Virus record (IMG/VR): IMGVR_UViG_3300050343_000122
Location: 32,001-96,000 of that record
DNA length: 64,000 nucleotides
DNA from: a virus
Direction: 5' to 3' (one strand)
Of the stretch, positions 1 through 64,000 are shown in pieces. Both the position numbers and the translations under genes were made by a program. The first letter of the stretch is position 1, and each line of letters begins with the position of its first letter. The notes beneath the pieces were generated by a model. That model ran no database searches. It was not told where the DNA came from and worked only from the letters and a program-made list of their open reading frames with translations.

Positions 1-1
1 T

Positions 2-3000
2 ACCATTTATGTATATAGTAAGATAGGATTGGTATACTGTAAACATTATACCAGCATTAAATACACCTGAACCCATAGAAGCCACTCTCTCAGAACTTTT
101 TAACGCATCTTCTTGAGCTTCTTTACTTAGAAGTTTGTACTTAGCATTGTCTTTAACTTCTACAAAGTGAGCCTTTCCTGCTCCAAACATTACACTTTCT
201 AACTTAAGTACGCTTCCTAAGAATGGTTGTCCAAAAGATGTGTCTGGTGAATTGAAGATTTGCTTATCTAGAATATCTTTTGCTTCTTCATAGTCAGCCC
301 CATCTAATGGTTTAATAGGTATATCTCTGTCACATTTTAAACAGGATCTTCTACTATGTCTTTTAGAGAATTCATTATTTTGTCCTCCAGAACCAGTATC
401 ATTTGCATTTTCAGCTGGAGTAAAAGTATCCCAAGCATTTACTGGAGTTGGAAATCCAGGTCCGCTATAAGCAGCACTCGAAGCAACACTATCATCAAAA
501 AGAGGAAGAGGATTAGTAGGTTGTCCAAATCCAGGACTTGGCCAAGGTTGTACATTGTCTGGATTTTCTTCTACTTTAACACATGTCTGACATGCTTTTG
601 ATTCCTGATCAGGATCCGGACATGGGTAATTAGGATCAAAGGTATTTGGAGGATATGATATTATGTCATAGTTTTCTTCTGGATTATCAGGATCTGGTTC
701 AGTACAAGGTCCTGGATAAATTTGAGTTAGAAAAATACGAGGATTTGAACAGCAACTACCAGAAGGTTCACGCCAAGTAGGTGCATAGGGGTGATTTCCT
801 TCATATCCATAACTTGCTCCAGCTGGTGCTCCTCCAGGACTTTCATCAAAATCAATTTGGTTTGTACCATAAACATCAAATTCAGGGTCAGCATTTGTAA
901 TCACATTAACTCTGTCAATACCGTCAATAATATCACCACCCCACCTCAGAGTAGCAGAACAATTTACTGTTCCATCAAAATTAAAATTGTTAAATGGATT
1001 TTGCCATTTTAATTCATATCTACTACAAGGGCCTTTATCACTAAAAGGTACAGGAAAAATCTGACAGTTGGAGCTATGGTCACCAATCCATACATCAAAG
1101 TCTCCAGGTCCTATTGTTATAACACCTTTCAGAGATACAGGTCTTGTTAAGGAACAAACTTCTAAAATACAATTAGGTGAAATAGTGGCTTGTGTTTGTT
1201 TACCATTTTCAATACTAGTATATACAAATACTCCATCTTCATCATTTACAGTTATATCTATACCATATGCAGTATACCAAGGTCCAAGAAAAAAATCTGT
1301 AGCCTTATCAGGCATATATAAAAGCCATGACTTAGATTTATAATTCCAAGCATTGTTATTCTCTTGTAGGAACGAGTCCTCTCCAGATACTTGATTATAT
1401 GGGTAGTTAGGGTAGTAGTATTCTTGATCATCTTTTGTATACTTGTTTAAATTTCTAAGAATACCTTTTGCTATTACTGATTTGTTTGTACCACGGTCCC
1501 CTCTTACTATTTTAAATGCTACAATATCATCTTTCTGTTCTTGAGTAAGATTAGAAGCTGTTATTAGTCCTGTTATTTGAGTATTGTTAATCTTAACTCC
1601 TATAGGATAGATAGCATCAGAGTCTTGCATCGTGGGTACAATACTAGTACCTTCATAAACAATCTGTGGATTTTCTACAATAGGACTTACTAATACATCT
1701 GGAAACTTATGATGTCGTATAGGTGTATCTGCAAGGCTTCCCCACAACTCAGTATTACATGGATACTTTTCAGTAGATTCCCAGTATGCAAAGTTTCCGT
1801 ATTCAAAAGGTCCTTTATAATTAGCTTCTCCATTATACTCAGGTGAAAATCCTAAGTTTGTAGCATTGTTATATATCTTCCAATAAGGACTATAACCAAT
1901 ACCACTTTCAAAGTAATCAGGTTCTCCAATAAAGTCATCATTGGTATTAGGAACATCCGGTTGAGGGTTTAGATTAAGTGGGCCTGGTATGTGAAATGAG
2001 TCTGTCTGTTTTCCATTTCGTAAAAGAAATACTATTTCAAATGCATACACTTCATCACGCATGTATCCACGATAATTAGTAGCATTCAATTCATCACTGT
2101 AGTCTTCTCCAGGTGGGAGTCTATGTGTTTCCCATTGTAATGTTATTTGACTAGCAATATTCTGATAATTAATTCTATCTACAGAAGCTAAGTCACTCCA
2201 TATCAGCGTGTCTTGTGCAGAAGTTATATCCTTGGCTACATCATAATATGGATACTTCTCAAAAATATCTGCAATAGATAATTGTATAGGATTTGCATCT
2301 GCACCAGTGTATGTAATTATCTGTTGATCTTCAGTAATGTTATATGTACCTACTAACTCTACAGAGGTTATATCATTAATAGTTTTTATTACTGCTAAAT
2401 TGAAGTAGTTATATTGTCCTGATAAGTCCAGGTTTGATACTCTTAGTTCTATTGATTTACCTACTGGATAGTTAAAGTTTACTGTTGTGTTTAACGGATC
2501 AGCAATAGGTGTAGGGTTAGTAACTGAATAGTAAGAAGTAAGATCGCTACCAGCTGCATCTGAATACTGTACAGCAAATTGATATGTTCCAGCAACCAGT
2601 GAGCCTACGTTTAGTATATCGTTTATTTCTAAAAAAGGTATGTCGAAATTAGGTTGTATCTTAAGTTGATTACAATCCAATTGATCAGTATATACAGGAT
2701 CACATCCAGGGTCTGAGTTAGGATCAATAACATATGGAATGTTATCTATATCTAAATATCTCCTAGCATTAAATCCATCTGTCCAGTATATCTCTGTACT
2801 GCAATTTGTTATTCTATGCACTACTTTATGTATAGGATAATCTATACTAAAGTTTAAACAAGGAGCATTTACTAATGTTTGATATTGACAATCATTATTA
2901 AACATGAAGCCAATTTCACTATCACCAGTTAAAGGATCTGTTAGAAAGAATATGTTTTTCTTTTTCTCTGGAATTGTATATTTTCCAATGAGTTCGTACC

Positions 3001-3259
3001 CATCAGGAAAACTTAAACAAGGCTCATTACCAGGTTCATTTTGATAGTTGACTGAACTAGAATCAAAGTTCTCTATAGTAGCATTCAATGCATAGGTAAG
3101 ACTTCCTGTCTTTACTTGATTGATGGTGCTATCCATGTTAAGACCAGTAGTAGCTTGATTATATTCAAGTCTAACTTGGCCTTTCTGAGCTTTGTCATCT
3201 TTTTTAGCAGCAGCAGCTTTTTTAGCTTTTGCGTCTTCCATTTCTTTTCTAGTAGCCAT
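2..3259 (-). CDS. Tail muzzle / tail stabilization protein (crAss-like Tstab), 3' end truncated by window edge
   Basis: Not in ORF track because it has no stop in the window. Manual translation from ATG 3259 (MATRKEMEDAK...GLNMD...YALNA..ENFD...NEPGNE) matches the frame at position 2. Follows ring and IHF-like genes as in crAss synteny. Confidence 0.75.
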   Translation of the reverse strand, partial: MATRKEMEDAKAKKAAAAKKDDKAQKGQVRLEYNQATTGLNMDSTINQVKTGSLTYALNATIENFDSSSVNYQNEPGNEPCLSFPDGYELIGKYTIPEKKKNIFFLTDPLTGDSEIGFMFNNDCQYQTLVNAPCLNFSIDYPIHKVVHRITNCSTEIYWTDGFNARRYLDIDNIPYVIDPNSDPGCDPVYTDQLDCNQLKIQPNFDIPFLEINDILNVGSLVAGTYQFAVQYSDAAGSDLTSYYSVTNPTPIADPLNTTVNFNYPVGKSIELRVSNLDLSGQYNYFNLAVIKTINDITSVELVGTYNITEDQQIITYTGADANPIQLSIADIFEKYPYYDVAKDITSAQDTLIWSDLASVDRINYQNIASQITLQWETHRLPPGEDYSDELNATNYRGYMRDEVYAFEIVFLLRNGKQTDSFHIPGPLNLNPQPDVPNTNDDFIGEPDYFESGIGYSPYWKIYNNATNLGFSPEYNGEANYKGPFEYGNFAYWESTEKYPCNTELWGSLADTPIRHHKFPDVLVSPIVENPQIVYEGTSIVPTMQDSDAIYPIGVKINNTQITGLITASNLTQEQKDDIVAFKIVRGDRGTNKSVIAKGILRNLNKYTKDDQEYYYPNYPYNQVSGEDSFLQENNNAWNYKSKSWLLYMPDKATDFFLGPWYTAYGIDITVNDEDGVFVYTSIENGKQTQATISPNCILEVCSLTRPVSLKGVITIGPGDFDVWIGDHSSNCQIFPVPFSDKGPCSRYELKWQNPFNNFNFDGTVNCSATLRWGGDIIDGIDRVNVITNADPEFDVYGTNQIDFDESPGGAPAGASYGYEGNHPYAPTWREPSGSCCSNPRIFLTQIYPGPCTEPDPDNPEENYDIISYPPNTFDPNYPCPDPDQESKACQTCVKVEENPDNVQPWPSPGFGQPTNPLPLFDDSVASSAAYSGPGFPTPVNAWDTFTPAENANDTGSGGQNNEFSKRHSRRSCLKCDRDIPIKPLDGADYEEAKDILDKQIFNSPDTSFGQPFLGSVLKLESVMFGAGKAHFVEVKDNAKYKLLSKEAQEDALKSSERVASMGSGVFNAGIMFTVYQSYLTIYING

Positions 3260-3269
3260 ATGCTATTTG

Positions 3270-4286
3270 TTAACTCCTACCGTTACCTCTCCACAAACCA
3301 TATCCATATCTGTTTGAATATCTTCCTGACACTTGAGATTTTGCATCAGGTAATTCATACATATTATTACGATTGAGATCAGTAATAACTCTTCTTTGTT
3401 TTTGATATACTGTTTCTTTCTTAAGTTCTGTTTCTGCCATAATCCAAGACTCATCAGACATTTGTTTATAATAAACTAGTTTTTGTTGTAGCTGATTAAA
3501 TGTTTCATCATTTGTCTGATTTGTTAGAGTTTCAAATACCTTAAACTTAATAAACGATTCTATATATTCTCTTACACGATAATTATCTGGAATCAATTGA
3601 TTTCCTATCTTGTCATAGTCTGTAGAATAGAATACTAAATGAACTACTCCTTTTCTAAAGTTAGTAACAAACTTATTGTCTCTTACATCAAAAGAATCGT
3701 AAGAAGAAGATCCTGGAGTGAACTCACGTCCTGATAAAGCTAACTGATTGTATTGGTCCCAAGAATCTGTATATGCTAAATTACAGCTCTTTCTAGCTGA
3801 GATGTTACCTGGTTTAAGTAGGTATGTTCTTCTATATGCTCTAGGTATTTCACTGTTTGTTTTATATACAGCTTGTACTATCTCAGGCATACATGTCCCA
3901 TCGCAACTAGGATGTTGACAATCAGGATTATTACAGGGAGTACCACCAATAGTTAAAGGAGCAATTTGAATAGTTGTAGCATTTGCAGCCTGACTATAAA
4001 AAGAAGATGCTGCAGGATAAGGGTTTCCTGGAATAACTGCACACATCCAAGCTTCTCTCACAGCATGAAAGTTGTCTGGTAACCTTGCTTCAAAGTCTTC
4101 TATAAATAGAGCCTCTGTAGTAATCTTATATGTTGTTCTTCCCATTTTCCTAAGACACTTATCTAAGTATGTAGGAAATAGTAAATCATCTACAGCACCA
4201 GTATCGAAGTAACTTTTAAGCTCTTCTTTTACTGTAGCGTATAGTGGTTCTGGGGATACAAAATCGTATTTATAATAGTATGACAT
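3270..4286 (-). CDS. Tail ring / tail tubular protein (crAss-like Ttub)
   Basis: 338 aa directly upstream of the muzzle gene. C-terminal G..LIPD...EYIE.FIK pattern is typical of crAss ring proteins. Confidence 0.6.
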   Translation of the reverse strand: MSYYYKYDFVSPEPLYATVKEELKSYFDTGAVDDLLFPTYLDKCLRKMGRTTYKITTEALFIEDFEARLPDNFHAVREAWMCAVIPGNPYPAASSFYSQAANATTIQIAPLTIGGTPCNNPDCQHPSCDGTCMPEIVQAVYKTNSEIPRAYRRTYLLKPGNISARKSCNLAYTDSWDQYNQLALSGREFTPGSSSYDSFDVRDNKFVTNFRKGVVHLVFYSTDYDKIGNQLIPDNYRVREYIESFIKFKVFETLTNQTNDETFNQLQQKLVYYKQMSDESWIMAETELKKETVYQKQRRVITDLNRNNMYELPDAKSQVSGRYSNRYGYGLWRGNGRS

Positions 4287-4289
4287 AAC

Positions 4290-4769
4290 TTATTTTTTCC
4301 ATTCGTGATAGGTCTGTTGATATTTAGGATCTGCTTTTATATAATGAGAAAGGTCTCTGGAAGTTCTTCTAGATGGTTTAAAATACCATAAGTCTGAGTT
4401 TCTAAATCTTGCTGTAGATTTAAACCACATCCAACCAAAAAAATAACCTTCTGTATGATAGTTAAAGTTATATACAACTTTTCCTTTCTTTCGTGTCTTC
4501 TGCCAATCAATAGGAAGATTTACAAACTCCTTTCCATTGATGTCTTTAGTTTTTCTTCTTTTCTTCTTATTAATCGAAAACTCTCCAAAACCAGTTGGAA
4601 GCTTTTCTTTCTCTCCTGTTTCTAAAATATAGTGTTTGAATGACTCATTGAAACCATACAGGATATTTCTCCACTCATCAAAAGTTAGAGATATTAAAGG
4701 GTGCTTCTTACAGAAGTCCTCGTAATTCTTTTTACTTGCACTTCGCCAGTCAACTGCTACTCTTGACAT
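4290..4769 (-). CDS. IHF/HU-like DNA-binding protein (crAss conserved)
   Basis: KLPTGFGEFSI and IDWQKT motifs; lies between two ring genes. Start moved to MSRVAV (4769). Confidence 0.6.
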   Translation of the reverse strand: MSRVAVDWRSASKKNYEDFCKKHPLISLTFDEWRNILYGFNESFKHYILETGEKEKLPTGFGEFSINKKKRRKTKDINGKEFVNLPIDWQKTRKKGKVVYNFNYHTEGYFFGWMWFKSTARFRNSDLWYFKPSRRTSRDLSHYIKADPKYQQTYHEWKK

Positions 4770-4779
4770 ATATAATTTA

Positions 4780-5508
4780 TTACTGAGTTGGTTGGGCATT
4801 TGGAGCTTGTCCATCTATGCCTTCGTTACTCATGTCGGTTTTAATTTGGAAGTATGTAGCTAAGAGTTTTTGTGATACTAATCCTAAAGCTGAAGACTCT
4901 AAATAACCTGGTAGAGCATACTCTTTATCCAAAGGGTTTTTACAATATTCTTCATCTGTAACATCCACACCACCACAATCACAATCTGGATACATAATTT
5001 CACTAGGTACATCTTCTTCAAAAAATGCAGATAGTCTGATTGCTTTTAGTAAAGGATTGTTTACATATAAGTATCCATTAGATATCCAGAAGTAATAATC
5101 ATTTTTTACTATTGGTAGTTTCAATAAATTCAAATATCTATTTATAGTTATCTCCTTTAATTTAGTTCCTCTTCCTCCCATAGCATCTACAGAATATACA
5201 CCCTGTATTACATATTGGTAGTTACCTTCCGATATTCTAGGTAGTTTATGTGCAGTTCTGGATACATTACACTCGTCTGCATACTCACAACATTCTGAGA
5301 TGGGAACTTCTTTCATCTCTAGACAAGGAATAGTGGTATATAATGTATCACTAGCCCATAGTTTTCTTAAATTGGTTTCTCTTTTTATCAACATTTGAGA
5401 TGTGTTTCTTATCTCAGAAGCAATAACTCTATCCGTTATCAAAGCATCTGTTGATAAAATCTTATGTGTACCTCTCACATCCGAAACCAATTTTCTTAAT
5501 GTTGCCAT
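4780..5508 (-). CDS. Tail ring protein
   Basis: 242 aa with YFWISNGYLYV...FEED and CKNPLD.EY.LP patterns; synteny with crAss ring/IHF/ring/muzzle block. Confidence 0.55.
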   Translation of the reverse strand: MATLRKLVSDVRGTHKILSTDALITDRVIASEIRNTSQMLIKRETNLRKLWASDTLYTTIPCLEMKEVPISECCEYADECNVSRTAHKLPRISEGNYQYVIQGVYSVDAMGGRGTKLKEITINRYLNLLKLPIVKNDYYFWISNGYLYVNNPLLKAIRLSAFFEEDVPSEIMYPDCDCGGVDVTDEEYCKNPLDKEYALPGYLESSALGLVSQKLLATYFQIKTDMSNEGIDGQAPNAQPTQ

Positions 5509-5512
5509 TGTT

Positions 5513-5653
5513 TTATTTTTTATAATTACCGAAGCCTTTTATTCCTCCCTCTTGGTCAGCCTCTCTCATATAATTCTTTTTCATATTATAAGGACGCACC
5601 TTGGGAGCTTTTACATTCTTGCCTGGTGTAGGCTTTCCATACTTTGTTGCCAT
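5513..5653 (-). CDS. Small basic protein, 46 aa (MATKYGKPTPGKNVKAPKVRPYNMKK...)
   Basis: Manual translation; fills the gap between 5656 and 5508 exactly. Confidence 0.6.
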   Translation of the reverse strand: MATKYGKPTPGKNVKAPKVRPYNMKKNYMREADQEGGIKGFGNYKK

Positions 5654-5655
5654 AA

Positions 5656-6897
5656 TTATATTCTTTCTTCAAATTCAGCAACCTTGCCAACTTTACTATC
5701 GTAAACTAAAGCTAAGGCAGCTCGTACACTATGTACAAAATTATTATCTTTATGCCACCTATCTGTTCCAGATAAACTAGGCATTTGTTGTATCCTAACT
5801 CCTTTTATCTCTTTGGCCATATAGTGATGTTTATCACCTGTATGAACTTCTCTATATGTAGCATCACCAAACCACTTACTATATTTTGGATGCGTTGCAA
5901 ACAATAATGGTAATGCATCAATTTTACAATTACCATGATGGAAGCCAATGAACGTATTACCTACTACAGTAGCTTTTACTAAACCTTCTTCTCTTACAAA
6001 AGATATATTCTTATCTTCCTTAAAATATATGTCTAACGCATGAGCTAAGTAATATGATTTAGTTCTATCGTGATTACCTTGTACTAAAATAACCTCAACA
6101 TGTTTAGAATTAGTCTTTAACATTTTAATAGTATCTACTAAAAGATCAAATCCCATCTCGTACTCTGACGCATAATCTAATATTATATCTTGAGGAGTAC
6201 CATTAGTTGTAGTGTTCTGATAATTATCTGTATGAAAGAAATCATTAGATATAGGAAACACTACTTTATTTATATTGTAAATAGATCTAACTTTATGAGT
6301 TAAAGCTTCTGCTATTTTCACAAATCTATTAGCTCTAGTTTGTGGATCATTATCTCCATCAACATATCTTTTAGCTAAGTGATAATCTGATAAAGATAAC
6401 TCAATATCTACCAGAGGTTTCAGCTCCATCTGAGGAGCAGGAATAGGAATGTAGTTTGACTTATAGTTCTCTAGGAACTTGCTGAAGTCATCAGCTGTAT
6501 AATCTTTTGGACCTTTTCTTTTAGAAAAGATTGAAGATGTAAACTTCCCAGTGGGAAGAACCTTAGACCAATAGTTAGTAATTATATACTTTTCTAGATC
6601 TATCTTGTGTAATTGTGCTAACTCTATATCACTTTTTGGTTCGAAGTCTAGAGTTATTGTACTTTCAATTGTGCCCTGTTCATTGCTAACTTTTCTTACT
6701 GCTTCCTCAATCTGTTTACTATTTGTTGCCCCATCTAGAAATTTATTACTGTCGTCATATTTCTTTCCTTTTAGTTCCTTTTTCAGCTCTTTTACTTCAT
6801 TAACTGTAACGTTTAGCTTTTCTGCATACCACTCTTCACTTCTTTTTCTTGTTAACAACTCTTTAAGTTGATTAAGAAGACTCTGATTCTCAGACAT
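5656..6897 (-). CDS. Calcineurin-like metallophosphoesterase with N-terminal HTH-like region
   Basis: Metal motifs LSDYH, NDFFH, GNHD, HHG, HTGDKHH. Confidence 0.75.
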   Translation of the reverse strand: MSENQSLLNQLKELLTRKRSEEWYAEKLNVTVNEVKELKKELKGKKYDDSNKFLDGATNSKQIEEAVRKVSNEQGTIESTITLDFEPKSDIELAQLHKIDLEKYIITNYWSKVLPTGKFTSSIFSKRKGPKDYTADDFSKFLENYKSNYIPIPAPQMELKPLVDIELSLSDYHLAKRYVDGDNDPQTRANRFVKIAEALTHKVRSIYNINKVVFPISNDFFHTDNYQNTTTNGTPQDIILDYASEYEMGFDLLVDTIKMLKTNSKHVEVILVQGNHDRTKSYYLAHALDIYFKEDKNISFVREEGLVKATVVGNTFIGFHHGNCKIDALPLLFATHPKYSKWFGDATYREVHTGDKHHYMAKEIKGVRIQQMPSLSGTDRWHKDNNFVHSVRAALALVYDSKVGKVAEFEERI

Positions 6898-6925
6898 ATG
6901 TATCGTATTTAATTAGAAAATATCT

Positions 6926-6933
6926 CAAAGATA
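6926..6933 (-). promoter_or_regulatory. Bacteroidota sigma-A -7 element (TATCTTTG) upstream of the phosphoesterase
   Basis: Matches TAnnTTTG about 30 nt upstream of ATG, just downstream of a terminator. Confidence 0.65.
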
Positions 6934-7005
6934 GATAAATTATTTAACTTAACATAAAAAACTTAACCATGAGAGTTATTCTTTATAACTAATTTGGTTA
7001 TATAT

Positions 7006-7037
7006 AAAACTCCCTAGGGGCGTTTTGCCCCTGGGAG
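7006..7037 (-). terminator. Intrinsic terminator
   Basis: CTCCCAGGGGC-AAAAC-GCCCCTAGGGAG followed by TTTT on minus strand. Confidence 0.7.
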
Positions 7038-7073
7038 AAGTTCTCTAAAACCAACAAAAGAGAACTTTTTATT

Positions 7074-7739
7074 CTATCTCACATCACTTCCACAACATTC
7101 GTCATAGATCCATGAAAACTCAAAGTCATCTCCAGACGATCCTACCCACTGAAGATCTTCAATAAAACATGGGTTTACTAATGTATTCCCTGATATCTCG
7201 TAGTTGCGTATTGATAATGTACCTTGATTACCGTTTCCATTATTTTGTGTGTTTATCATTTGTACAGTGTTTCTTAGAGTTATTATATCTGGATCAAAAA
7301 AGAACAACTGCATGTTGCTCAAGGGACAAAGAAAGTCTGGTTCAGTTATCACTAACGGTGTATTGCTAGCAACAAATATCGATCCCACTTGAGCATTTTG
7401 ATTTAGATCTAAATTCCCTATTAAGCTCCCATTTAGAAATACATCAAAATTGTCATCTCTTTCTGAGTTCTCATTACAAACCTGAAAGACAGTGACAGTA
7501 TTTGGACAATTTGGAGGTGCGTCTATTTCTCTATCTAGATAAGTATCACAGTCAGGACTAGTAGATATAATTCTAACTACAGCAGTTCCAAAAGGAACGT
7601 TATATGAAACAAATCCTGCAAGTAGTTGATTGCTTGTTACATCTACTTCAAAAGCTTCAGTAAAACCATCAACCTGAGAAAACAAGTTAAAAGGTCCAGC
7701 ATCTGCTCCTATGTTACTAGCTTGTATTAGTATTGCCAT
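7074..7739 (-). CDS. Putative virion decoration protein: shared N-terminal GPFxLxS module + C-terminal beta domain
   Basis: N-terminus ...GADAGPFNLFSQVDGFTEAFE...VRI..C is paralogous to four neighbours. Confidence 0.55.
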   Translation of the reverse strand: MAILIQASNIGADAGPFNLFSQVDGFTEAFEVDVTSNQLLAGFVSYNVPFGTAVVRIISTSPDCDTYLDREIDAPPNCPNTVTVFQVCNENSERDDNFDVFLNGSLIGNLDLNQNAQVGSIFVASNTPLVITEPDFLCPLSNMQLFFFDPDIITLRNTVQMINTQNNGNGNQGTLSIRNYEISGNTLVNPCFIEDLQWVGSSGDDFEFSWIYDECCGSDVR

Positions 7740-7753
7740 TTTATATTTTTATT

Positions 7754-8293
7754 TTATTGACAAAGAGTAGTACAACATAAAACTTCATATCCATTTAAAG
7801 CTATCTGTATTGCTGCTACACTTGTGTCAGTTGCACTCGGTCCTATTTTATACCATCCTGCATCCAATTCTAATAGACTTGCTGTTGCTGGGTTTGGATC
7901 ATCATATAAAAAAGACCCAACAGATGGAACATAATTAAAAGTATCACCATTGTGCCAGTACTCAGTTACCGGTAATATAGATGCATCTGAACATGCATCT
8001 GTAGCATTATTGTGAGGTGCTGGAGCATCAAAAAGTCCAAATCCAGATGTATATTGTGAGACAATTGATGCGTCAACATAATTATCACAGTCAGCATTGT
8101 TATTTTTTATTCTCACAATGGTAGTTCCACTAGGAACAAGACTTGTAGATATGTTATAACCTAGTGCACTTGTTAGAATAGTTATAGAAACGTTCGTAGC
8201 AAAGGGTGTTGTATAAAGATCTGCATTTGAATATAGATCAACTGGTCCTGAGCAACTGCCTGCGGATTCTAGTTTTATTGTTAGTGTTGCCAT
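7754..8293 (-). CDS. Putative virion decoration protein: shared N-terminal module + Cys-flanked C-terminal domain
   Basis: GPVDLYSNAD.YTTPF...VRI..C. C-terminal domain resembles that of 8308-9450. Confidence 0.55.
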   Translation of the reverse strand: MATLTIKLESAGSCSGPVDLYSNADLYTTPFATNVSITILTSALGYNISTSLVPSGTTIVRIKNNNADCDNYVDASIVSQYTSGFGLFDAPAPHNNATDACSDASILPVTEYWHNGDTFNYVPSVGSFLYDDPNPATASLLELDAGWYKIGPSATDTSVAAIQIALNGYEVLCCTTLCQ

Positions 8294-8307
8294 TTTATAA
8301 TTTTATT

Positions 8308-9450
8308 TTATGGATCTGGACAATCCTCAATGTTAGTAATACGTCCATTTGTATCAATTTTTATAAGCCAAGTTCCTGGATCAGCTGTAGATATAGACAT
8401 TTGAAACTTGTACCATTTGTTGTCTCCGTTAAATGTTTGAAGTGCTGGAAATATTACATCATATGTAAAATCATTTATTTGTGGTTCAGCAAGTGATCCA
8501 TTTTTCCATAGGAATGCAGCAAGGTCAGCATTACATAAACCAATATTTAGATTTGAACTACTAGTTATTGATCTTATACCAGCTGCAAGAGATGCACTAG
8601 GTGTTGTACTAGTAGTTGTCGTAATTGGAGTTTTAGTTGTTGTAGTACCAGTAAGTGTTACGGTAGGATTATTTAAGGAACAATCACATGTAGTAGTAGT
8701 TGTTGTTGTTGAAGAAGAGCTGGTACTAGTTGTAGTGCTAGTAGAACTAGTAGAACTAGTAGTTGTTGTTGTAACTTCTTTATAAGTATCAGCTATAAAG
8801 GAGAAGTCTACATCAACTCCTGCTCCAGTATAATTAGGACTTAGGGCACTTACAAAACTATCAGTACAGAAAGTACACACATCCTGTCCTTGATATAGTA
8901 TTCCGTCTTTTTGAATTGTATTGATAAAATTGTAAACTCCGACTCTGTTACTATCTATTGTAGCAGAAACTACATCTCCTGGTAAGATTTGAATAGTTCC
9001 ACTTTGTGAAGATGCATTACCTGTAATAGTTGCATCTACAACATTAGTTCCATTAACATCTATTTTTAAGTTACTGCTCTGTGGATCTGCCGCAATTAGA
9101 GAACTTGGAGTGTTTGTTATCAACTCCCAATTAAATCTATTAGGTGGTTGATCTGTTGTAGTGGTTGATGTTGATGTTGAAGTACTTGTAGTAGTTGATG
9201 TACTAGAACTACTTGTTGTAGTTGTTGTAGGACAATTAGTTGGTAGGTCAATACAATTATCACATGTACCAACAGAGCAGACTCTTATAATAGTTGCTCC
9301 TGTAGGAAGTTCAATAACATATCCATTAGTTAAAGTTAAAGCAGGAACTTGTGTTTGAAATGGATTAGTATATCCATCTGCATCTGAGTATAAATCAAAA
9401 GGTCCAGCAGAGCCTCCTGGGGGTATGGTTATGTTTATTTGTATCAACAT
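8308..9450 (-). CDS. Putative virion decoration protein: shared module, Thr/Ser linkers, Ig-like domain, C-terminal domain
   Basis: GPFDLYSDADGYTNPF; three Thr/Ser-rich tracts. Confidence 0.55.
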   Translation of the reverse strand: MLIQINITIPPGGSAGPFDLYSDADGYTNPFQTQVPALTLTNGYVIELPTGATIIRVCSVGTCDNCIDLPTNCPTTTTTSSSSTSTTTSTSTSTSTTTTDQPPNRFNWELITNTPSSLIAADPQSSNLKIDVNGTNVVDATITGNASSQSGTIQILPGDVVSATIDSNRVGVYNFINTIQKDGILYQGQDVCTFCTDSFVSALSPNYTGAGVDVDFSFIADTYKEVTTTTTSSTSSTSTTTSTSSSSTTTTTTTCDCSLNNPTVTLTGTTTTKTPITTTTSTTPSASLAAGIRSITSSSNLNIGLCNADLAAFLWKNGSLAEPQINDFTYDVIFPALQTFNGDNKWYKFQMSISTADPGTWLIKIDTNGRITNIEDCPDP

Positions 9451-9453
9451 ATC

Positions 9454-9705
9454 TTATGGTGTTGGTGTTGTTGTGGTAGTTGTAGTTTGTTCTAATACAA
9501 TATCAAAACTATTTTCACATAATGAATCTGACGTTACTCTTATTATAGTAGTAAAATCAGGAACTACAGTACTAGTATAGCCAGCTAATAAATTAACTTT
9601 AGTTACACCAGTTTCAAAAGCAGCAGTGAACCCATCTACATCTGAGAACAGATCGAAGGGTCCAGTATTGTTTCCTGCAGTTGTTAGTTTAATAAATGCT
9701 TCCAT
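9454..9705 (-). CDS. Stand-alone shared module with poly-Thr tail
   Basis: MEAFIKLTTAGNNTGPFDLFSDVDGF...TTTTTTTPTP; start moved to 9705. Confidence 0.6.
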   Translation of the reverse strand: MEAFIKLTTAGNNTGPFDLFSDVDGFTAAFETGVTKVNLLAGYTSTVVPDFTTIIRVTSDSLCENSFDIVLEQTTTTTTTPTP

Positions 9706-10016
9706 TATGATCCGCAACAAGTATTTAGTGTGTTATTTATATTTATAACTTGCTCTTTTATAGCAGAAATATCTGATGTATTAGTTGCTTGTTGAGTCTT
9801 CAATATACAAAGAAGTTCGTCAATTTTAGACAAAGCAACGTTTAAATCATCACAAGGTTCTACATTAGAACAAGGTAATATTGGTCCATTGTATGTAATA
9901 GATTTTGAATAATGTATTCCAGTTTGACATGGATCATTACTTACAGAAGTAGAACAACCACAAGTAGTGTTCACTGCTATATTTGTACAACAAGGATTAG
10001 TGGGTAAGTATGCCAT
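9705..10016 (-). CDS. Cys-rich small structural protein with coiled coil
   Basis: ITYNGPILPC motif resembles the VKYTG.D.P motif of the upstream gene; heptad-like C-terminus. Confidence 0.5.
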   Translation of the reverse strand: MAYLPTNPCCTNIAVNTTCGCSTSVSNDPCQTGIHYSKSITYNGPILPCSNVEPCDDLNVALSKIDELLCILKTQQATNTSDISAIKEQVININNTLNTCCGS

Positions 10017-10027
10017 TGTTTTTAGTA

Positions 10028-11164
10028 TTAAGGTATGTAAATTATATAATATGATCCAATTCCAGGTTGATAATTATTATGTGGTAATCCTCCACCAGTA
10101 GAATTTATTGTAACAGTTGTAGCTACACTTTGACTAACCTCAGTAGTTTTTCCTACAGTAGCTGTATTACTTGCTCCTCTAAGTGCATATCCTAAGTTAC
10201 CACCTGTGCTTTTTGACTGGCGAATATAGTTATTGCTTGTAGGAGGATTTGTTTCATTTGAACTTCCCATAGTTGCAACAAGGTGGGTGTGAGAAGCTGG
10301 ACTAAGTGAAGCTACTACAGTATTAGTGTGTGTATGTGAAGGTATTTGTGCTGTTGTTAATACAACTTGATTTGTTCCAGTAAGGTCATTTACGTTATAT
10401 GTAGGATTTCCACTAACAGACGGATCAACTATTTTATCCATAGTTTGACCTGGCATATCAGTAGCTCCAACAGCTACTCTTCCTCTCATATCTGGTGTAC
10501 CATTGTTTCCATTACATAGAAATATTCTATCCCAAATACCTATTCCTGCACCTGATGCATCAAATGGTGTTAAGTCTCCAAAGTATGGCTGTGCAGAAAA
10601 TGGAACCATTCGATTACTAATAAGCTGTTGCTGAGGATTAGTGTTTAAATAGTTTTCTATATACGTATTAATATCAACAATTCGTACGTAGTTGTTTGTA
10701 ACATCAGTAATAAAAGTGTTCAGTGACTGCTCAACTTCACACAACTTATTTATAGTTTGTTGTAATACATCTGATGTACTTGTAGTATCTGTTACTCCAG
10801 ATACACAGCCTACATCATAGTTTACATCTGATCCTGAACCACCTTCTATCTCACTTACTTCTTCCTGTAATTTACAGATAGTTTTGATTATACCTACTAG
10901 GTAGTTATTTAAAGTTAATGGATTACAGTCATCTAGATTAGCCTGCACTGCAGGGCATATATCTGATGGGGGAACCACAGGTGTTATACCTGTTCCGTCT
11001 AGTGTAGATCCTAAAAAGGTAATAAGAGCTTGCTCCACAAATGATAGGGAGTCTCCATTCTTTATTCCTAGTATAGGAACGTCTACACCTGTATATTTAA
11101 CGCACTTGTCTGAAGTAATTTCAGTACATCCGTTATAACAATTTGAGCAATTTTGTGTTGACAT
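10028..11164 (-). CDS. Fibre protein with phage tail-collar-like domain
   Basis: LCNGNNGTPDMRGR, LTTAQIPSHTH, TGGGLPHNNYQP..YIIY motifs; Cys-rich N-terminus. Confidence 0.7.
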   Translation of the reverse strand: MSTQNCSNCYNGCTEITSDKCVKYTGVDVPILGIKNGDSLSFVEQALITFLGSTLDGTGITPVVPPSDICPAVQANLDDCNPLTLNNYLVGIIKTICKLQEEVSEIEGGSGSDVNYDVGCVSGVTDTTSTSDVLQQTINKLCEVEQSLNTFITDVTNNYVRIVDINTYIENYLNTNPQQQLISNRMVPFSAQPYFGDLTPFDASGAGIGIWDRIFLCNGNNGTPDMRGRVAVGATDMPGQTMDKIVDPSVSGNPTYNVNDLTGTNQVVLTTAQIPSHTHTNTVVASLSPASHTHLVATMGSSNETNPPTSNNYIRQSKSTGGNLGYALRGASNTATVGKTTEVSQSVATTVTINSTGGGLPHNNYQPGIGSYYIIYIP

Positions 11165-11188
11165 AATTTTATTTATTTGTTTATCACA

Positions 11189-14100
11189 CTATGGTGATGT
11201 TTGTGTTACGCTTAGAGAAATAGCACCTGTTCCTGTTACAAAAAAGTTTCCAGCTACTGGACCTATTAATGTTTCAGCAGCTCCAGTATCGGTATCAGTA
11301 AAACTAGTAAATCCACTAACTTGAAGACCACTTGCTGTTAAAGTGCAGTTTTGTCCTGGGTTACTTGATTTATAAGTTGCTTGTAGATCATAATTCTTTC
11401 CGTTTACTAAAGTAAAGTTGTAAGTTCCATTACTGTTTGGATCAGCAGGATAACTCTCTGAAACATTACCGTCTTCACCATCAAAAGATACAAACTGAAC
11501 TCCGTCTCCAGGATCTTCAAAGTCTATTATAAGGCTTGCAGGTGCAGTTGCAGTAGTAATAGTATCATAAAGCCAAACACTATTACTTACACCTGTTTGA
11601 GTCCAGTTGGGAAAGACAAATGTATAGTCACTAGATGCAGATACAAGACTTGTATCGAATTGCGTTGGTTGAACACTAGTGGTTAGTTTGTGTTCAACAA
11701 AAGTAGTATCGCTTGATAAATTTTCAGTTGTCATTGATGCACTAATAACGTCACCTACTGCTGTCATTATAACACCACCGTCTGATGAATTAGTTGTGTT
11801 TATATTAGAATTTACAACTGTTGTACCATTAATTACTATCTTAAGATTCGCACTCCTAAATAGACTTGATCCACTTGGGTTAGAGTCTCCAGTAAACACC
11901 CAATTCCATGCATACGATTTAGGATCAGGAGTTGTACTTGTAGTAGTTGTACTACTTGTACTTGTTGTTGTAGAAGTACTTGTAGAAGTACTTGTGGACG
12001 TACTAGTAGTACTTGTACTTGTGGATGTACTTGTACTTGTGCTTGTGCTAGTAGAACTACTTGTAGTAGTGGTAGTAGGCACAGGAGTAGTAGTTGTTGT
12101 TGTTGTAGGTATAGGTGTGGTAGTACTAGTAGTTGTACTAGAAGTGCTAGTAGAACTACTTGTAGTAGTAGTGGTTGATCCACAATCTCCATATGCAGTA
12201 ACTTTATAACCATCTCCAGTTGTATGATCAAAGGTAGAAAGTATTGATGATAAGTCATTACCATTTGCATCTATCTTTGAAAATTGGAATGCACTTGTAC
12301 CTGATAACGGACCTGAAGCAGCGTTAGTGCTAACTTTACCATAAGGAACAGTAACTGCTCCAACTCCAACATCAAGAAGTTGATACACTGCTGTATAGTC
12401 TACTCCTCCTATATTAAATACTACATCATAGTTGGTATTTGGAACTTGAGACCAGTTGGTATAACTTGTTGTGTTTGTAGTTGGTCCAACGAAAGATGAT
12501 CGAACATATAGAGAGGGGGTATTCACACCTACAGGACTTGGTGGGTCTGTATACCAGAAGTTATTATCTGTAGTAGTTAAATAGTCAAACTCTAGACATC
12601 CAACTAGTGGTGTAATAGTTGTTGTTGTAGTTGTAGTACTAGAAGTGCTCGTAGAAGTGCTAGTGGACGTGCTAGTAGATGTACTAGTTGAACTACTTGT
12701 TGTAGTAGTAGTTGGTACAGGGGTAGTAGTACTAGTAGTTGTACTAGAAGTACTTGTACTGGTACTGGTACTGGTACTTGTACTAGACGAACTTGTTGTA
12801 GTTGTTGTTAGCTGATCATCTGGACATAAATAAAAATCAAGAAGGCAACCTGCTAACTTATCTCCTACATGTGTAAATATTAGTTCATTAATTCTATCAC
12901 CATTGTTTCTAGGAAATATATTAAATAAAGCACGAGCTGGTTGATCTCCTGAATTCAACTTTGCTTTAAATATCACACTACCATCTGTCTCATTAGAAAC
13001 TATAAAACTATCAGGATTTTCTCTACATACCTGTATAAATGATATATTAAGATCTACGTCAGATGTTACTCTCACTGTTTCATATATTCCTGGATTAGGA
13101 TAATACCCTATACCAGTACAGTAAAATGCCATAGATGATATTGAGTTATCAAATGACATTGTAGATGAAGCACACTTTCCACCACCTAGAGCATATGTAC
13201 CCTGATTATTATATTGATTATTGTGGAAACCTTGTAGTTCACAATCTGGATCAGTTCCATTATTTGCAAGAAGTTGCGAAGAAGAACTTGGAACATATGT
13301 TGTCTCACAATCAGCGTTATCAGATGATAATGTCAGTACAAATCCATTACTTAATGTTTTAACTCCATTTCCAGTGCTTATTCCTGGGAATCCCTCTGGA
13401 GCATCAAAGTTATAAGGTTGGCTACAGTTACCTGAAATAGGAGCTGAACTAGTGGTGGTGGTGGTGGTTTCAGAACCACAGTTATTTTCTAAACTACCTG
13501 TAAATCCTACTTGCCAGTACGCTTCACTTTCACAATATATTATTTTCTGGTCACTTTGTCCATCTATAGTTATATACTCAATTGTATCTGGATCTACTAG
13601 TGGACCAGGAGTAACAAACTGCTGTATACCCATTTGTTCTGCAACCATATCTATTCTACAGGCATAACCATATAGATAACAACCAGCTGCCACCTGAGCT
13701 CCACCAGCATAACATAGTCCTATTATCTTGATAGTTCCCTCTATATCTGCGAGGAGGAGTGATCCTGAATCTCCTGAATATATAGGATTACAACAATATT
13801 CTGTTGTACTCGCATTATCAGGATCTTCTTGAGGAGGTTTAATAAATCTAATAGCATCAGTAAACTTACAATTTACACTAGTTGCTTGTGAACTAGGATA
13901 AGCTATATTTTCAAGCGTAGCATTTATTGATTGAATTAACATAGGACAATCTGGTACAATACCTTTAGGTCCAGTAGTTCTTCCAGTACTATATACACGA
14001 GGGTTTGTAGCTAATATATTATCTATTTCTAATGTAGAAGCAAACGGTGGTGGATTACTACCTAGTATAGACTCTAGTCCTACTTGATTCCATGCAATTG

Positions 14101-14779
14101 TTGGATCCCATCTTGTCGGATCAATGGAAATTATAGCTGCATCTACCTGATTAAATAAACCTGTAGACTTTGCATGAATAGGAACATACTGTAAACTTAC
14201 ACCACAGTTATAACTTGCAGGTGTGGATGCACTTCCAAATTCTCCTTGTTGGTATACATAATCTACTGGACTATATTCATTTACAAGAGCTCCAGTAACA
14301 CTTCTATCAGATGTATAAAATGCATCTTGAATAGTAACGTGATTATTTGTTAAACCAACTGAACAGCCTGTTTCTGAATGTATAACTACACCTCCAAGAG
14401 TACCTACACTAGTTCCATTATTTCTACTAGAAAAAGAAATACCACCTTGTAAATGTTGAAAGAACTGTCTGTTTGCTAGTGAAGTGTTATTTGTTTGTCC
14501 ACAAGTTGAAGAACACGTACCTATAATTTCATGCTTCGCTATTTCTATTACATCTGTTTTTATACTTTTTCCAGATACTATAACACGTGATGGAATATGT
14601 TCATTTATTGAAATCTCAGAAAGAGGCTTCTTTTTTTCTACAGCTATAACTATAGCAAAGTCACCTGTCCACGTTCCATTAACAACTTTTCTTCCCCAAG
14701 CAACACTAGTTACATTAGGAAGTTGCTGAGACAACTCTAATATTCTATCTTTTATTTCTTGTGTTAATAGTCCTTTCAT
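11189..14779 (-). CDS. Trypsin-like (PA clan, Nal1-like) serine protease fused via Thr/Ser linkers to several beta-rich domains
   Basis: GTLGG, LTNNHV (His), QVDAA (Asp), GRTTG, GDSGS (Ser); long poly-Thr/Ser tracts. Confidence 0.75.
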   Translation of the reverse strand: MKGLLTQEIKDRILELSQQLPNVTSVAWGRKVVNGTWTGDFAIVIAVEKKKPLSEISINEHIPSRVIVSGKSIKTDVIEIAKHEIIGTCSSTCGQTNNTSLANRQFFQHLQGGISFSSRNNGTSVGTLGGVVIHSETGCSVGLTNNHVTIQDAFYTSDRSVTGALVNEYSPVDYVYQQGEFGSASTPASYNCGVSLQYVPIHAKSTGLFNQVDAAIISIDPTRWDPTIAWNQVGLESILGSNPPPFASTLEIDNILATNPRVYSTGRTTGPKGIVPDCPMLIQSINATLENIAYPSSQATSVNCKFTDAIRFIKPPQEDPDNASTTEYCCNPIYSGDSGSLLLADIEGTIKIIGLCYAGGAQVAAGCYLYGYACRIDMVAEQMGIQQFVTPGPLVDPDTIEYITIDGQSDQKIIYCESEAYWQVGFTGSLENNCGSETTTTTTSSAPISGNCSQPYNFDAPEGFPGISTGNGVKTLSNGFVLTLSSDNADCETTYVPSSSSQLLANNGTDPDCELQGFHNNQYNNQGTYALGGGKCASSTMSFDNSISSMAFYCTGIGYYPNPGIYETVRVTSDVDLNISFIQVCRENPDSFIVSNETDGSVIFKAKLNSGDQPARALFNIFPRNNGDRINELIFTHVGDKLAGCLLDFYLCPDDQLTTTTTSSSSTSTSTSTSTSTSSTTTSTTTPVPTTTTTSSSTSTSTSTSTSTSTSTSSTTTTTTTITPLVGCLEFDYLTTTDNNFWYTDPPSPVGVNTPSLYVRSSFVGPTTNTTSYTNWSQVPNTNYDVVFNIGGVDYTAVYQLLDVGVGAVTVPYGKVSTNAASGPLSGTSAFQFSKIDANGNDLSSILSTFDHTTGDGYKVTAYGDCGSTTTTTSSSTSTSSTTTSTTTPIPTTTTTTTPVPTTTTTSSSTSTSTSTSTSTSTSTTSTSTSTSTSTSTTTSTSSTTTTSTTPDPKSYAWNWVFTGDSNPSGSSLFRSANLKIVINGTTVVNSNINTTNSSDGGVIMTAVGDVISASMTTENLSSDTTFVEHKLTTSVQPTQFDTSLVSASSDYTFVFPNWTQTGVSNSVWLYDTITTATAPASLIIDFEDPGDGVQFVSFDGEDGNVSESYPADPNSNGTYNFTLVNGKNYDLQATYKSSNPGQNCTLTASGLQVSGFTSFTDTDTGAAETLIGPVAGNFFVTGTGAISLSVTQTSP

Positions 14780-14788
14780 ATCTATGTG

Positions 14789-17551
14789 TTATGCTGGTTC
14801 TGACCCTGCACTGAATTTGGTAAATATTGTTCTTACACCAGGTATAGGTGTAGTAGTGGTAGTTGTTGTTGTTATATCAGGATCTGTTGTAGTAGTGGTA
14901 GTTGTACCAAGTACTGCAAATCCATCATTTGTTCTACATAATGGTAAACTTCCTGAACTTCCACCAAAGTATTCATCTTCGTTTGCTACTTCTTCCCAAA
15001 CATGTGTTTGTAGATTAACTCTATATAATCTAAATCCTCCTGTAGTAATACCTAAAGTTACATATAAATAATCATCAACTACAGCCATATCTCCACCACT
15101 GTTCCAATTACCAACTGGTCCTGGAATCTCTACTTCTAGATTACCTGTGTCATAATCAAACTGAGCAAGTACATATGGTTGAGTTCCATAATTAGATTTG
15201 ACTGCTATAAATTTATTTGGTGTTCCATCTTCTTTAAGGGTAACCACATGTTCACCAGAACCATTAAATGGTTCAGGTATAAAGAATTTAAGTGCAACTG
15301 CTAATGTTGTAGATCCATCTACAAATTCAGCTTCAATCACTTGTTGACCTCCTCCAGCAAAGGAAGAGATACCATACGATAGTACCATTAAGTTGTCATT
15401 AACCGTACTTACTCCAAAAAAAGTAGGAGGAAATATATTAGGTAACCCACTTTGATCTATAGTATAAAGTATACCCTCCCATGTAAAGTTTGAAGGTGTA
15501 CCACTTGGTAATGTGGTATCATAACTCCATCTTGTAAATTGTGTAATTCTATCTCCTTCTGCATTTTTATTGTTAACTTGACCAATAAAATAATTATTAG
15601 TAATATCTGAATTAGGTAGTTGGAAATAGCTACCTCCTGGAAGAGCAATTTCCTCTATAGTATTTGTTACAGTATTTTGTGAATAAACTCTACTATAGGT
15701 TCCATTCAAATTATCAGGAGCACATATTCCATCACTACATCTATATGCAACGTTACGAGTAAATATTCTTGAACAACTTAAAGGAGGGGTGACACAACCA
15801 AGCAGAATTGGTCCCCCAGTTGGTGCATTACCGGATATAGTTATAACAGTAAAGTTGGTAGGAGTTGTTACAATAAACTCTCCATCACCTTCTGTATTGT
15901 AATCTGGCACACCTCCACCTATTCTATTTCCTTGTACTTGTACATTACATCCATTACTTATTGATATAGAAGGTGTTCCTGTATTTGTAGTAATTTCATA
16001 AACGTCCCCAGCACTAAAGTCAGGAGAAGTGTTAAGTACAGCAGCTCTAATAGGAAGATTATTAATAGGACTTTCAAAAGTTAGAGTAATACTAAAATCA
16101 TTACCTTGAACAGTTGTTAACTTATTAGTTGCAGCTGGATTAGATAATCCACTACATCCGCTATTAGGTATACCTCCAACTGGATTTCCTGGTAGTAATG
16201 CTAAGAAGTTATCGTCAGCACTAGCTGTAACCTGAATTCCCTGATATGTAAAAGTAACAGGCCCAATATAGAAGAGGTTATTTTCAGCATCTCGTTCAGT
16301 TAGTGCAGGTATCCAAGTAGCCTCACAATCAGGATCTGTTAATTTAATACCAACATTTGCACAACCAGTTGATGTATGTATCCAAACACTATCGTCAGCC
16401 ACTGTAGTTTCTAATGTAGCATTATATGGTGCTGTTTGACTTATGTTATATACTTCAAGTGTTTCTGGTTGAATTACTTGTATTAATCCATTTACACCCC
16501 ATACAGGCATAGCTTTAGTTGAACCAGTCCATGTAGATGTAAATTCAGGAACACCAGAATTCTGTAAGTTGATTATAGGAGTGTTAGGATTTGGTGACCA
16601 ACTACCAGATGAAGGTAAGCCTGGATATTGTTTAATTCGATTTGAGGCATTGAAATCACTTTGGTCTTCATAATATCTACTAGAAAGAATAACATCACCA
16701 TCATTAGTAATAAACATACCTGTAAGCTCTGTTGTGTGTCCAAAGGTATTACCAAAGCTAACAGTGACTTGATCACTATTATTAAATTCAGTTAATTCAA
16801 TATCTCCAACTGTAGAAATGTCCCATTCGTAAACACCCATAGCAACATTTCCATTAAATCTATCGCTAAACCCTACAAGTAATGTTTTATTATCAGAGGT
16901 TGTAGCTATTGTAGATATTTTAGTTCCCCATATACTTTTGTAATTAAGTGAACTTACAGCAATCGTTATTTCTCTAACATAAGATAAAGTTGGTGCAGAA
17001 CCAGATAGAACTATGTCCCACTCTCTAATGTATGCCACTGTATTATCAGTTGTAACACTAGCCAACCATAACTTATCTTCTGTAGAGCAGATAGGTCTGT
17101 TGATTCCTACAGTAGTTGTAAAGTCATTAGGTACAAGCACAGGACTTGAAGAATTAGTATTAAAGTCATATACAGCTATTTCTCCAGGGTTACCTCCATA
17201 AGTTGACCATGTACATGGTGAGAATGCTGGATAATTAGTACTTGTTGTAGTACTTGTTGATGATGACGTGGTTGTTGTTGTTGTAACATCACAAAGAATA
17301 GATCCAGAAAAATCACAGTTTGGTGTAGCACAAGAATAAATATCTGTTGTATTAGGTGTACACAATGCACCCAAGTCCAACAGTCTAACAGTTATAGTTC
17401 CATCAGGGGCTAATGATGTTTCATACCCAGACAATAGATCCGCTTTACTCACACCTGTCTCAAATGGAGTAATAAACCCATCTACGTTCGAGTATAGATC
17501 AAAAGGACCTGTGTCTGCACCTGCAAAACTTAATGTTATTATTATTGTCAT
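14789..17551 (-). CDS. Large putative virion decoration / receptor-binding protein: shared N-terminal module, Thr linkers, beta-rich (propeller-like) domains
   Basis: GADTGPFDLYSNVDGFITPFETGV N-terminus; Thr tracts near both ends. Confidence 0.5.
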   Translation of the reverse strand: MTIIITLSFAGADTGPFDLYSNVDGFITPFETGVSKADLLSGYETSLAPDGTITVRLLDLGALCTPNTTDIYSCATPNCDFSGSILCDVTTTTTTSSSTSTTTSTNYPAFSPCTWSTYGGNPGEIAVYDFNTNSSSPVLVPNDFTTTVGINRPICSTEDKLWLASVTTDNTVAYIREWDIVLSGSAPTLSYVREITIAVSSLNYKSIWGTKISTIATTSDNKTLLVGFSDRFNGNVAMGVYEWDISTVGDIELTEFNNSDQVTVSFGNTFGHTTELTGMFITNDGDVILSSRYYEDQSDFNASNRIKQYPGLPSSGSWSPNPNTPIINLQNSGVPEFTSTWTGSTKAMPVWGVNGLIQVIQPETLEVYNISQTAPYNATLETTVADDSVWIHTSTGCANVGIKLTDPDCEATWIPALTERDAENNLFYIGPVTFTYQGIQVTASADDNFLALLPGNPVGGIPNSGCSGLSNPAATNKLTTVQGNDFSITLTFESPINNLPIRAAVLNTSPDFSAGDVYEITTNTGTPSISISNGCNVQVQGNRIGGGVPDYNTEGDGEFIVTTPTNFTVITISGNAPTGGPILLGCVTPPLSCSRIFTRNVAYRCSDGICAPDNLNGTYSRVYSQNTVTNTIEEIALPGGSYFQLPNSDITNNYFIGQVNNKNAEGDRITQFTRWSYDTTLPSGTPSNFTWEGILYTIDQSGLPNIFPPTFFGVSTVNDNLMVLSYGISSFAGGGQQVIEAEFVDGSTTLAVALKFFIPEPFNGSGEHVVTLKEDGTPNKFIAVKSNYGTQPYVLAQFDYDTGNLEVEIPGPVGNWNSGGDMAVVDDYLYVTLGITTGGFRLYRVNLQTHVWEEVANEDEYFGGSSGSLPLCRTNDGFAVLGTTTTTTTDPDITTTTTTTTPIPGVRTIFTKFSAGSEPA

Positions 17552-17575
17552 CTTTATCTACAATTTTTGATTTTA

Positions 17576-19315
17576 CTAAACTCCATATCCAAAGCTTATT
17601 AATGTATTTCTTATTTCATCATACCAGTACTGCTCTGGGTTAGCAGGATTATTATCTAGATCCGCTGACCATGCAAATCTTGCAGGACTTGCACTTGGGT
17701 AGTTTACTAGATTATCTGTAGAACTGTTGTAAGCACTAGCAGGAGCATTACCAATACTTGCAACTACAGCTACACCATTATTTCCTGCATTAAGAAGTCC
17801 TTCAGGTGAAACTAGAGGTTTTATTGTTGAGAATGTGTACTGACTTGTAGCTGCTGGATGGAAAAACTTAGCTCTATATACATTAGTGTTACCTTTTGCA
17901 TTTTCTACATTCGTAACAAAAGTTCTTACACTTGCTATATCATCTACTATTCTTGAATTTGTTTGACTCGCTCGAGTTGACCAGGAGGTCCTGAACTTGG
18001 GTAATTACCATCCATATTATATCCTATACCTGACTCATCACCAAATGCCATAATTACTAAACTATCTGCATCAGGAAAATATCCTGTTGGGTCTATAGTG
18101 TCCCCAAGACCTTTGTTTGAGAGCATTTGAATTTGTCTCTCTTGACCACTATGACACCAGTATACACGAGTTTCAAACTCATCACTACCATTGGTAGCTC
18201 TGTCTGTATTTCCACTTGCTTCAGTTCCACCTGTTGCATAAAAATCTTGAAGTAAGTTTCTTAAATTAGATGTGTTTTGGTAATCAGCAGTTTTCTGAGC
18301 ATCTGTTAGATTAAACGTGACAACACCATTAGCTCCCTGGATTAATATCTGCTGTTAATGCAACAGGGTCTCCATTACTGTCTACAAGATTAAATGTTAG
18401 AGCATTTGATCCTACAGTAATAAAAGTTCCTGCAGGTATTGAAGGATGTATAGCTTCCATGCCAGGTACCACACATAAATACGCCCCACCTGTAGTGTTT
18501 CCACTAGGTTGTTGCACGGTAACTTTATTAGCCTGATTACCATATGACAGTTGGATTTGTGTTGATCCTGCTGGTGCAGTTCCACCAACTAGAACTTTTA
18601 CACCTGTAACACTAGCTATTTTTGCTGTCACTGCAATTGTGCTATTCATAGAACCTGAAACATCACTCCAGAAAGTAAAGTATGAGTTTCCTGTGACTGG
18701 TATTAGACTACTAGTAGTTGTAGTGGTAACAGGATCAGTAGTGGTAGTTGTTGTTGTGCTTGATGTACTTGTACTAGTTGTACTTGTACTAGTTGTACTT
18801 GTACTTGTGCTAGTTGTACTTGTACTAGTACTAGTAGAACTAGTTGTGGTAGTAGTTGGTGTTGTAAAACATCCTTCCACTCTACAGTCTGGATAGATTG
18901 TACTAGTTGTAGTAGTAGTTGATGATGTACTAGTTGTAGTAGTACTAGAGGTACTAGTTGTTGTTGTTGTTGGATTAGGACAAGGTTTGATTGCACATGT
19001 AGTTATTTCACATACAGTTGGTTCGTTACAGAATGGTACACAACCAGCTGTAAGACGTATTACCTTACTTGCAATGTCTTCTGTAGATACACTGTTGCAA
19101 CCTTTTGCATAATGACTGTCACAAAATCTATGTTGTAATATACGTTTATAGACTAACAGTTCTGAAATCTCACTAACAGCTATGGGTCTGTTTAACATAA
19201 ATACAACATTGTTGTATAAGTTATTCCCTAGCTCTGCAAGTTTACAGTCTATTTTTCGTAATAGATCAGGAATGTTTGCACACTCCTTACAATTCGTTAG
19301 TCTTGGTGAGATCAT
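17576..19315 (-). pseudogene. Probable single ~579-aa gene (tail-hub-like N-terminus, Thr linker, vWA-like domain) broken by two compensating frameshifts
   Basis: ORF track stops at 18329. Coding continues in a shifted frame from ~18335 (GVVTFNLTDAQK...LVIMAFGDE) and returns to the original frame at ~17990 (WSTRASQTNSRIVDD...SFGYGV*), with TAG at 17576. Confidence 0.6.
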
Positions 19316-19320
19316 ATGTC

Positions 19321-19431
19321 TTACTTTTTACCTTGCTGTTTTTCTAACTTAGCTTTACAGGTAGCACATAGACCATTTGAAAGTCTACAGCCACACCCCA
19401 CTTTTGCTCCACATCCTGCACACTGTGCCAT
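19321..19431 (-). CDS. 36-aa Cys-rich peptide (MAQCAGCGAKVGCGCRLSNGLCATCKAKLEKQQGKK)
   Basis: Manual translation; fills the intergenic gap exactly; CxxC, CxC, CxxC. Confidence 0.65.
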   Translation of the reverse strand: MAQCAGCGAKVGCGCRLSNGLCATCKAKLEKQQGKK

Positions 19432-19433
19432 AA

Positions 19434-20000
19434 TTAAATAAAGTTTATTTGGTAGTTGTTTCCAGTACAACCACAATTTGATTTTATAAATGTATCAAGC
19501 ATATTACTAGCTTGATTGTATAGTTTTAAAGCTTCTTTCTCAGCACAGTTATTAGCAGCAGCTAATGACCCTTGAATAAAGAAGTTAATTGTATTTAAAG
19601 TAACGTTAGACTGTGTTCTCAGAGCACTGTCACACTCCATCATATTTAACTTTAAAAACGCATCGTCAAACTTTTGTTGAAGTTTATCAATACGCATTAT
19701 AGTCTTTTCTACATAATTCTTGTAGGCAGGTGCCACAGAGTATTTCAGATAGTATATACCATCTGGAATAGGTTGTTTGCATCCAGCTTCAGTAATTCCT
19801 AAAGTATCTGACGCAAAAATATTTGTTTCTAAGGGTTTGAAAGGTAAGACTTTTGTTCCAAATCCAGGTATCTCTATTTCAATCGTAGGTGATGAGACCA
19901 ACGGTGGATCATCTGGATACACTGATGCATCAGTAACTGCTAGTAAATTAACACTATAACTAGGAGGAACAATAATATCTAACTGTAAAATAGCTGACAT
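19434..20000 (-). CDS. Structural protein, probable tail hub
   Basis: 188 aa, beta N-terminal and helical C-terminal halves with CGC end; follows gene 73 as hub genes do in crAss synteny. Confidence 0.45.
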   Translation of the reverse strand: MSAILQLDIIVPPSYSVNLLAVTDASVYPDDPPLVSSPTIEIEIPGFGTKVLPFKPLETNIFASDTLGITEAGCKQPIPDGIYYLKYSVAPAYKNYVEKTIMRIDKLQQKFDDAFLKLNMMECDSALRTQSNVTLNTINFFIQGSLAAANNCAEKEALKLYNQASNMLDTFIKSNCGCTGNNYQINFI

Positions 20001-20011
20001 AAGAATTATTT

Positions 20012-28802: not shown

Positions 28803-30823
28803 TATGAAAAAAGTTTATTTCTTTTTCTACCAAAGAGTCCCCTTGACTCTGTAAATAGAATATTTTTCTTATTTTGTTTACGGAATGATGAAAATCTTTC
28901 ATCTTCTTTTGCACCCACTTTACCTATCATTGGATCTAGTTTCATTGCTAGTCCTACGGCTAATTCAGCTGCAATAATTCGGTCAAAGTTACCTGACTCG
29001 TTATATTGTATCATTTCTTCAAGCAGTACAGGGTCTAATATTTTAGACATACCTTTTACCTCTGATACTGTTTCTCCTTCTTCATTGGTTTCTGTGTGTA
29101 CCACTTCTTCAGTGTATTTCTTCAAACAACTATGTAAGAAGTCTCGTATCTTTTCTGAAGATCTATGTATACCGTAGTCACGTCTCACGGTAGTATTTGG
29201 TACTATTTCTTTTAACCACTGTGGTTGTTTTTCTAAATAATGAGCATCTCCTTTGTTAATCATGTAGTCAATAAAGGATATCTCATCATTTTCACACAAT
29301 GCTCTTGCATTGTAGTACTTTATTAGGTATCTAGCTTGTTCTTCCCAGGTTTCTTTCTTGTCTGGACGTGCACAATAGCTTGCAACAAACATATCTTGGT
29401 ACTTTTCTCCAGATATAGCATGCATACGCTTATATATGTATACAGAACCTAATGATGAGCTATATGCTGATTTACCCTGTCTATATGGGTCAATACCTGC
29501 AACATATAAGCCATATGGAGGATTTTCTATAGGAAACTCGTATATAATCACCGGTGCATCCTTCATATCAGTCTGCTTTAGTGGAAAGTTAGTTATAGGA
29601 AGCTTATCTGTAAAATCATGCTTTACTCCTTCTCCATCATCGTATAATATAACAGGTGTACCTGTTTTTTCTTGTTCTGATATTCTGTACTTCTGACGCT
29701 TGGCTGCTTCTATGTCAAATATGTTTGTATCTTCATTCAAGAATATATCATCTACGTCTTGAGGATAATACATCTTTTCTTTTAAGTAAGCAACTCTATC
29801 ACCAGCCTTCTTTAATCTTTCTAGGATATCGTTTGTGATCTCTGTTGCCTTCTCTTCATTTGATACTAGCATAGGGATCTTAGAAAGGGAAGAAGACTTT
29901 TCTTTATTTAAGAAACTACCTAATGTAGATTCTTCTTTTGCCTCCATTCTATATTTATGTGATATGAATAATCCATGGATACGCTTCTCATCTTTTTGGT
30001 TATTGTACGTAAGAAAGTTAAAATTATCTACGTCAAACATTAATGACTTTGCATCCATAAACATTTTCATGTCACCACCTGTACCTGTAAGAATGGGACT
30101 ACATCCCCATCCAAAAGGTGTGGTAAATCCTGGTATTGCAGCTTGTAAGCCACGTAAGAAGTTACCTTTACCTATCTCATCAATAATAAGTCTACGAGGT
30201 TTTGTACCTGCAATAGCTTCTTCATTATTACCTCCATCCAAGTTACGAATAAGGATCTGTGAGAATGGTATTCTTGTACCAGATTTAGTTTTTATACCAA
30301 GTGTTACTTGATTTTTCCAGTTATCTTCTACTCTTTGCCATCTCCATTCTTTTGGTAAAAAGTTTAAACCTTTATCAATCTTATCTGTAATCAACTTTAT
30401 ATCAGGTGCATTCAAACCTGCAATAATGTTTTGAGAGTTTTCATCAAAGGTAGCACCATGACCAATATAACTAGCTTCTATCACTGACTTAGCAAAACGT
30501 CTAATTCCTAATATCACTAGACCTTTCTTTTCTTTGTGAGCTCTATCTATCTCATTAGTTACCAACCACTCATTGTCACGTAATAATGGATTTGAATACT
30601 TTTGATTAATCCTACCGTACTCATCAATTATATCTACCTCTGTGTGCCAGAAGTTTAAGTGCCAATATAAGAATGGATTTATATATGTACCATCTACTGT
30701 ACATCCATTCATACACACCTCCTTATGAAAATCAAAAAATGCTTTATGCTCTTCTGAGTCTGGATCTGGAATTCGTTTCTGATTTATAAACCACTCAGAG
30801 TATTGCAAGTTTTGATAATCCAT
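28802..30823 (-). CDS. Terminase large subunit
   Basis: RRFAKS Walker A variant, IIDEIG Walker B, TGTGG, AGIDPY RNase H nuclease, NFDRI. Confidence 0.9.
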   Translation of the reverse strand: MDYQNLQYSEWFINQKRIPDPDSEEHKAFFDFHKEVCMNGCTVDGTYINPFLYWHLNFWHTEVDIIDEYGRINQKYSNPLLRDNEWLVTNEIDRAHKEKKGLVILGIRRFAKSVIEASYIGHGATFDENSQNIIAGLNAPDIKLITDKIDKGLNFLPKEWRWQRVEDNWKNQVTLGIKTKSGTRIPFSQILIRNLDGGNNEEAIAGTKPRRLIIDEIGKGNFLRGLQAAIPGFTTPFGWGCSPILTGTGGDMKMFMDAKSLMFDVDNFNFLTYNNQKDEKRIHGLFISHKYRMEAKEESTLGSFLNKEKSSSLSKIPMLVSNEEKATEITNDILERLKKAGDRVAYLKEKMYYPQDVDDIFLNEDTNIFDIEAAKRQKYRISEQEKTGTPVILYDDGEGVKHDFTDKLPITNFPLKQTDMKDAPVIIYEFPIENPPYGLYVAGIDPYRQGKSAYSSSLGSVYIYKRMHAISGEKYQDMFVASYCARPDKKETWEEQARYLIKYYNARALCENDEISFIDYMINKGDAHYLEKQPQWLKEIVPNTTVRRDYGIHRSSEKIRDFLHSCLKKYTEEVVHTETNEEGETVSEVKGMSKILDPVLLEEMIQYNESGNFDRIIAAELAVGLAMKLDPMIGKVGAKEDERFSSFRKQNKKNILFTESRGLFGRKRNKLFS

Positions 30824-31152
30824 TAATCTCTAGTTTTTAGAAAATCTTCAGCCATACTACCTAGTGCTGCACCTCCTCTTGTTTCCACTTTTTTAACTTC
30901 CTTCTCACGAAGATTGTCTACCTGACCTAATAAGGCTAAGTAGTTTTTCATGGTATCTTGTATAAATTTACCTTGTGATTCAATAGAAGCTACAACCATA
31001 GGTATAGATCCACCATTTGCAGTTTGCTTATACTCTATCCTGTCTTTTAAAGATGGAAGAGGGTTTGCATCTACATAAGCTTTCCATTGGACCAACTGTT
31101 GTTCAGCCCAATCTAATTCTGCATTTATGTATGTAGTTTTCTTTACTGGCAT
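30823..31152 (-). CDS. Hypothetical protein upstream of TerL (possible small terminase)
   Basis: Helical 109 aa coupled to TerL with a TRGG-type C-terminus; position only. Confidence 0.35.
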   Translation of the reverse strand: MPVKKTTYINAELDWAEQQLVQWKAYVDANPLPSLKDRIEYKQTANGGSIPMVVASIESQGKFIQDTMKNYLALLGQVDNLREKEVKKVETRGGAALGSMAEDFLKTRD

Positions 31153-31159
31153 TCATTTT

Positions 31160-31408
31160 TTATTTACCTATTGACATTCCGTCTTCTATAATTTTGTTTA
31201 AATCAAAATTATCATCAAGTAACTCCACTGCATCCAGTTTAGCTTGGTAGTCATTTAGGAGATTATAAAACTTTTTATCTGAGATAGACCATACATCTTC
31301 TCCATCTAATGCTGTGGCAATATGTTTGCCTATGTTCATTTTAGGGTGAGTCTTTTTAAGCAGGTCTATAATATTAATTATCTTTTGTACGTACATTGGT
31401 TTAATCAA
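31160..31408 (-). CDS. Hypothetical protein
   Basis: ORF track; part of a coupled operon. Confidence 0.55.
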   Translation of the reverse strand: MIKPMYVQKIINIIDLLKKTHPKMNIGKHIATALDGEDVWSISDKKFYNLLNDYQAKLDAVELLDDNFDLNKIIEDGMSIGK

Positions 31409-31691
31409 TTAGGTCATTTATATCTTCGTCTGATATAGGGGGTAAATTTTCTTCGTAATCTTGTTCAGTAACCATATACTCTGGATCAGTGTCATACATT
31501 TTGTTTTCTTCTGTTTCTTGATCGACATAGTACTCAGGTTTAACTGTAATCTTAATCATGTCTTGATCTGAGTCAGTTGGTTCACCTTCTATATCTATAA
31601 AGTCTGCACCATCATCATATATCTTCTTAAGCATATCTATTAATGCCATAATAGACACTTTTCTTAGTTTTGTAAATCTCTTTGCACTCAT
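31401..31691 (-). CDS. Hypothetical acidic protein
   Basis: ORF track; overlapping start and stop codons. Confidence 0.55.
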   Translation of the reverse strand: MSAKRFTKLRKVSIMALIDMLKKIYDDGADFIDIEGEPTDSDQDMIKITVKPEYYVDQETEENKMYDTDPEYMVTEQDYEENLPPISDEDINDLID

Positions 31692-31990
31692 AACTCATAT
31701 TCTTCAATTACATCTTGTTGTTCATCATTTAACACTGCCAACCATTTGTGTATAGGGCATTCGCAAGATAGGCATTTTGTTTTAGCTGACAAAGTACAAC
31801 CGCAACTAACACAATGTGCATCCGGTCTAACCACTTTATGATTCTTTGAATGGTTAGGACAATCTTCACATATGGCCATGCGTTCTGCACTCACCAAGTC
31901 TATCTGCTCCACCATATCGGCATCAGGGAGTAGCTTATTCTTCCATCCTTCGTATATCTGACCTACGTTGATTTTTAGATTTTTATACAT
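31688..31990 (-). CDS. Cys-rich metal-binding protein (DUF6171-like)
   Basis: R..ICxxC...CxxCGC.L.AK......CP..KW pattern. Confidence 0.6.
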   Translation of the reverse strand: MYKNLKINVGQIYEGWKNKLLPDADMVEQIDLVSAERMAICEDCPNHSKNHKVVRPDAHCVSCGCTLSAKTKCLSCECPIHKWLAVLNDEQQDVIEEYEL

Positions 31991-32343
31991 TAGTCCTGTA
32001 GTTTTGGTTTTATAGAATTCAATGTTAAGTTGAGATTGCTAAGTTTACTCTTTATCACATCTAACTTTTTTGTTGGCAATGTACCTTCGGCTAGTTGCTG
32101 TTCGTAAACTTTTTTTATTTTTTCTAACTTCTCAACATGCCTGTCGGCCTTGGATTTGTTAAATATGAACTTTCCAAATCCGGAAATTTCTACACTGTTG
32201 TTTGTCTTTGTAGCATCTTCAGCAGAATTAAACTGATGTGTAATCACTTGACTGATCACTCTTTCACTCACTACTAGACCCACTGCCATCTTCTTCACTA
32301 TATGTTCTCTCAGTGTCGTTACTGTCTTGTCTATCTTCTTCAT
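31990..32343 (-). CDS. HU/IHF-like DNA-binding protein
   Basis: SVEISGFGKF motif. Confidence 0.65.
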   Translation of the reverse strand: MKKIDKTVTTLREHIVKKMAVGLVVSERVISQVITHQFNSAEDATKTNNSVEISGFGKFIFNKSKADRHVEKLEKIKKVYEQQLAEGTLPTKKLDVIKSKLSNLNLTLNSIKPKLQD

Positions 32344-32692
32344 GCTCTAGTTGTATGAACAAATTAATATGCTTATCAAAGTCTAAAACTATTACAGGGT
32401 TTACCTTCACCTTACTATCTTCTTTGATGAATATACCCACTTTCTTCAGCTTGCTCACTATATTATTGATCGTAGCTGTTGTTGTGTTATACATCTGACA
32501 AAACTCTGTTCTAGCATTAGCATACGTGATTGTACCTTTTATAGCTGTATAAGCTACCAATTGTATCTCTCGCTCTGTAAGCTTTAAGTTGTTAAGTGCA
32601 GATAGCAATGAATAGTACTTCTGTGCAAGCTTGTACTTATCACTGTGCTGCATTGCTAGTTTTTGAACTACCTTATTATTCTGTGCTTCCAT
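32264..32692 (-). CDS. Winged-helix DNA-binding protein, first gene of the late operon
   Basis: LTERE...INNIVSKLKKVG.....VNP wHTH pattern. Confidence 0.55.
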   Translation of the reverse strand: MEAQNNKVVQKLAMQHSDKYKLAQKYYSLLSALNNLKLTEREIQLVAYTAIKGTITYANARTEFCQMYNTTTATINNIVSKLKKVGIFIKEDSKVKVNPVIVLDFDKHINLFIQLEHEEDRQDSNDTERTYSEEDGSGSSSE

Positions 32693-32722
32693 TATTTAGT
32701 TATATTGGCTTTATACTATATG

Positions 32723-32730
32723 CAAATATA
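32723..32730 (-). promoter_or_regulatory. Bacteroidota -7 element (TATATTTG) driving the leftward late operon
   Basis: TAnnTTTG about 30 nt upstream of ATG 32692. Further matches at 32863-32870 (minus) and 32758-32765 (plus). Confidence 0.65.
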
Positions 32731-33040
32731 TAAAAAAAATATTTGACTTATCAAACTTATCTTTGTAGAAAAGCTATATTATGTATAAACATTCATCGAT
32801 TCACTGGTCCACAGGAGCATCGATAAGAGGAATGCTTAGAATCACTAAGCCCACCCACCCACCAAAGGTATAACATTATATCCCAAAGTTCCAAATTTTT
32901 AAATGCCCTTTTTCTAAAACACCCTCCCCCCATCGTGTGTGTGCGATAGGAGACCCCTTCCCATTGAAACCCCACTAAAAAAAAGCGTGGTGGGGGTAGT
33001 CCCCCTTTGACAAAACACGTAACACTAAATACATAATACA

Positions 33041-33442
33041 ATGAGTAGTACATTATTAAACTGGAACACCTTTGTTCCAACAGAAAGAGAAGAAATCGGA
33101 ATGGTTGCAGAACTGTGTGGCCCAAATGGAACTTTAAACCTTGTTCCAAGCAACTTTGCTAACCCTGATAAGCGTGTTGTGGTTGTGCTTAAACGTGAGG
33201 ACGGTACATCAACAGCTATCACTTGTTCATCACGAGTTAGTGAGGGTGTTAGAGCCAAGGACATTACTATTAGCAATCTGTTTGGCTTTACTGTTTACAA
33301 GCAAATCAATAGCACAACAGGCGAAGAATACGCTATGATAGGAATGCCTTCAGGTAACTCAACTCTCATCAGCTTTAAGAACGAGGGTGTTGTTGACTAT
33401 CAACCAGAACTTGTTAACACCGATGACTTAGTAGCATTCTAA
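33041..33442 (+). CDS. First rightward (early) gene, hypothetical beta-rich protein
   Basis: ORF track; A-rich leader; biased codons. Confidence 0.65.
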   Translation: MSSTLLNWNTFVPTEREEIGMVAELCGPNGTLNLVPSNFANPDKRVVVVLKREDGTSTAITCSSRVSEGVRAKDITISNLFGFTVYKQINSTTGEEYAMIGMPSGNSTLISFKNEGVVDYQPELVNTDDLVAF

Positions 33443-33452
33443 TAACTAACCA

Positions 33453-33495
33453 ATAAGAGCTTGGAGTGGGAGCAATCTCACTCTAAGTTACTTAT
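33453..33495 (+). other. Long RNA hairpin with GCAA tetraloop
   Basis: ATAAG AGCTTGGAGTGGGA-GCAA-TCTCACTCTAAGTT A CTTAT. Confidence 0.6.
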
Positions 33496-33670
33496 ATATA
33501 GGGTGGGAAAGTTAGGGTTGGGCCTTATATAAGGAGAATAACAACAAACAAGGGTAAAGTTGTACATGTTTTACGTGTGTGTGAACACAGTAGTGTACTC
33601 ACTACCCACTTTAAGCCACTTTTTACCACCTTAGAATATATCACACCTATAATATACATATAGCATTAAC

Positions 33671-33811
33671 ATGACAAAAGAAGACAAACTATACAGACAA
33701 GGTAGATCAGAACAACAGTATGAATCTGCTATGATACTTACAACTATCTCCTATATAGGTTTGATAGTTTCCTTTATACTAATACTAATAATAAATACAA
33801 TAAGATTATGA
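33671..33811 (+). CDS. Small membrane protein, 46 aa
   Basis: Manual translation MTKEDKLYRQGRS...; C-terminal hydrophobic helix. Confidence 0.55.
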   Translation: MTKEDKLYRQGRSEQQYESAMILTTISYIGLIVSFILILIINTIRL

Positions 33812-33927
33812 AAACGAAACCAGTAGGAATGGTACATCTAAAAGGTATCAACGATAAAGAGTACGCTAAGTATAAAGCTAAGCTAGATACAAGTAAAGAC
33901 AATCACAACTTAAAGCTACAATTATGA
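33808..33927 (+). CDS. Small basic protein, 39 aa
   Basis: ATGA-coupled on both sides. Confidence 0.5.
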   Translation: MKTKPVGMVHLKGINDKEYAKYKAKLDTSKDNHNLKLQL

Positions 33928-34073
33928 ACCGCAAGATTAAACTACTACCTACAGCATTTCATAAGTTCAGACAGGTTGCATTTGCAGCTGGTCTGTTCTT
34001 TATATGCAGTATACAAAACTCAGAGTACACTGTTGAAGCAGATGACTCTCAATTAGAACAATTAGGATATTAA
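33924..34073 (+). CDS. Small hypothetical protein, 49 aa
   Basis: ATGA-coupled; MNRKIKLLPTAFHKFRQ... Confidence 0.55.
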   Translation: MNRKIKLLPTAFHKFRQVAFAAGLFFICSIQNSEYTVEADDSQLEQLGY

Positions 34074-34346
34074 CAATAAGGGCTGGACTAACAATCGTGG
34101 ATTCTAGATAACTATAAGTGTAGGTAGTCTAACATGCCAAGTCACTTACCTCAACGCTGCAGGAGAGCAGATGAAAGGTCCTTTATTGAAACAAGCTTAG
34201 AGCAATGAGTCAAGCAATACCACTGACTATTCTGAGATAGTGTCAGCCATTGGACAACTAAAGCATGAGACACATGTATAGTTAGTCAACATTAGATCTA
34301 CTAGCGGATCTATAATAAGATGGATAAGCACTCTAAGTTATTTGTT
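34074..34346 (+). ncRNA. Two adjacent multi-stem structured RNA candidates
   Basis: Closing stems CAATAAGG/CCTTTATTG (34074-34188) and AACAAGCTTAGAG/CTCTAAGT-TAT-TTGTT (34190-34346), each with internal hairpins; no ORF. Confidence 0.45.
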
Positions 34347-34368
34347 TAACTACTAAAAAATCGGAAAG

Positions 34369-34716
34369 ATGAAAACATTACTAATACTACTAATGGTCGT
34401 TGATGTGTCAGTTACAGCAACGATATATCATGCAGTGCCAGATCAGACAGACAGCACACCATTCATCACAGCATCCAACAAGGTTATCAATAAGGATAAT
34501 CCTGGTGCACATAGATGGATTGCAGTGTCTAGAGACTTAGAAGCTTTGGGTTATACATTTGGCACAAGAGTATGTGTTGACAATGCAGGCCCAATGAATG
34601 GATATTGGGTGGTGCAAGACAGAATGAATAAGAGATGGAAACACAGAATAGACTTTCTAGTTGATGAGTCTATGAAAGGTGGCAAGTGGGAAGACGTAAA
34701 AATATACATAGAATGA
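34369..34716 (+). CDS. 3D (Asp-Asp-Asp) domain protein, putative peptidoglycan lytic transglycosylase
   Basis: T.Y.A...QTD.TP.ITAS, IAVSRDL, DRMN.R...IDF; hydrophobic N-terminus. Confidence 0.7.
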   Translation: MKTLLILLMVVDVSVTATIYHAVPDQTDSTPFITASNKVINKDNPGAHRWIAVSRDLEALGYTFGTRVCVDNAGPMNGYWVVQDRMNKRWKHRIDFLVDESMKGGKWEDVKIYIE

Positions 34717-34946
34717 GATTCAAAAAGACAAGACAAACTATCAAATACAATGGGATCTATTTAGATTGTGTGGGGTACTACGAACCAGGTGAAGCAATGA
34801 CATACGAATATCCAGGTAGCTCAGCTAACTTTGATGTTCATGAGGTGTTTGTTGATTCAACAGATATCATGGATTTACTTGATGATACACAGCTAGAAGA
34901 GATAGAAGTAGAAGTATTGGATGCTATTGATGATAATGATTGGTAG
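34713..34946 (+). CDS. Hypothetical acidic protein
   Basis: ATGA-coupled start at 34713; YEYPG motif. Confidence 0.55.
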   Translation: MRFKKTRQTIKYNGIYLDCVGYYEPGEAMTYEYPGSSANFDVHEVFVDSTDIMDLLDDTQLEEIEVEVLDAIDDNDW

Positions 34947-35056
34947 TTTAATCAGTGAGTGGTGGAGGTCAAGCGTGGAAAAGAAGCGTGCAGGGTTACC
35001 GAGTCCCAACCTCCACTTACTCTTAATAATAAATAAGAACTTTTAAAATAAATACA

Positions 35057-35227
35057 ATGAACAAGCAATACCCAGAAGAAATGACAAGCAACAAGCAGCC
35101 ACACATAATGTGTCCGGAATGCTTTAAAGGAACTGTAGTGATGAGCTACGCACGTAAAGAGGGAAGCTGTGACAACTGTGGCACAGAGTTTCACCTATTA
35201 GCAGGTAACACATTAAGATATAAATAG
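35057..35227 (+). CDS. Small zinc-ribbon protein, 56 aa
   Basis: Manual translation; CPEC...CDNCG. Confidence 0.6.
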   Translation: MNKQYPEEMTSNKQPHIMCPECFKGTVVMSYARKEGSCDNCGTEFHLLAGNTLRYK

Positions 35228-35228
35228 C

Positions 35229-35708
35229 ATGGGAAAAGAAAGAAACTTAGTGTGGATAGCAATAGAGCTTGTTCTTCACCATGACTACGATGAAAAGATA
35301 CTACCAGAAACGTTGTTTATGAACATTCACTATCCTGGTAGTGACAAAGAGTTTGTAGAGGTTTATCCTTTAGGCTCTGCAGCATATAAAGTTTTTGAGA
35401 AAGGTATGATATTACCAGATTCATTTGGATACCCTGTTAAGCCACATATTATTGATGACAATGGAATAACAGTTGTTCATCCTGATGAGATAGGTTATTT
35501 TGATAACCCAAGAACTGATGATGAGTATGAAATGTTTACAAGTAAGCAGATGAACATCATTTTACAAGACTTTGATGGTATATGTGAATTACTTGTTTAT
35601 GAAGATGAACTAGAAGATAACTTTATACAACCTGTATACATAGGTGATGATAGTTTGGTTGTAATAAGAGGACTAACGCCCAATGAAGATGATGATGAGG
35701 CGGACTAA
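35229..35708 (+). CDS. Hypothetical acidic protein
   Basis: ORF track. Confidence 0.6.
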   Translation: MGKERNLVWIAIELVLHHDYDEKILPETLFMNIHYPGSDKEFVEVYPLGSAAYKVFEKGMILPDSFGYPVKPHIIDDNGITVVHPDEIGYFDNPRTDDEYEMFTSKQMNIILQDFDGICELLVYEDELEDNFIQPVYIGDDSLVVIRGLTPNEDDDEAD

Positions 35709-35718
35709 AAACAATATT

Positions 35719-35958
35719 ATGAGTAAGAAAGAAGAGTTTTATGACTATGTTTGTAACTCGTGTGATGCAAATTATACGAGCAATGAACATGAAACTGAAT
35801 GTTTCTATTGTGGTGAAAAGACAATAGTGATTCAGGTTAAAAGGCCAAGTATAATTAGAGTTAGAAAGAAAACAGCACGTCAGGAGCTTGATGAAGCTCT
35901 TGATGCTATGTCTAGCCCTGATTTTGATTGGGATTACGCAATAAATAAACACAAATGA
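35719..35958 (+). CDS. Zinc-ribbon protein
   Basis: Y.CNSC...CFYCG; start moved to MSKKEE. Confidence 0.55.
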   Translation: MSKKEEFYDYVCNSCDANYTSNEHETECFYCGEKTIVIQVKRPSIIRVRKKTARQELDEALDAMSSPDFDWDYAINKHK

Positions 35959-36080
35959 CAAAAGAAATGTTATTAAATAGAATTGAAAAAATAGTAAAAA
36001 GAGTTAGAAACGAAAAAGGACATACAAATGGGCTTTACGTTGCAAGCGAAATACTTAGAGAGATTAACAAACTTAGATAA
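35955..36080 (+). CDS. Small hypothetical protein, 41 aa
   Basis: Manual translation MTKEMLLNRIEKIV... Confidence 0.45.
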   Translation: MTKEMLLNRIEKIVKRVRNEKGHTNGLYVASEILREINKLR

Positions 36081-36082
36081 AT

Positions 36083-36202
36083 ATGGGACTACAAGAAAGA
36101 TCAAAGAGAAGACAAGCATTTCAGAGATGGATGCTTATGATTAATAATAAATACATTAAAGACGAGAAACAGATGCTAGCAGCATACAAAAAAATCAAAT
36201 AA
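36083..36202 (+). CDS. Small basic protein, 39 aa
   Basis: Manual translation MGLQERSKRRQAFQRW... Confidence 0.45.
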   Translation: MGLQERSKRRQAFQRWMLMINNKYIKDEKQMLAAYKKIK

Positions 36203-36204
36203 TT

Positions 36205-36771
36205 ATGGGAGTAGATATATACGGTAGAAAAACAGAATGGAAAGGTGAAAAACCAGAGATAAACTGGAGTGAAGACCACACAGAAGAAGCTAAAGACGAA
36301 TTCTTTAAACTATTACATGAGTTTGAAGAGGACAATCCTGGATACTATTTCAGGAGTAACTGGTGGGGCTGGAGACCAATAGTCATGCTAAGTGAGATAG
36401 CATCAGCAAACGAAGGACTAGAGATAGACTTTGAGTATTGGGGCTCTAATGATGGTAATGGACTAGAGACACAAGAACAATGTAACAAACTTGCTGATGC
36501 AATTGAGAAGCTTATGGCAACAGATGGTGGATTTGTAGAAGACTTTGACACATTGTATGTTAATATGGGATCATGGACCAATTCACAAGGAGGATTTGTA
36601 GACCAAGCTACAAGAGAAGAGCTAAACAAGACACTACCTGAAGGTAGAGTTGCATTTACAGGAGTTGTACATGATGAAGGTGTATTCTATCCAGCACATA
36701 GTGCAGATAAAAGACACATAGATAATTTTATCGAGTTTTTACGTGATTGTAATGGCTTTACTATTTGGTAA
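36205..36771 (+). CDS. Conserved phage hypothetical protein (MG.D.Y...YFR.N.W.WRP...F..FL..C.GF.IW)
   Basis: Recognisable phage protein pattern; function unknown. Confidence 0.6.
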   Translation: MGVDIYGRKTEWKGEKPEINWSEDHTEEAKDEFFKLLHEFEEDNPGYYFRSNWWGWRPIVMLSEIASANEGLEIDFEYWGSNDGNGLETQEQCNKLADAIEKLMATDGGFVEDFDTLYVNMGSWTNSQGGFVDQATREELNKTLPEGRVAFTGVVHDEGVFYPAHSADKRHIDNFIEFLRDCNGFTIW

Positions 36772-36786
36772 TATAACTAAATTTGT

Positions 36787-36794
36787 TATTTTTG
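36787..36794 (+). promoter_or_regulatory. Bacteroidota -7 element (TATTTTTG) opening the replication operon
   Basis: TAnnTTTG 22 nt upstream of ATG 36817. Confidence 0.55.
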
Positions 36795-36816
36795 TAAAAC
36801 AATTCACACACACATA

Positions 36817-37014
36817 ATGAAATTCATAACCTTTCTAATTAGATGGATAAGTCAACAGCTGGCTATACCATTCTGGATAGTTGGACACATACATTTGTCT
36901 ATTCATAACTTGCATGACCTATACGAAATACTAAGTAGTGTAGGTCTGCATATAATTGTAGGCATTGGGTTCTATTTAGACTATAAAGACTATAAAGACC
37001 AACCGGATGTGTAG
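36817..37014 (+). CDS. Small His-containing membrane protein
   Basis: Two hydrophobic segments; GHIHL. Confidence 0.55.
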   Translation: MKFITFLIRWISQQLAIPFWIVGHIHLSIHNLHDLYEILSSVGLHIIVGIGFYLDYKDYKDQPDV

Positions 37015-37150
37015 ACCTATTATCAAATGTAGTAGATGTGATGAAACATTCTGTACAGGTTTAGATTACAGATGGCATTACGATAAGCATTTAGATGAGT
37101 GGTGGAAAGCAGAAGATAAAGATAAATACATAAAACAAACAACACAATGA
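37007..37150 (+). CDS. 47-aa protein with a classical C2H2 zinc finger
   Basis: Manual translation: CSRC-DETFCTGLDYRW-H-YDK-H; ATGA-coupled to PolB. Confidence 0.6.
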   Translation: MCRPIIKCSRCDETFCTGLDYRWHYDKHLDEWWKAEDKDKYIKQTTQ

Positions 37151-39111
37151 TTGAAGACATAATTATTTATGATATAGAAACCATGCAAGAGTGTTTTATA
37201 GTTGTATGTATGCAACCAGGTAAGACACCTAAGAGCTTCACTGTCAGCAATTGGCAGAATCAACTAGATGCATTTGTTAAATATACAGATGAACACAAGG
37301 ATGCACATTGGGTGGGTTACAACAACTTACGCTTTGATGCTCAGGTAGTTGAATGGATACTTAGGAACTATGAGCACTGGCATGATTGTACAGGACTAGA
37401 GATATGTGCTAAGATTGCACAGAAGGCTCAGGATGTTATACATGATGCTAACTATGATGTGTTTCCAGAGTATAGAGAATGGGAACTATCGCTTAAGCAA
37501 CTGGATCTGTTTAAGATACATCACTATGATAACAAGAACAGGCGTGTTAGTCTGAAGAGGTTAGAGTTTGAGATGGACTTAGAGAACATAGAGGAGATGC
37601 CTATACATCACACCAAGACAAACATGACTAAGGATGAAGTATTTCAGACACTGCAGTATTGTTTTAATGATGTAGATGCAACCTATGAATTCTATAAGGT
37701 AACAATAGGTGAGACGGACCACCCATTATACAAGGGTAACAACCAGATACAACTAAGGCTTGATATACAAGATGAGTTTGGTATAGATTGTTTAAACTAC
37801 TCAGACAGTAAGATTGGTGATGAGATTATCAAGAAGTATTACTGTCATGAGAAGAACATTGATATCAAAGAGTTACCAAGAAAAGGCTTCTTTAGGAAGA
37901 GCATTGCATTGAAGAACTGCGTTGCACACTATGTTAAGTTTGAAACAAAACAGCTGAAGACATTCCTTAAGAACATTAAATCAATAACACTTGGACTTCA
38001 GGATGACTTTAAAGAACACATAAACTTCTACGATAATGTATATTCGTTTATGCGTGGTGGTTTGCATACAGAAAACAAACCAGCAATATTTGAGGCTGAT
38101 GAAGATTACGAAATCATTGACTGGGATGTAGCTAGTTACTATCCTGCTATTATTATTAACAACGGTAAGTATCCTGCACACTTGGGTAAGCAATTCTTAT
38201 TCGGATATAAAGAAATGTACGAGAAGAGACTAGCTTTAAAACAAAGTGGGACCAAGGATGCTAAGACAATGGGTATTATAGGTGCACTTAAGCTTGCAGT
38301 TAACTCTGTATACGGTAAGTCATCTGACATGCTTTCATGGATCTACGATAGGCAGTTAACTATGTTCACTACAATTACTGGTGAGCTTAGCTTGATGATG
38401 CTTATAGAACAGTACGAACTGAATGGCATACATGTGATATCTGCTAACACAGACGGTGTAACTGTAAAGGTTAAGAAAGATCTTATACCTAAGATGTACG
38501 AAGTTAATAAGGAGTGGGAAGAGACTACTCAATACATACTAGAGAGAACTGATTACAGTAAAATTATATTCTCTACGGTTAATGACTATATAGCTATCAC
38601 ACCAGATGGTTATATCAAGAAGAAAGGGGACTTCCTAACAGACTTTGAACTTCATAAGAACAAATCTGCTAGGATTGTACCTCTTGCTCTTGAACAGTAT
38701 TATGTAAACGGTACTAATGTAAGAGATACTATTAAACAGCACAAGAATCTATTTGACTTCTGTATAAGAAAGAAAGCCTCAAAGGACTTCTTCTTTGAAG
38801 GGGTACATAGAACTACAGGTGACAACACTAAGTATAACAAACTAATTAGGTATTATGTATCACAGTCAGGTGAGAAGATATACAAGGTTAGAAAAGAGGA
38901 GTCTACTAGTAAAGCTGTTAAGAGATCTCAAGCAGAAGCTGGTGATTGGTTATGTACTGTTTGTAATTATCTTCCTGATAACTCAGTTTTAGATAACGTC
39001 AACTATACATATTATATACATAAGGCTGAGAAGCTAATAAGTAAGATTAAAAGTGGTGGTAAGAGAATAAAAGTAAAAGTAGCACCTAACCAATTAGATT
39101 TATTCGCATGA
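37147..39111 (+). CDS. polB: DNA polymerase family B
   Basis: Exo I YDIET, Exo II GYNN..FD, Exo III YC..D; motif A DVASYYP, B K...NS.YG, C NTDG. Confidence 0.9.
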   Translation: MIEDIIIYDIETMQECFIVVCMQPGKTPKSFTVSNWQNQLDAFVKYTDEHKDAHWVGYNNLRFDAQVVEWILRNYEHWHDCTGLEICAKIAQKAQDVIHDANYDVFPEYREWELSLKQLDLFKIHHYDNKNRRVSLKRLEFEMDLENIEEMPIHHTKTNMTKDEVFQTLQYCFNDVDATYEFYKVTIGETDHPLYKGNNQIQLRLDIQDEFGIDCLNYSDSKIGDEIIKKYYCHEKNIDIKELPRKGFFRKSIALKNCVAHYVKFETKQLKTFLKNIKSITLGLQDDFKEHINFYDNVYSFMRGGLHTENKPAIFEADEDYEIIDWDVASYYPAIIINNGKYPAHLGKQFLFGYKEMYEKRLALKQSGTKDAKTMGIIGALKLAVNSVYGKSSDMLSWIYDRQLTMFTTITGELSLMMLIEQYELNGIHVISANTDGVTVKVKKDLIPKMYEVNKEWEETTQYILERTDYSKIIFSTVNDYIAITPDGYIKKKGDFLTDFELHKNKSARIVPLALEQYYVNGTNVRDTIKQHKNLFDFCIRKKASKDFFFEGVHRTTGDNTKYNKLIRYYVSQSGEKIYKVRKEESTSKAVKRSQAEAGDWLCTVCNYLPDNSVLDNVNYTYYIHKAEKLISKIKSGGKRIKVKVAPNQLDLFA

Positions 39112-39365
39112 AAAAGAAAGTAAATAGAAGTAATGTCATGAGACATTTGATTGAGTATCAATTAGATATGGTCGGTAAACGATTAGTTGATACTCTTGAT
39201 GATGACAAGTGGTATTTTAACTGGACAATGACTAGTGCTCAACGTATAGAGTTTAATAAATACGCAATTCAAACTATGAAGAAAGTCTTTAAGTTTAATA
39301 CAAACAAAGCTAAGGACTCTCTTGCATGGTTTCATCAACAATTCGGATTAAGAATCAAAGATTAA
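39108..39365 (+). CDS. Hypothetical protein
   Basis: ATGA-coupled to PolB. Confidence 0.6.
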   Translation: MKKKVNRSNVMRHLIEYQLDMVGKRLVDTLDDDKWYFNWTMTSAQRIEFNKYAIQTMKKVFKFNTNKAKDSLAWFHQQFGLRIKD

Positions 39366-39390
39366 TATTAATAATTAAAATCAAGTAAAA

Positions 39391-39633
39391 ATGGAAATTT
39401 CAACAATTCAAGTAGTAATCGCAATCGTAGCAATAGTTGCTATATTTGCAGGAGTAAGAGGAGTAAACAAGACTCCAAAGAAGATCGTAGCACCTAAAGC
39501 TACAAAACCTCGAAGAGGTAGACCAAAAGGTAGTAAGAATAATACTGCTAAAGTGGTAGTTAGTAAACCAAAGCGTGGAAGAGGTAGACCTAAAGGTTCT
39601 AAAAACAAGCCAAAGGGTGTCAAAGTTAATTAA
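39391..39633 (+). CDS. Membrane-anchored double AT-hook protein
   Basis: N-terminal TM helix; RRGRPKGSKN and GRGRPKGSKNK. Confidence 0.7.
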   Translation: MEISTIQVVIAIVAIVAIFAGVRGVNKTPKKIVAPKATKPRRGRPKGSKNNTAKVVVSKPKRGRGRPKGSKNKPKGVKVN

Positions 39634-39841
39634 CGAAGACTGGGAACATGCAGCATATGCTAATGATGAAGTGTATGCTGCAGAACGCCAGTACCTGATG
39701 GAACTAGAACATCAGCAGTGGGAGCACGAGCAAGCTAAGAAGAAACAGAAGCCTGCAATTATTAAACTATCAAAACCAATTAAAGATGAAGCTACACATA
39801 ACCCCAGAAAAGTTCGAGGAGCTCATCAAGAAAAGCTATAG
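39575..39841 (+). CDS. Hypothetical protein (true start probably GTG ~39617)
   Basis: ORF track; overlaps neighbours. Confidence 0.45.
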   Translation: MEEVDLKVLKTSQRVSKLINEDWEHAAYANDEVYAAERQYLMELEHQQWEHEQAKKKQKPAIIKLSKPIKDEATHNPRKVRGAHQEKL

Positions 39842-40415
39842 TTTAGATATTATCTATTTACTTAAGTTGATTGAGGCAGAGTATGACGTAGAACCTCTCT
39901 ATGAGAATAGTATGCGTATCTCTGCCATCTATCAATCACTTAGACGAAAAGGACTAATAGCTGAAGATGAGAACAAACTAACTACAGTGGGACAAGACTT
40001 GCTTAAGTACTTACATCCAGAAGAAACTAAAAGAAAGTTCGTAAAGAGAAAACCTCAGGCCACAGCATTTGAAGAGTGGTGGAAAACATATCCTGGTACT
40101 GATACATTTACTTATGAAGGTAAGAAGTTCAGGGGAACAAGGGCTCTGCGTAAAGACAAGCAGGCCTGTAAGATTAAGTTCGATGCAATATTATTAGAGG
40201 GAGATTATACATCTGATCAACTAGTACAAGCTCTAAGATACGAACTTGAGCAAAAAGTATTGATGTCAATGAAAACTAAACAAAACAGACTTACGTTTAT
40301 GCAGAACAGTCTAACTTATCTGAATCAGAGAACCTATGAGGCTTTTATAGAACTTATAGATGAACAAGGTTCAGACCAAGGAGGCAGTGTACCAAGTGGG
40401 TCTACAGATATATAA
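39786..40415 (+). CDS. Replication initiator / replisome organizer-like protein
   Basis: N-terminal wHTH (L.RKGLI...LT..G); FEEWWKTYP and TYLNQR C-terminal motifs. Confidence 0.55.
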   Translation: MKLHITPEKFEELIKKSYSLDIIYLLKLIEAEYDVEPLYENSMRISAIYQSLRRKGLIAEDENKLTTVGQDLLKYLHPEETKRKFVKRKPQATAFEEWWKTYPGTDTFTYEGKKFRGTRALRKDKQACKIKFDAILLEGDYTSDQLVQALRYELEQKVLMSMKTKQNRLTFMQNSLTYLNQRTYEAFIELIDEQGSDQGGSVPSGSTDI

Positions 40416-40424
40416 ATTATAATT

Positions 40425-40736
40425 ATGGGAAAGAAGAAGAGTTTGTGGAGGAAAAATAGATACGGAAAGTGGTATAAACTTAAGGAACCTGAAGGTAAAA
40501 CAGTTAAGTTTATACCTTGTGACGAAGATAAACAAGTATATAACTGGAGTAGAACTAACAAGAAGGCTACAGAGAACTTCAACGGTGGACCAACAGGTGC
40601 AGTTTGGAGGAAAGAAAGAGGGCCTGTACATGAGTATTTAAACAGAGATAAAGAATTCCTTATCTCAGATAAGGAAGATAAAGAGGAACAAGCAGAACAA
40701 AAGGGACCAGACTTAAAGGATGACTACCCTTTCTAA
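40425..40736 (+). CDS. Hypothetical protein
   Basis: ORF track. Confidence 0.5.
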   Translation: MGKKKSLWRKNRYGKWYKLKEPEGKTVKFIPCDEDKQVYNWSRTNKKATENFNGGPTGAVWRKERGPVHEYLNRDKEFLISDKEDKEEQAEQKGPDLKDDYPF

Positions 40737-40746
40737 AAATAAATAA

Positions 40747-40860
40747 ATGGAAGCAATTAAATTAATAGTCAGTATTATAATATTACTCTTTTTGATAAAG
40801 TGGGTCGGTAAGTTTATATGGCCAGAGGATGATGATGATTGGCATAACCTGCAATATTGA
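40747..40860 (+). CDS. Small membrane protein, 37 aa
   Basis: Manual translation MEAIKLIVSIIILLFLIKWVG... Confidence 0.5.
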   Translation: MEAIKLIVSIIILLFLIKWVGKFIWPEDDDDWHNLQY

Positions 40861-40863
40861 ATC

Positions 40864-41169
40864 ATGAGCTATAAACCACTACCTGAGTCTTTAACTATCA
40901 AAGACTCTAAAGTGCACGGACTAGGTCTGTTTGCTAAACAAGACATTGTAAAAGGTATAAGTCTAGGAACAACACACGTATACAATGAGAATTTTGACAA
41001 CAACTACATTAGAACACCACTGGGAGGTTTTATAAACCATAGTGATAACGCTAATGCACAGTTGATAAAGCTAAACGATACTTTAATGTTAGCTACAACT
41101 CGTTTTATAAAGAAGGGAGAGGAGATCTTCACAACTTACAAACTATATAATATAAAAGATGGGATTTAA
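40864..41169 (+). CDS. Minimal SET-domain protein-lysine methyltransferase
   Basis: S.VHGLGLFA, FINHS..AN, IKKGEEI..Y motifs. Confidence 0.85.
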   Translation: MSYKPLPESLTIKDSKVHGLGLFAKQDIVKGISLGTTHVYNENFDNNYIRTPLGGFINHSDNANAQLIKLNDTLMLATTRFIKKGEEIFTTYKLYNIKDGI

Positions 41170-42223
41170 ACTATTAAAAGAAGAGGTAGACAAGGGTCTG
41201 GCTGGTAGAAACGGTGGTATACCTATGGGATTCGACAGACTAAATAGGTATGTTGGTATCCGTAGGTCTATGTATTACTTAATAGGTGGACTAACCGGTT
41301 CAGGTAAGACTAGCTTTATCGATGATGCATTTGTACTGAACCCAGTAGACTGGGCCCTATCTAAAGAAGGACGTGAGTCTGGTATTAAGGTGAAGGTGTG
41401 GTACAGATCTATGGAGCGTAGTCAGACATACAAACTAGCTAAGTGGACCTGCAGGAAGATCTTTCAAGAAGAAGGAGTTATCATTCCTGTTAACAAACTA
41501 CTGGGCTGGACAAGCAAGATGACAAAGGATGAACATGACTTATTCCTTAAGTATGAGGACTATATGAATGAGCTTATGGAAATAGTTACTATTATAGATG
41601 GGCCAGAGAATCCGGTTGGTATTGCTAAAGAGCTAAAAGCTTATGCACTAGAACGTGGTGAGATAAAACAGTTAGATACATACAACAAGATATACGTTCC
41701 TAATGATCCTAACGAGATAACACTAGTTGTGTTAGATCACATAGGTCTACTGAAGACTACCAGTGCACAGCCCACAAAGAAGCAGGCTATTGACAAGATG
41801 AGTGATGAGCTAAGATACGCTCGTGACTTCTATGGTTATTCACCAGTTGTTGTTAGTCAGTTCAACCGGTCTATATCTAATCCTATCAGGATAAAGAATG
41901 GTGATGTTGAGCCACAGATGGAAGACTTTGCTGATAGTTCTACAACACAGAATGACTCAGACATATGTATGGCCCTATTTGACCCTATGAGGTACAAGGT
42001 AGAAGATCCATCAGGCTATGACCTCAACAAACTGAAGGATGAGTTCGGTGGTAAATACTTTAGGAGTCTACGTGTAATAAAGAATAGCTATGGTGAAGAT
42101 GATATCAGGATTGGTCTTGGTTTCCTTGGCCAGATAGGTATGTTCAAAGAGTTACCTAGACGTAGAGATATAACAGAATCAGACTATCAGTCTGTAATTA
42201 ATAAATCATTCTTTTTATCATGA
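41159..42223 (+). CDS. dnaB: DnaB-like replicative helicase
   Basis: GLTGSGKT, SME, LDHIGL, SQFNR, KN.YG. Confidence 0.85.
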   Translation: MGFKLLKEEVDKGLAGRNGGIPMGFDRLNRYVGIRRSMYYLIGGLTGSGKTSFIDDAFVLNPVDWALSKEGRESGIKVKVWYRSMERSQTYKLAKWTCRKIFQEEGVIIPVNKLLGWTSKMTKDEHDLFLKYEDYMNELMEIVTIIDGPENPVGIAKELKAYALERGEIKQLDTYNKIYVPNDPNEITLVVLDHIGLLKTTSAQPTKKQAIDKMSDELRYARDFYGYSPVVVSQFNRSISNPIRIKNGDVEPQMEDFADSSTTQNDSDICMALFDPMRYKVEDPSGYDLNKLKDEFGGKYFRSLRVIKNSYGEDDIRIGLGFLGQIGMFKELPRRRDITESDYQSVINKSFFLS

Positions 42224-42663
42224 TAACAGGATTCACTGCAGGTAACTTTGACTTGCTACACCCAGGATACATATACACATTTGAAGAAGCTAAGAAGCAT
42301 TGCGATAGATTCGTAGTGCTACTACAGCGTGATCCTTCATTGCATAGGAAATCAAAGTATAAACCTGTGCTGTCATTACACGAGCGTTACAAAGCCTTAA
42401 TGGCTATACGTTACATTGATGAGGTGTATACATACCAGACAGAAGAGGAGCTTTATCATCTTATACAATGGCTTCAGCCTGATGTAAGAATACTAGGAGA
42501 AGACTATGTATGGGAAGGAGAAAATGGTAAACCTAAAAGATTTACAGGAGATGACCTGAACATTAAAGTTATATATACTACTAGATCTCATGACTGGTCC
42601 ACTACTAAGATAAAGGATTTAATAACAGAACAAACTAATAAACAAAATGACAATAAGAGATAA
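42220..42663 (+). CDS. Cytidylyltransferase (TagD/RfaE-like nucleotidyltransferase)
   Basis: GNFDLLHPG, ER...L.A..YIDEV, G.DY, R....STT.IK. Confidence 0.8.
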   Translation: MITGFTAGNFDLLHPGYIYTFEEAKKHCDRFVVLLQRDPSLHRKSKYKPVLSLHERYKALMAIRYIDEVYTYQTEEELYHLIQWLQPDVRILGEDYVWEGENGKPKRFTGDDLNIKVIYTTRSHDWSTTKIKDLITEQTNKQNDNKR

Positions 42664-43726
42664 AAGACAAAAAGAGTTTGCACAGGTGTGGATAAACCAC
42701 GGTAGGTTTGGTATCCTTAACTTGTGTCCAAGGTTTGGTAAGATCAGAACCACTATACATATATTGAATGAGTTACAGTCAGATCAAATACTTATAGCAT
42801 ATCCAGATAATAAGATTAAACAGTCCTGGATTGATGAGTTCGAGCTAATGGGTTACAAGAATGATAATATAACTTATACAACACACAGATCAATAAACAA
42901 ATACATAGACGTTTATGATCTTGTAATTATAGATGAGATACACTTGTTATCACCTAACCAACGAAGAACATGTGAAGAGTTGATTCTATCAAACAGTAAT
43001 GTTCTTGGCCTCACTGGTACATTATCTAAGTGGACCAAGAAAGACTTACAGATGGAACTAGGTCTGCAGGTTATGGCTGAGTATCCAATAGAGAAAGCAA
43101 TTGAGGAGGGAGTTATAGCAGACTATGAGATAACTGTAATACAGGTGCCATTAGATAACACTGTGGTGCAAACTTACACCAAGAAGAACATTCGTAAGAC
43201 AGAGCTACAGCAATTCCAGTTCTTAAGTGGCATGATTAATAAAATGATGTACTCTGGAGCTAACACTATGTTTCATAGACTAGCACGTATGAGAATTATA
43301 CAGAACAGTCTAGCTAAGCTTAACAAAACAAAACAGATACTTCAGGATAATCCTGATGAGCGTATCCTTGTATTCTGTGGTATAACTAAAGTGGCTGATT
43401 CATTGGGAATACCTTCCTATCATAGTAAATCAAAGGATAAGGAAGCGTTGCAGCGTTTTGCTGAAGGTGAAGGTAACCACATGGCTGTTGTCAAGATAGG
43501 TAACACAGGTGTGACATATAAACCACTCAATAAGGTAATCATAAACTACTTTGATAGTAACGCAGAGAATCTAGCTCAGAAGATCAATAGATGTATGGCC
43601 ATGGAGTATAACACTCCTGATAAAAAGTCTCACATAACTATTATATCATCTAAGCAAAATGTCGAAGAGAAATGGCTTAATAAAGCTCTTGAATTCTTTG
43701 ATAAAAGTAAGATTAAATACGCATAA
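42647..43726 (+). CDS. Superfamily 2 DNA helicase
   Basis: PRFGK, IIDEIH, GLTGT, QKINR. Confidence 0.8.
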   Translation: MTIRDKRQKEFAQVWINHGRFGILNLCPRFGKIRTTIHILNELQSDQILIAYPDNKIKQSWIDEFELMGYKNDNITYTTHRSINKYIDVYDLVIIDEIHLLSPNQRRTCEELILSNSNVLGLTGTLSKWTKKDLQMELGLQVMAEYPIEKAIEEGVIADYEITVIQVPLDNTVVQTYTKKNIRKTELQQFQFLSGMINKMMYSGANTMFHRLARMRIIQNSLAKLNKTKQILQDNPDERILVFCGITKVADSLGIPSYHSKSKDKEALQRFAEGEGNHMAVVKIGNTGVTYKPLNKVIINYFDSNAENLAQKINRCMAMEYNTPDKKSHITIISSKQNVEEKWLNKALEFFDKSKIKYA

Positions 43727-43732
43727 ATATCG

Positions 43733-43740
43733 TATATTTG
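43733..43740 (+). promoter_or_regulatory. Bacteroidota -7 element (TATATTTG)
   Basis: Context CATAAATATCGTATATTTG is near-identical to CATAAATTTCGTATATTTA before recA. Confidence 0.65.
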
Positions 43741-43772
43741 TAAACCTAATATTAATAAATAAATACATAAAA

Positions 43773-44444
43773 ATGAGTTCAAAATTAATTGGAGTTGTTG
43801 GCGAAACAGGGACAGGTAAGTCAACAGCAATAAAGCACTTAAACCCTGAAGAAACTTACATTATTAACGTTGCAAAGAAAGAGTTACCATTTAGAGGTTC
43901 TCAAAAACTTTACAACACAGACAACAAAAACTACAAAGAGGTAGATGATCCGGTAGAAGTAACTAGACTTTTAAAAGTTATTTCTGAGAAAGCACCACAC
44001 ATAAAAACTATTGTTATTGAAGATAGTAATTATCTTATGGGCTTTAGAATGGTAGAGAAAGCTACTGAGACAGGATTCACAAAGTTCAGCATAATGGCTA
44101 AAGACATGGTTGACATGTTTAGATCAGCTAGAGCACTACGTGATGACTTAGTTGTATTCTATTACTCCCACCCTGAAACTATTGAGGATGCAGGAGAGAT
44201 AGTAGGATACAAGATTAAAACAGCCGGTAAATTAATTGACAACCAAGTTTTGTTGGAGGGATTATTAACCGTATGTTTGTACACTAATATAGAAGAAGGT
44301 AAGGATGGTAATGTTACGTACAGCTTTCTTACTAATCGATATAGAAAAAGACCAGCTAAGAGTCCTGATGGAATGTTTGAAACAACAAAGGTCCCAAATA
44401 ACTTGCAGCTAGTTAGAGACACAGTAATGGAATATTATAACTAA
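43773..44444 (+). CDS. AAA_24/Sak4-like ATPase
   Basis: GETGTGKST, VIED, AKSP.GMF; start moved to MSSKLI. Confidence 0.75.
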   Translation: MSSKLIGVVGETGTGKSTAIKHLNPEETYIINVAKKELPFRGSQKLYNTDNKNYKEVDDPVEVTRLLKVISEKAPHIKTIVIEDSNYLMGFRMVEKATETGFTKFSIMAKDMVDMFRSARALRDDLVVFYYSHPETIEDAGEIVGYKIKTAGKLIDNQVLLEGLLTVCLYTNIEEGKDGNVTYSFLTNRYRKRPAKSPDGMFETTKVPNNLQLVRDTVMEYYN

Positions 44445-44458
44445 ATAAATAAATAAAT

Positions 44459-45334
44459 ATGAGTACAATAGGTGGAGTAAAAAGAGAATCTACAAACACA
44501 GAAAGTAAATTTAACAAGAAAGTAGGCCTGTTTGAGGCTAACGTTGTTGCTATCAACCCAACAAATGAAGAGTACAAAGATGTGCTTGGAATAGAATTGA
44601 GTGAAGATAGCAAAGCAACTAATTATCTAGGAGAAACAAGAGATGGTAATACATATCTCCGTGTAGATGTATGGTTGCAGGAGGTAAAGAATCAAGAGAA
44701 CTTTAAAGTATCATTCTTTCTAGAAGATAGAGAGCGTGAGAATAGGGACCAAACTAAGAAACAATATCTAAACAGTGTAGGTATGACATCTTGGGCTGAT
44801 GATGAGAACAATTTATTTGACTGGTTCAAAGAGAACCGTGAGTATAGAGTTGCATTCATTGGTGAGGAAGACTTATATGATTTCTTACGTACTTGGTTGG
44901 GACAACTAGACTATAGAAGTGCAGAAACTACACTAACCCTTGACTGGAGTAAGCTTATGCGTGGTAACGTAAAAGATCTTAAGGACCAGGTAGATGGTGA
45001 GTGGTGTAACAGCATTGTAGCACTAGCTACCGTAGTTACTAAAGAGCGTGATGGTGATACAGTAGAATATCAAGGTGTCTACAACAAGGCATTCTTGTCT
45101 GGATACACTATGCGTCAGTTTAGACTAGTAGATTACACAGAAAGCAGAATTGTAAATCAATTGAAGTCACGTAAACCTAGAGAGCTGAAGCCACATGAAA
45201 GATTTGTAGTGAAAGTTACTGGTGAATATGGTTGTAAAGATTACTATCAACTTAAAGAGATAGAAGATTACAATCCTGATGAGAACTTAGTAGCTTCTGA
45301 TGATTATATATCTGAGGACGGAGGAGATTACTAA
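44459..45334 (+). CDS. Probable ssDNA-binding protein (crAss-type)
   Basis: Follows the Sak4-like gene; VVAINPT motif; acidic C-terminal tail ending in an aromatic residue. Confidence 0.5.
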   Translation: MSTIGGVKRESTNTESKFNKKVGLFEANVVAINPTNEEYKDVLGIELSEDSKATNYLGETRDGNTYLRVDVWLQEVKNQENFKVSFFLEDRERENRDQTKKQYLNSVGMTSWADDENNLFDWFKENREYRVAFIGEEDLYDFLRTWLGQLDYRSAETTLTLDWSKLMRGNVKDLKDQVDGEWCNSIVALATVVTKERDGDTVEYQGVYNKAFLSGYTMRQFRLVDYTESRIVNQLKSRKPRELKPHERFVVKVTGEYGCKDYYQLKEIEDYNPDENLVASDDYISEDGGDY

Positions 45335-45354
45335 CTAAGTATTTAACTTTAAAC

Positions 45355-45386
45355 AAAAGCTCTGCAGAAATGTAGGGCTTTTTTTA
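45355..45386 (+). terminator. Intrinsic terminator
   Basis: AAAAGCTCTGCA-GAAA-TGTAGGGCTTTTTTT. Confidence 0.75.
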
Positions 45387-45397
45387 ACTAATAAATT

Positions 45398-46405
45398 ATG
45401 GCAATAGGAGGAATAAAAAGAACAAAACTGAACAAACAGTCTATACTTGATAAGATATCTGAATATGATGTATTTAGATACTATATGCCAAATACTAACT
45501 GGAAACTGAATGTTAAAACCCATTCACCGTTTAGAGAAGAACGTACACCATCATTTATTATTAGTCAAGGTCACAATGGAGTTAGCTTCTATGACTTTGG
45601 GGACACTAGTAAGAAAGGAGACTGCTTTGCATTTGTAAAGATGCTATATATGTGTAGTAACTATGATGATGTTCTTAAAAAGATAGATTATGATTTTGGA
45701 CTAGGTATCTCTGGTAGTAAGATTAAAGACTACAAGAGAATAGTTGCTCAATACAAACAGCCTGAGAAGGTTGTTAAGTCATACTCTTTTATACAGGTGA
45801 AGACCAAACCTTTTACTACTGAAGAGTTAGATTACTGGAATCAGTATTATCAGGATGAGGATGACCTTCGAGCAAACAACATATATTCAATTCAAGAACT
45901 ATTTCTAAATAAGAAGAGGTGGGTAGTAGATCCTACTGTGCTAACCTTTGGTTATTTATATGATGGGCACTGGAAGATATATAAACCGTTTGCAGACAAG
46001 AAATACAAATGGGTACCTAATAATGTTCCTATCACAGCTATGGATGGTAAAGATGACATAAAGAACTGTCACACAGCATTCATAACTAAGAGCAAGAAAG
46101 ATTATATGGTAATGAAGAAGATCTTCCCTACATGTTGTGCAGTGCAGAACGAAGGGATAGGCTGCTTTGATGATGATAACGTAGAATACATCAAGGCTAA
46201 TTCAGATATACAGATACTATCATTTGATTCTGACACTACAGGTGTAGAGAATTCAAAAGCAATTACAGATAAGTTTGGATTTGATTACTGTAATGTTCCA
46301 AGGAAATACCTGGCAGAAGGAATAAACGACTGGGCAGACTTGGCTAAACATTACGGATTAAAAGTTATAGAAGATTACTTAATAAATAAAAACATAATAA
46401 AATGA
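45398..46405 (+). CDS. DnaG-like primase
   Basis: SPFR.E..PSF...DFG degenerate Zn domain; ITKS.KD, FDSD..G, DWAD TOPRIM motifs. Confidence 0.8.
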   Translation: MAIGGIKRTKLNKQSILDKISEYDVFRYYMPNTNWKLNVKTHSPFREERTPSFIISQGHNGVSFYDFGDTSKKGDCFAFVKMLYMCSNYDDVLKKIDYDFGLGISGSKIKDYKRIVAQYKQPEKVVKSYSFIQVKTKPFTTEELDYWNQYYQDEDDLRANNIYSIQELFLNKKRWVVDPTVLTFGYLYDGHWKIYKPFADKKYKWVPNNVPITAMDGKDDIKNCHTAFITKSKKDYMVMKKIFPTCCAVQNEGIGCFDDDNVEYIKANSDIQILSFDSDTTGVENSKAITDKFGFDYCNVPRKYLAEGINDWADLAKHYGLKVIEDYLINKNIIK

Positions 46406-47181
46406 TTACAGAAACAGTAAAAACATATGAGTCCGCTGAGGACATAATGTTAAAAGCACAGGTTCCTATAGAAACTAGGACATACAAACCAATTAGTCAC
46501 AGACAATTAGTTGACTTAACTCTAGAGAGTGTACTACAGTCAGGATTCACAGTTGATAAACAAAAGTATTCAGTTGGGAGCAATGGTAATGTAGCATCCG
46601 GTAGATACACCATTTCTAATGTAAAGGATGAAGACATGCAACTACAGATTGCTTGGCAGAATAGTTATGATAGAACTACAACCTTAAAGTTTGCTATCGG
46701 TGTACAAGTATTTATATGTAGCAACGGTATGGTATCAGGAGATCATGGATCTTTCGCAGAGAAGCACATGGGAGGTATACAGCAGTTCGCAGCTAGTACT
46801 ATCACTGAGTATATCAAAAGATCAGGTGATGCGTTCACTAAAATGCAACAGGACAAAGAAGCTTTCAAAGCCCATGAGATATCTAAGGAACGCAGGGCTG
46901 AACTATTGGGACTTATGTTCGCACATGATAAGTTTCTAAAGTCAACTCAATTGAATGCGATTCAGAGAGAGTTTACTAATCCAACACATGATTATAAATC
47001 TCCTAATACATTGTGGGAGCTCTATAACTATACAACTTTTGCAATGAAAGAGATTCATCCAACACTATGGATGAAGAATCACATTAAGTGTCATGACTTC
47101 TTTGCAGCTCAGGCTGATCTAGAACACGAGAAGATCATACACCAGATTCAACCAGCTAACCAATTAATAATGGAAATATGA
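46402..47181 (+). CDS. DUF932-like protein
   Basis: NSYDR......G..VFICSNG; LW.LYN..T. Confidence 0.65.
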   Translation: MITETVKTYESAEDIMLKAQVPIETRTYKPISHRQLVDLTLESVLQSGFTVDKQKYSVGSNGNVASGRYTISNVKDEDMQLQIAWQNSYDRTTTLKFAIGVQVFICSNGMVSGDHGSFAEKHMGGIQQFAASTITEYIKRSGDAFTKMQQDKEAFKAHEISKERRAELLGLMFAHDKFLKSTQLNAIQREFTNPTHDYKSPNTLWELYNYTTFAMKEIHPTLWMKNHIKCHDFFAAQADLEHEKIIHQIQPANQLIMEI

Positions 47182-47402
47182 CAGTTAGAAACTATATAAA
47201 TACCCTCGTAGAGATGGTAAAGAAGAATCCAGAGATAGAGCACTATGAAGTGATATATTCTGCAGACGATGAAGGCAACACCTTTCAGAAGGTAAACTTT
47301 ACACCAACAGTAATGATAGCTGATGGTCTAGATAACGCCTATATAGAAGTTGAGTCAATAATGAATGTTGACGAAAATGCTAATGTTTTATGTATTAACT
47401 GA
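47178..47402 (+). CDS. Hypothetical phage protein (DDEGN motif)
   Basis: ORF track. Confidence 0.55.
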   Translation: MTVRNYINTLVEMVKKNPEIEHYEVIYSADDEGNTFQKVNFTPTVMIADGLDNAYIEVESIMNVDENANVLCIN

Positions 47403-48274
47403 TGAGAGCACTTGTAACAGGAGGAGCAGGTTTCATAGGAGGTCACGTAGTTAGAGACCTACTAGATAGAGGCCATGAGGTTATTATATTAGACAATTTC
47501 TCTACCGGTAGTATAGCTAATGTTGCTACCGGTATAGAATCCTTACACGTTTATACAATAGGGAGTGATGATCCATTTCCTGATTGTTTAAACTTTGACA
47601 CACTTATACATTTAGCAGCACCTGTGTCTGTTGAAGAGAGTATTAAAGAGCCAGTTAAGTACTATAACGAAATAGCATATGGAACAGAAAAACTATTTAA
47701 GTGGGCTACAGATTGTGGGTGTGACAAGTTTGTAGTGGCCTCAACTGCTGCAGTGTATGGTAGTACTGACAATGTACCTATTAAAGAGGAAGCTAATATA
47801 TATCCTGAGTCACCTTACGCATCAGCTAAAGCACTTATGGAATTAATGATAAGTGGTTCTTACAAAGCTGACGTAGCAATACTTAGGTTCTTTAATGTGT
47901 ATGGTGAAGGCCAAAGAAGCACTGGTGGATATTTATCAGCTATACCTATATTCAAAAAACAATATGAAAGTGGTAAATCTATAACAGTTACAGGAGATGG
48001 CGAACAAAGCAGAGACTTTGTTTATGTTGGTGATGTAGTATCAGCAATCTTTGCAGCTATTGGTAGTAACGGTACATGGAATATTGCTTCTGGTATAGAG
48101 GTTAAGATAATAAATATAGCAAAGGCTTTTGGTGATGATATAAAATTTATCAAAGCTAGAAGAGAAGTTAAAAGGTCATTAGCTAGCATAGAATCTGCTA
48201 AGTACTGGCTTAATTGGAAACCAAAAACAAAACTAGGAAACTGGATAAAATCAATAAAAGATGAATTGGGATAA
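47402..48274 (+). CDS. NAD-dependent nucleotide-sugar epimerase/dehydratase (GalE-like)
   Basis: TGGAGFIG, HLAA, STAAVYG, YxxxK (YASAK), RFFNVYG, GDG.Q.RDF.YV.D. Confidence 0.9.
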   Translation: MRALVTGGAGFIGGHVVRDLLDRGHEVIILDNFSTGSIANVATGIESLHVYTIGSDDPFPDCLNFDTLIHLAAPVSVEESIKEPVKYYNEIAYGTEKLFKWATDCGCDKFVVASTAAVYGSTDNVPIKEEANIYPESPYASAKALMELMISGSYKADVAILRFFNVYGEGQRSTGGYLSAIPIFKKQYESGKSITVTGDGEQSRDFVYVGDVVSAIFAAIGSNGTWNIASGIEVKIINIAKAFGDDIKFIKARREVKRSLASIESAKYWLNWKPKTKLGNWIKSIKDELG

Positions 48275-48983
48275 ATTTAAACAAAACTTTCATCCTTCTT
48301 GGCATGCAAAGATGAAGCCCTTCGTAGAGAGCGAAGAGTGTGACTTGTTGTATGCACACCTGAAGAAAGAAAGTAAGAGAGGGAAGCAGGTAGCTCCTCT
48401 CTCTAGTAATGTGTGGAAAGCATTTATGCTTACACCTATGGACGATCTTAAGTTTGTGATGATGGGAATGTCTCCATATCATACGTTTAAGAATGGGTTA
48501 CCGGTAGCTGATGGACTCATGATGAGCTGTTCAGTTACTGAATACCTTCAACCTTCACTGAAGCAATTGTATAAAGCTTTTGAAACTGAGTTTCACAAAG
48601 GTCTTAACCTTAGTTATGATCCTACACCTGACCTTAGTTATCTAGCTGAGCAAGGAGTGCTACTACTAAATGCTTCTTTGACTGTAGAAAAGAATAAAGC
48701 TGGTTCTCACATAGAGATATGGGAACCATTTATTAAATACTTGTTTGAGAATGTAATTGTACCACTAGGTATTCCTGTTGTGTTTCTAGGTAAAGACGCA
48801 GGCAAGTACCAAAAGTATATGGGAATATTCTCACACTCCTTTGTTGTATCGCACCCAGCCAGTGCATCATACAAAGGTATAGATTGGGACTCTGAAGGAG
48901 TATTTAGTAAAATAGATCAATTATTAATGCAAAACAATGGATTTAGTATTGAATGGCTTAAAGATGCTGAACCACCATTTTAA
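48261..48983 (+). CDS. ung: Uracil-DNA glycosylase-like protein (family 1 fold, variant active site)
   Basis: GMSPY (for GQDPY), ADGL, QGVLLLNASLTV, H...WEPF, HPAS. Confidence 0.75.
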   Translation: MNWDKFKQNFHPSWHAKMKPFVESEECDLLYAHLKKESKRGKQVAPLSSNVWKAFMLTPMDDLKFVMMGMSPYHTFKNGLPVADGLMMSCSVTEYLQPSLKQLYKAFETEFHKGLNLSYDPTPDLSYLAEQGVLLLNASLTVEKNKAGSHIEIWEPFIKYLFENVIVPLGIPVVFLGKDAGKYQKYMGIFSHSFVVSHPASASYKGIDWDSEGVFSKIDQLLMQNNGFSIEWLKDAEPPF

Positions 48984-48993
48984 AACAACAATT

Positions 48994-49347
48994 ATGAATA
49001 TAGAACAGGATTTAATTACAGATTTTAGTCAACTCAAAAAAGATGATGTTGTGCTAACTAACAAAGGAGCAGAATTAGTAGTATTTAAACTTATGGAAAC
49101 ACCTAGATTAAGTGCTACGAAACATCAGTACTCAGCAAATGGCTGGAACAGTAAACTGCCTAACGGTCAACCAAGAAATAGATATATTGCAGTAAGATGT
49201 AAGGTTCCTACAAGAACCAGAACCTCTACTAATGCTTCCTATACCTGGAAAGAGTACGAGTTTAGAATGCCTAGAGAAGATGATCAAGTAGAGAAGATGG
49301 ACTTTAACTATAAAAATGTTTACAGAATAAAAACAATTAATAATTAA
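48994..49347 (+). CDS. Hypothetical protein
   Basis: Start moved to MNIEQD. Confidence 0.55.
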   Translation: MNIEQDLITDFSQLKKDDVVLTNKGAELVVFKLMETPRLSATKHQYSANGWNSKLPNGQPRNRYIAVRCKVPTRTRTSTNASYTWKEYEFRMPREDDQVEKMDFNYKNVYRIKTINN

Positions 49348-49359
49348 TAAATAAGTAAA

Positions 49360-51720
49360 ATGATAATTAAAAAACAAAAGGAAGCGAAAGTTCTCCAGGT
49401 TGGAGAAACAGAAAGCAGTACTAAGATGTCGTTAGACATGGAGTCAGCTCAGATCTTAATGCAGATGTTGAGTAAGAATCTATATTCTGATGAGATTGGT
49501 TCTGCAGTGCGTGAGTGTGCAAGTAACGCACTAGACAGCCATAGAAGAGCTGGTGTAACAGATCCTATCGTAGTATCTCTACGTGTAGTAGATACAGGAT
49601 GGGAGTTTAGTGTTGAAGATTTCGGAATAGGTCTGAACCATCAAGATGTAGAGAACATCATTAGTAAATATGGTAAGTCAACCAAGCGTGACAGTGCAAA
49701 TGAGCTTGGTATGATGGGTCTAGGATTCAAAGCACCACTAGCCTACTGTTCTAGCTTTTATTTTATAGCTAGAAAACATGGTATGGAGCGTAAATACATG
49801 ATGTACGAAGGAGAGGAAGTAAATACTATTGACCTTTTGTACTCTAAGCCAACTTCTGAGCGTAATGGTGTTAAAGTTATTATACCTGTTAAATCTTGGG
49901 ACCAGCATGACTTCAAGACTAAAATTAAAGAGCAACTATGTTACTTTGAAAACGTGTACTTTGATGTAGAGGATATAGATAACAATTTTGTTATACATAG
50001 AAGTGAATACTATCAGTTCTCAGAGCTATGTAATGAAACTGAGATGCATGCTTGTTTAGATAATGTTTATTATCCTATTGATTGGTCTAAGTTAGACATG
50101 GATAGAATCAGAATGCCTCTTGGTCTTCGGTTTAGTCTTACTGATAATTTATTCCCAACACCAAATAGAGAAGCTCTTAGATATACACCTGAGGCCAAAG
50201 AGGTTATTAAGTCAAGAATTCAGGACGTAGCTAATCACTTTGTAGACAAGTATAACGAAAGTGTTGAAACAGGGACAGACCTGAAGTCTTTATATGAATA
50301 TTATAACAATAAAGAAAGATACATTAAACACCTAGGTTCAAATTTGAACATCAGTGAGTTAATTAAGTATTCTAACAAGACAATTGTAAAACCAGATATG
50401 GTTGGTCTTAATTCTATGACGTTTGAAGATTTGTATAACGTTAAAGACCATTGGCTCAACTGCTTCAATGTGAAGTTTACGATGAAAAATAGTAAATTAC
50501 ATAATGCTGATAAAACATATGTAAGTAACTGGAGCATAGGTAGACTTATTGGAGCTGCAAGTAGATATAATTCATCACCTCAGCCTTTGACAGTTTATTA
50601 CTATGCAGATCGAGTTGGTGGTGTAATGAAAGACTATTTAAGGTCTCAACATTCCAATGATGTGATGCTTGTTAAAATTAAGACAGACGAGATTCCTATG
50701 TTTGCTTCATCGACTCTTGACCCTATAACCTGGGAAAGGGTTCTTAAATTAACTAGCGAACCAAAAGATCAATGGCCTCTTAAGATAGCTGACTTTAAGA
50801 CTCTTATTAATCTAATTACTGAAGATTGGATAGATCTAGACTCTATGGTAGTCCCTCAAGACTTTTTAGATGCTAGAAAGAAGAAAAAGATACAGAACAA
50901 ATCAAATAAGCCTGGATTAAAAGGTGACTCTGGAAGACGTAAAGTATCAGGTGAGATGAGTTGTAAACAAGCCGTTGATCTTCTTAGATATAACGATGGT
51001 AGAAACTGTAAGTTTGAGTCTAATATATATGACCTAAAGAGACTAATGAAAGGTGGTAAGTATTTTATTTATACTGAACATGAGAACTTTCTTGATTTAG
51101 ATGCATTATACAAACATATAAATCACGACACTACCAAACTTATTACTTTATCTCCTAGAGAAAAAGGTCAAATAGAAAAACTAGAAATACATAATTTAAT
51201 ATCATATGAAGAATTCATGAAAGGGAAAACTAAAACGTTCAAGAGGATTGTAACCTCAGCAAAGATAGATACGTTTATTAATAAGTATTCAGATATCTTT
51301 GAGCATAGGAACACAACAATAAAGAAAGCTTCTAGCGATCTTTCTATTAAGTTGAACAACTTGGCGATCTATAGAGACAAACATTACAGAAGCCATGGAT
51401 GGGGTGACCGTGAGAAAAGACTCTATGAAGCTATGTATGCTGTTGCAGATAAACATGATCTATATGATATGAAAATTTATCCAGAGTTCTTAGCTATGGA
51501 AGAATTAATAACTAATACTATACCTTGGTTAGATATTCTACTCCGTAGATTTCATACAGCGAATAATGATGAAGATAACAAGATGCAGGTGTCTGTACTT
51601 GTAGACATGATGAAATATTACAAACAGAAAGTAGAACTTGAGCACTATATTACTATAACAGATGAAACAGAAGATTTAGAACCTGTTACTGATGAGCTAG
51701 TAAGAGAATCAATATTTTAA
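49360..51720 (+). CDS. rIIA: rIIA-like protein (GHKL ATPase N-terminus)
   Basis: LYSD...AVRE..SNA.DSH, EDFGIG, G.STK, G..GLG.K; paired with the rIIB-like gene. Confidence 0.8.
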   Translation: MIIKKQKEAKVLQVGETESSTKMSLDMESAQILMQMLSKNLYSDEIGSAVRECASNALDSHRRAGVTDPIVVSLRVVDTGWEFSVEDFGIGLNHQDVENIISKYGKSTKRDSANELGMMGLGFKAPLAYCSSFYFIARKHGMERKYMMYEGEEVNTIDLLYSKPTSERNGVKVIIPVKSWDQHDFKTKIKEQLCYFENVYFDVEDIDNNFVIHRSEYYQFSELCNETEMHACLDNVYYPIDWSKLDMDRIRMPLGLRFSLTDNLFPTPNREALRYTPEAKEVIKSRIQDVANHFVDKYNESVETGTDLKSLYEYYNNKERYIKHLGSNLNISELIKYSNKTIVKPDMVGLNSMTFEDLYNVKDHWLNCFNVKFTMKNSKLHNADKTYVSNWSIGRLIGAASRYNSSPQPLTVYYYADRVGGVMKDYLRSQHSNDVMLVKIKTDEIPMFASSTLDPITWERVLKLTSEPKDQWPLKIADFKTLINLITEDWIDLDSMVVPQDFLDARKKKKIQNKSNKPGLKGDSGRRKVSGEMSCKQAVDLLRYNDGRNCKFESNIYDLKRLMKGGKYFIYTEHENFLDLDALYKHINHDTTKLITLSPREKGQIEKLEIHNLISYEEFMKGKTKTFKRIVTSAKIDTFINKYSDIFEHRNTTIKKASSDLSIKLNNLAIYRDKHYRSHGWGDREKRLYEAMYAVADKHDLYDMKIYPEFLAMEELITNTIPWLDILLRRFHTANNDEDNKMQVSVLVDMMKYYKQKVELEHYITITDETEDLEPVTDELVRESIF

Positions 51721-51747
51721 TAATTAATAATAAATAAATAAATAAGT

Positions 51748-53199
51748 ATGAGCAGTAAATTTATGTCTCTTGATTGGTTCAAGGGAAGGGTAGAAAATTC
51801 TATCGACAGAGTAATAGCTAAAAAGCTAGATGATGTTATGGGTGAAGATAATTCTTCATCCATAGACATTCGTAAGATTAAGTTAGTTAACGATCAGCTA
51901 ACTGTAGTACTAAGTGATGGTAAAATGTTTACTAAAACTGACGCTAATGAGTGTGACTTTGATTCTGCACAGAATGCAACAACAGAACAACAACTGGAAT
52001 GCATTATGATGACTAGCGAAGTTGCTGACCAGAAAGAACAACAACGTAGAGATATCGAAAGAAATAAAGCTATGCAAATAGGTATCGATGCACTAGTTGA
52101 ACTTGATGACTTTAGAAGAGAAGGTGACAGTTGTTATCTATCAGGCACTAACAGAACTCTACCTGGTTTGTTAGTAGAGAAGTTTATTGAAGTGGTATAT
52201 AGAATCAAGCAGAACCGCAGTGAATACAATTCACTACAAGAGCTTTGTGATAAAGATGATGAGTATCAATCTCTAAAGAACTTCTTTATGTGGTGTTGTC
52301 TGAATCCAAGAGCTGAGGTAGCTAATGAACTATATAGGTTCCTGCATGAAAACAGTTTCAGAATAACTAAGCAAGGGTTCTTTGTAGCATTGCGTAATGT
52401 AGTAACGTTACACGGTAGTCCAGAGCTTGTACACTTTATATCTAATACATATAATAAGGTGAAAGCTGTATGGGGTAATGATCCGGATGACTACACTGTC
52501 TTTATGGAGGAAGGTGAATACAAGATTGTTCACAAGAACGGTCTGTATGAAACCAAAACCGAGTTAATTGAAGAAGAGTGGGATGATTATGAAGAGTGCT
52601 ATATAGAGTGCGAACCATATGAGAATAGTTACGAAGTTCCTATTGAGTATGGTGAGAAGATAGGTAATCTTACAGAGTTGTATCTTGATTTACCTAATAG
52701 ACATGAGAACAGATTCACTGATGATTGGACTAAGACGTTTGACATCAGAATTGGTAAGCCTGTTAACATGCCTAAGGAAGAGTGTAACTGGTCAACACAG
52801 GATTGTGCTGCAGCTGGTTTACACTTTACTTCTGATCAAATACACTATGTAGGATGTGGTGATCAATCTGTTCTAGTTCTAATTAATCCAATGAAAGTTG
52901 TTGGTATTGGTGAACATAAAGGTAGATGCTATGAGTATCTTCCAATTATGACTGTACCAAGAGAAGAGGCCACAAGTATATTACATGACTTGAGGTTTGA
53001 TACTCTACAATTGGATGAAGGTTACGCTATTAGAGAGCTTGATAATCTAGAGGAGAAAGCCAAAGAAGGCTTTACTACTGAGGTAAGTAAACATGAGTTT
53101 AATATACCTCATACAACTTATACTGAAATTAAAGATGTTGTTGCTAGTCTTAGCAAAATGAAAGACACAATTAGTGACAGAGTAAGTGCAATAGAGTAG
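51748..53199 (+). CDS. rIIB: rIIB-like protein
   Basis: NP......LY.FL......IT..G.FVA.R; IG..V.M...C....C..GLH; K.RCYEY. Confidence 0.8.
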   Translation: MSSKFMSLDWFKGRVENSIDRVIAKKLDDVMGEDNSSSIDIRKIKLVNDQLTVVLSDGKMFTKTDANECDFDSAQNATTEQQLECIMMTSEVADQKEQQRRDIERNKAMQIGIDALVELDDFRREGDSCYLSGTNRTLPGLLVEKFIEVVYRIKQNRSEYNSLQELCDKDDEYQSLKNFFMWCCLNPRAEVANELYRFLHENSFRITKQGFFVALRNVVTLHGSPELVHFISNTYNKVKAVWGNDPDDYTVFMEEGEYKIVHKNGLYETKTELIEEEWDDYEECYIECEPYENSYEVPIEYGEKIGNLTELYLDLPNRHENRFTDDWTKTFDIRIGKPVNMPKEECNWSTQDCAAAGLHFTSDQIHYVGCGDQSVLVLINPMKVVGIGEHKGRCYEYLPIMTVPREEATSILHDLRFDTLQLDEGYAIRELDNLEEKAKEGFTTEVSKHEFNIPHTTYTEIKDVVASLSKMKDTISDRVSAIE

Positions 53200-53230
53200 T
53201 TTTAATTAAGGTGATGTCTCATTTATTTAT

Positions 53231-53238
53231 TATATTTG
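53231..53238 (+). promoter_or_regulatory. Bacteroidota -7 element (TATATTTG)
   Basis: About 26 nt upstream of ATG 53265. Confidence 0.6.
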
Positions 53239-53264
53239 GGACATCACTAATTAAAAACAACAAC

Positions 53265-53660
53265 ATGGCAGTTAAAAAACCAAGAGTACCACGCACACGA
53301 AATGCTGGTACTATGACAGAAGCAGCTTTCTGGTCTATGATCAGAAGTGCTTTAAGACAGAAGAGTAGATGGTGGAAACCTATTGCTGAATGTAAAAAAC
53401 TTGCTAGAAGGATTAGTAAATCCAAGAACAAGCGACAAAAGTGGGAGTATCAATGCAAAAAATGCAGTAAATGGTACAAAAGTGATCAAGTTAATGTTGA
53501 TCATATCGAACAAGCAGGAAGCCTAAGATCATATGACGACTTACCGGGATTTGTAGAAACATTATTCTGTGAACAGGATAATCTACAGGTGCTTTGTAAA
53601 TCATGTCATGATGAGAAAACCAAACTCGAAATACAATTAAAGAAATTTAAACAGAAATAA
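53265..53660 (+). CDS. HNH endonuclease
   Basis: CKKC...VDHI...NLQVLCKSCH; start moved to MAVKKP. Confidence 0.8.
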   Translation: MAVKKPRVPRTRNAGTMTEAAFWSMIRSALRQKSRWWKPIAECKKLARRISKSKNKRQKWEYQCKKCSKWYKSDQVNVDHIEQAGSLRSYDDLPGFVETLFCEQDNLQVLCKSCHDEKTKLEIQLKKFKQK

Positions 53661-54697
53661 TGATACAAGGGACAACAAAAACAGAAGAACTATACAGAGC
53701 TGTGATGCTGGATAGTTCTAGCTCATTGAAGGACTTTTCAATGGACAGAAAGAAATATCACAGAAAACATATATTAAATGAAGACGTTAAAGAGAAAGAC
53801 TCTGTAGCTGCAAACTTAGGTAGACTAGTAGAAACTATGCTATGGGAGCCAGAGCTATTTGATGACAAGTTCTTTATGTCAACAGTTGCATACATTCCTA
53901 CAGGACTTATGTTAGAGTTTGTGGAGCGTTTATATGAAGTAACACTAGATTCTACAGATGAGTCAGGTAACATATCTCGTAGCTTTACAGAGCTAGCAGA
54001 GGAAGCATACACACTATCATCTTTTAAGATTAAGTTTGAGCAAGTGCTCAAGAAGTTTATAGGTTCTGATGCAGAGTTGTACTACAATGAGATACGCCAG
54101 GTACGTTCTAAGAACTTAACTGTGGTGGACACACAACAAGTAGCTACAGCTGAGAGAATTATAGAGACACTAAAGACTGACCCTAACGTTAAGCATGTAG
54201 TTAACTGTGTAACAAGTCAAAGATATGATGTCAAAGATCAAATGCAGGTAGAAGACTATGCTGTGGATGGCCATCAGTTTAAATCTATGATGGACCGTGT
54301 TATAGTAGATCATGAAGAAATGACAATTCAAGTGTATGATTTAAAATGTACGTGGAATGTTGAGAACTTCTATGAGGAATACTATTTGTATAGAAGAGCT
54401 TATATTCAAGCCTATCTTTATATGAGAGCAGCAGAGTGGATGTTTAGAGAACATGTTGATTACACTGTCTTAGAACCTATATTCTTGGTTTGTGATAGTG
54501 CAAACTACTTTAGACCATTGCTTTATGAAGTTAGTAGTGCTAATTTATATGATGCATATAATGGATTTGAACACAAGGGTAGAAAGTATCCTGGTGTGAA
54601 AGATCTTATAGAGGATCTTAAATGGGCTCATGAAAATAATATATGGAATATTTCAAAAGAAAACTTAAATAATAATGGAACAGCAATTTTAAGATGA
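53660..54697 (+). CDS. PD-(D/E)xK exonuclease (RecE/DUF3799-like)
   Basis: SSSSLK, K..MD, DLK, Y.Q...Y motifs. Confidence 0.7.
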   Translation: MIQGTTKTEELYRAVMLDSSSSLKDFSMDRKKYHRKHILNEDVKEKDSVAANLGRLVETMLWEPELFDDKFFMSTVAYIPTGLMLEFVERLYEVTLDSTDESGNISRSFTELAEEAYTLSSFKIKFEQVLKKFIGSDAELYYNEIRQVRSKNLTVVDTQQVATAERIIETLKTDPNVKHVVNCVTSQRYDVKDQMQVEDYAVDGHQFKSMMDRVIVDHEEMTIQVYDLKCTWNVENFYEEYYLYRRAYIQAYLYMRAAEWMFREHVDYTVLEPIFLVCDSANYFRPLLYEVSSANLYDAYNGFEHKGRKYPGVKDLIEDLKWAHENNIWNISKENLNNNGTAILR

Positions 54698-55263
54698 AAA
54701 AAACAATAACCACTATCTTTATGGTTCCAACATTGAATATACCTAAGGGGGCACTACGCCTTCTTGGGTTTATTAATGCATACCAACTGGACATGGACCG
54801 AGAGTTAGATTATGGTGAAAATAATGTAATTTACCTTCTCTTTAAGCCGGAAGACATGAGTTACTTCAGGGAGTTTCTAGATGCTGAGTATCAAAGGACC
54901 AGCAAAATTATAGAAGACTATGATTATCCTGAAGGCTATGTGATTCTGATTTATAAGCTTGATGACAAGTGGAAGAGAGATTTTAAATTAATTAAAGCCG
55001 GTAAATATTCTACTACATCTCCTGGTTTTCAAAAGATGTTTCCTAAAGTAATCAAGATAATGAAGAACGGCTTACACAAAGATGAGATCAGTCTTCAGTA
55101 TAGAGTGTTTAATAAAACACCGGATCTTGTAGAGTTTTGGGAAAAGAAACTAGGAATAGAATGGTCAGATGACATGGAGGTTTGGAGTGGATGGGACGAA
55201 GCCACAGAGATATTAAACATGATGGAAATTAAAAACAAAGAAAATGAAACAGCAAATAATTAA
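54694..55263 (+). CDS. crAss-conserved hypothetical protein
   Basis: GFINAY, GKYS motifs; coupled to the nuclease. Confidence 0.55.
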   Translation: MKKTITTIFMVPTLNIPKGALRLLGFINAYQLDMDRELDYGENNVIYLLFKPEDMSYFREFLDAEYQRTSKIIEDYDYPEGYVILIYKLDDKWKRDFKLIKAGKYSTTSPGFQKMFPKVIKIMKNGLHKDEISLQYRVFNKTPDLVEFWEKKLGIEWSDDMEVWSGWDEATEILNMMEIKNKENETANN

Positions 55264-55654
55264 ATTATTAAACAAGAACCCCCACTCAACTAAAGAGGTG
55301 CAGGCTTGGTTCTTGAACAATCTACTAAAGACAGTAGATGATGATATGCCAGAGGAGTTCAAAGAGTTTGTTAAAGCTCAACAGATAGACGATGATAAGT
55401 TAGCTACAATGATCAAAGAATCCCCACGAGGTTTACTAGATGTATTTGACGAGCATGAGATTTATATAAACGTTGTGTATCAAGATGAAGTAGGTTTTGT
55501 TTGGCACCTGGGACACCCATACAGTGAGGGTGGAGCTAGCGTTCCTTACAACACACGTAAGAAGGCTGAGCATAAAGCTATATTTAAGGCCATTGAAATT
55601 CTTGATAACAAATTAAAACCTAAGAAAGATGAAAAAACCAAAGAAAAAAGTTAG
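55244..55654 (+). CDS. Hypothetical protein
   Basis: ORF track. Confidence 0.55.
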   Translation: MKQQIIKLLNKNPHSTKEVQAWFLNNLLKTVDDDMPEEFKEFVKAQQIDDDKLATMIKESPRGLLDVFDEHEIYINVVYQDEVGFVWHLGHPYSEGGASVPYNTRKKAEHKAIFKAIEILDNKLKPKKDEKTKEKS

Positions 55655-55811
55655 GTCATTAGCTAAAATTGTTTTAGATTTGCTAGCCGCAGAATTGATT
55701 AATAAAGATGAGGCTTTGACTCTTCTTAATCAAGGCGATCCTATTCGATCTCCAGGTGGGTGGTGTACAACTTGCACACACGATATAAACATCCACTATG
55801 AGAACAATTGA
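55629..55811 (+). CDS. Hypothetical protein
   Basis: ORF track. Confidence 0.45.
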   Translation: MKKPKKKVRSLAKIVLDLLAAELINKDEALTLLNQGDPIRSPGGWCTTCTHDINIHYENN

Positions 55812-56130
55812 AGAATTTAACGGAGTATGGCATCTCATCATTGATGGGCCAGGACTAGGTATTGATGTACCTCAAGTTGTTGCGTTTATGAATAACGTAA
55901 TGGATGACCTTTCTACTATAGAAGGATTTAGACTTAAAGAAGTTTCTACAGTACGTGGAATTCCTAGAGTGCAGAGCAATTTGTCTGACATTATGCCTTG
56001 GGTAGCTAGAGTTATTCATGCAGAGATCGAAGAAAAACTTATGATGATACTGAAAGTAGAGTTTGAGTTGGAACAAAGATTACAATCAATTGGATTAAAT
56101 ATTAATGGTAAACCCCTACAACATGAATAA
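55798..56130 (+). CDS. Hypothetical protein
   Basis: ORF track. Confidence 0.5.
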   Translation: MRTIEEFNGVWHLIIDGPGLGIDVPQVVAFMNNVMDDLSTIEGFRLKEVSTVRGIPRVQSNLSDIMPWVARVIHAEIEEKLMMILKVEFELEQRLQSIGLNINGKPLQHE

Positions 56131-57103
56131 GAACATTTTCAAACCTAGAGTAAATATACTTCCCTACGAATACCCACAGCTGTTAGCTTATAAGGATGCA
56201 ATTAGACATTCTTATTGGATTGACACAGAGTTTAACTTTACTGAAGATATACAAGACTTCAAGATTACAATTAGTGATCAAGAACGTGATGTTATCAAAA
56301 AAACTATGCTTGCTATAGCACAGATAGAAGTAAACGTTAAAACATTTTGGGGTGATTTGTATAAACGTATGCCAATTACAGAGATAGGTGATGTAGGATT
56401 TACATTTGCAGAGTCTGAGGTTAGACATAAAGATGCATATGCAAGACTGTTGCGTATACTTGGTTTAGAGAAGGAGTTCGAGAATGTAGTAGAGGTGCCA
56501 GCTATAGCTAATAGAATTAAGTACTTAAAGAAGTATCTAAATGGTGCACGCTCTAAAGACGACAAAATGTATACTAAGTCTGTTTTACTGTTCTCTTTAT
56601 TTATAGAACACGTAAGTCTGTTTAGTCAGTTTCTAATTATGATGAGCTTTAACAAAGATCGGAATGTACTTAAGGGTATATCTAATGTTGTTGAGGCGAC
56701 TAGTAAAGAAGAAGAAATACATGGTAACTTTGGAGCTGAGATCATTAACATTATAAAGAAAGAGAACCCAGATTGGTTCAATGATGAGTTTAAGGAACTA
56801 ATATATTCTGCGTGTAAGAAAGCTTATATAGCAGAGTGTGGTATACTTGACTGGATATTTGAGAAGGGTGAACTATGGTTTCTTCCAAAGGAAACTATAC
56901 AACATTTTATAATGAACAGATTTAACAATTCACTGAGAAAGATTGGTATGGACCCATTGTTTGAAGTTGATGACAATTTATTAGAGTCAACAAAATGGTT
57001 TGATATAGAAATAACTTCTACTAAGGAGGGAGATTTCTTTTACAAGAAGTCCGTGGATTACAATAAGAAAAGCAAAAGTATAACAGAAGACGATTTATTT
57101 TAA
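56123..57103 (+). CDS. nrdB: Ribonucleotide reductase class I beta subunit
   Basis: E..H..AY, E...LF..F, EE..H diiron motifs; DFF....DY C-terminus; start moved to MNKNIF. Confidence 0.9.
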   Translation: MNKNIFKPRVNILPYEYPQLLAYKDAIRHSYWIDTEFNFTEDIQDFKITISDQERDVIKKTMLAIAQIEVNVKTFWGDLYKRMPITEIGDVGFTFAESEVRHKDAYARLLRILGLEKEFENVVEVPAIANRIKYLKKYLNGARSKDDKMYTKSVLLFSLFIEHVSLFSQFLIMMSFNKDRNVLKGISNVVEATSKEEEIHGNFGAEIINIIKKENPDWFNDEFKELIYSACKKAYIAECGILDWIFEKGELWFLPKETIQHFIMNRFNNSLRKIGMDPLFEVDDNLLESTKWFDIEITSTKEGDFFYKKSVDYNKKSKSITEDDLF

Positions 57104-57105
57104 TT

Positions 57106-58731
57106 ATGGAATATACAAGATATTACTGGCTTAATAAAGACAGTAGACAGTTCTTATCCAGAGGGTATATAGATGAGGAGCCGGAGCAAAGAATCAGGGA
57201 CATAGCTAACGTAGCTGAAAAGTATTTAAAGATGCCTGGTTTTGCTGCTAAGTTTGAAAGCTACATGGCAAGAGGTTTCTATAGTCTATCTACACCAGTT
57301 TGGATAAACTTTGGTAAGAGAAAGGGACTACCGATCAGTTGTTATGGATCTAATGTAGATGATACACTAGATAGCATATTAAATGCTGGACGTGAAGTGG
57401 GTATGATGTCTAAATATGGAGGAGGTACAAGTGCATTCCTTGGTAACATCAGACCAAGAGGAACAAGTATTAGTACTGGAGGATTGGCAGATGGTCCTAT
57501 ACACTATGCAAGAATATATAACACAGTGGTGGATGTTTGTAAACAATCTGAAGCTAGACGTGGTGCCTGTGCAGTTTATCTACCAGTAGAGCACAAGGAC
57601 ATAGATGAGTTTCTAGACATAGGTACTGAAGGTAACCCTATACAGAATCTACAATATGGTGTTACTGTTACAGATGCATGGTTAAAATCCATGAAAGCAG
57701 GAAGTAAAGACAAACGTAAGACATGGGCCAAGATCATTCAACACAGGAATGAGTTTGGATTTCCATATATTATGTTCTATGACAATTCAAACAACAACAC
57801 ACCGTATAAGAACTTAGGATACAAGATCACAGCATCTAATCTATGCTCAGAGATACAACTACCAACAGACAGCTTTAATAGTTTTGTTTGTTGTTTAGGA
57901 TCTATCAACTTATTACATTGGGATGAGATAGTAGAGACAGATGCAATAGAGGTGTACACACATTTCTTAAATGCAGTGATGGATGAATTCATACAGAAAG
58001 CTGAGTACATGGCCGGTATGAAGAGAGCCTGGAGATTTGCTTCACAACATAGAGCAATTGGTGTAGGGGCACTAGGATATCATTCCTATTTACAATCAAA
58101 GTTGATAGAGTTTGAATCCATGGAGGCCAAGATGATTAACACTAAGATCTTTAAAACTATTAAAGAGCGAACGGAAGAAGCATCTCGATGGTTACACGAT
58201 GCAAAAGGATATAAATCAATTAGAGAAGGTTATGCTAACACCACATTAATGGCTATAGCACCAACTAAGTCTAGTTCATTTATACACGGTGCAGTATCTA
58301 TGGGTATTGAGCCTATCAAATCTAACTACTTCGTTAAGGATCTTGCAAAGTCTAAGACTGTATATAAGAATCCATTCCTTATAGAAGAGTTAGAGAAGTA
58401 TCAGTTGAATAACAAAGAGACCTGGGAAAGTATATTAAAGAAGGACGGTTCAGTGCAACATCTAAACTTCCCTACTAAGAAAGTTTTCAAGTCTTTTATA
58501 GAAATTAGTCCAAAGGAGATAGTGATCCAAGCTGCTTCACGTCAGAAGTTCATAGATCAGTCACAGAGTTTAAACTTGATGATTGATCCTAGTGTACCAG
58601 CAAAAGATATCAATCAATTGTATCTATTTGCTCACGAACAGGGAGTTAAAACACTATATTATCAGTTCAGTCAGAGTTCAGCTCAAGCGTTTGCACGTGA
58701 CATTTTAGAGTGTGCAAGCTGCGAAGGCTAA
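57106..58731 (+). CDS. nrdA: Ribonucleotide reductase class I alpha subunit (no ATP cone)
   Basis: ISC, GGG, RRGA, SNLCSEI, APT.SSS, KTLYY, C-terminal CASCEG. Confidence 0.9.
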   Translation: MEYTRYYWLNKDSRQFLSRGYIDEEPEQRIRDIANVAEKYLKMPGFAAKFESYMARGFYSLSTPVWINFGKRKGLPISCYGSNVDDTLDSILNAGREVGMMSKYGGGTSAFLGNIRPRGTSISTGGLADGPIHYARIYNTVVDVCKQSEARRGACAVYLPVEHKDIDEFLDIGTEGNPIQNLQYGVTVTDAWLKSMKAGSKDKRKTWAKIIQHRNEFGFPYIMFYDNSNNNTPYKNLGYKITASNLCSEIQLPTDSFNSFVCCLGSINLLHWDEIVETDAIEVYTHFLNAVMDEFIQKAEYMAGMKRAWRFASQHRAIGVGALGYHSYLQSKLIEFESMEAKMINTKIFKTIKERTEEASRWLHDAKGYKSIREGYANTTLMAIAPTKSSSFIHGAVSMGIEPIKSNYFVKDLAKSKTVYKNPFLIEELEKYQLNNKETWESILKKDGSVQHLNFPTKKVFKSFIEISPKEIVIQAASRQKFIDQSQSLNLMIDPSVPAKDINQLYLFAHEQGVKTLYYQFSQSSAQAFARDILECASCEG

Positions 58732-58807
58732 CTAACTTAGTTAAAAAAGTTCATCGATAAGGTTAGAATTGTTTAGGTTTGTCCGTATACTAATTGTATA
58801 TTTGGAT

Positions 58808-58957
58808 CTGAAAGAGGTGGAAGGGTCCACTTTAAAAACAATCAACCCTAGAAAGAGGACCCTTTGTGGTTTCTCATGATTATTTGAATTAAGTATTTCT
58901 GTTCTGTTTTTTTAATTGTTGAAGAAGAGCCTTGGATGTAAATCCAGGGCTTTTTTT
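58808..58957 (+). ncRNA. Candidate stand-alone small RNA (~150 nt)
   Basis: TATATTTG promoter at 58797-58804, no plus-strand ORF, strong terminator at 58926-58957. Confidence 0.55.
58926..58957 (+). terminator. Intrinsic terminator
   Basis: AGAGCCTTGGAT-GTAA-ATCCAGGGCTTTTTTT. Confidence 0.8.
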
Positions 58958-59013
58958 ATCAGCAATATCACATAAATTTCGTATATTTACACATAACATT
59001 TAAACAATTAAAT

Positions 59014-60132
59014 ATGGCAAAGAAGTCACAAAAAGCGACAGATGGTGCAAACACTTTTGAAGATGCACTAGAAAGATTAAACAAACAATACGGTAAGGGA
59101 ACTGTATTATCATTAGAAGGTAAATCTGAGGGGACGTATGATACATTCAGTACAGGATCAATTGGTTTTGACTGGAAGACATTAGGCGTAGGAGGATTTG
59201 TGAGAGGTAAGATGTATGAACTCATGGGCTGGGAAGGTACAGGTAAGTCTACTATATGTGGACATGCTGTAGCTAGTTGTCAAGCACAAGGAGGTAAGGT
59301 GGTATATATTGATGGCGAGCATGCTGTTGATACAAATTACTTTAAAGCTCTAGGTGTAGACACAGAGACTATGATGATTGCACAACCATCCTGCGGTGAA
59401 GAAGGTTTCAACATTGCAGTAGAACTAATGCAAACCGGTGAGGTAGATCTAATCATTATCGATTCAGACTCATCACTTATACCTAAAGCAGTACTAGATG
59501 GAGCTGTAGGAGAACATGCAATTGGTAAAAAAGCAAGACTAAACAGTAGTGCATACCCTAAGATTAAGTCTATGTGTCATAACACTAACACTTGTGTCAT
59601 TGTAGTGTCTCAGTACAGAGAAAAGATAGGAGTTATGTTTGGTAACCCTACAACTACTCAGGGTGGACATGCACTTAAGTTCTATTCAGATGCAAGAATA
59701 GAAGTTAGTAGATCACTAGCTAAAGATGCTGGTCAGGTGTATGGTAACATTACTAAGGTTAGAGCTATCAAGAACAAGATGACTCCTCCTTACATACTAT
59801 CAGACTTTGAGGTCCTATATGGTGTAGGTATTGATAAGGTTGGTGAGATGATGCAGCTACTTAATGACTATGAGTTAGGTAGAAAGTATGGTAAGACTAT
59901 GACAGTCGATGGTGTTAAGCATGATCTTGAAGAGTTTAAAGACATGGTACGTAATGATCAAAAGTTCTACAATGAGCTACGTATGAAGATCATTACAGCT
60001 ATCAAAGGTGAAGAGATGCCTGAAGAAGAAGAAGAGTCTCCCATAGTAGAGATGACAGATATGATTAGTCAGATAGAAGTGGTAAAACCACAAGAAGTAA
60101 CACCACAACTTTTTGATACTGATGAACTGTAA
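59014..60132 (+). CDS. recA: RecA recombinase
   Basis: G.EGTGKST, YIDGEHA, IIIDS, Q.REKIGVMFGNP.TT.GGHALKFYSD.R, KNK. Confidence 0.92.
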   Translation: MAKKSQKATDGANTFEDALERLNKQYGKGTVLSLEGKSEGTYDTFSTGSIGFDWKTLGVGGFVRGKMYELMGWEGTGKSTICGHAVASCQAQGGKVVYIDGEHAVDTNYFKALGVDTETMMIAQPSCGEEGFNIAVELMQTGEVDLIIIDSDSSLIPKAVLDGAVGEHAIGKKARLNSSAYPKIKSMCHNTNTCVIVVSQYREKIGVMFGNPTTTQGGHALKFYSDARIEVSRSLAKDAGQVYGNITKVRAIKNKMTPPYILSDFEVLYGVGIDKVGEMMQLLNDYELGRKYGKTMTVDGVKHDLEEFKDMVRNDQKFYNELRMKIITAIKGEEMPEEEEESPIVEMTDMISQIEVVKPQEVTPQLFDTDEL

Positions 60133-60535
60133 AGTTTGTGGTGCAAAAAGTGAAAGTGAATATTGTTTTAGGCACAAGCCAAGAAAACCATTAGCTGGTA
60201 CTACTACTCAACCAGCTATGAGGAGGAGAACCCTTAGATCTAATAAGTCTAAGGGGAAACCTTCACCTAATGAAGATCATTTATTTTTTACAAAGATATG
60301 GAAAAAGAGACCACACCGGTCTGAGATCAGTGGTACGTATCTAGGAAAAGAAGCATCAAGTGCTTTCTTCCATCATATACTACCTAAAAATAAATATCCC
60401 AAGATTAGGATGGATGAGGAAAATATTATACTTTTGACGTTAGATGAACATGCTGATGTTGAATCAGATATGTACAAATATGATATAATAAACCAACGTA
60501 GAACCAAACTATTAAAAAAATATGAGTTATACTAG
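60122..60535 (+). CDS. HNH-like / NinG-like nuclease
   Basis: HHILPK.KYP.....ENI.LLT..EH; N-terminal CxxC...CxxH. Confidence 0.55.
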   Translation: MNCKVCGAKSESEYCFRHKPRKPLAGTTTQPAMRRRTLRSNKSKGKPSPNEDHLFFTKIWKKRPHRSEISGTYLGKEASSAFFHHILPKNKYPKIRMDEENIILLTLDEHADVESDMYKYDIINQRRTKLLKKYELY

Positions 60536-60833
60536 AAACCAATTCTTTTATAAAAGAAAAGAAGCAGTGGAGGGAACAGACCCACAAGAATTTACTGAGT
60601 TCACAGACAGCATTAACCTTGATAAGGTTATAAGATCTGTACAGATGTCTACTGATACTATTGTAGTGTTGTTAGATGATATGCATGAACGTATACAAGA
60701 GGTACCTAACATTAATCCTAAGAACAATAAGGTGATTGGGACAAAGAAGAAGACACAGGTATTTCAAACTGAGGCATATTTATCAGGAGATGATAAAGAA
60801 AGATTTGAGAAACTAACTAATATAGAATTATGA
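60522..60833 (+). CDS. Hypothetical protein
   Basis: ORF track. Confidence 0.6.
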   Translation: MSYTRNQFFYKRKEAVEGTDPQEFTEFTDSINLDKVIRSVQMSTDTIVVLLDDMHERIQEVPNINPKNNKVIGTKKKTQVFQTEAYLSGDDKERFEKLTNIEL

Positions 60834-61126
60834 GTAAGAAACCATATAAAAGACTCTTAGGTAATCGTGTATATGTACACGTACCTGAAAGAAAGAAAAG
60901 TAAACTTGAAGTAGATGCTAACACTAAAGAAGCTCTACAGAGAGAAATGTTAAAAAAGATGTCTAAGCTTTTAGTTTATGATGTCGGAGATTTAGTAACA
61001 CATTTCAAACCAGGAGATGAGGTCTTAGTAGATCCAGGTAAATTAAAAGATGCACACTTGATACCTCTTACCGATGATCAAGAAGTTTTACTCTTATCTC
61101 CATTTGATGTAATACATGTTTGGTAA
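60830..61126 (+). CDS. GroES-like co-chaperonin
   Basis: LGNRVYV, V..VGD.V...KPGDEVLV; 98 aa. Confidence 0.55.
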   Translation: MSKKPYKRLLGNRVYVHVPERKKSKLEVDANTKEALQREMLKKMSKLLVYDVGDLVTHFKPGDEVLVDPGKLKDAHLIPLTDDQEVLLLSPFDVIHVW

Positions 61127-61923
61127 TGGCTTACGATATAATATCAGGAACAGAAGCAGCTTATGTCATAGAAGACAACGATCTGCCTTTCATTTCCTGC
61201 AAGTGTATAACTTACGGAAGAACAGATTTATTAGTAGAAGCCTTACATAGCTTCCTTATTCAGGACTATCCAAAAGATAAGTGTGAACTAGTAATAGTTA
61301 ATGACTATCCTCTTCAAAAGTTACACTACTCTCACCCACAAGTAAAGATATACAATCTTGATACCACATTTCCTCTAATAGGAGAGAAAGAGAACTATGC
61401 TATTGAAAGATGTCAAGGTCCTCTCATTGCTGTTTGGGATGATGATGATGTGGCCTTACCTAATCACCTCAACAATATAGCTAGACACTGGAAGGATGAT
61501 ACTAATATTATTCACTGGAGAACAGGTATATACTATAACGAACCATCTATCACTTCTATAAGTGGTGTAGGTAACTCCGGTATTGTGTATAGTAAAGATG
61601 TATGGGAAAGAATAGGTAAGAGTCCATTAGAAAATGCTGGTGGTGACATGACATTAACTGGAAAGATACACAAGTTAGGTGGTGTAGTAGAAGCTATATT
61701 ACCAGACAGTGAAGCTTCGTGGTTTTATATGTGGGGAGGTAGAGGTTATCATCAATCCGGTATGGGTACAGATGATGGATCAAGACCTGATATCATTAAA
61801 CGTCACAGTGCTCATGTAGAATCACAGCGTAAAGCTGGTAAAGTACCTACAGGTGATATACATTTAGTGCCTGCATGGAAACAGGATTATAAACAAATGT
61901 TAAAAGACTATCTTAAAAAATGA
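61126..61923 (+). CDS. Glycosyltransferase family 2 (GT-A)
   Basis: ITYGR..L.EA..SF..QDYP...ELVIVND; WDDDD (DxD). Confidence 0.85.
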   Translation: MAYDIISGTEAAYVIEDNDLPFISCKCITYGRTDLLVEALHSFLIQDYPKDKCELVIVNDYPLQKLHYSHPQVKIYNLDTTFPLIGEKENYAIERCQGPLIAVWDDDDVALPNHLNNIARHWKDDTNIIHWRTGIYYNEPSITSISGVGNSGIVYSKDVWERIGKSPLENAGGDMTLTGKIHKLGGVVEAILPDSEASWFYMWGGRGYHQSGMGTDDGSRPDIIKRHSAHVESQRKAGKVPTGDIHLVPAWKQDYKQMLKDYLKK

Positions 61924-62573
61924 AGGTTTTAGTAACAAGTGCAAATTTTCCAGGCCAATTATGGAGTAAATGGATAGATCAGCAATCTTCTAAGTACGAG
62001 ATAGTATTTAATAGAATAGATGAGACCACACACTCTGCTAGAGAGTTAGCAATGCATCCTAGATTACGTGCTAAGATTCCTAAAATGTTAGCATGGGAAG
62101 ACAACCCAGGGTATGATTACTATATATGGATGGACTCTAATCAGTCACTAACCTCTCCTAAAGCTATTGAGAAGATGGTAGATCAATGTATAGGTAATGA
62201 TGCATGTTTCTTTAAACACTCAGGTAGGTCCTCTGTACAACAAGAGGTTACATTTGTTTTAGAACAGATGCTAAAGGAAGATGAGTACTTACTGGATAGA
62301 TATAAAGGAGAATTAATGGCAGAACAGTTAAGTCATTATCTTCAGGATGAGAAGTGGAATGACAATCTTCTTATAGAGTGTACTGTTTTTATATACTCTA
62401 AAAATATTGTAAAGAATAGAGAGTATAATTTAATGAAAGAGTGGTTTTATCATAATTGTATATGGTCAGTTCAAGATCAAATAAGTCTACCGTACTTACT
62501 TAATAGGTTCAGGACTAAATATAAGATCTGGGATCAAAATGTATGGAGTAATGATTACACCTACTATAGTTAA
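61920..62573 (+). CDS. GT-A glycosyltransferase, DUF616 (TOD1/MUCI70)-like
   Basis: AK.PK, YDY.IW.D, F.H..R, DQISLPY motifs. Confidence 0.7.
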   Translation: MKVLVTSANFPGQLWSKWIDQQSSKYEIVFNRIDETTHSARELAMHPRLRAKIPKMLAWEDNPGYDYYIWMDSNQSLTSPKAIEKMVDQCIGNDACFFKHSGRSSVQQEVTFVLEQMLKEDEYLLDRYKGELMAEQLSHYLQDEKWNDNLLIECTVFIYSKNIVKNREYNLMKEWFYHNCIWSVQDQISLPYLLNRFRTKYKIWDQNVWSNDYTYYS

Positions 62574-62576
62574 AAG

Positions 62577-62954
62577 ATGAAAATAGAAGTATCAAACGGA
62601 GAAATATTAGATAAGCTTACTATATTAAATCTAAAGCTAGACTTTATCAATGATCCAAATAAGTTAGCTAATATTAGAAAAGAAGCTGCAGAACTTAATC
62701 CTATAGCAACTGACATGTTTCAGAATTATGGAGAGGAATTAAGGGACCTTTACGAAGATTTGTCAACAATAAATACCAAACTTTGGTATATAGAAGACTG
62801 GATAAGAGATTTTGAGAAAGAAGAATCCTTTGGTCAAGACTTTATAGACTTAGCCAGGTCAGTGTATATTACAAATGACAAAAGGAGTGAAGTTAAAAAG
62901 AAAATAAATATACTAACAGATTCAGAATTCATAGAAGAAAAGTCTTATGAATAA
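62577..62954 (+). CDS. DUF6165-like protein
   Basis: S.GE..DK.TIL..K; N..LW.IED.IR; LARSVY.TND.R..VK..IN....S.F.EEKSY. Confidence 0.75.
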   Translation: MKIEVSNGEILDKLTILNLKLDFINDPNKLANIRKEAAELNPIATDMFQNYGEELRDLYEDLSTINTKLWYIEDWIRDFEKEESFGQDFIDLARSVYITNDKRSEVKKKINILTDSEFIEEKSYE

Positions 62955-63069
62955 ACTATTTAACATTATAAAATACACTATAATATCTTCACTTCTTTTG
63001 CTTGCAGTGAGTGGAATATTGTTTTGTATAATACAAGTTATTATTGACCCTGCATTTAGAATTGACTAA
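62947..63069 (+). CDS. Small membrane protein, 40 aa
   Basis: Manual translation. Confidence 0.45.
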   Translation: MNKLFNIIKYTIISSLLLLAVSGILFCIIQVIIDPAFRID

Positions 63070-63218
63070 TGAGCATAGAAGACATAGTATATAGTGCTGA
63101 AGAACACGGTAGAAGAAATCTTCTATTCAATGAAGTGAGCATATTAAGAAAAAAAACTCCTAATAGAGATCTAACAGAGATATATGAAGAGGCTTATAGA
63201 ACAGTGATGAATACCTAA
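63069..63218 (+). CDS. Small hypothetical protein, 49 aa
   Basis: Manual translation MSIEDIVYSAEEHGRR... Confidence 0.5.
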   Translation: MSIEDIVYSAEEHGRRNLLFNEVSILRKKTPNRDLTEIYEEAYRTVMNT

Positions 63219-63221
63219 GAT

Positions 63222-63317
63222 ATGAAAGAGAAATATATGAAGATTATAGCTTGGACTATAGTAATAGCGATCACAATAGTTATATGGAGCAGTTTATATA
63301 ACTTAATAATGGGATAA
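63222..63317 (+). CDS. Small membrane protein, 31 aa
   Basis: Manual translation. Confidence 0.4.
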   Translation: MKEKYMKIIAWTIVIAITIVIWSSLYNLIMG

Positions 63318-63587
63318 TGAAAAAGATAAAAGCTACATGGAGACCACTACTTAGAGCAATGGTTAGAGACAGAAGATTATCTCCTATAGAAAGACTAGCC
63401 ACAAGATTTGGTTACATGGGTGTGGGCTTTCTTATAGCAGGTCAGTGGACCATCAATCCTGTATTGTATATGCTGGGATTCTACCTGTGTACTTATACAG
63501 GTTTCAACTAGAAGACAGTGGAATCTAGTGATACTACAACTTAATGGACTACTAGCGTGGACCATTCACTTCATAAACTCTATGTAA
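63317..63587 (+). pseudogene. Three-helix membrane protein interrupted by a one-base insertion near 63482
   Basis: Removing one base gives ...MLGFTCVLIQVSTRRQWNLVILQLNGLLAWTIHFINSM*, ending next to the terminator. Confidence 0.55.
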
Positions 63588-63590
63588 TAA

Positions 63591-63614
63591 AAAAGCCTCA
63601 ATTAAGAGGCTTTA
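63591..63614. terminator. Bidirectional terminator between convergent operons
   Basis: AAAAGCCTC-AATTAA-GAGGCTTTT. Confidence 0.75.
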
Positions 63615-63619
63615 CTATA

Positions 63620-63904
63620 TTACTTACATCCCATTTTGCACTTACGTGTTGAGCCACCTTTTTTCATATAGGCTTTACGTGCAGTCTTTCTAACCATACC
63701 TTTCTTGGTACCTGACTTTGCATAGCCCATTTTATTACGTACAGCTGTAGCTAGTTTCTTAAGTCCTTTCTGTGAAGGTTTAGGTGTCTTTAATCCAGCT
63801 TTCATTGTTTTACCTTTTTTAGCTTTCATAGATTTACCGTATCCAGCTTTTTTTACATAAGCTTTACGAGCTGTTTTACGTACCATTCCTTTTTTTGTTC
63901 CCAT
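63620..63904 (-). CDS. Lys-rich histone-like basic protein with an internal repeat
   Basis: GTKKGMVRKTARKAY occurs twice; no acidic residues. Confidence 0.7.
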   Translation of the reverse strand: MGTKKGMVRKTARKAYVKKAGYGKSMKAKKGKTMKAGLKTPKPSQKGLKKLATAVRNKMGYAKSGTKKGMVRKTARKAYMKKGGSTRKCKMGCK

Positions 63905-63925
63905 TTTATTTAGATTATTTGAGGT

Positions 63926-64000
63926 TTAACATTTCCACCTGCGTCTAGCTTGTCTTATTCTAGAATTAGGATCATTTTTAGTTTTTGCACTGCTGCGTTT
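63926..64000 (-). CDS. C-terminus of a DUF6321-like basic protein (truncated by window edge)
   Basis: ...KNDPNSRIRQARRRWKC*. Confidence 0.55.
   Translation of the reverse strand, partial: KRSSAKTKNDPNSRIRQARRRWKC

What the first reader, a model, noticed from the sequence alone, without database searches (positions are those of the whole stretch)
7074..17551. Five virion-module proteins share one ~70-aa N-terminal module carrying different cargo (plug-and-play decoration system)
Seen: genes starting at 17551, 9705, 9450, 8293 and 7739 begin with the same motif, I.L..aG...GPF(D/N)L(Y/F)S..DG(F/Y)...F...V....L..G(Y/F).....P.....(V/I)R......C. One gene is the bare module plus a Thr tail. The others carry cargo of about 100 to 850 aa, sometimes after Thr/Ser linkers. 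They lie between the capsid and tail genes. Inference: the module docks onto a repeated virion site (hub, fibre or capsid vertex), so one particle displays a set of interchangeable adhesin or enzyme domains, much like dockerin-linker-cargo in cellulosomes. I do not recognise this module as a named family.
Basis: partly seen in the sequence, partly recalled or inferred. Interest (0 to 1): 0.85.

Follow-up and report, generated by a model that had tools for sequence, protein, structure and literature searches.

The report
Shared anchor domain on crassvirus appendages
A marine crAss-like phage has six proteins that start with the same small, unnamed beta-sandwich domain and then carry unrelated end domains on threonine-rich linkers; the domain is most likely a common attachment piece for swapping surface-binding parts, a known phage strategy built here on a new domain family.

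Summary
Five minus-strand genes in the window start with one ~70-aa module (pairwise BLASTP E 2e-7 to 2e-16). A sixth, divergent copy lies just outside the window in a conserved 288-aa protein (MOD288).

The genome is a complete 113.5-kb crassvirus; Pfam finds Crass_capsid, crAss_MUZ and Ring 1/2. The module matches nothing in Pfam, PHROGs, NCBIfam or PDB sequences. It is still a large family: 1,718 representative clusters, all sampled members from metagenomes.

In 564 proteins the module is always at the extreme N-terminus and never repeated. It is modelled as an FN3/Ig-like sandwich (pLDDT 83). A Thr/Ser/Pro linker follows in 234 of 260 members, then hypervariable cargo (65 unlinked types among 256).

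The module has exactly one Cys in 253 of 260 members, while cargo Cys counts are even (54 of 65 clusters, p=6e-8). That points to an intermolecular disulfide.

All 10 large related records searched whole have one ~288-302-aa MOD288-type member plus 1-5 variable members, at two fixed hot spots in the tail-appendage region.

The plug-and-play architecture is supported. Docking itself, its site and virion presence are not shown. No multimer prediction tool was available. I rate it a new variant of a known principle, with moderate interest.

The parts
14789..17551 (-). MOD920: module (residues 1-~70, window 17342-17551), a Thr/Ser linker, ~800-aa cargo of unknown fold, and a Thr-rich C-terminal tail
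   Evidence: ORF; module alignment; HMM hit E 2.3e-36; cargo has only a weak sub-threshold Kelch_6 hit; nothing in PDB sequences or the ESM Atlas
9454..9705 (-). MOD83: bare module plus a Thr/Pro tail (83 aa); its only Cys is the invariant module Cys
   Evidence: AF2 model pLDDT 83.4 with seven strands and one short helix
8308..9450 (-). MOD380: module, Thr/Ser linker, a domain shared with the 1196-aa protease protein, a second Thr/Ser linker, and a C-terminal domain
   Evidence: residues 124-170 match residues 975-1021 of the 1196-aa protein, E 5e-5; the C-terminal domain matches cargo of family member P0061
7754..8293 (-). MOD179: module plus ~100-aa cargo; this slot holds a bare 76-85-aa module in many close relatives
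7074..7739 (-). MOD221: module plus ~145-aa Cys-containing cargo; orthologs of 220-227 aa occur throughout the close clade
9705..10016 (-). p103: Cys-rich small protein; relatives keep its N-terminus but have total lengths of 83-2061 aa, so it looks like a second anchor-plus-variable-end family
10028..11164 (-). fib378: conserved tail-fibre protein found in nearly all related loci
   Evidence: phrog_8763 tail protein E 1.2e-20 and phrog_8469 tail fiber protein E 5e-17; weak sub-threshold Gp10_C hit; synteny
11189..14779 (-). prot1196: N-terminal protease-like region (GDSGS motif read from the sequence), long Thr/Ser linkers, and a cargo-type domain shared with MOD380; it has no module
   Evidence: phrog_20754 protease E 8.5e-12; sequence; shared domain
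17576..19315 (-). p328: conserved Cys-rich ~88-aa N-terminus plus Thr linkers and a variable C-terminus (88-948 aa in relatives). Here the gene is split by two compensating frameshifts near 18340 and 17986. Possible THB-like hub protein, by gene order only
   Evidence: no PDB sequence match
19434..20000 (-). p188: conserved virion structural protein with 4-5 conserved Cys; possible THA-like hub protein, by gene order only
   Evidence: phrog_31752 virion structural protein E 6.4e-9; conserved Cys; no PDB or Pfam match
4780..5508 (-). Crassvirus tail ring protein 2
   Evidence: Pfam CrAss_Ring_2 E 3.4e-20
3270..4286 (-). Crassvirus tail ring protein 1
   Evidence: Pfam CrAss_Ring_1 E 6.9e-8, 32.6 bits against a 27-bit cut-off
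2..3259 (-). N-terminal 1086 aa of the 2261-aa muzzle protein, which runs off the window start. Its C-terminal extension carries Thr linkers and cargo-type domains. The sixth module gene (MOD288, genome 27605-28471) follows it immediately, outside the window
   Evidence: Pfam crAss_MUZ E 3.6e-31; cargo-type domains at residues 1800-1909 and 2206-2259

Best explanation
The ~70-aa module is a previously unnamed FN3/Ig-like beta-sandwich. I read it as the common virion-attachment (anchor) domain of a family of appendage proteins in an aquatic, largely marine clade of crassviruses. Each protein would be anchor, then a flexible and probably extended Thr/Ser/Pro linker, then a small and mostly disulfide-bonded distal domain. 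The distal domains look like adhesin or receptor-binding parts and are exchanged freely in evolution. The module's single, nearly invariant, otherwise unpaired cysteine most likely locks the anchor to its partner, or to a second module, through an intermolecular disulfide; disulfides stabilise the fibre-docking hubs of PhiCrAss001 in the same way. The favoured partner is in the tail-appendage assembly, either the hub/fibre proteins encoded next to the genes or the conserved MOD288 paralog. A capsid hexon pocket, as used by the PhiCrAss001 head fibres, is the alternative site. Shown here: the family, its architecture, its position, its copy-number pattern, the cargo turnover and the Cys parity. 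Inferred: docking, the disulfide, the site, and presence in the virion.
For: (1) The genome is a complete 113.5-kb crassvirus with a 461-bp direct terminal repeat: Crass_capsid, crAss_MUZ and Ring 1/2. (2) The module is a large family of 1,718 representative clusters at E<=1e-3 and 1,260 at E<=1e-10, with no Pfam, PHROG, NCBIfam or PDB sequence match. (3) In 564 proteins the module never starts after residue 35 and is never duplicated. (4) A T/S/P run follows in 234 of 260 members. All 33,670 module pairs are detectable (median 69% identity), while 256 cargos fall into 65 unlinked clusters, 54 of them singletons. (5) The module has exactly one Cys in 253 of 260 members. Whole-protein Cys counts are odd in 204 of 260, and cargo Cys counts are even in 54 of 65 clusters, p=6e-8. 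The 83-aa bare protein has that Cys and no other. (6) The genes sit in one strand-consistent structural operon at two fixed hot spots: after the fibre/p103 genes, or between the muzzle gene and MOD288. (7) All 10 large related records searched whole have one conserved ~288-302-aa MOD288-type member plus 1-5 variable ones. (8) One array slot alternates between a bare module and module plus cargo among close relatives. (9) Cargo types recur on other exposed carriers in this genome, including the muzzle C-terminal extension and the 2625-aa giant; one distant member carries an SprB adhesin repeat. (10) Precedent: PhiCrAss001 head fibres gp21 and gp29 and tail fibre gp22 dock through short N-terminal segments, and its hubs are disulfide-locked (PMC10172136).
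Confidence: 0.55

Rival explanations
1. Homotypic pairing. The modules do not dock onto a different protein. They pair with each other, and the conserved MOD288 is the virion-embedded base: its C-terminal domain would sit in the tail next to the muzzle, and its own N-terminal module would recruit the variable members by module-module association sealed by a Cys-Cys disulfide. This is a specific sub-model of docking.
For: All 10 large related records searched whole have one ~288-302-aa MOD288-type member plus at least one variable member. In many genomes the only variable gene lies directly beside MOD288. The MOD288 module is modelled with the same strand order at pLDDT ~90, and it keeps the module Cys: C60 is 93% conserved among 14 orthologs from the loci and nearly invariant (>=90%) in the 70-sequence alignment; model. 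The MOD288 C-terminal domain is highly conserved but is not modelled as a monomer (pLDDT 30-40), which is common for parts that fold only within an assembly.
Against: In about half of the loci the variable gene is at the other hot spot, ~10 kb from MOD288. The MOD288 module is the most divergent copy, 29% identical to the first copy. No oligomer prediction was possible. MOD288 could instead be an internal or cargo-associated protein, since it lies next to the cargo genes.
Confidence: 0.2
2. Generic Ig/FN3-like domain. The module would be a spacer or weak glycan or mucus adhesin, like Ig-like domains on many phage structural proteins, and not the attachment piece. Attachment would come from another part of each protein.
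Against: The module is always at residue 1 and never tandem or internal in 564 proteins. Bare-module proteins of 71-97 aa have nothing else to attach with. The cargos are unrelated to each other, so no other common attachment element exists. The lone unpaired Cys is unusual for a free-standing Ig-like adhesin domain.
Confidence: 0.12
3. Not a surface display system. The module would be a targeting or assembly signal for proteins packaged inside the particle or acting in the infected cell, for example a capsid-targeting domain that may be removed by the phage-encoded protease.
For: Crassviruses package many cargo proteins (PMC10172136). MOD288 lies next to the cargo genes. A protease-like gene sits in the same cluster in this clade.
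Against: Thr/Ser/Pro linkers and even-numbered, presumably disulfide-bonded Cys in small domains are features of exposed extracellular proteins. The same cargo types sit on the distal extension of the muzzle protein. PhiCrAss001 cargo proteins are predicted to be alpha-helical, unlike these. The protease gene is absent from most relatives that have the module.
Confidence: 0.08
4. The module mimics the C-terminal sorting domain of type 9 secretion substrates of the Bacteroidota host, and binds T9SS components such as PorV or SprA as part of adsorption.
Against: These scores tie with dozens of unrelated FN3 domains. Pfam Por_Secre_tail finds nothing in the whole genome even at E<=10. The module is N-terminal, not C-terminal. 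The module starts at Met1 with no signal-peptide-like segment before it (read from the sequence).
Confidence: 0.03

Closest known systems
PhiCrAss001 head fibres gp21 and gp29 and tail fibre gp22 (Bayfield et al. 2023, PMC10172136)
   Same: Same virus order. These are small proteins whose short N-terminal part docks into a repeated virion site: residues 1-38, 1-58 and 1-26, into hexon pockets or the THA2-THB hub. The C-terminal part is a small exposed domain, Ig-like in gp29. The hub assembly is disulfide-stabilised. The paper says most crassvirus groups lack gp21 and gp29 homologs and that uncharacterised proteins might fill the role.
Conserved N-terminal anchor with exchangeable C-terminal receptor-binding domain in podovirus fibres and tailspikes (T7 gp17, P22 gp9, K1-5/G7C/CBA120-type branched systems, Klebsiella 'anchor-branch' depolymerases); from general knowledge, not tested here
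   Same: The evolutionary logic matches: a conserved N-terminal particle-binding part with horizontally exchanged distal parts, and several receptor-binding proteins per virion.
   Different: Those anchors are parts of trimeric fibres or spikes and belong to other families. Here the anchor is modelled as a small monomer-like beta-sandwich with a lone Cys, the connection is an unstructured Thr-rich linker, the cargos are mostly ~100-aa Cys-paired domains rather than trimeric beta-helices, and bare anchors occur.
Cohesin-dockerin (cellulosome)
   Same: Functional analogy only: one small docking module on many different cargos, joined by Thr/Pro-rich linkers.
   Different: A dockerin is a ~70-aa Ca-binding helical duplicated-loop module, usually C-terminal. 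This module is modelled as a beta-sandwich at the N-terminus. No cohesin-like partner has been identified.
Ig-like decoration proteins such as T4 Hoc (general knowledge)
   Same: An exposed Ig/FN3-type fold on a phage; a possible role in weak adhesion to glycans.
   Different: In Hoc the Ig-like domains are the displayed part and a separate domain binds the capsid. Here the Ig-like module is the constant part and the displayed part varies.
T9SS C-terminal sorting domain (Por_Secre_tail)
   Same: Similar size and beta-sandwich fold, and the T9SS belongs to Bacteroidota, the presumed host phylum of this phage (the host was not determined here).
   Different: No sequence similarity, the opposite terminus, and no signal peptide.

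Membership tests
Crassvirales virion gene set | Crassvirus major capsid protein | tested here: met
   Pfam Crass_capsid E 3.7e-31, 108.5 bits against a 27-bit cut-off, window 23185-24750
Crassvirales virion gene set | Muzzle protein and multiple paralogous tail ring proteins | tested here: met
   crAss_MUZ E 3.6e-31; CrAss_Ring_1 E 6.9e-8 and CrAss_Ring_2 E 3.4e-20, both above cut-off
Crassvirales virion gene set | Tail hub proteins THA and THB that dock the fibres | tested here: inconclusive
   p188 and the p328 N-terminus occupy the syntenic position, but their profiles match no PDB chain and no Pfam family
PhiCrAss001 head fibre gp21/gp29 or tail fibre gp22 | Sequence or fold similarity of the N-terminal docking segment | tested here: inconclusive
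   The module profile has no PDB sequence match at E<=10. No PhiCrAss001 chain is among the listed Foldseek or VIA-align matches. Absence from those lists does not exclude a relationship
FN3 / Ig-like beta-sandwich | Seven-stranded sandwich fold | tested here: inconclusive
T9SS C-terminal domain (Por_Secre_tail, PF18962) | Match to the family HMM | tested here: not met
   No match in the whole genome at E<=10
T9SS C-terminal domain (Por_Secre_tail, PF18962) | Located at the C-terminus of a protein that has an N-terminal signal peptide | tested here: not met
   The module starts within the first 35 residues in all 564 proteins (residue 1-3 in 256 of 260 database members)
Dockerin | Duplicated Ca-binding loop-helix motif | tested here: not met
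   The model is a beta-sandwich with a single 6-residue helix; no Pfam dockerin hit
Phage tail-fibre N-terminal anchor (T7 gp17 / P22 gp9 type) | Anchor followed by a trimeric shaft or beta-helix; binding to an adaptor or nozzle | not testable with these tools
   Oligomeric state and binding could not be predicted because no multimer tool was available. The module proteins have no PHROG tail-fibre hit

The most novel reading that the evidence does not exclude
The module is a universal, disulfide-locking docking domain. It would let one crassvirus particle display a mixed and quickly exchangeable set of small binding domains on mucin-like tethers. Bare modules would act as blanks that set display density, and the conserved MOD288 paralog, or the hub, would be the covalent receptor site. 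That would be a cellulosome-like combinatorial display system on a virion, built from a domain family with no named relatives.
Probability: 0.3. Interest if true: 0.75.

Novelty: new variant of a known kind. Interest (0 to 1): 0.55.

Why it matters
Crassviruses are among the most abundant phages, yet how most of them recognise hosts is unknown. The PhiCrAss001 atlas notes that most crassvirus groups lack homologs of its head fibres. This work defines a large unnamed domain family: 1,718 representative clusters, with the conserved MOD288 paralog in 2,362 clusters that include TARA Oceans data. It marks the variable, probably host-interacting proteins of an abundant marine crassvirus clade.

The family is a handle for annotating receptor-binding genes in viromes and for following cargo exchange. 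The lone-Cys signature gives a concrete, testable hypothesis of covalent attachment. The general principle of a conserved anchor with a swappable end is already familiar from other phages, which limits the surprise.

Tried and rejected
1. Pfam, PHROGs and NCBIfam on all module proteins and on typical family members gave no match for the module.

2. PDB sequence searches found nothing relevant. The single proteins were MOD288, fib378, MOD920 and prot1196; the profiles were MOD288, p188, the p328 N-terminus and the module.

3. tblastn of the module and of a consensus-like member against 50,697 GenBank phage records found no match. The MCP finds only a 26%-identical cyanophage protein. Megablast of 19 kb of the window finds nothing.

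4. A scan of bacterial and archaeal genomes with P0004 found no relative. The scan is pattern-based and reaches close relatives only.

5. The ESM Atlas returned only unnamed viral clusters for the module and no usable hit for the MOD920 cargo.

6. Fold searches of the module in PDB gave generic FN3/Ig matches. BFVD found the family itself in the uncultured Virus NIOZ-UU157, which has five module proteins. I found no paper that analyses them.

7. The AF2 model of MOD288 resolved only the module. The C-terminal domain has pLDDT 30-40, so it was not used for fold search.

8. The T9SS CTD lead was rejected on sequence and topology.

9. I tried to name the disulfide partner from conserved cysteines. 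MCP, p174, R1, R2, p188 and MOD288 all carry conserved Cys, so the test does not discriminate.

10. I tested whether the module is more conserved than the cargo within orthologs. This is not clearly so; the contrast appears only across non-orthologous members.


Full report
**1. What the window is**

The window is bases 32001-96000 of a 113,502-bp IMG/VR virus record with a 461-bp direct terminal repeat, rated 100% complete. It is a crassvirus. Pfam finds four hallmark families:
- Crass_capsid at window 23185-24750 (E 3.7e-31).
- crAss_MUZ on the N-terminus of a 2261-aa protein that runs off the window start (E 3.6e-31).
- CrAss_Ring_1 at 3270-4286 and CrAss_Ring_2 at 4780-5508.

PHROGs adds a terminase, a portal and a major head protein. 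The genome also has giant ORFs of 4176, 2625 and 1615 aa. GC content is ~35%. GenBank phage records hold no close relative.

**2.

The five minus-strand genes starting at 17551, 9705, 9450, 8293 and 7739 share their first ~70 residues. The alignment has 16 invariant columns and 38-48% identity to the first copy. All pairwise BLASTP E-values within this genome's ORF set lie between 2e-7 and 2e-16.

The 83-aa gene is a bare module plus a Thr/Pro tail. A profile search of the whole genome finds a sixth, divergent copy (E 8.6e-5; 2e-14 with a deeper profile). It heads a 288-aa ORF, here called MOD288, at genome 27605-28471, directly after the muzzle gene and 3.5 kb outside the window. The genes are tightly packed on one strand, separated by 3-14 nt or overlapping.

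**3. The module is an unnamed but very large family**

The module matches nothing in Pfam, PHROGs, NCBIfam or PDB sequences. A profile search of 1.84 billion representative proteins gives 1,718 hits at E<=1e-3 and 1,260 at E<=1e-10. In the 150 best hits listed, the match almost always covers residues 1-69 of proteins of 78-378 aa.

All sampled members are metagenomic 'hypothetical proteins' with no precomputed Pfam domain. None is found in 50,697 GenBank phage records or in a pattern scan of bacterial genomes. BFVD contains the family in one uncultured genome, Virus NIOZ-UU157, with five module proteins. I found no paper that discusses them.

**4. Architecture rules**

Among 564 proteins with a near-complete module, none has the module starting after residue 35 and none has two copies. 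The set comprises database hits plus ORFs from ~130 related viral loci and includes duplicates.

Among 260 database members:
- 234 have a run of at least five Thr/Ser/Pro within 40 residues after the module.
- The median post-module length is 128 aa.
- All 33,670 module pairs are detectable, with median identity 69%.
- The 256 cargos fall into 65 unlinked clusters, of which 54 are singletons.

Only 21 longer members (355-1371 aa) were found. One carries an SprB repeat above Pfam's cut-off, and the rest are unannotated. I detected no enzyme domain in any module-bearing protein.

**5. Fold**

With a 123-sequence alignment, AlphaFold2 models the 83-aa protein as a seven-stranded beta-sandwich with one short helix (mean pLDDT 83.4). 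The MOD288 module is modelled with the same strand order at pLDDT ~90.

**6. The lone cysteine**

The module contains exactly one Cys in 253 of 260 members, at the nearly invariant position in the S.G.C.NY.D motif. Whole-protein Cys counts are odd in 204 of 260. Counted by cargo cluster, cargo Cys numbers are even in 54 of 65 clusters (binomial p=6e-8). Among clusters that contain Cys, the count is even in 45 of 56 (p=5e-6).

So cargo cysteines appear paired and the module Cys is left over. In the bare 83-aa protein it is the only Cys. This is what an intermolecular disulfide would produce. PhiCrAss001 provides the precedent: its fibre-docking hubs, ring proteins and the gp57 dimer are cross-linked by disulfides (PMC10172136).

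I could not name a partner. MCP has one conserved Cys, p174 one, R1 and R2 seven each, p188 four to five, and MOD288 has C60 and C229.

**7. Genomic context across relatives**

Gene order is conserved in ~130 loci:

portal, p427, MCP, p322, p243, p379, p188, p328, fib378, p103, [variable module genes], exonuclease, Ring 2, p174, Ring 1, muzzle, [variable module genes], MOD288, cargo proteins.

- All 10 large related records searched whole (five of them 100% complete) have one conserved ~288-302-aa MOD288-type member plus 1-5 variable members.
- Most relatives have a single variable gene, either at hot spot A (after fibre/p103) or at hot spot B (between the muzzle gene and MOD288). In the loci that span both sites, only one is occupied.
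- The clade of this window has expanded hot spot A to a four-gene array of roughly 85, 380, 80-or-180 and 221 aa, plus MOD920. Its third slot alternates between a bare module (76-85 aa) and a cargo-bearing form (179-193 aa).
- Two neighbouring families follow the same logic. The p328 family has a conserved Cys-rich 88-aa N-terminus and total lengths of 88-948 aa. The p103 family has total lengths of 83-2061 aa.
- Cargo types of family members elsewhere recur in this genome on the C-terminal extension of the muzzle protein, on the 2625-aa giant and on a 147-aa ORF. A MOD380 domain recurs in the 1196-aa protease-like protein.

**8. Interpretation**

These rules fit an attachment (anchor) domain better than a displayed Ig-like adhesin:
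- strictly N-terminal and single copy;
- a linker follows the module;
- the distal parts are unrelated and exchangeable;
- bare forms exist;
- there is one leftover Cys;
- the genes lie inside the appendage gene cluster;
- an obligate conserved paralog is present.

In PhiCrAss001 the head fibres gp21 and gp29 and the tail fibre gp22 all attach through short N-terminal segments. The authors note that groups lacking gp21 and gp29 homologs may use uncharacterised proteins instead.

I therefore favour a common virion anchor, probably disulfide-locked, with the site unresolved. The tail hub or fibre assembly is favoured by gene position, MOD288 by universal co-occurrence and frequent adjacency, and a capsid hexon pocket by analogy with gp29.

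Several things remain unshown: virion presence, the interface and the disulfide. Within orthologous slots the module is not clearly more conserved than its cargo. Paralogous modules within one genome are only ~38-50% identical.

**9. Comparison and novelty**

The principle of a conserved N-terminal anchor with exchangeable receptor-binding ends, and several such proteins per virion, is well established for other podoviruses and myoviruses (general knowledge). New here are:
- the domain family itself;
- its Ig-like fold combined with a lone Cys;
- the unstructured Thr-rich tethers and mostly small Cys-paired cargos, instead of trimeric fibres;
- the bare anchors;
- the conserved 288-aa paralog.

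I rate it a new variant of a known kind. Its docking claim is plausible but untested, and its cellulosome comparison is only an analogy.

Another first-stage note on this same stretch, e1-6009515 (the same region read in another window or again), reported six genes with this domain. I found the sixth copy independently before reading that note.

Noticed in passing
window 17576-19315 (-): The p328 gene is split. Residues 1-308 of the intact 559-aa ortholog (L004:496-2172) align to 19315-18332. Residues 304-423 align in another frame to 18345-17986. Residues 424-559 align back in the first frame to 17986-17579. This means two compensating frameshifts, which could be real or assembly errors.
   Followed up: yes
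window 18329-19315 and 9705-10016 (-), plus loci L028, L091, L096 and others: Two more families have a conserved N-terminus and a variable C-terminus. The p328 family has a Cys-rich helical-looking 88-aa N-terminus and total lengths of 88-948 aa. The p103 family has total lengths of 83-2061 aa. The whole appendage cluster seems to be built from anchors with exchangeable ends.
   Followed up: partly
window 11189-14779 (-): A 1196-aa protein in the fibre cluster has an N-terminal protease-like region (phrog_20754; GDSGS motif), very long Thr/Ser linkers, and a domain shared with MOD380. Among the loci examined it is present only in this clade and a few other loci (L103, L127).
   Followed up: partly
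L001:13605-14471 (-), genome 27605-28471, outside the window: MOD288 has a ~220-aa C-terminal domain that is strongly conserved, with dozens of invariant aromatic and polar residues, and it has 2,362 homolog clusters including TARA data. AlphaFold2 still gives pLDDT 30-40 for this domain, and no family or PDB match exists.
   Followed up: partly
window 2-3259 (-) continuing into L001:14474-17998: The muzzle protein is 2261 aa, but only its first ~360 residues match Pfam crAss_MUZ. Its C-terminal third carries Thr linkers and small Cys-paired domains of the same types as module cargo. Muzzle lengths vary from ~1540 to 2261 aa among relatives.
   Followed up: partly
window 5656-6897 (-): A DNA repair exonuclease gene (phrog_704, E 2.5e-53) sits inside the structural operon, between the appendage genes and Ring 2. 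It keeps this position in nearly all relatives.
   Followed up: no
L001:10477-13605 and 6705-10472 (-), outside the window: The 1042-aa and 1255-aa proteins after MOD288 repeat short GGWLDK(F/Y)-like and Q(D/G)GG motifs along their length. They are presumably ejected cargo proteins.
   Followed up: no
window 31990-32343 (-) and 49360-51720 (+): There is an HU-like DNA-binding protein (Pfam Bac_DNA_binding, E 9e-6) next to the packaging genes, and an RIIA-like protein (phrog_612, E 4e-58) in the plus-strand replication arm.
   Followed up: no
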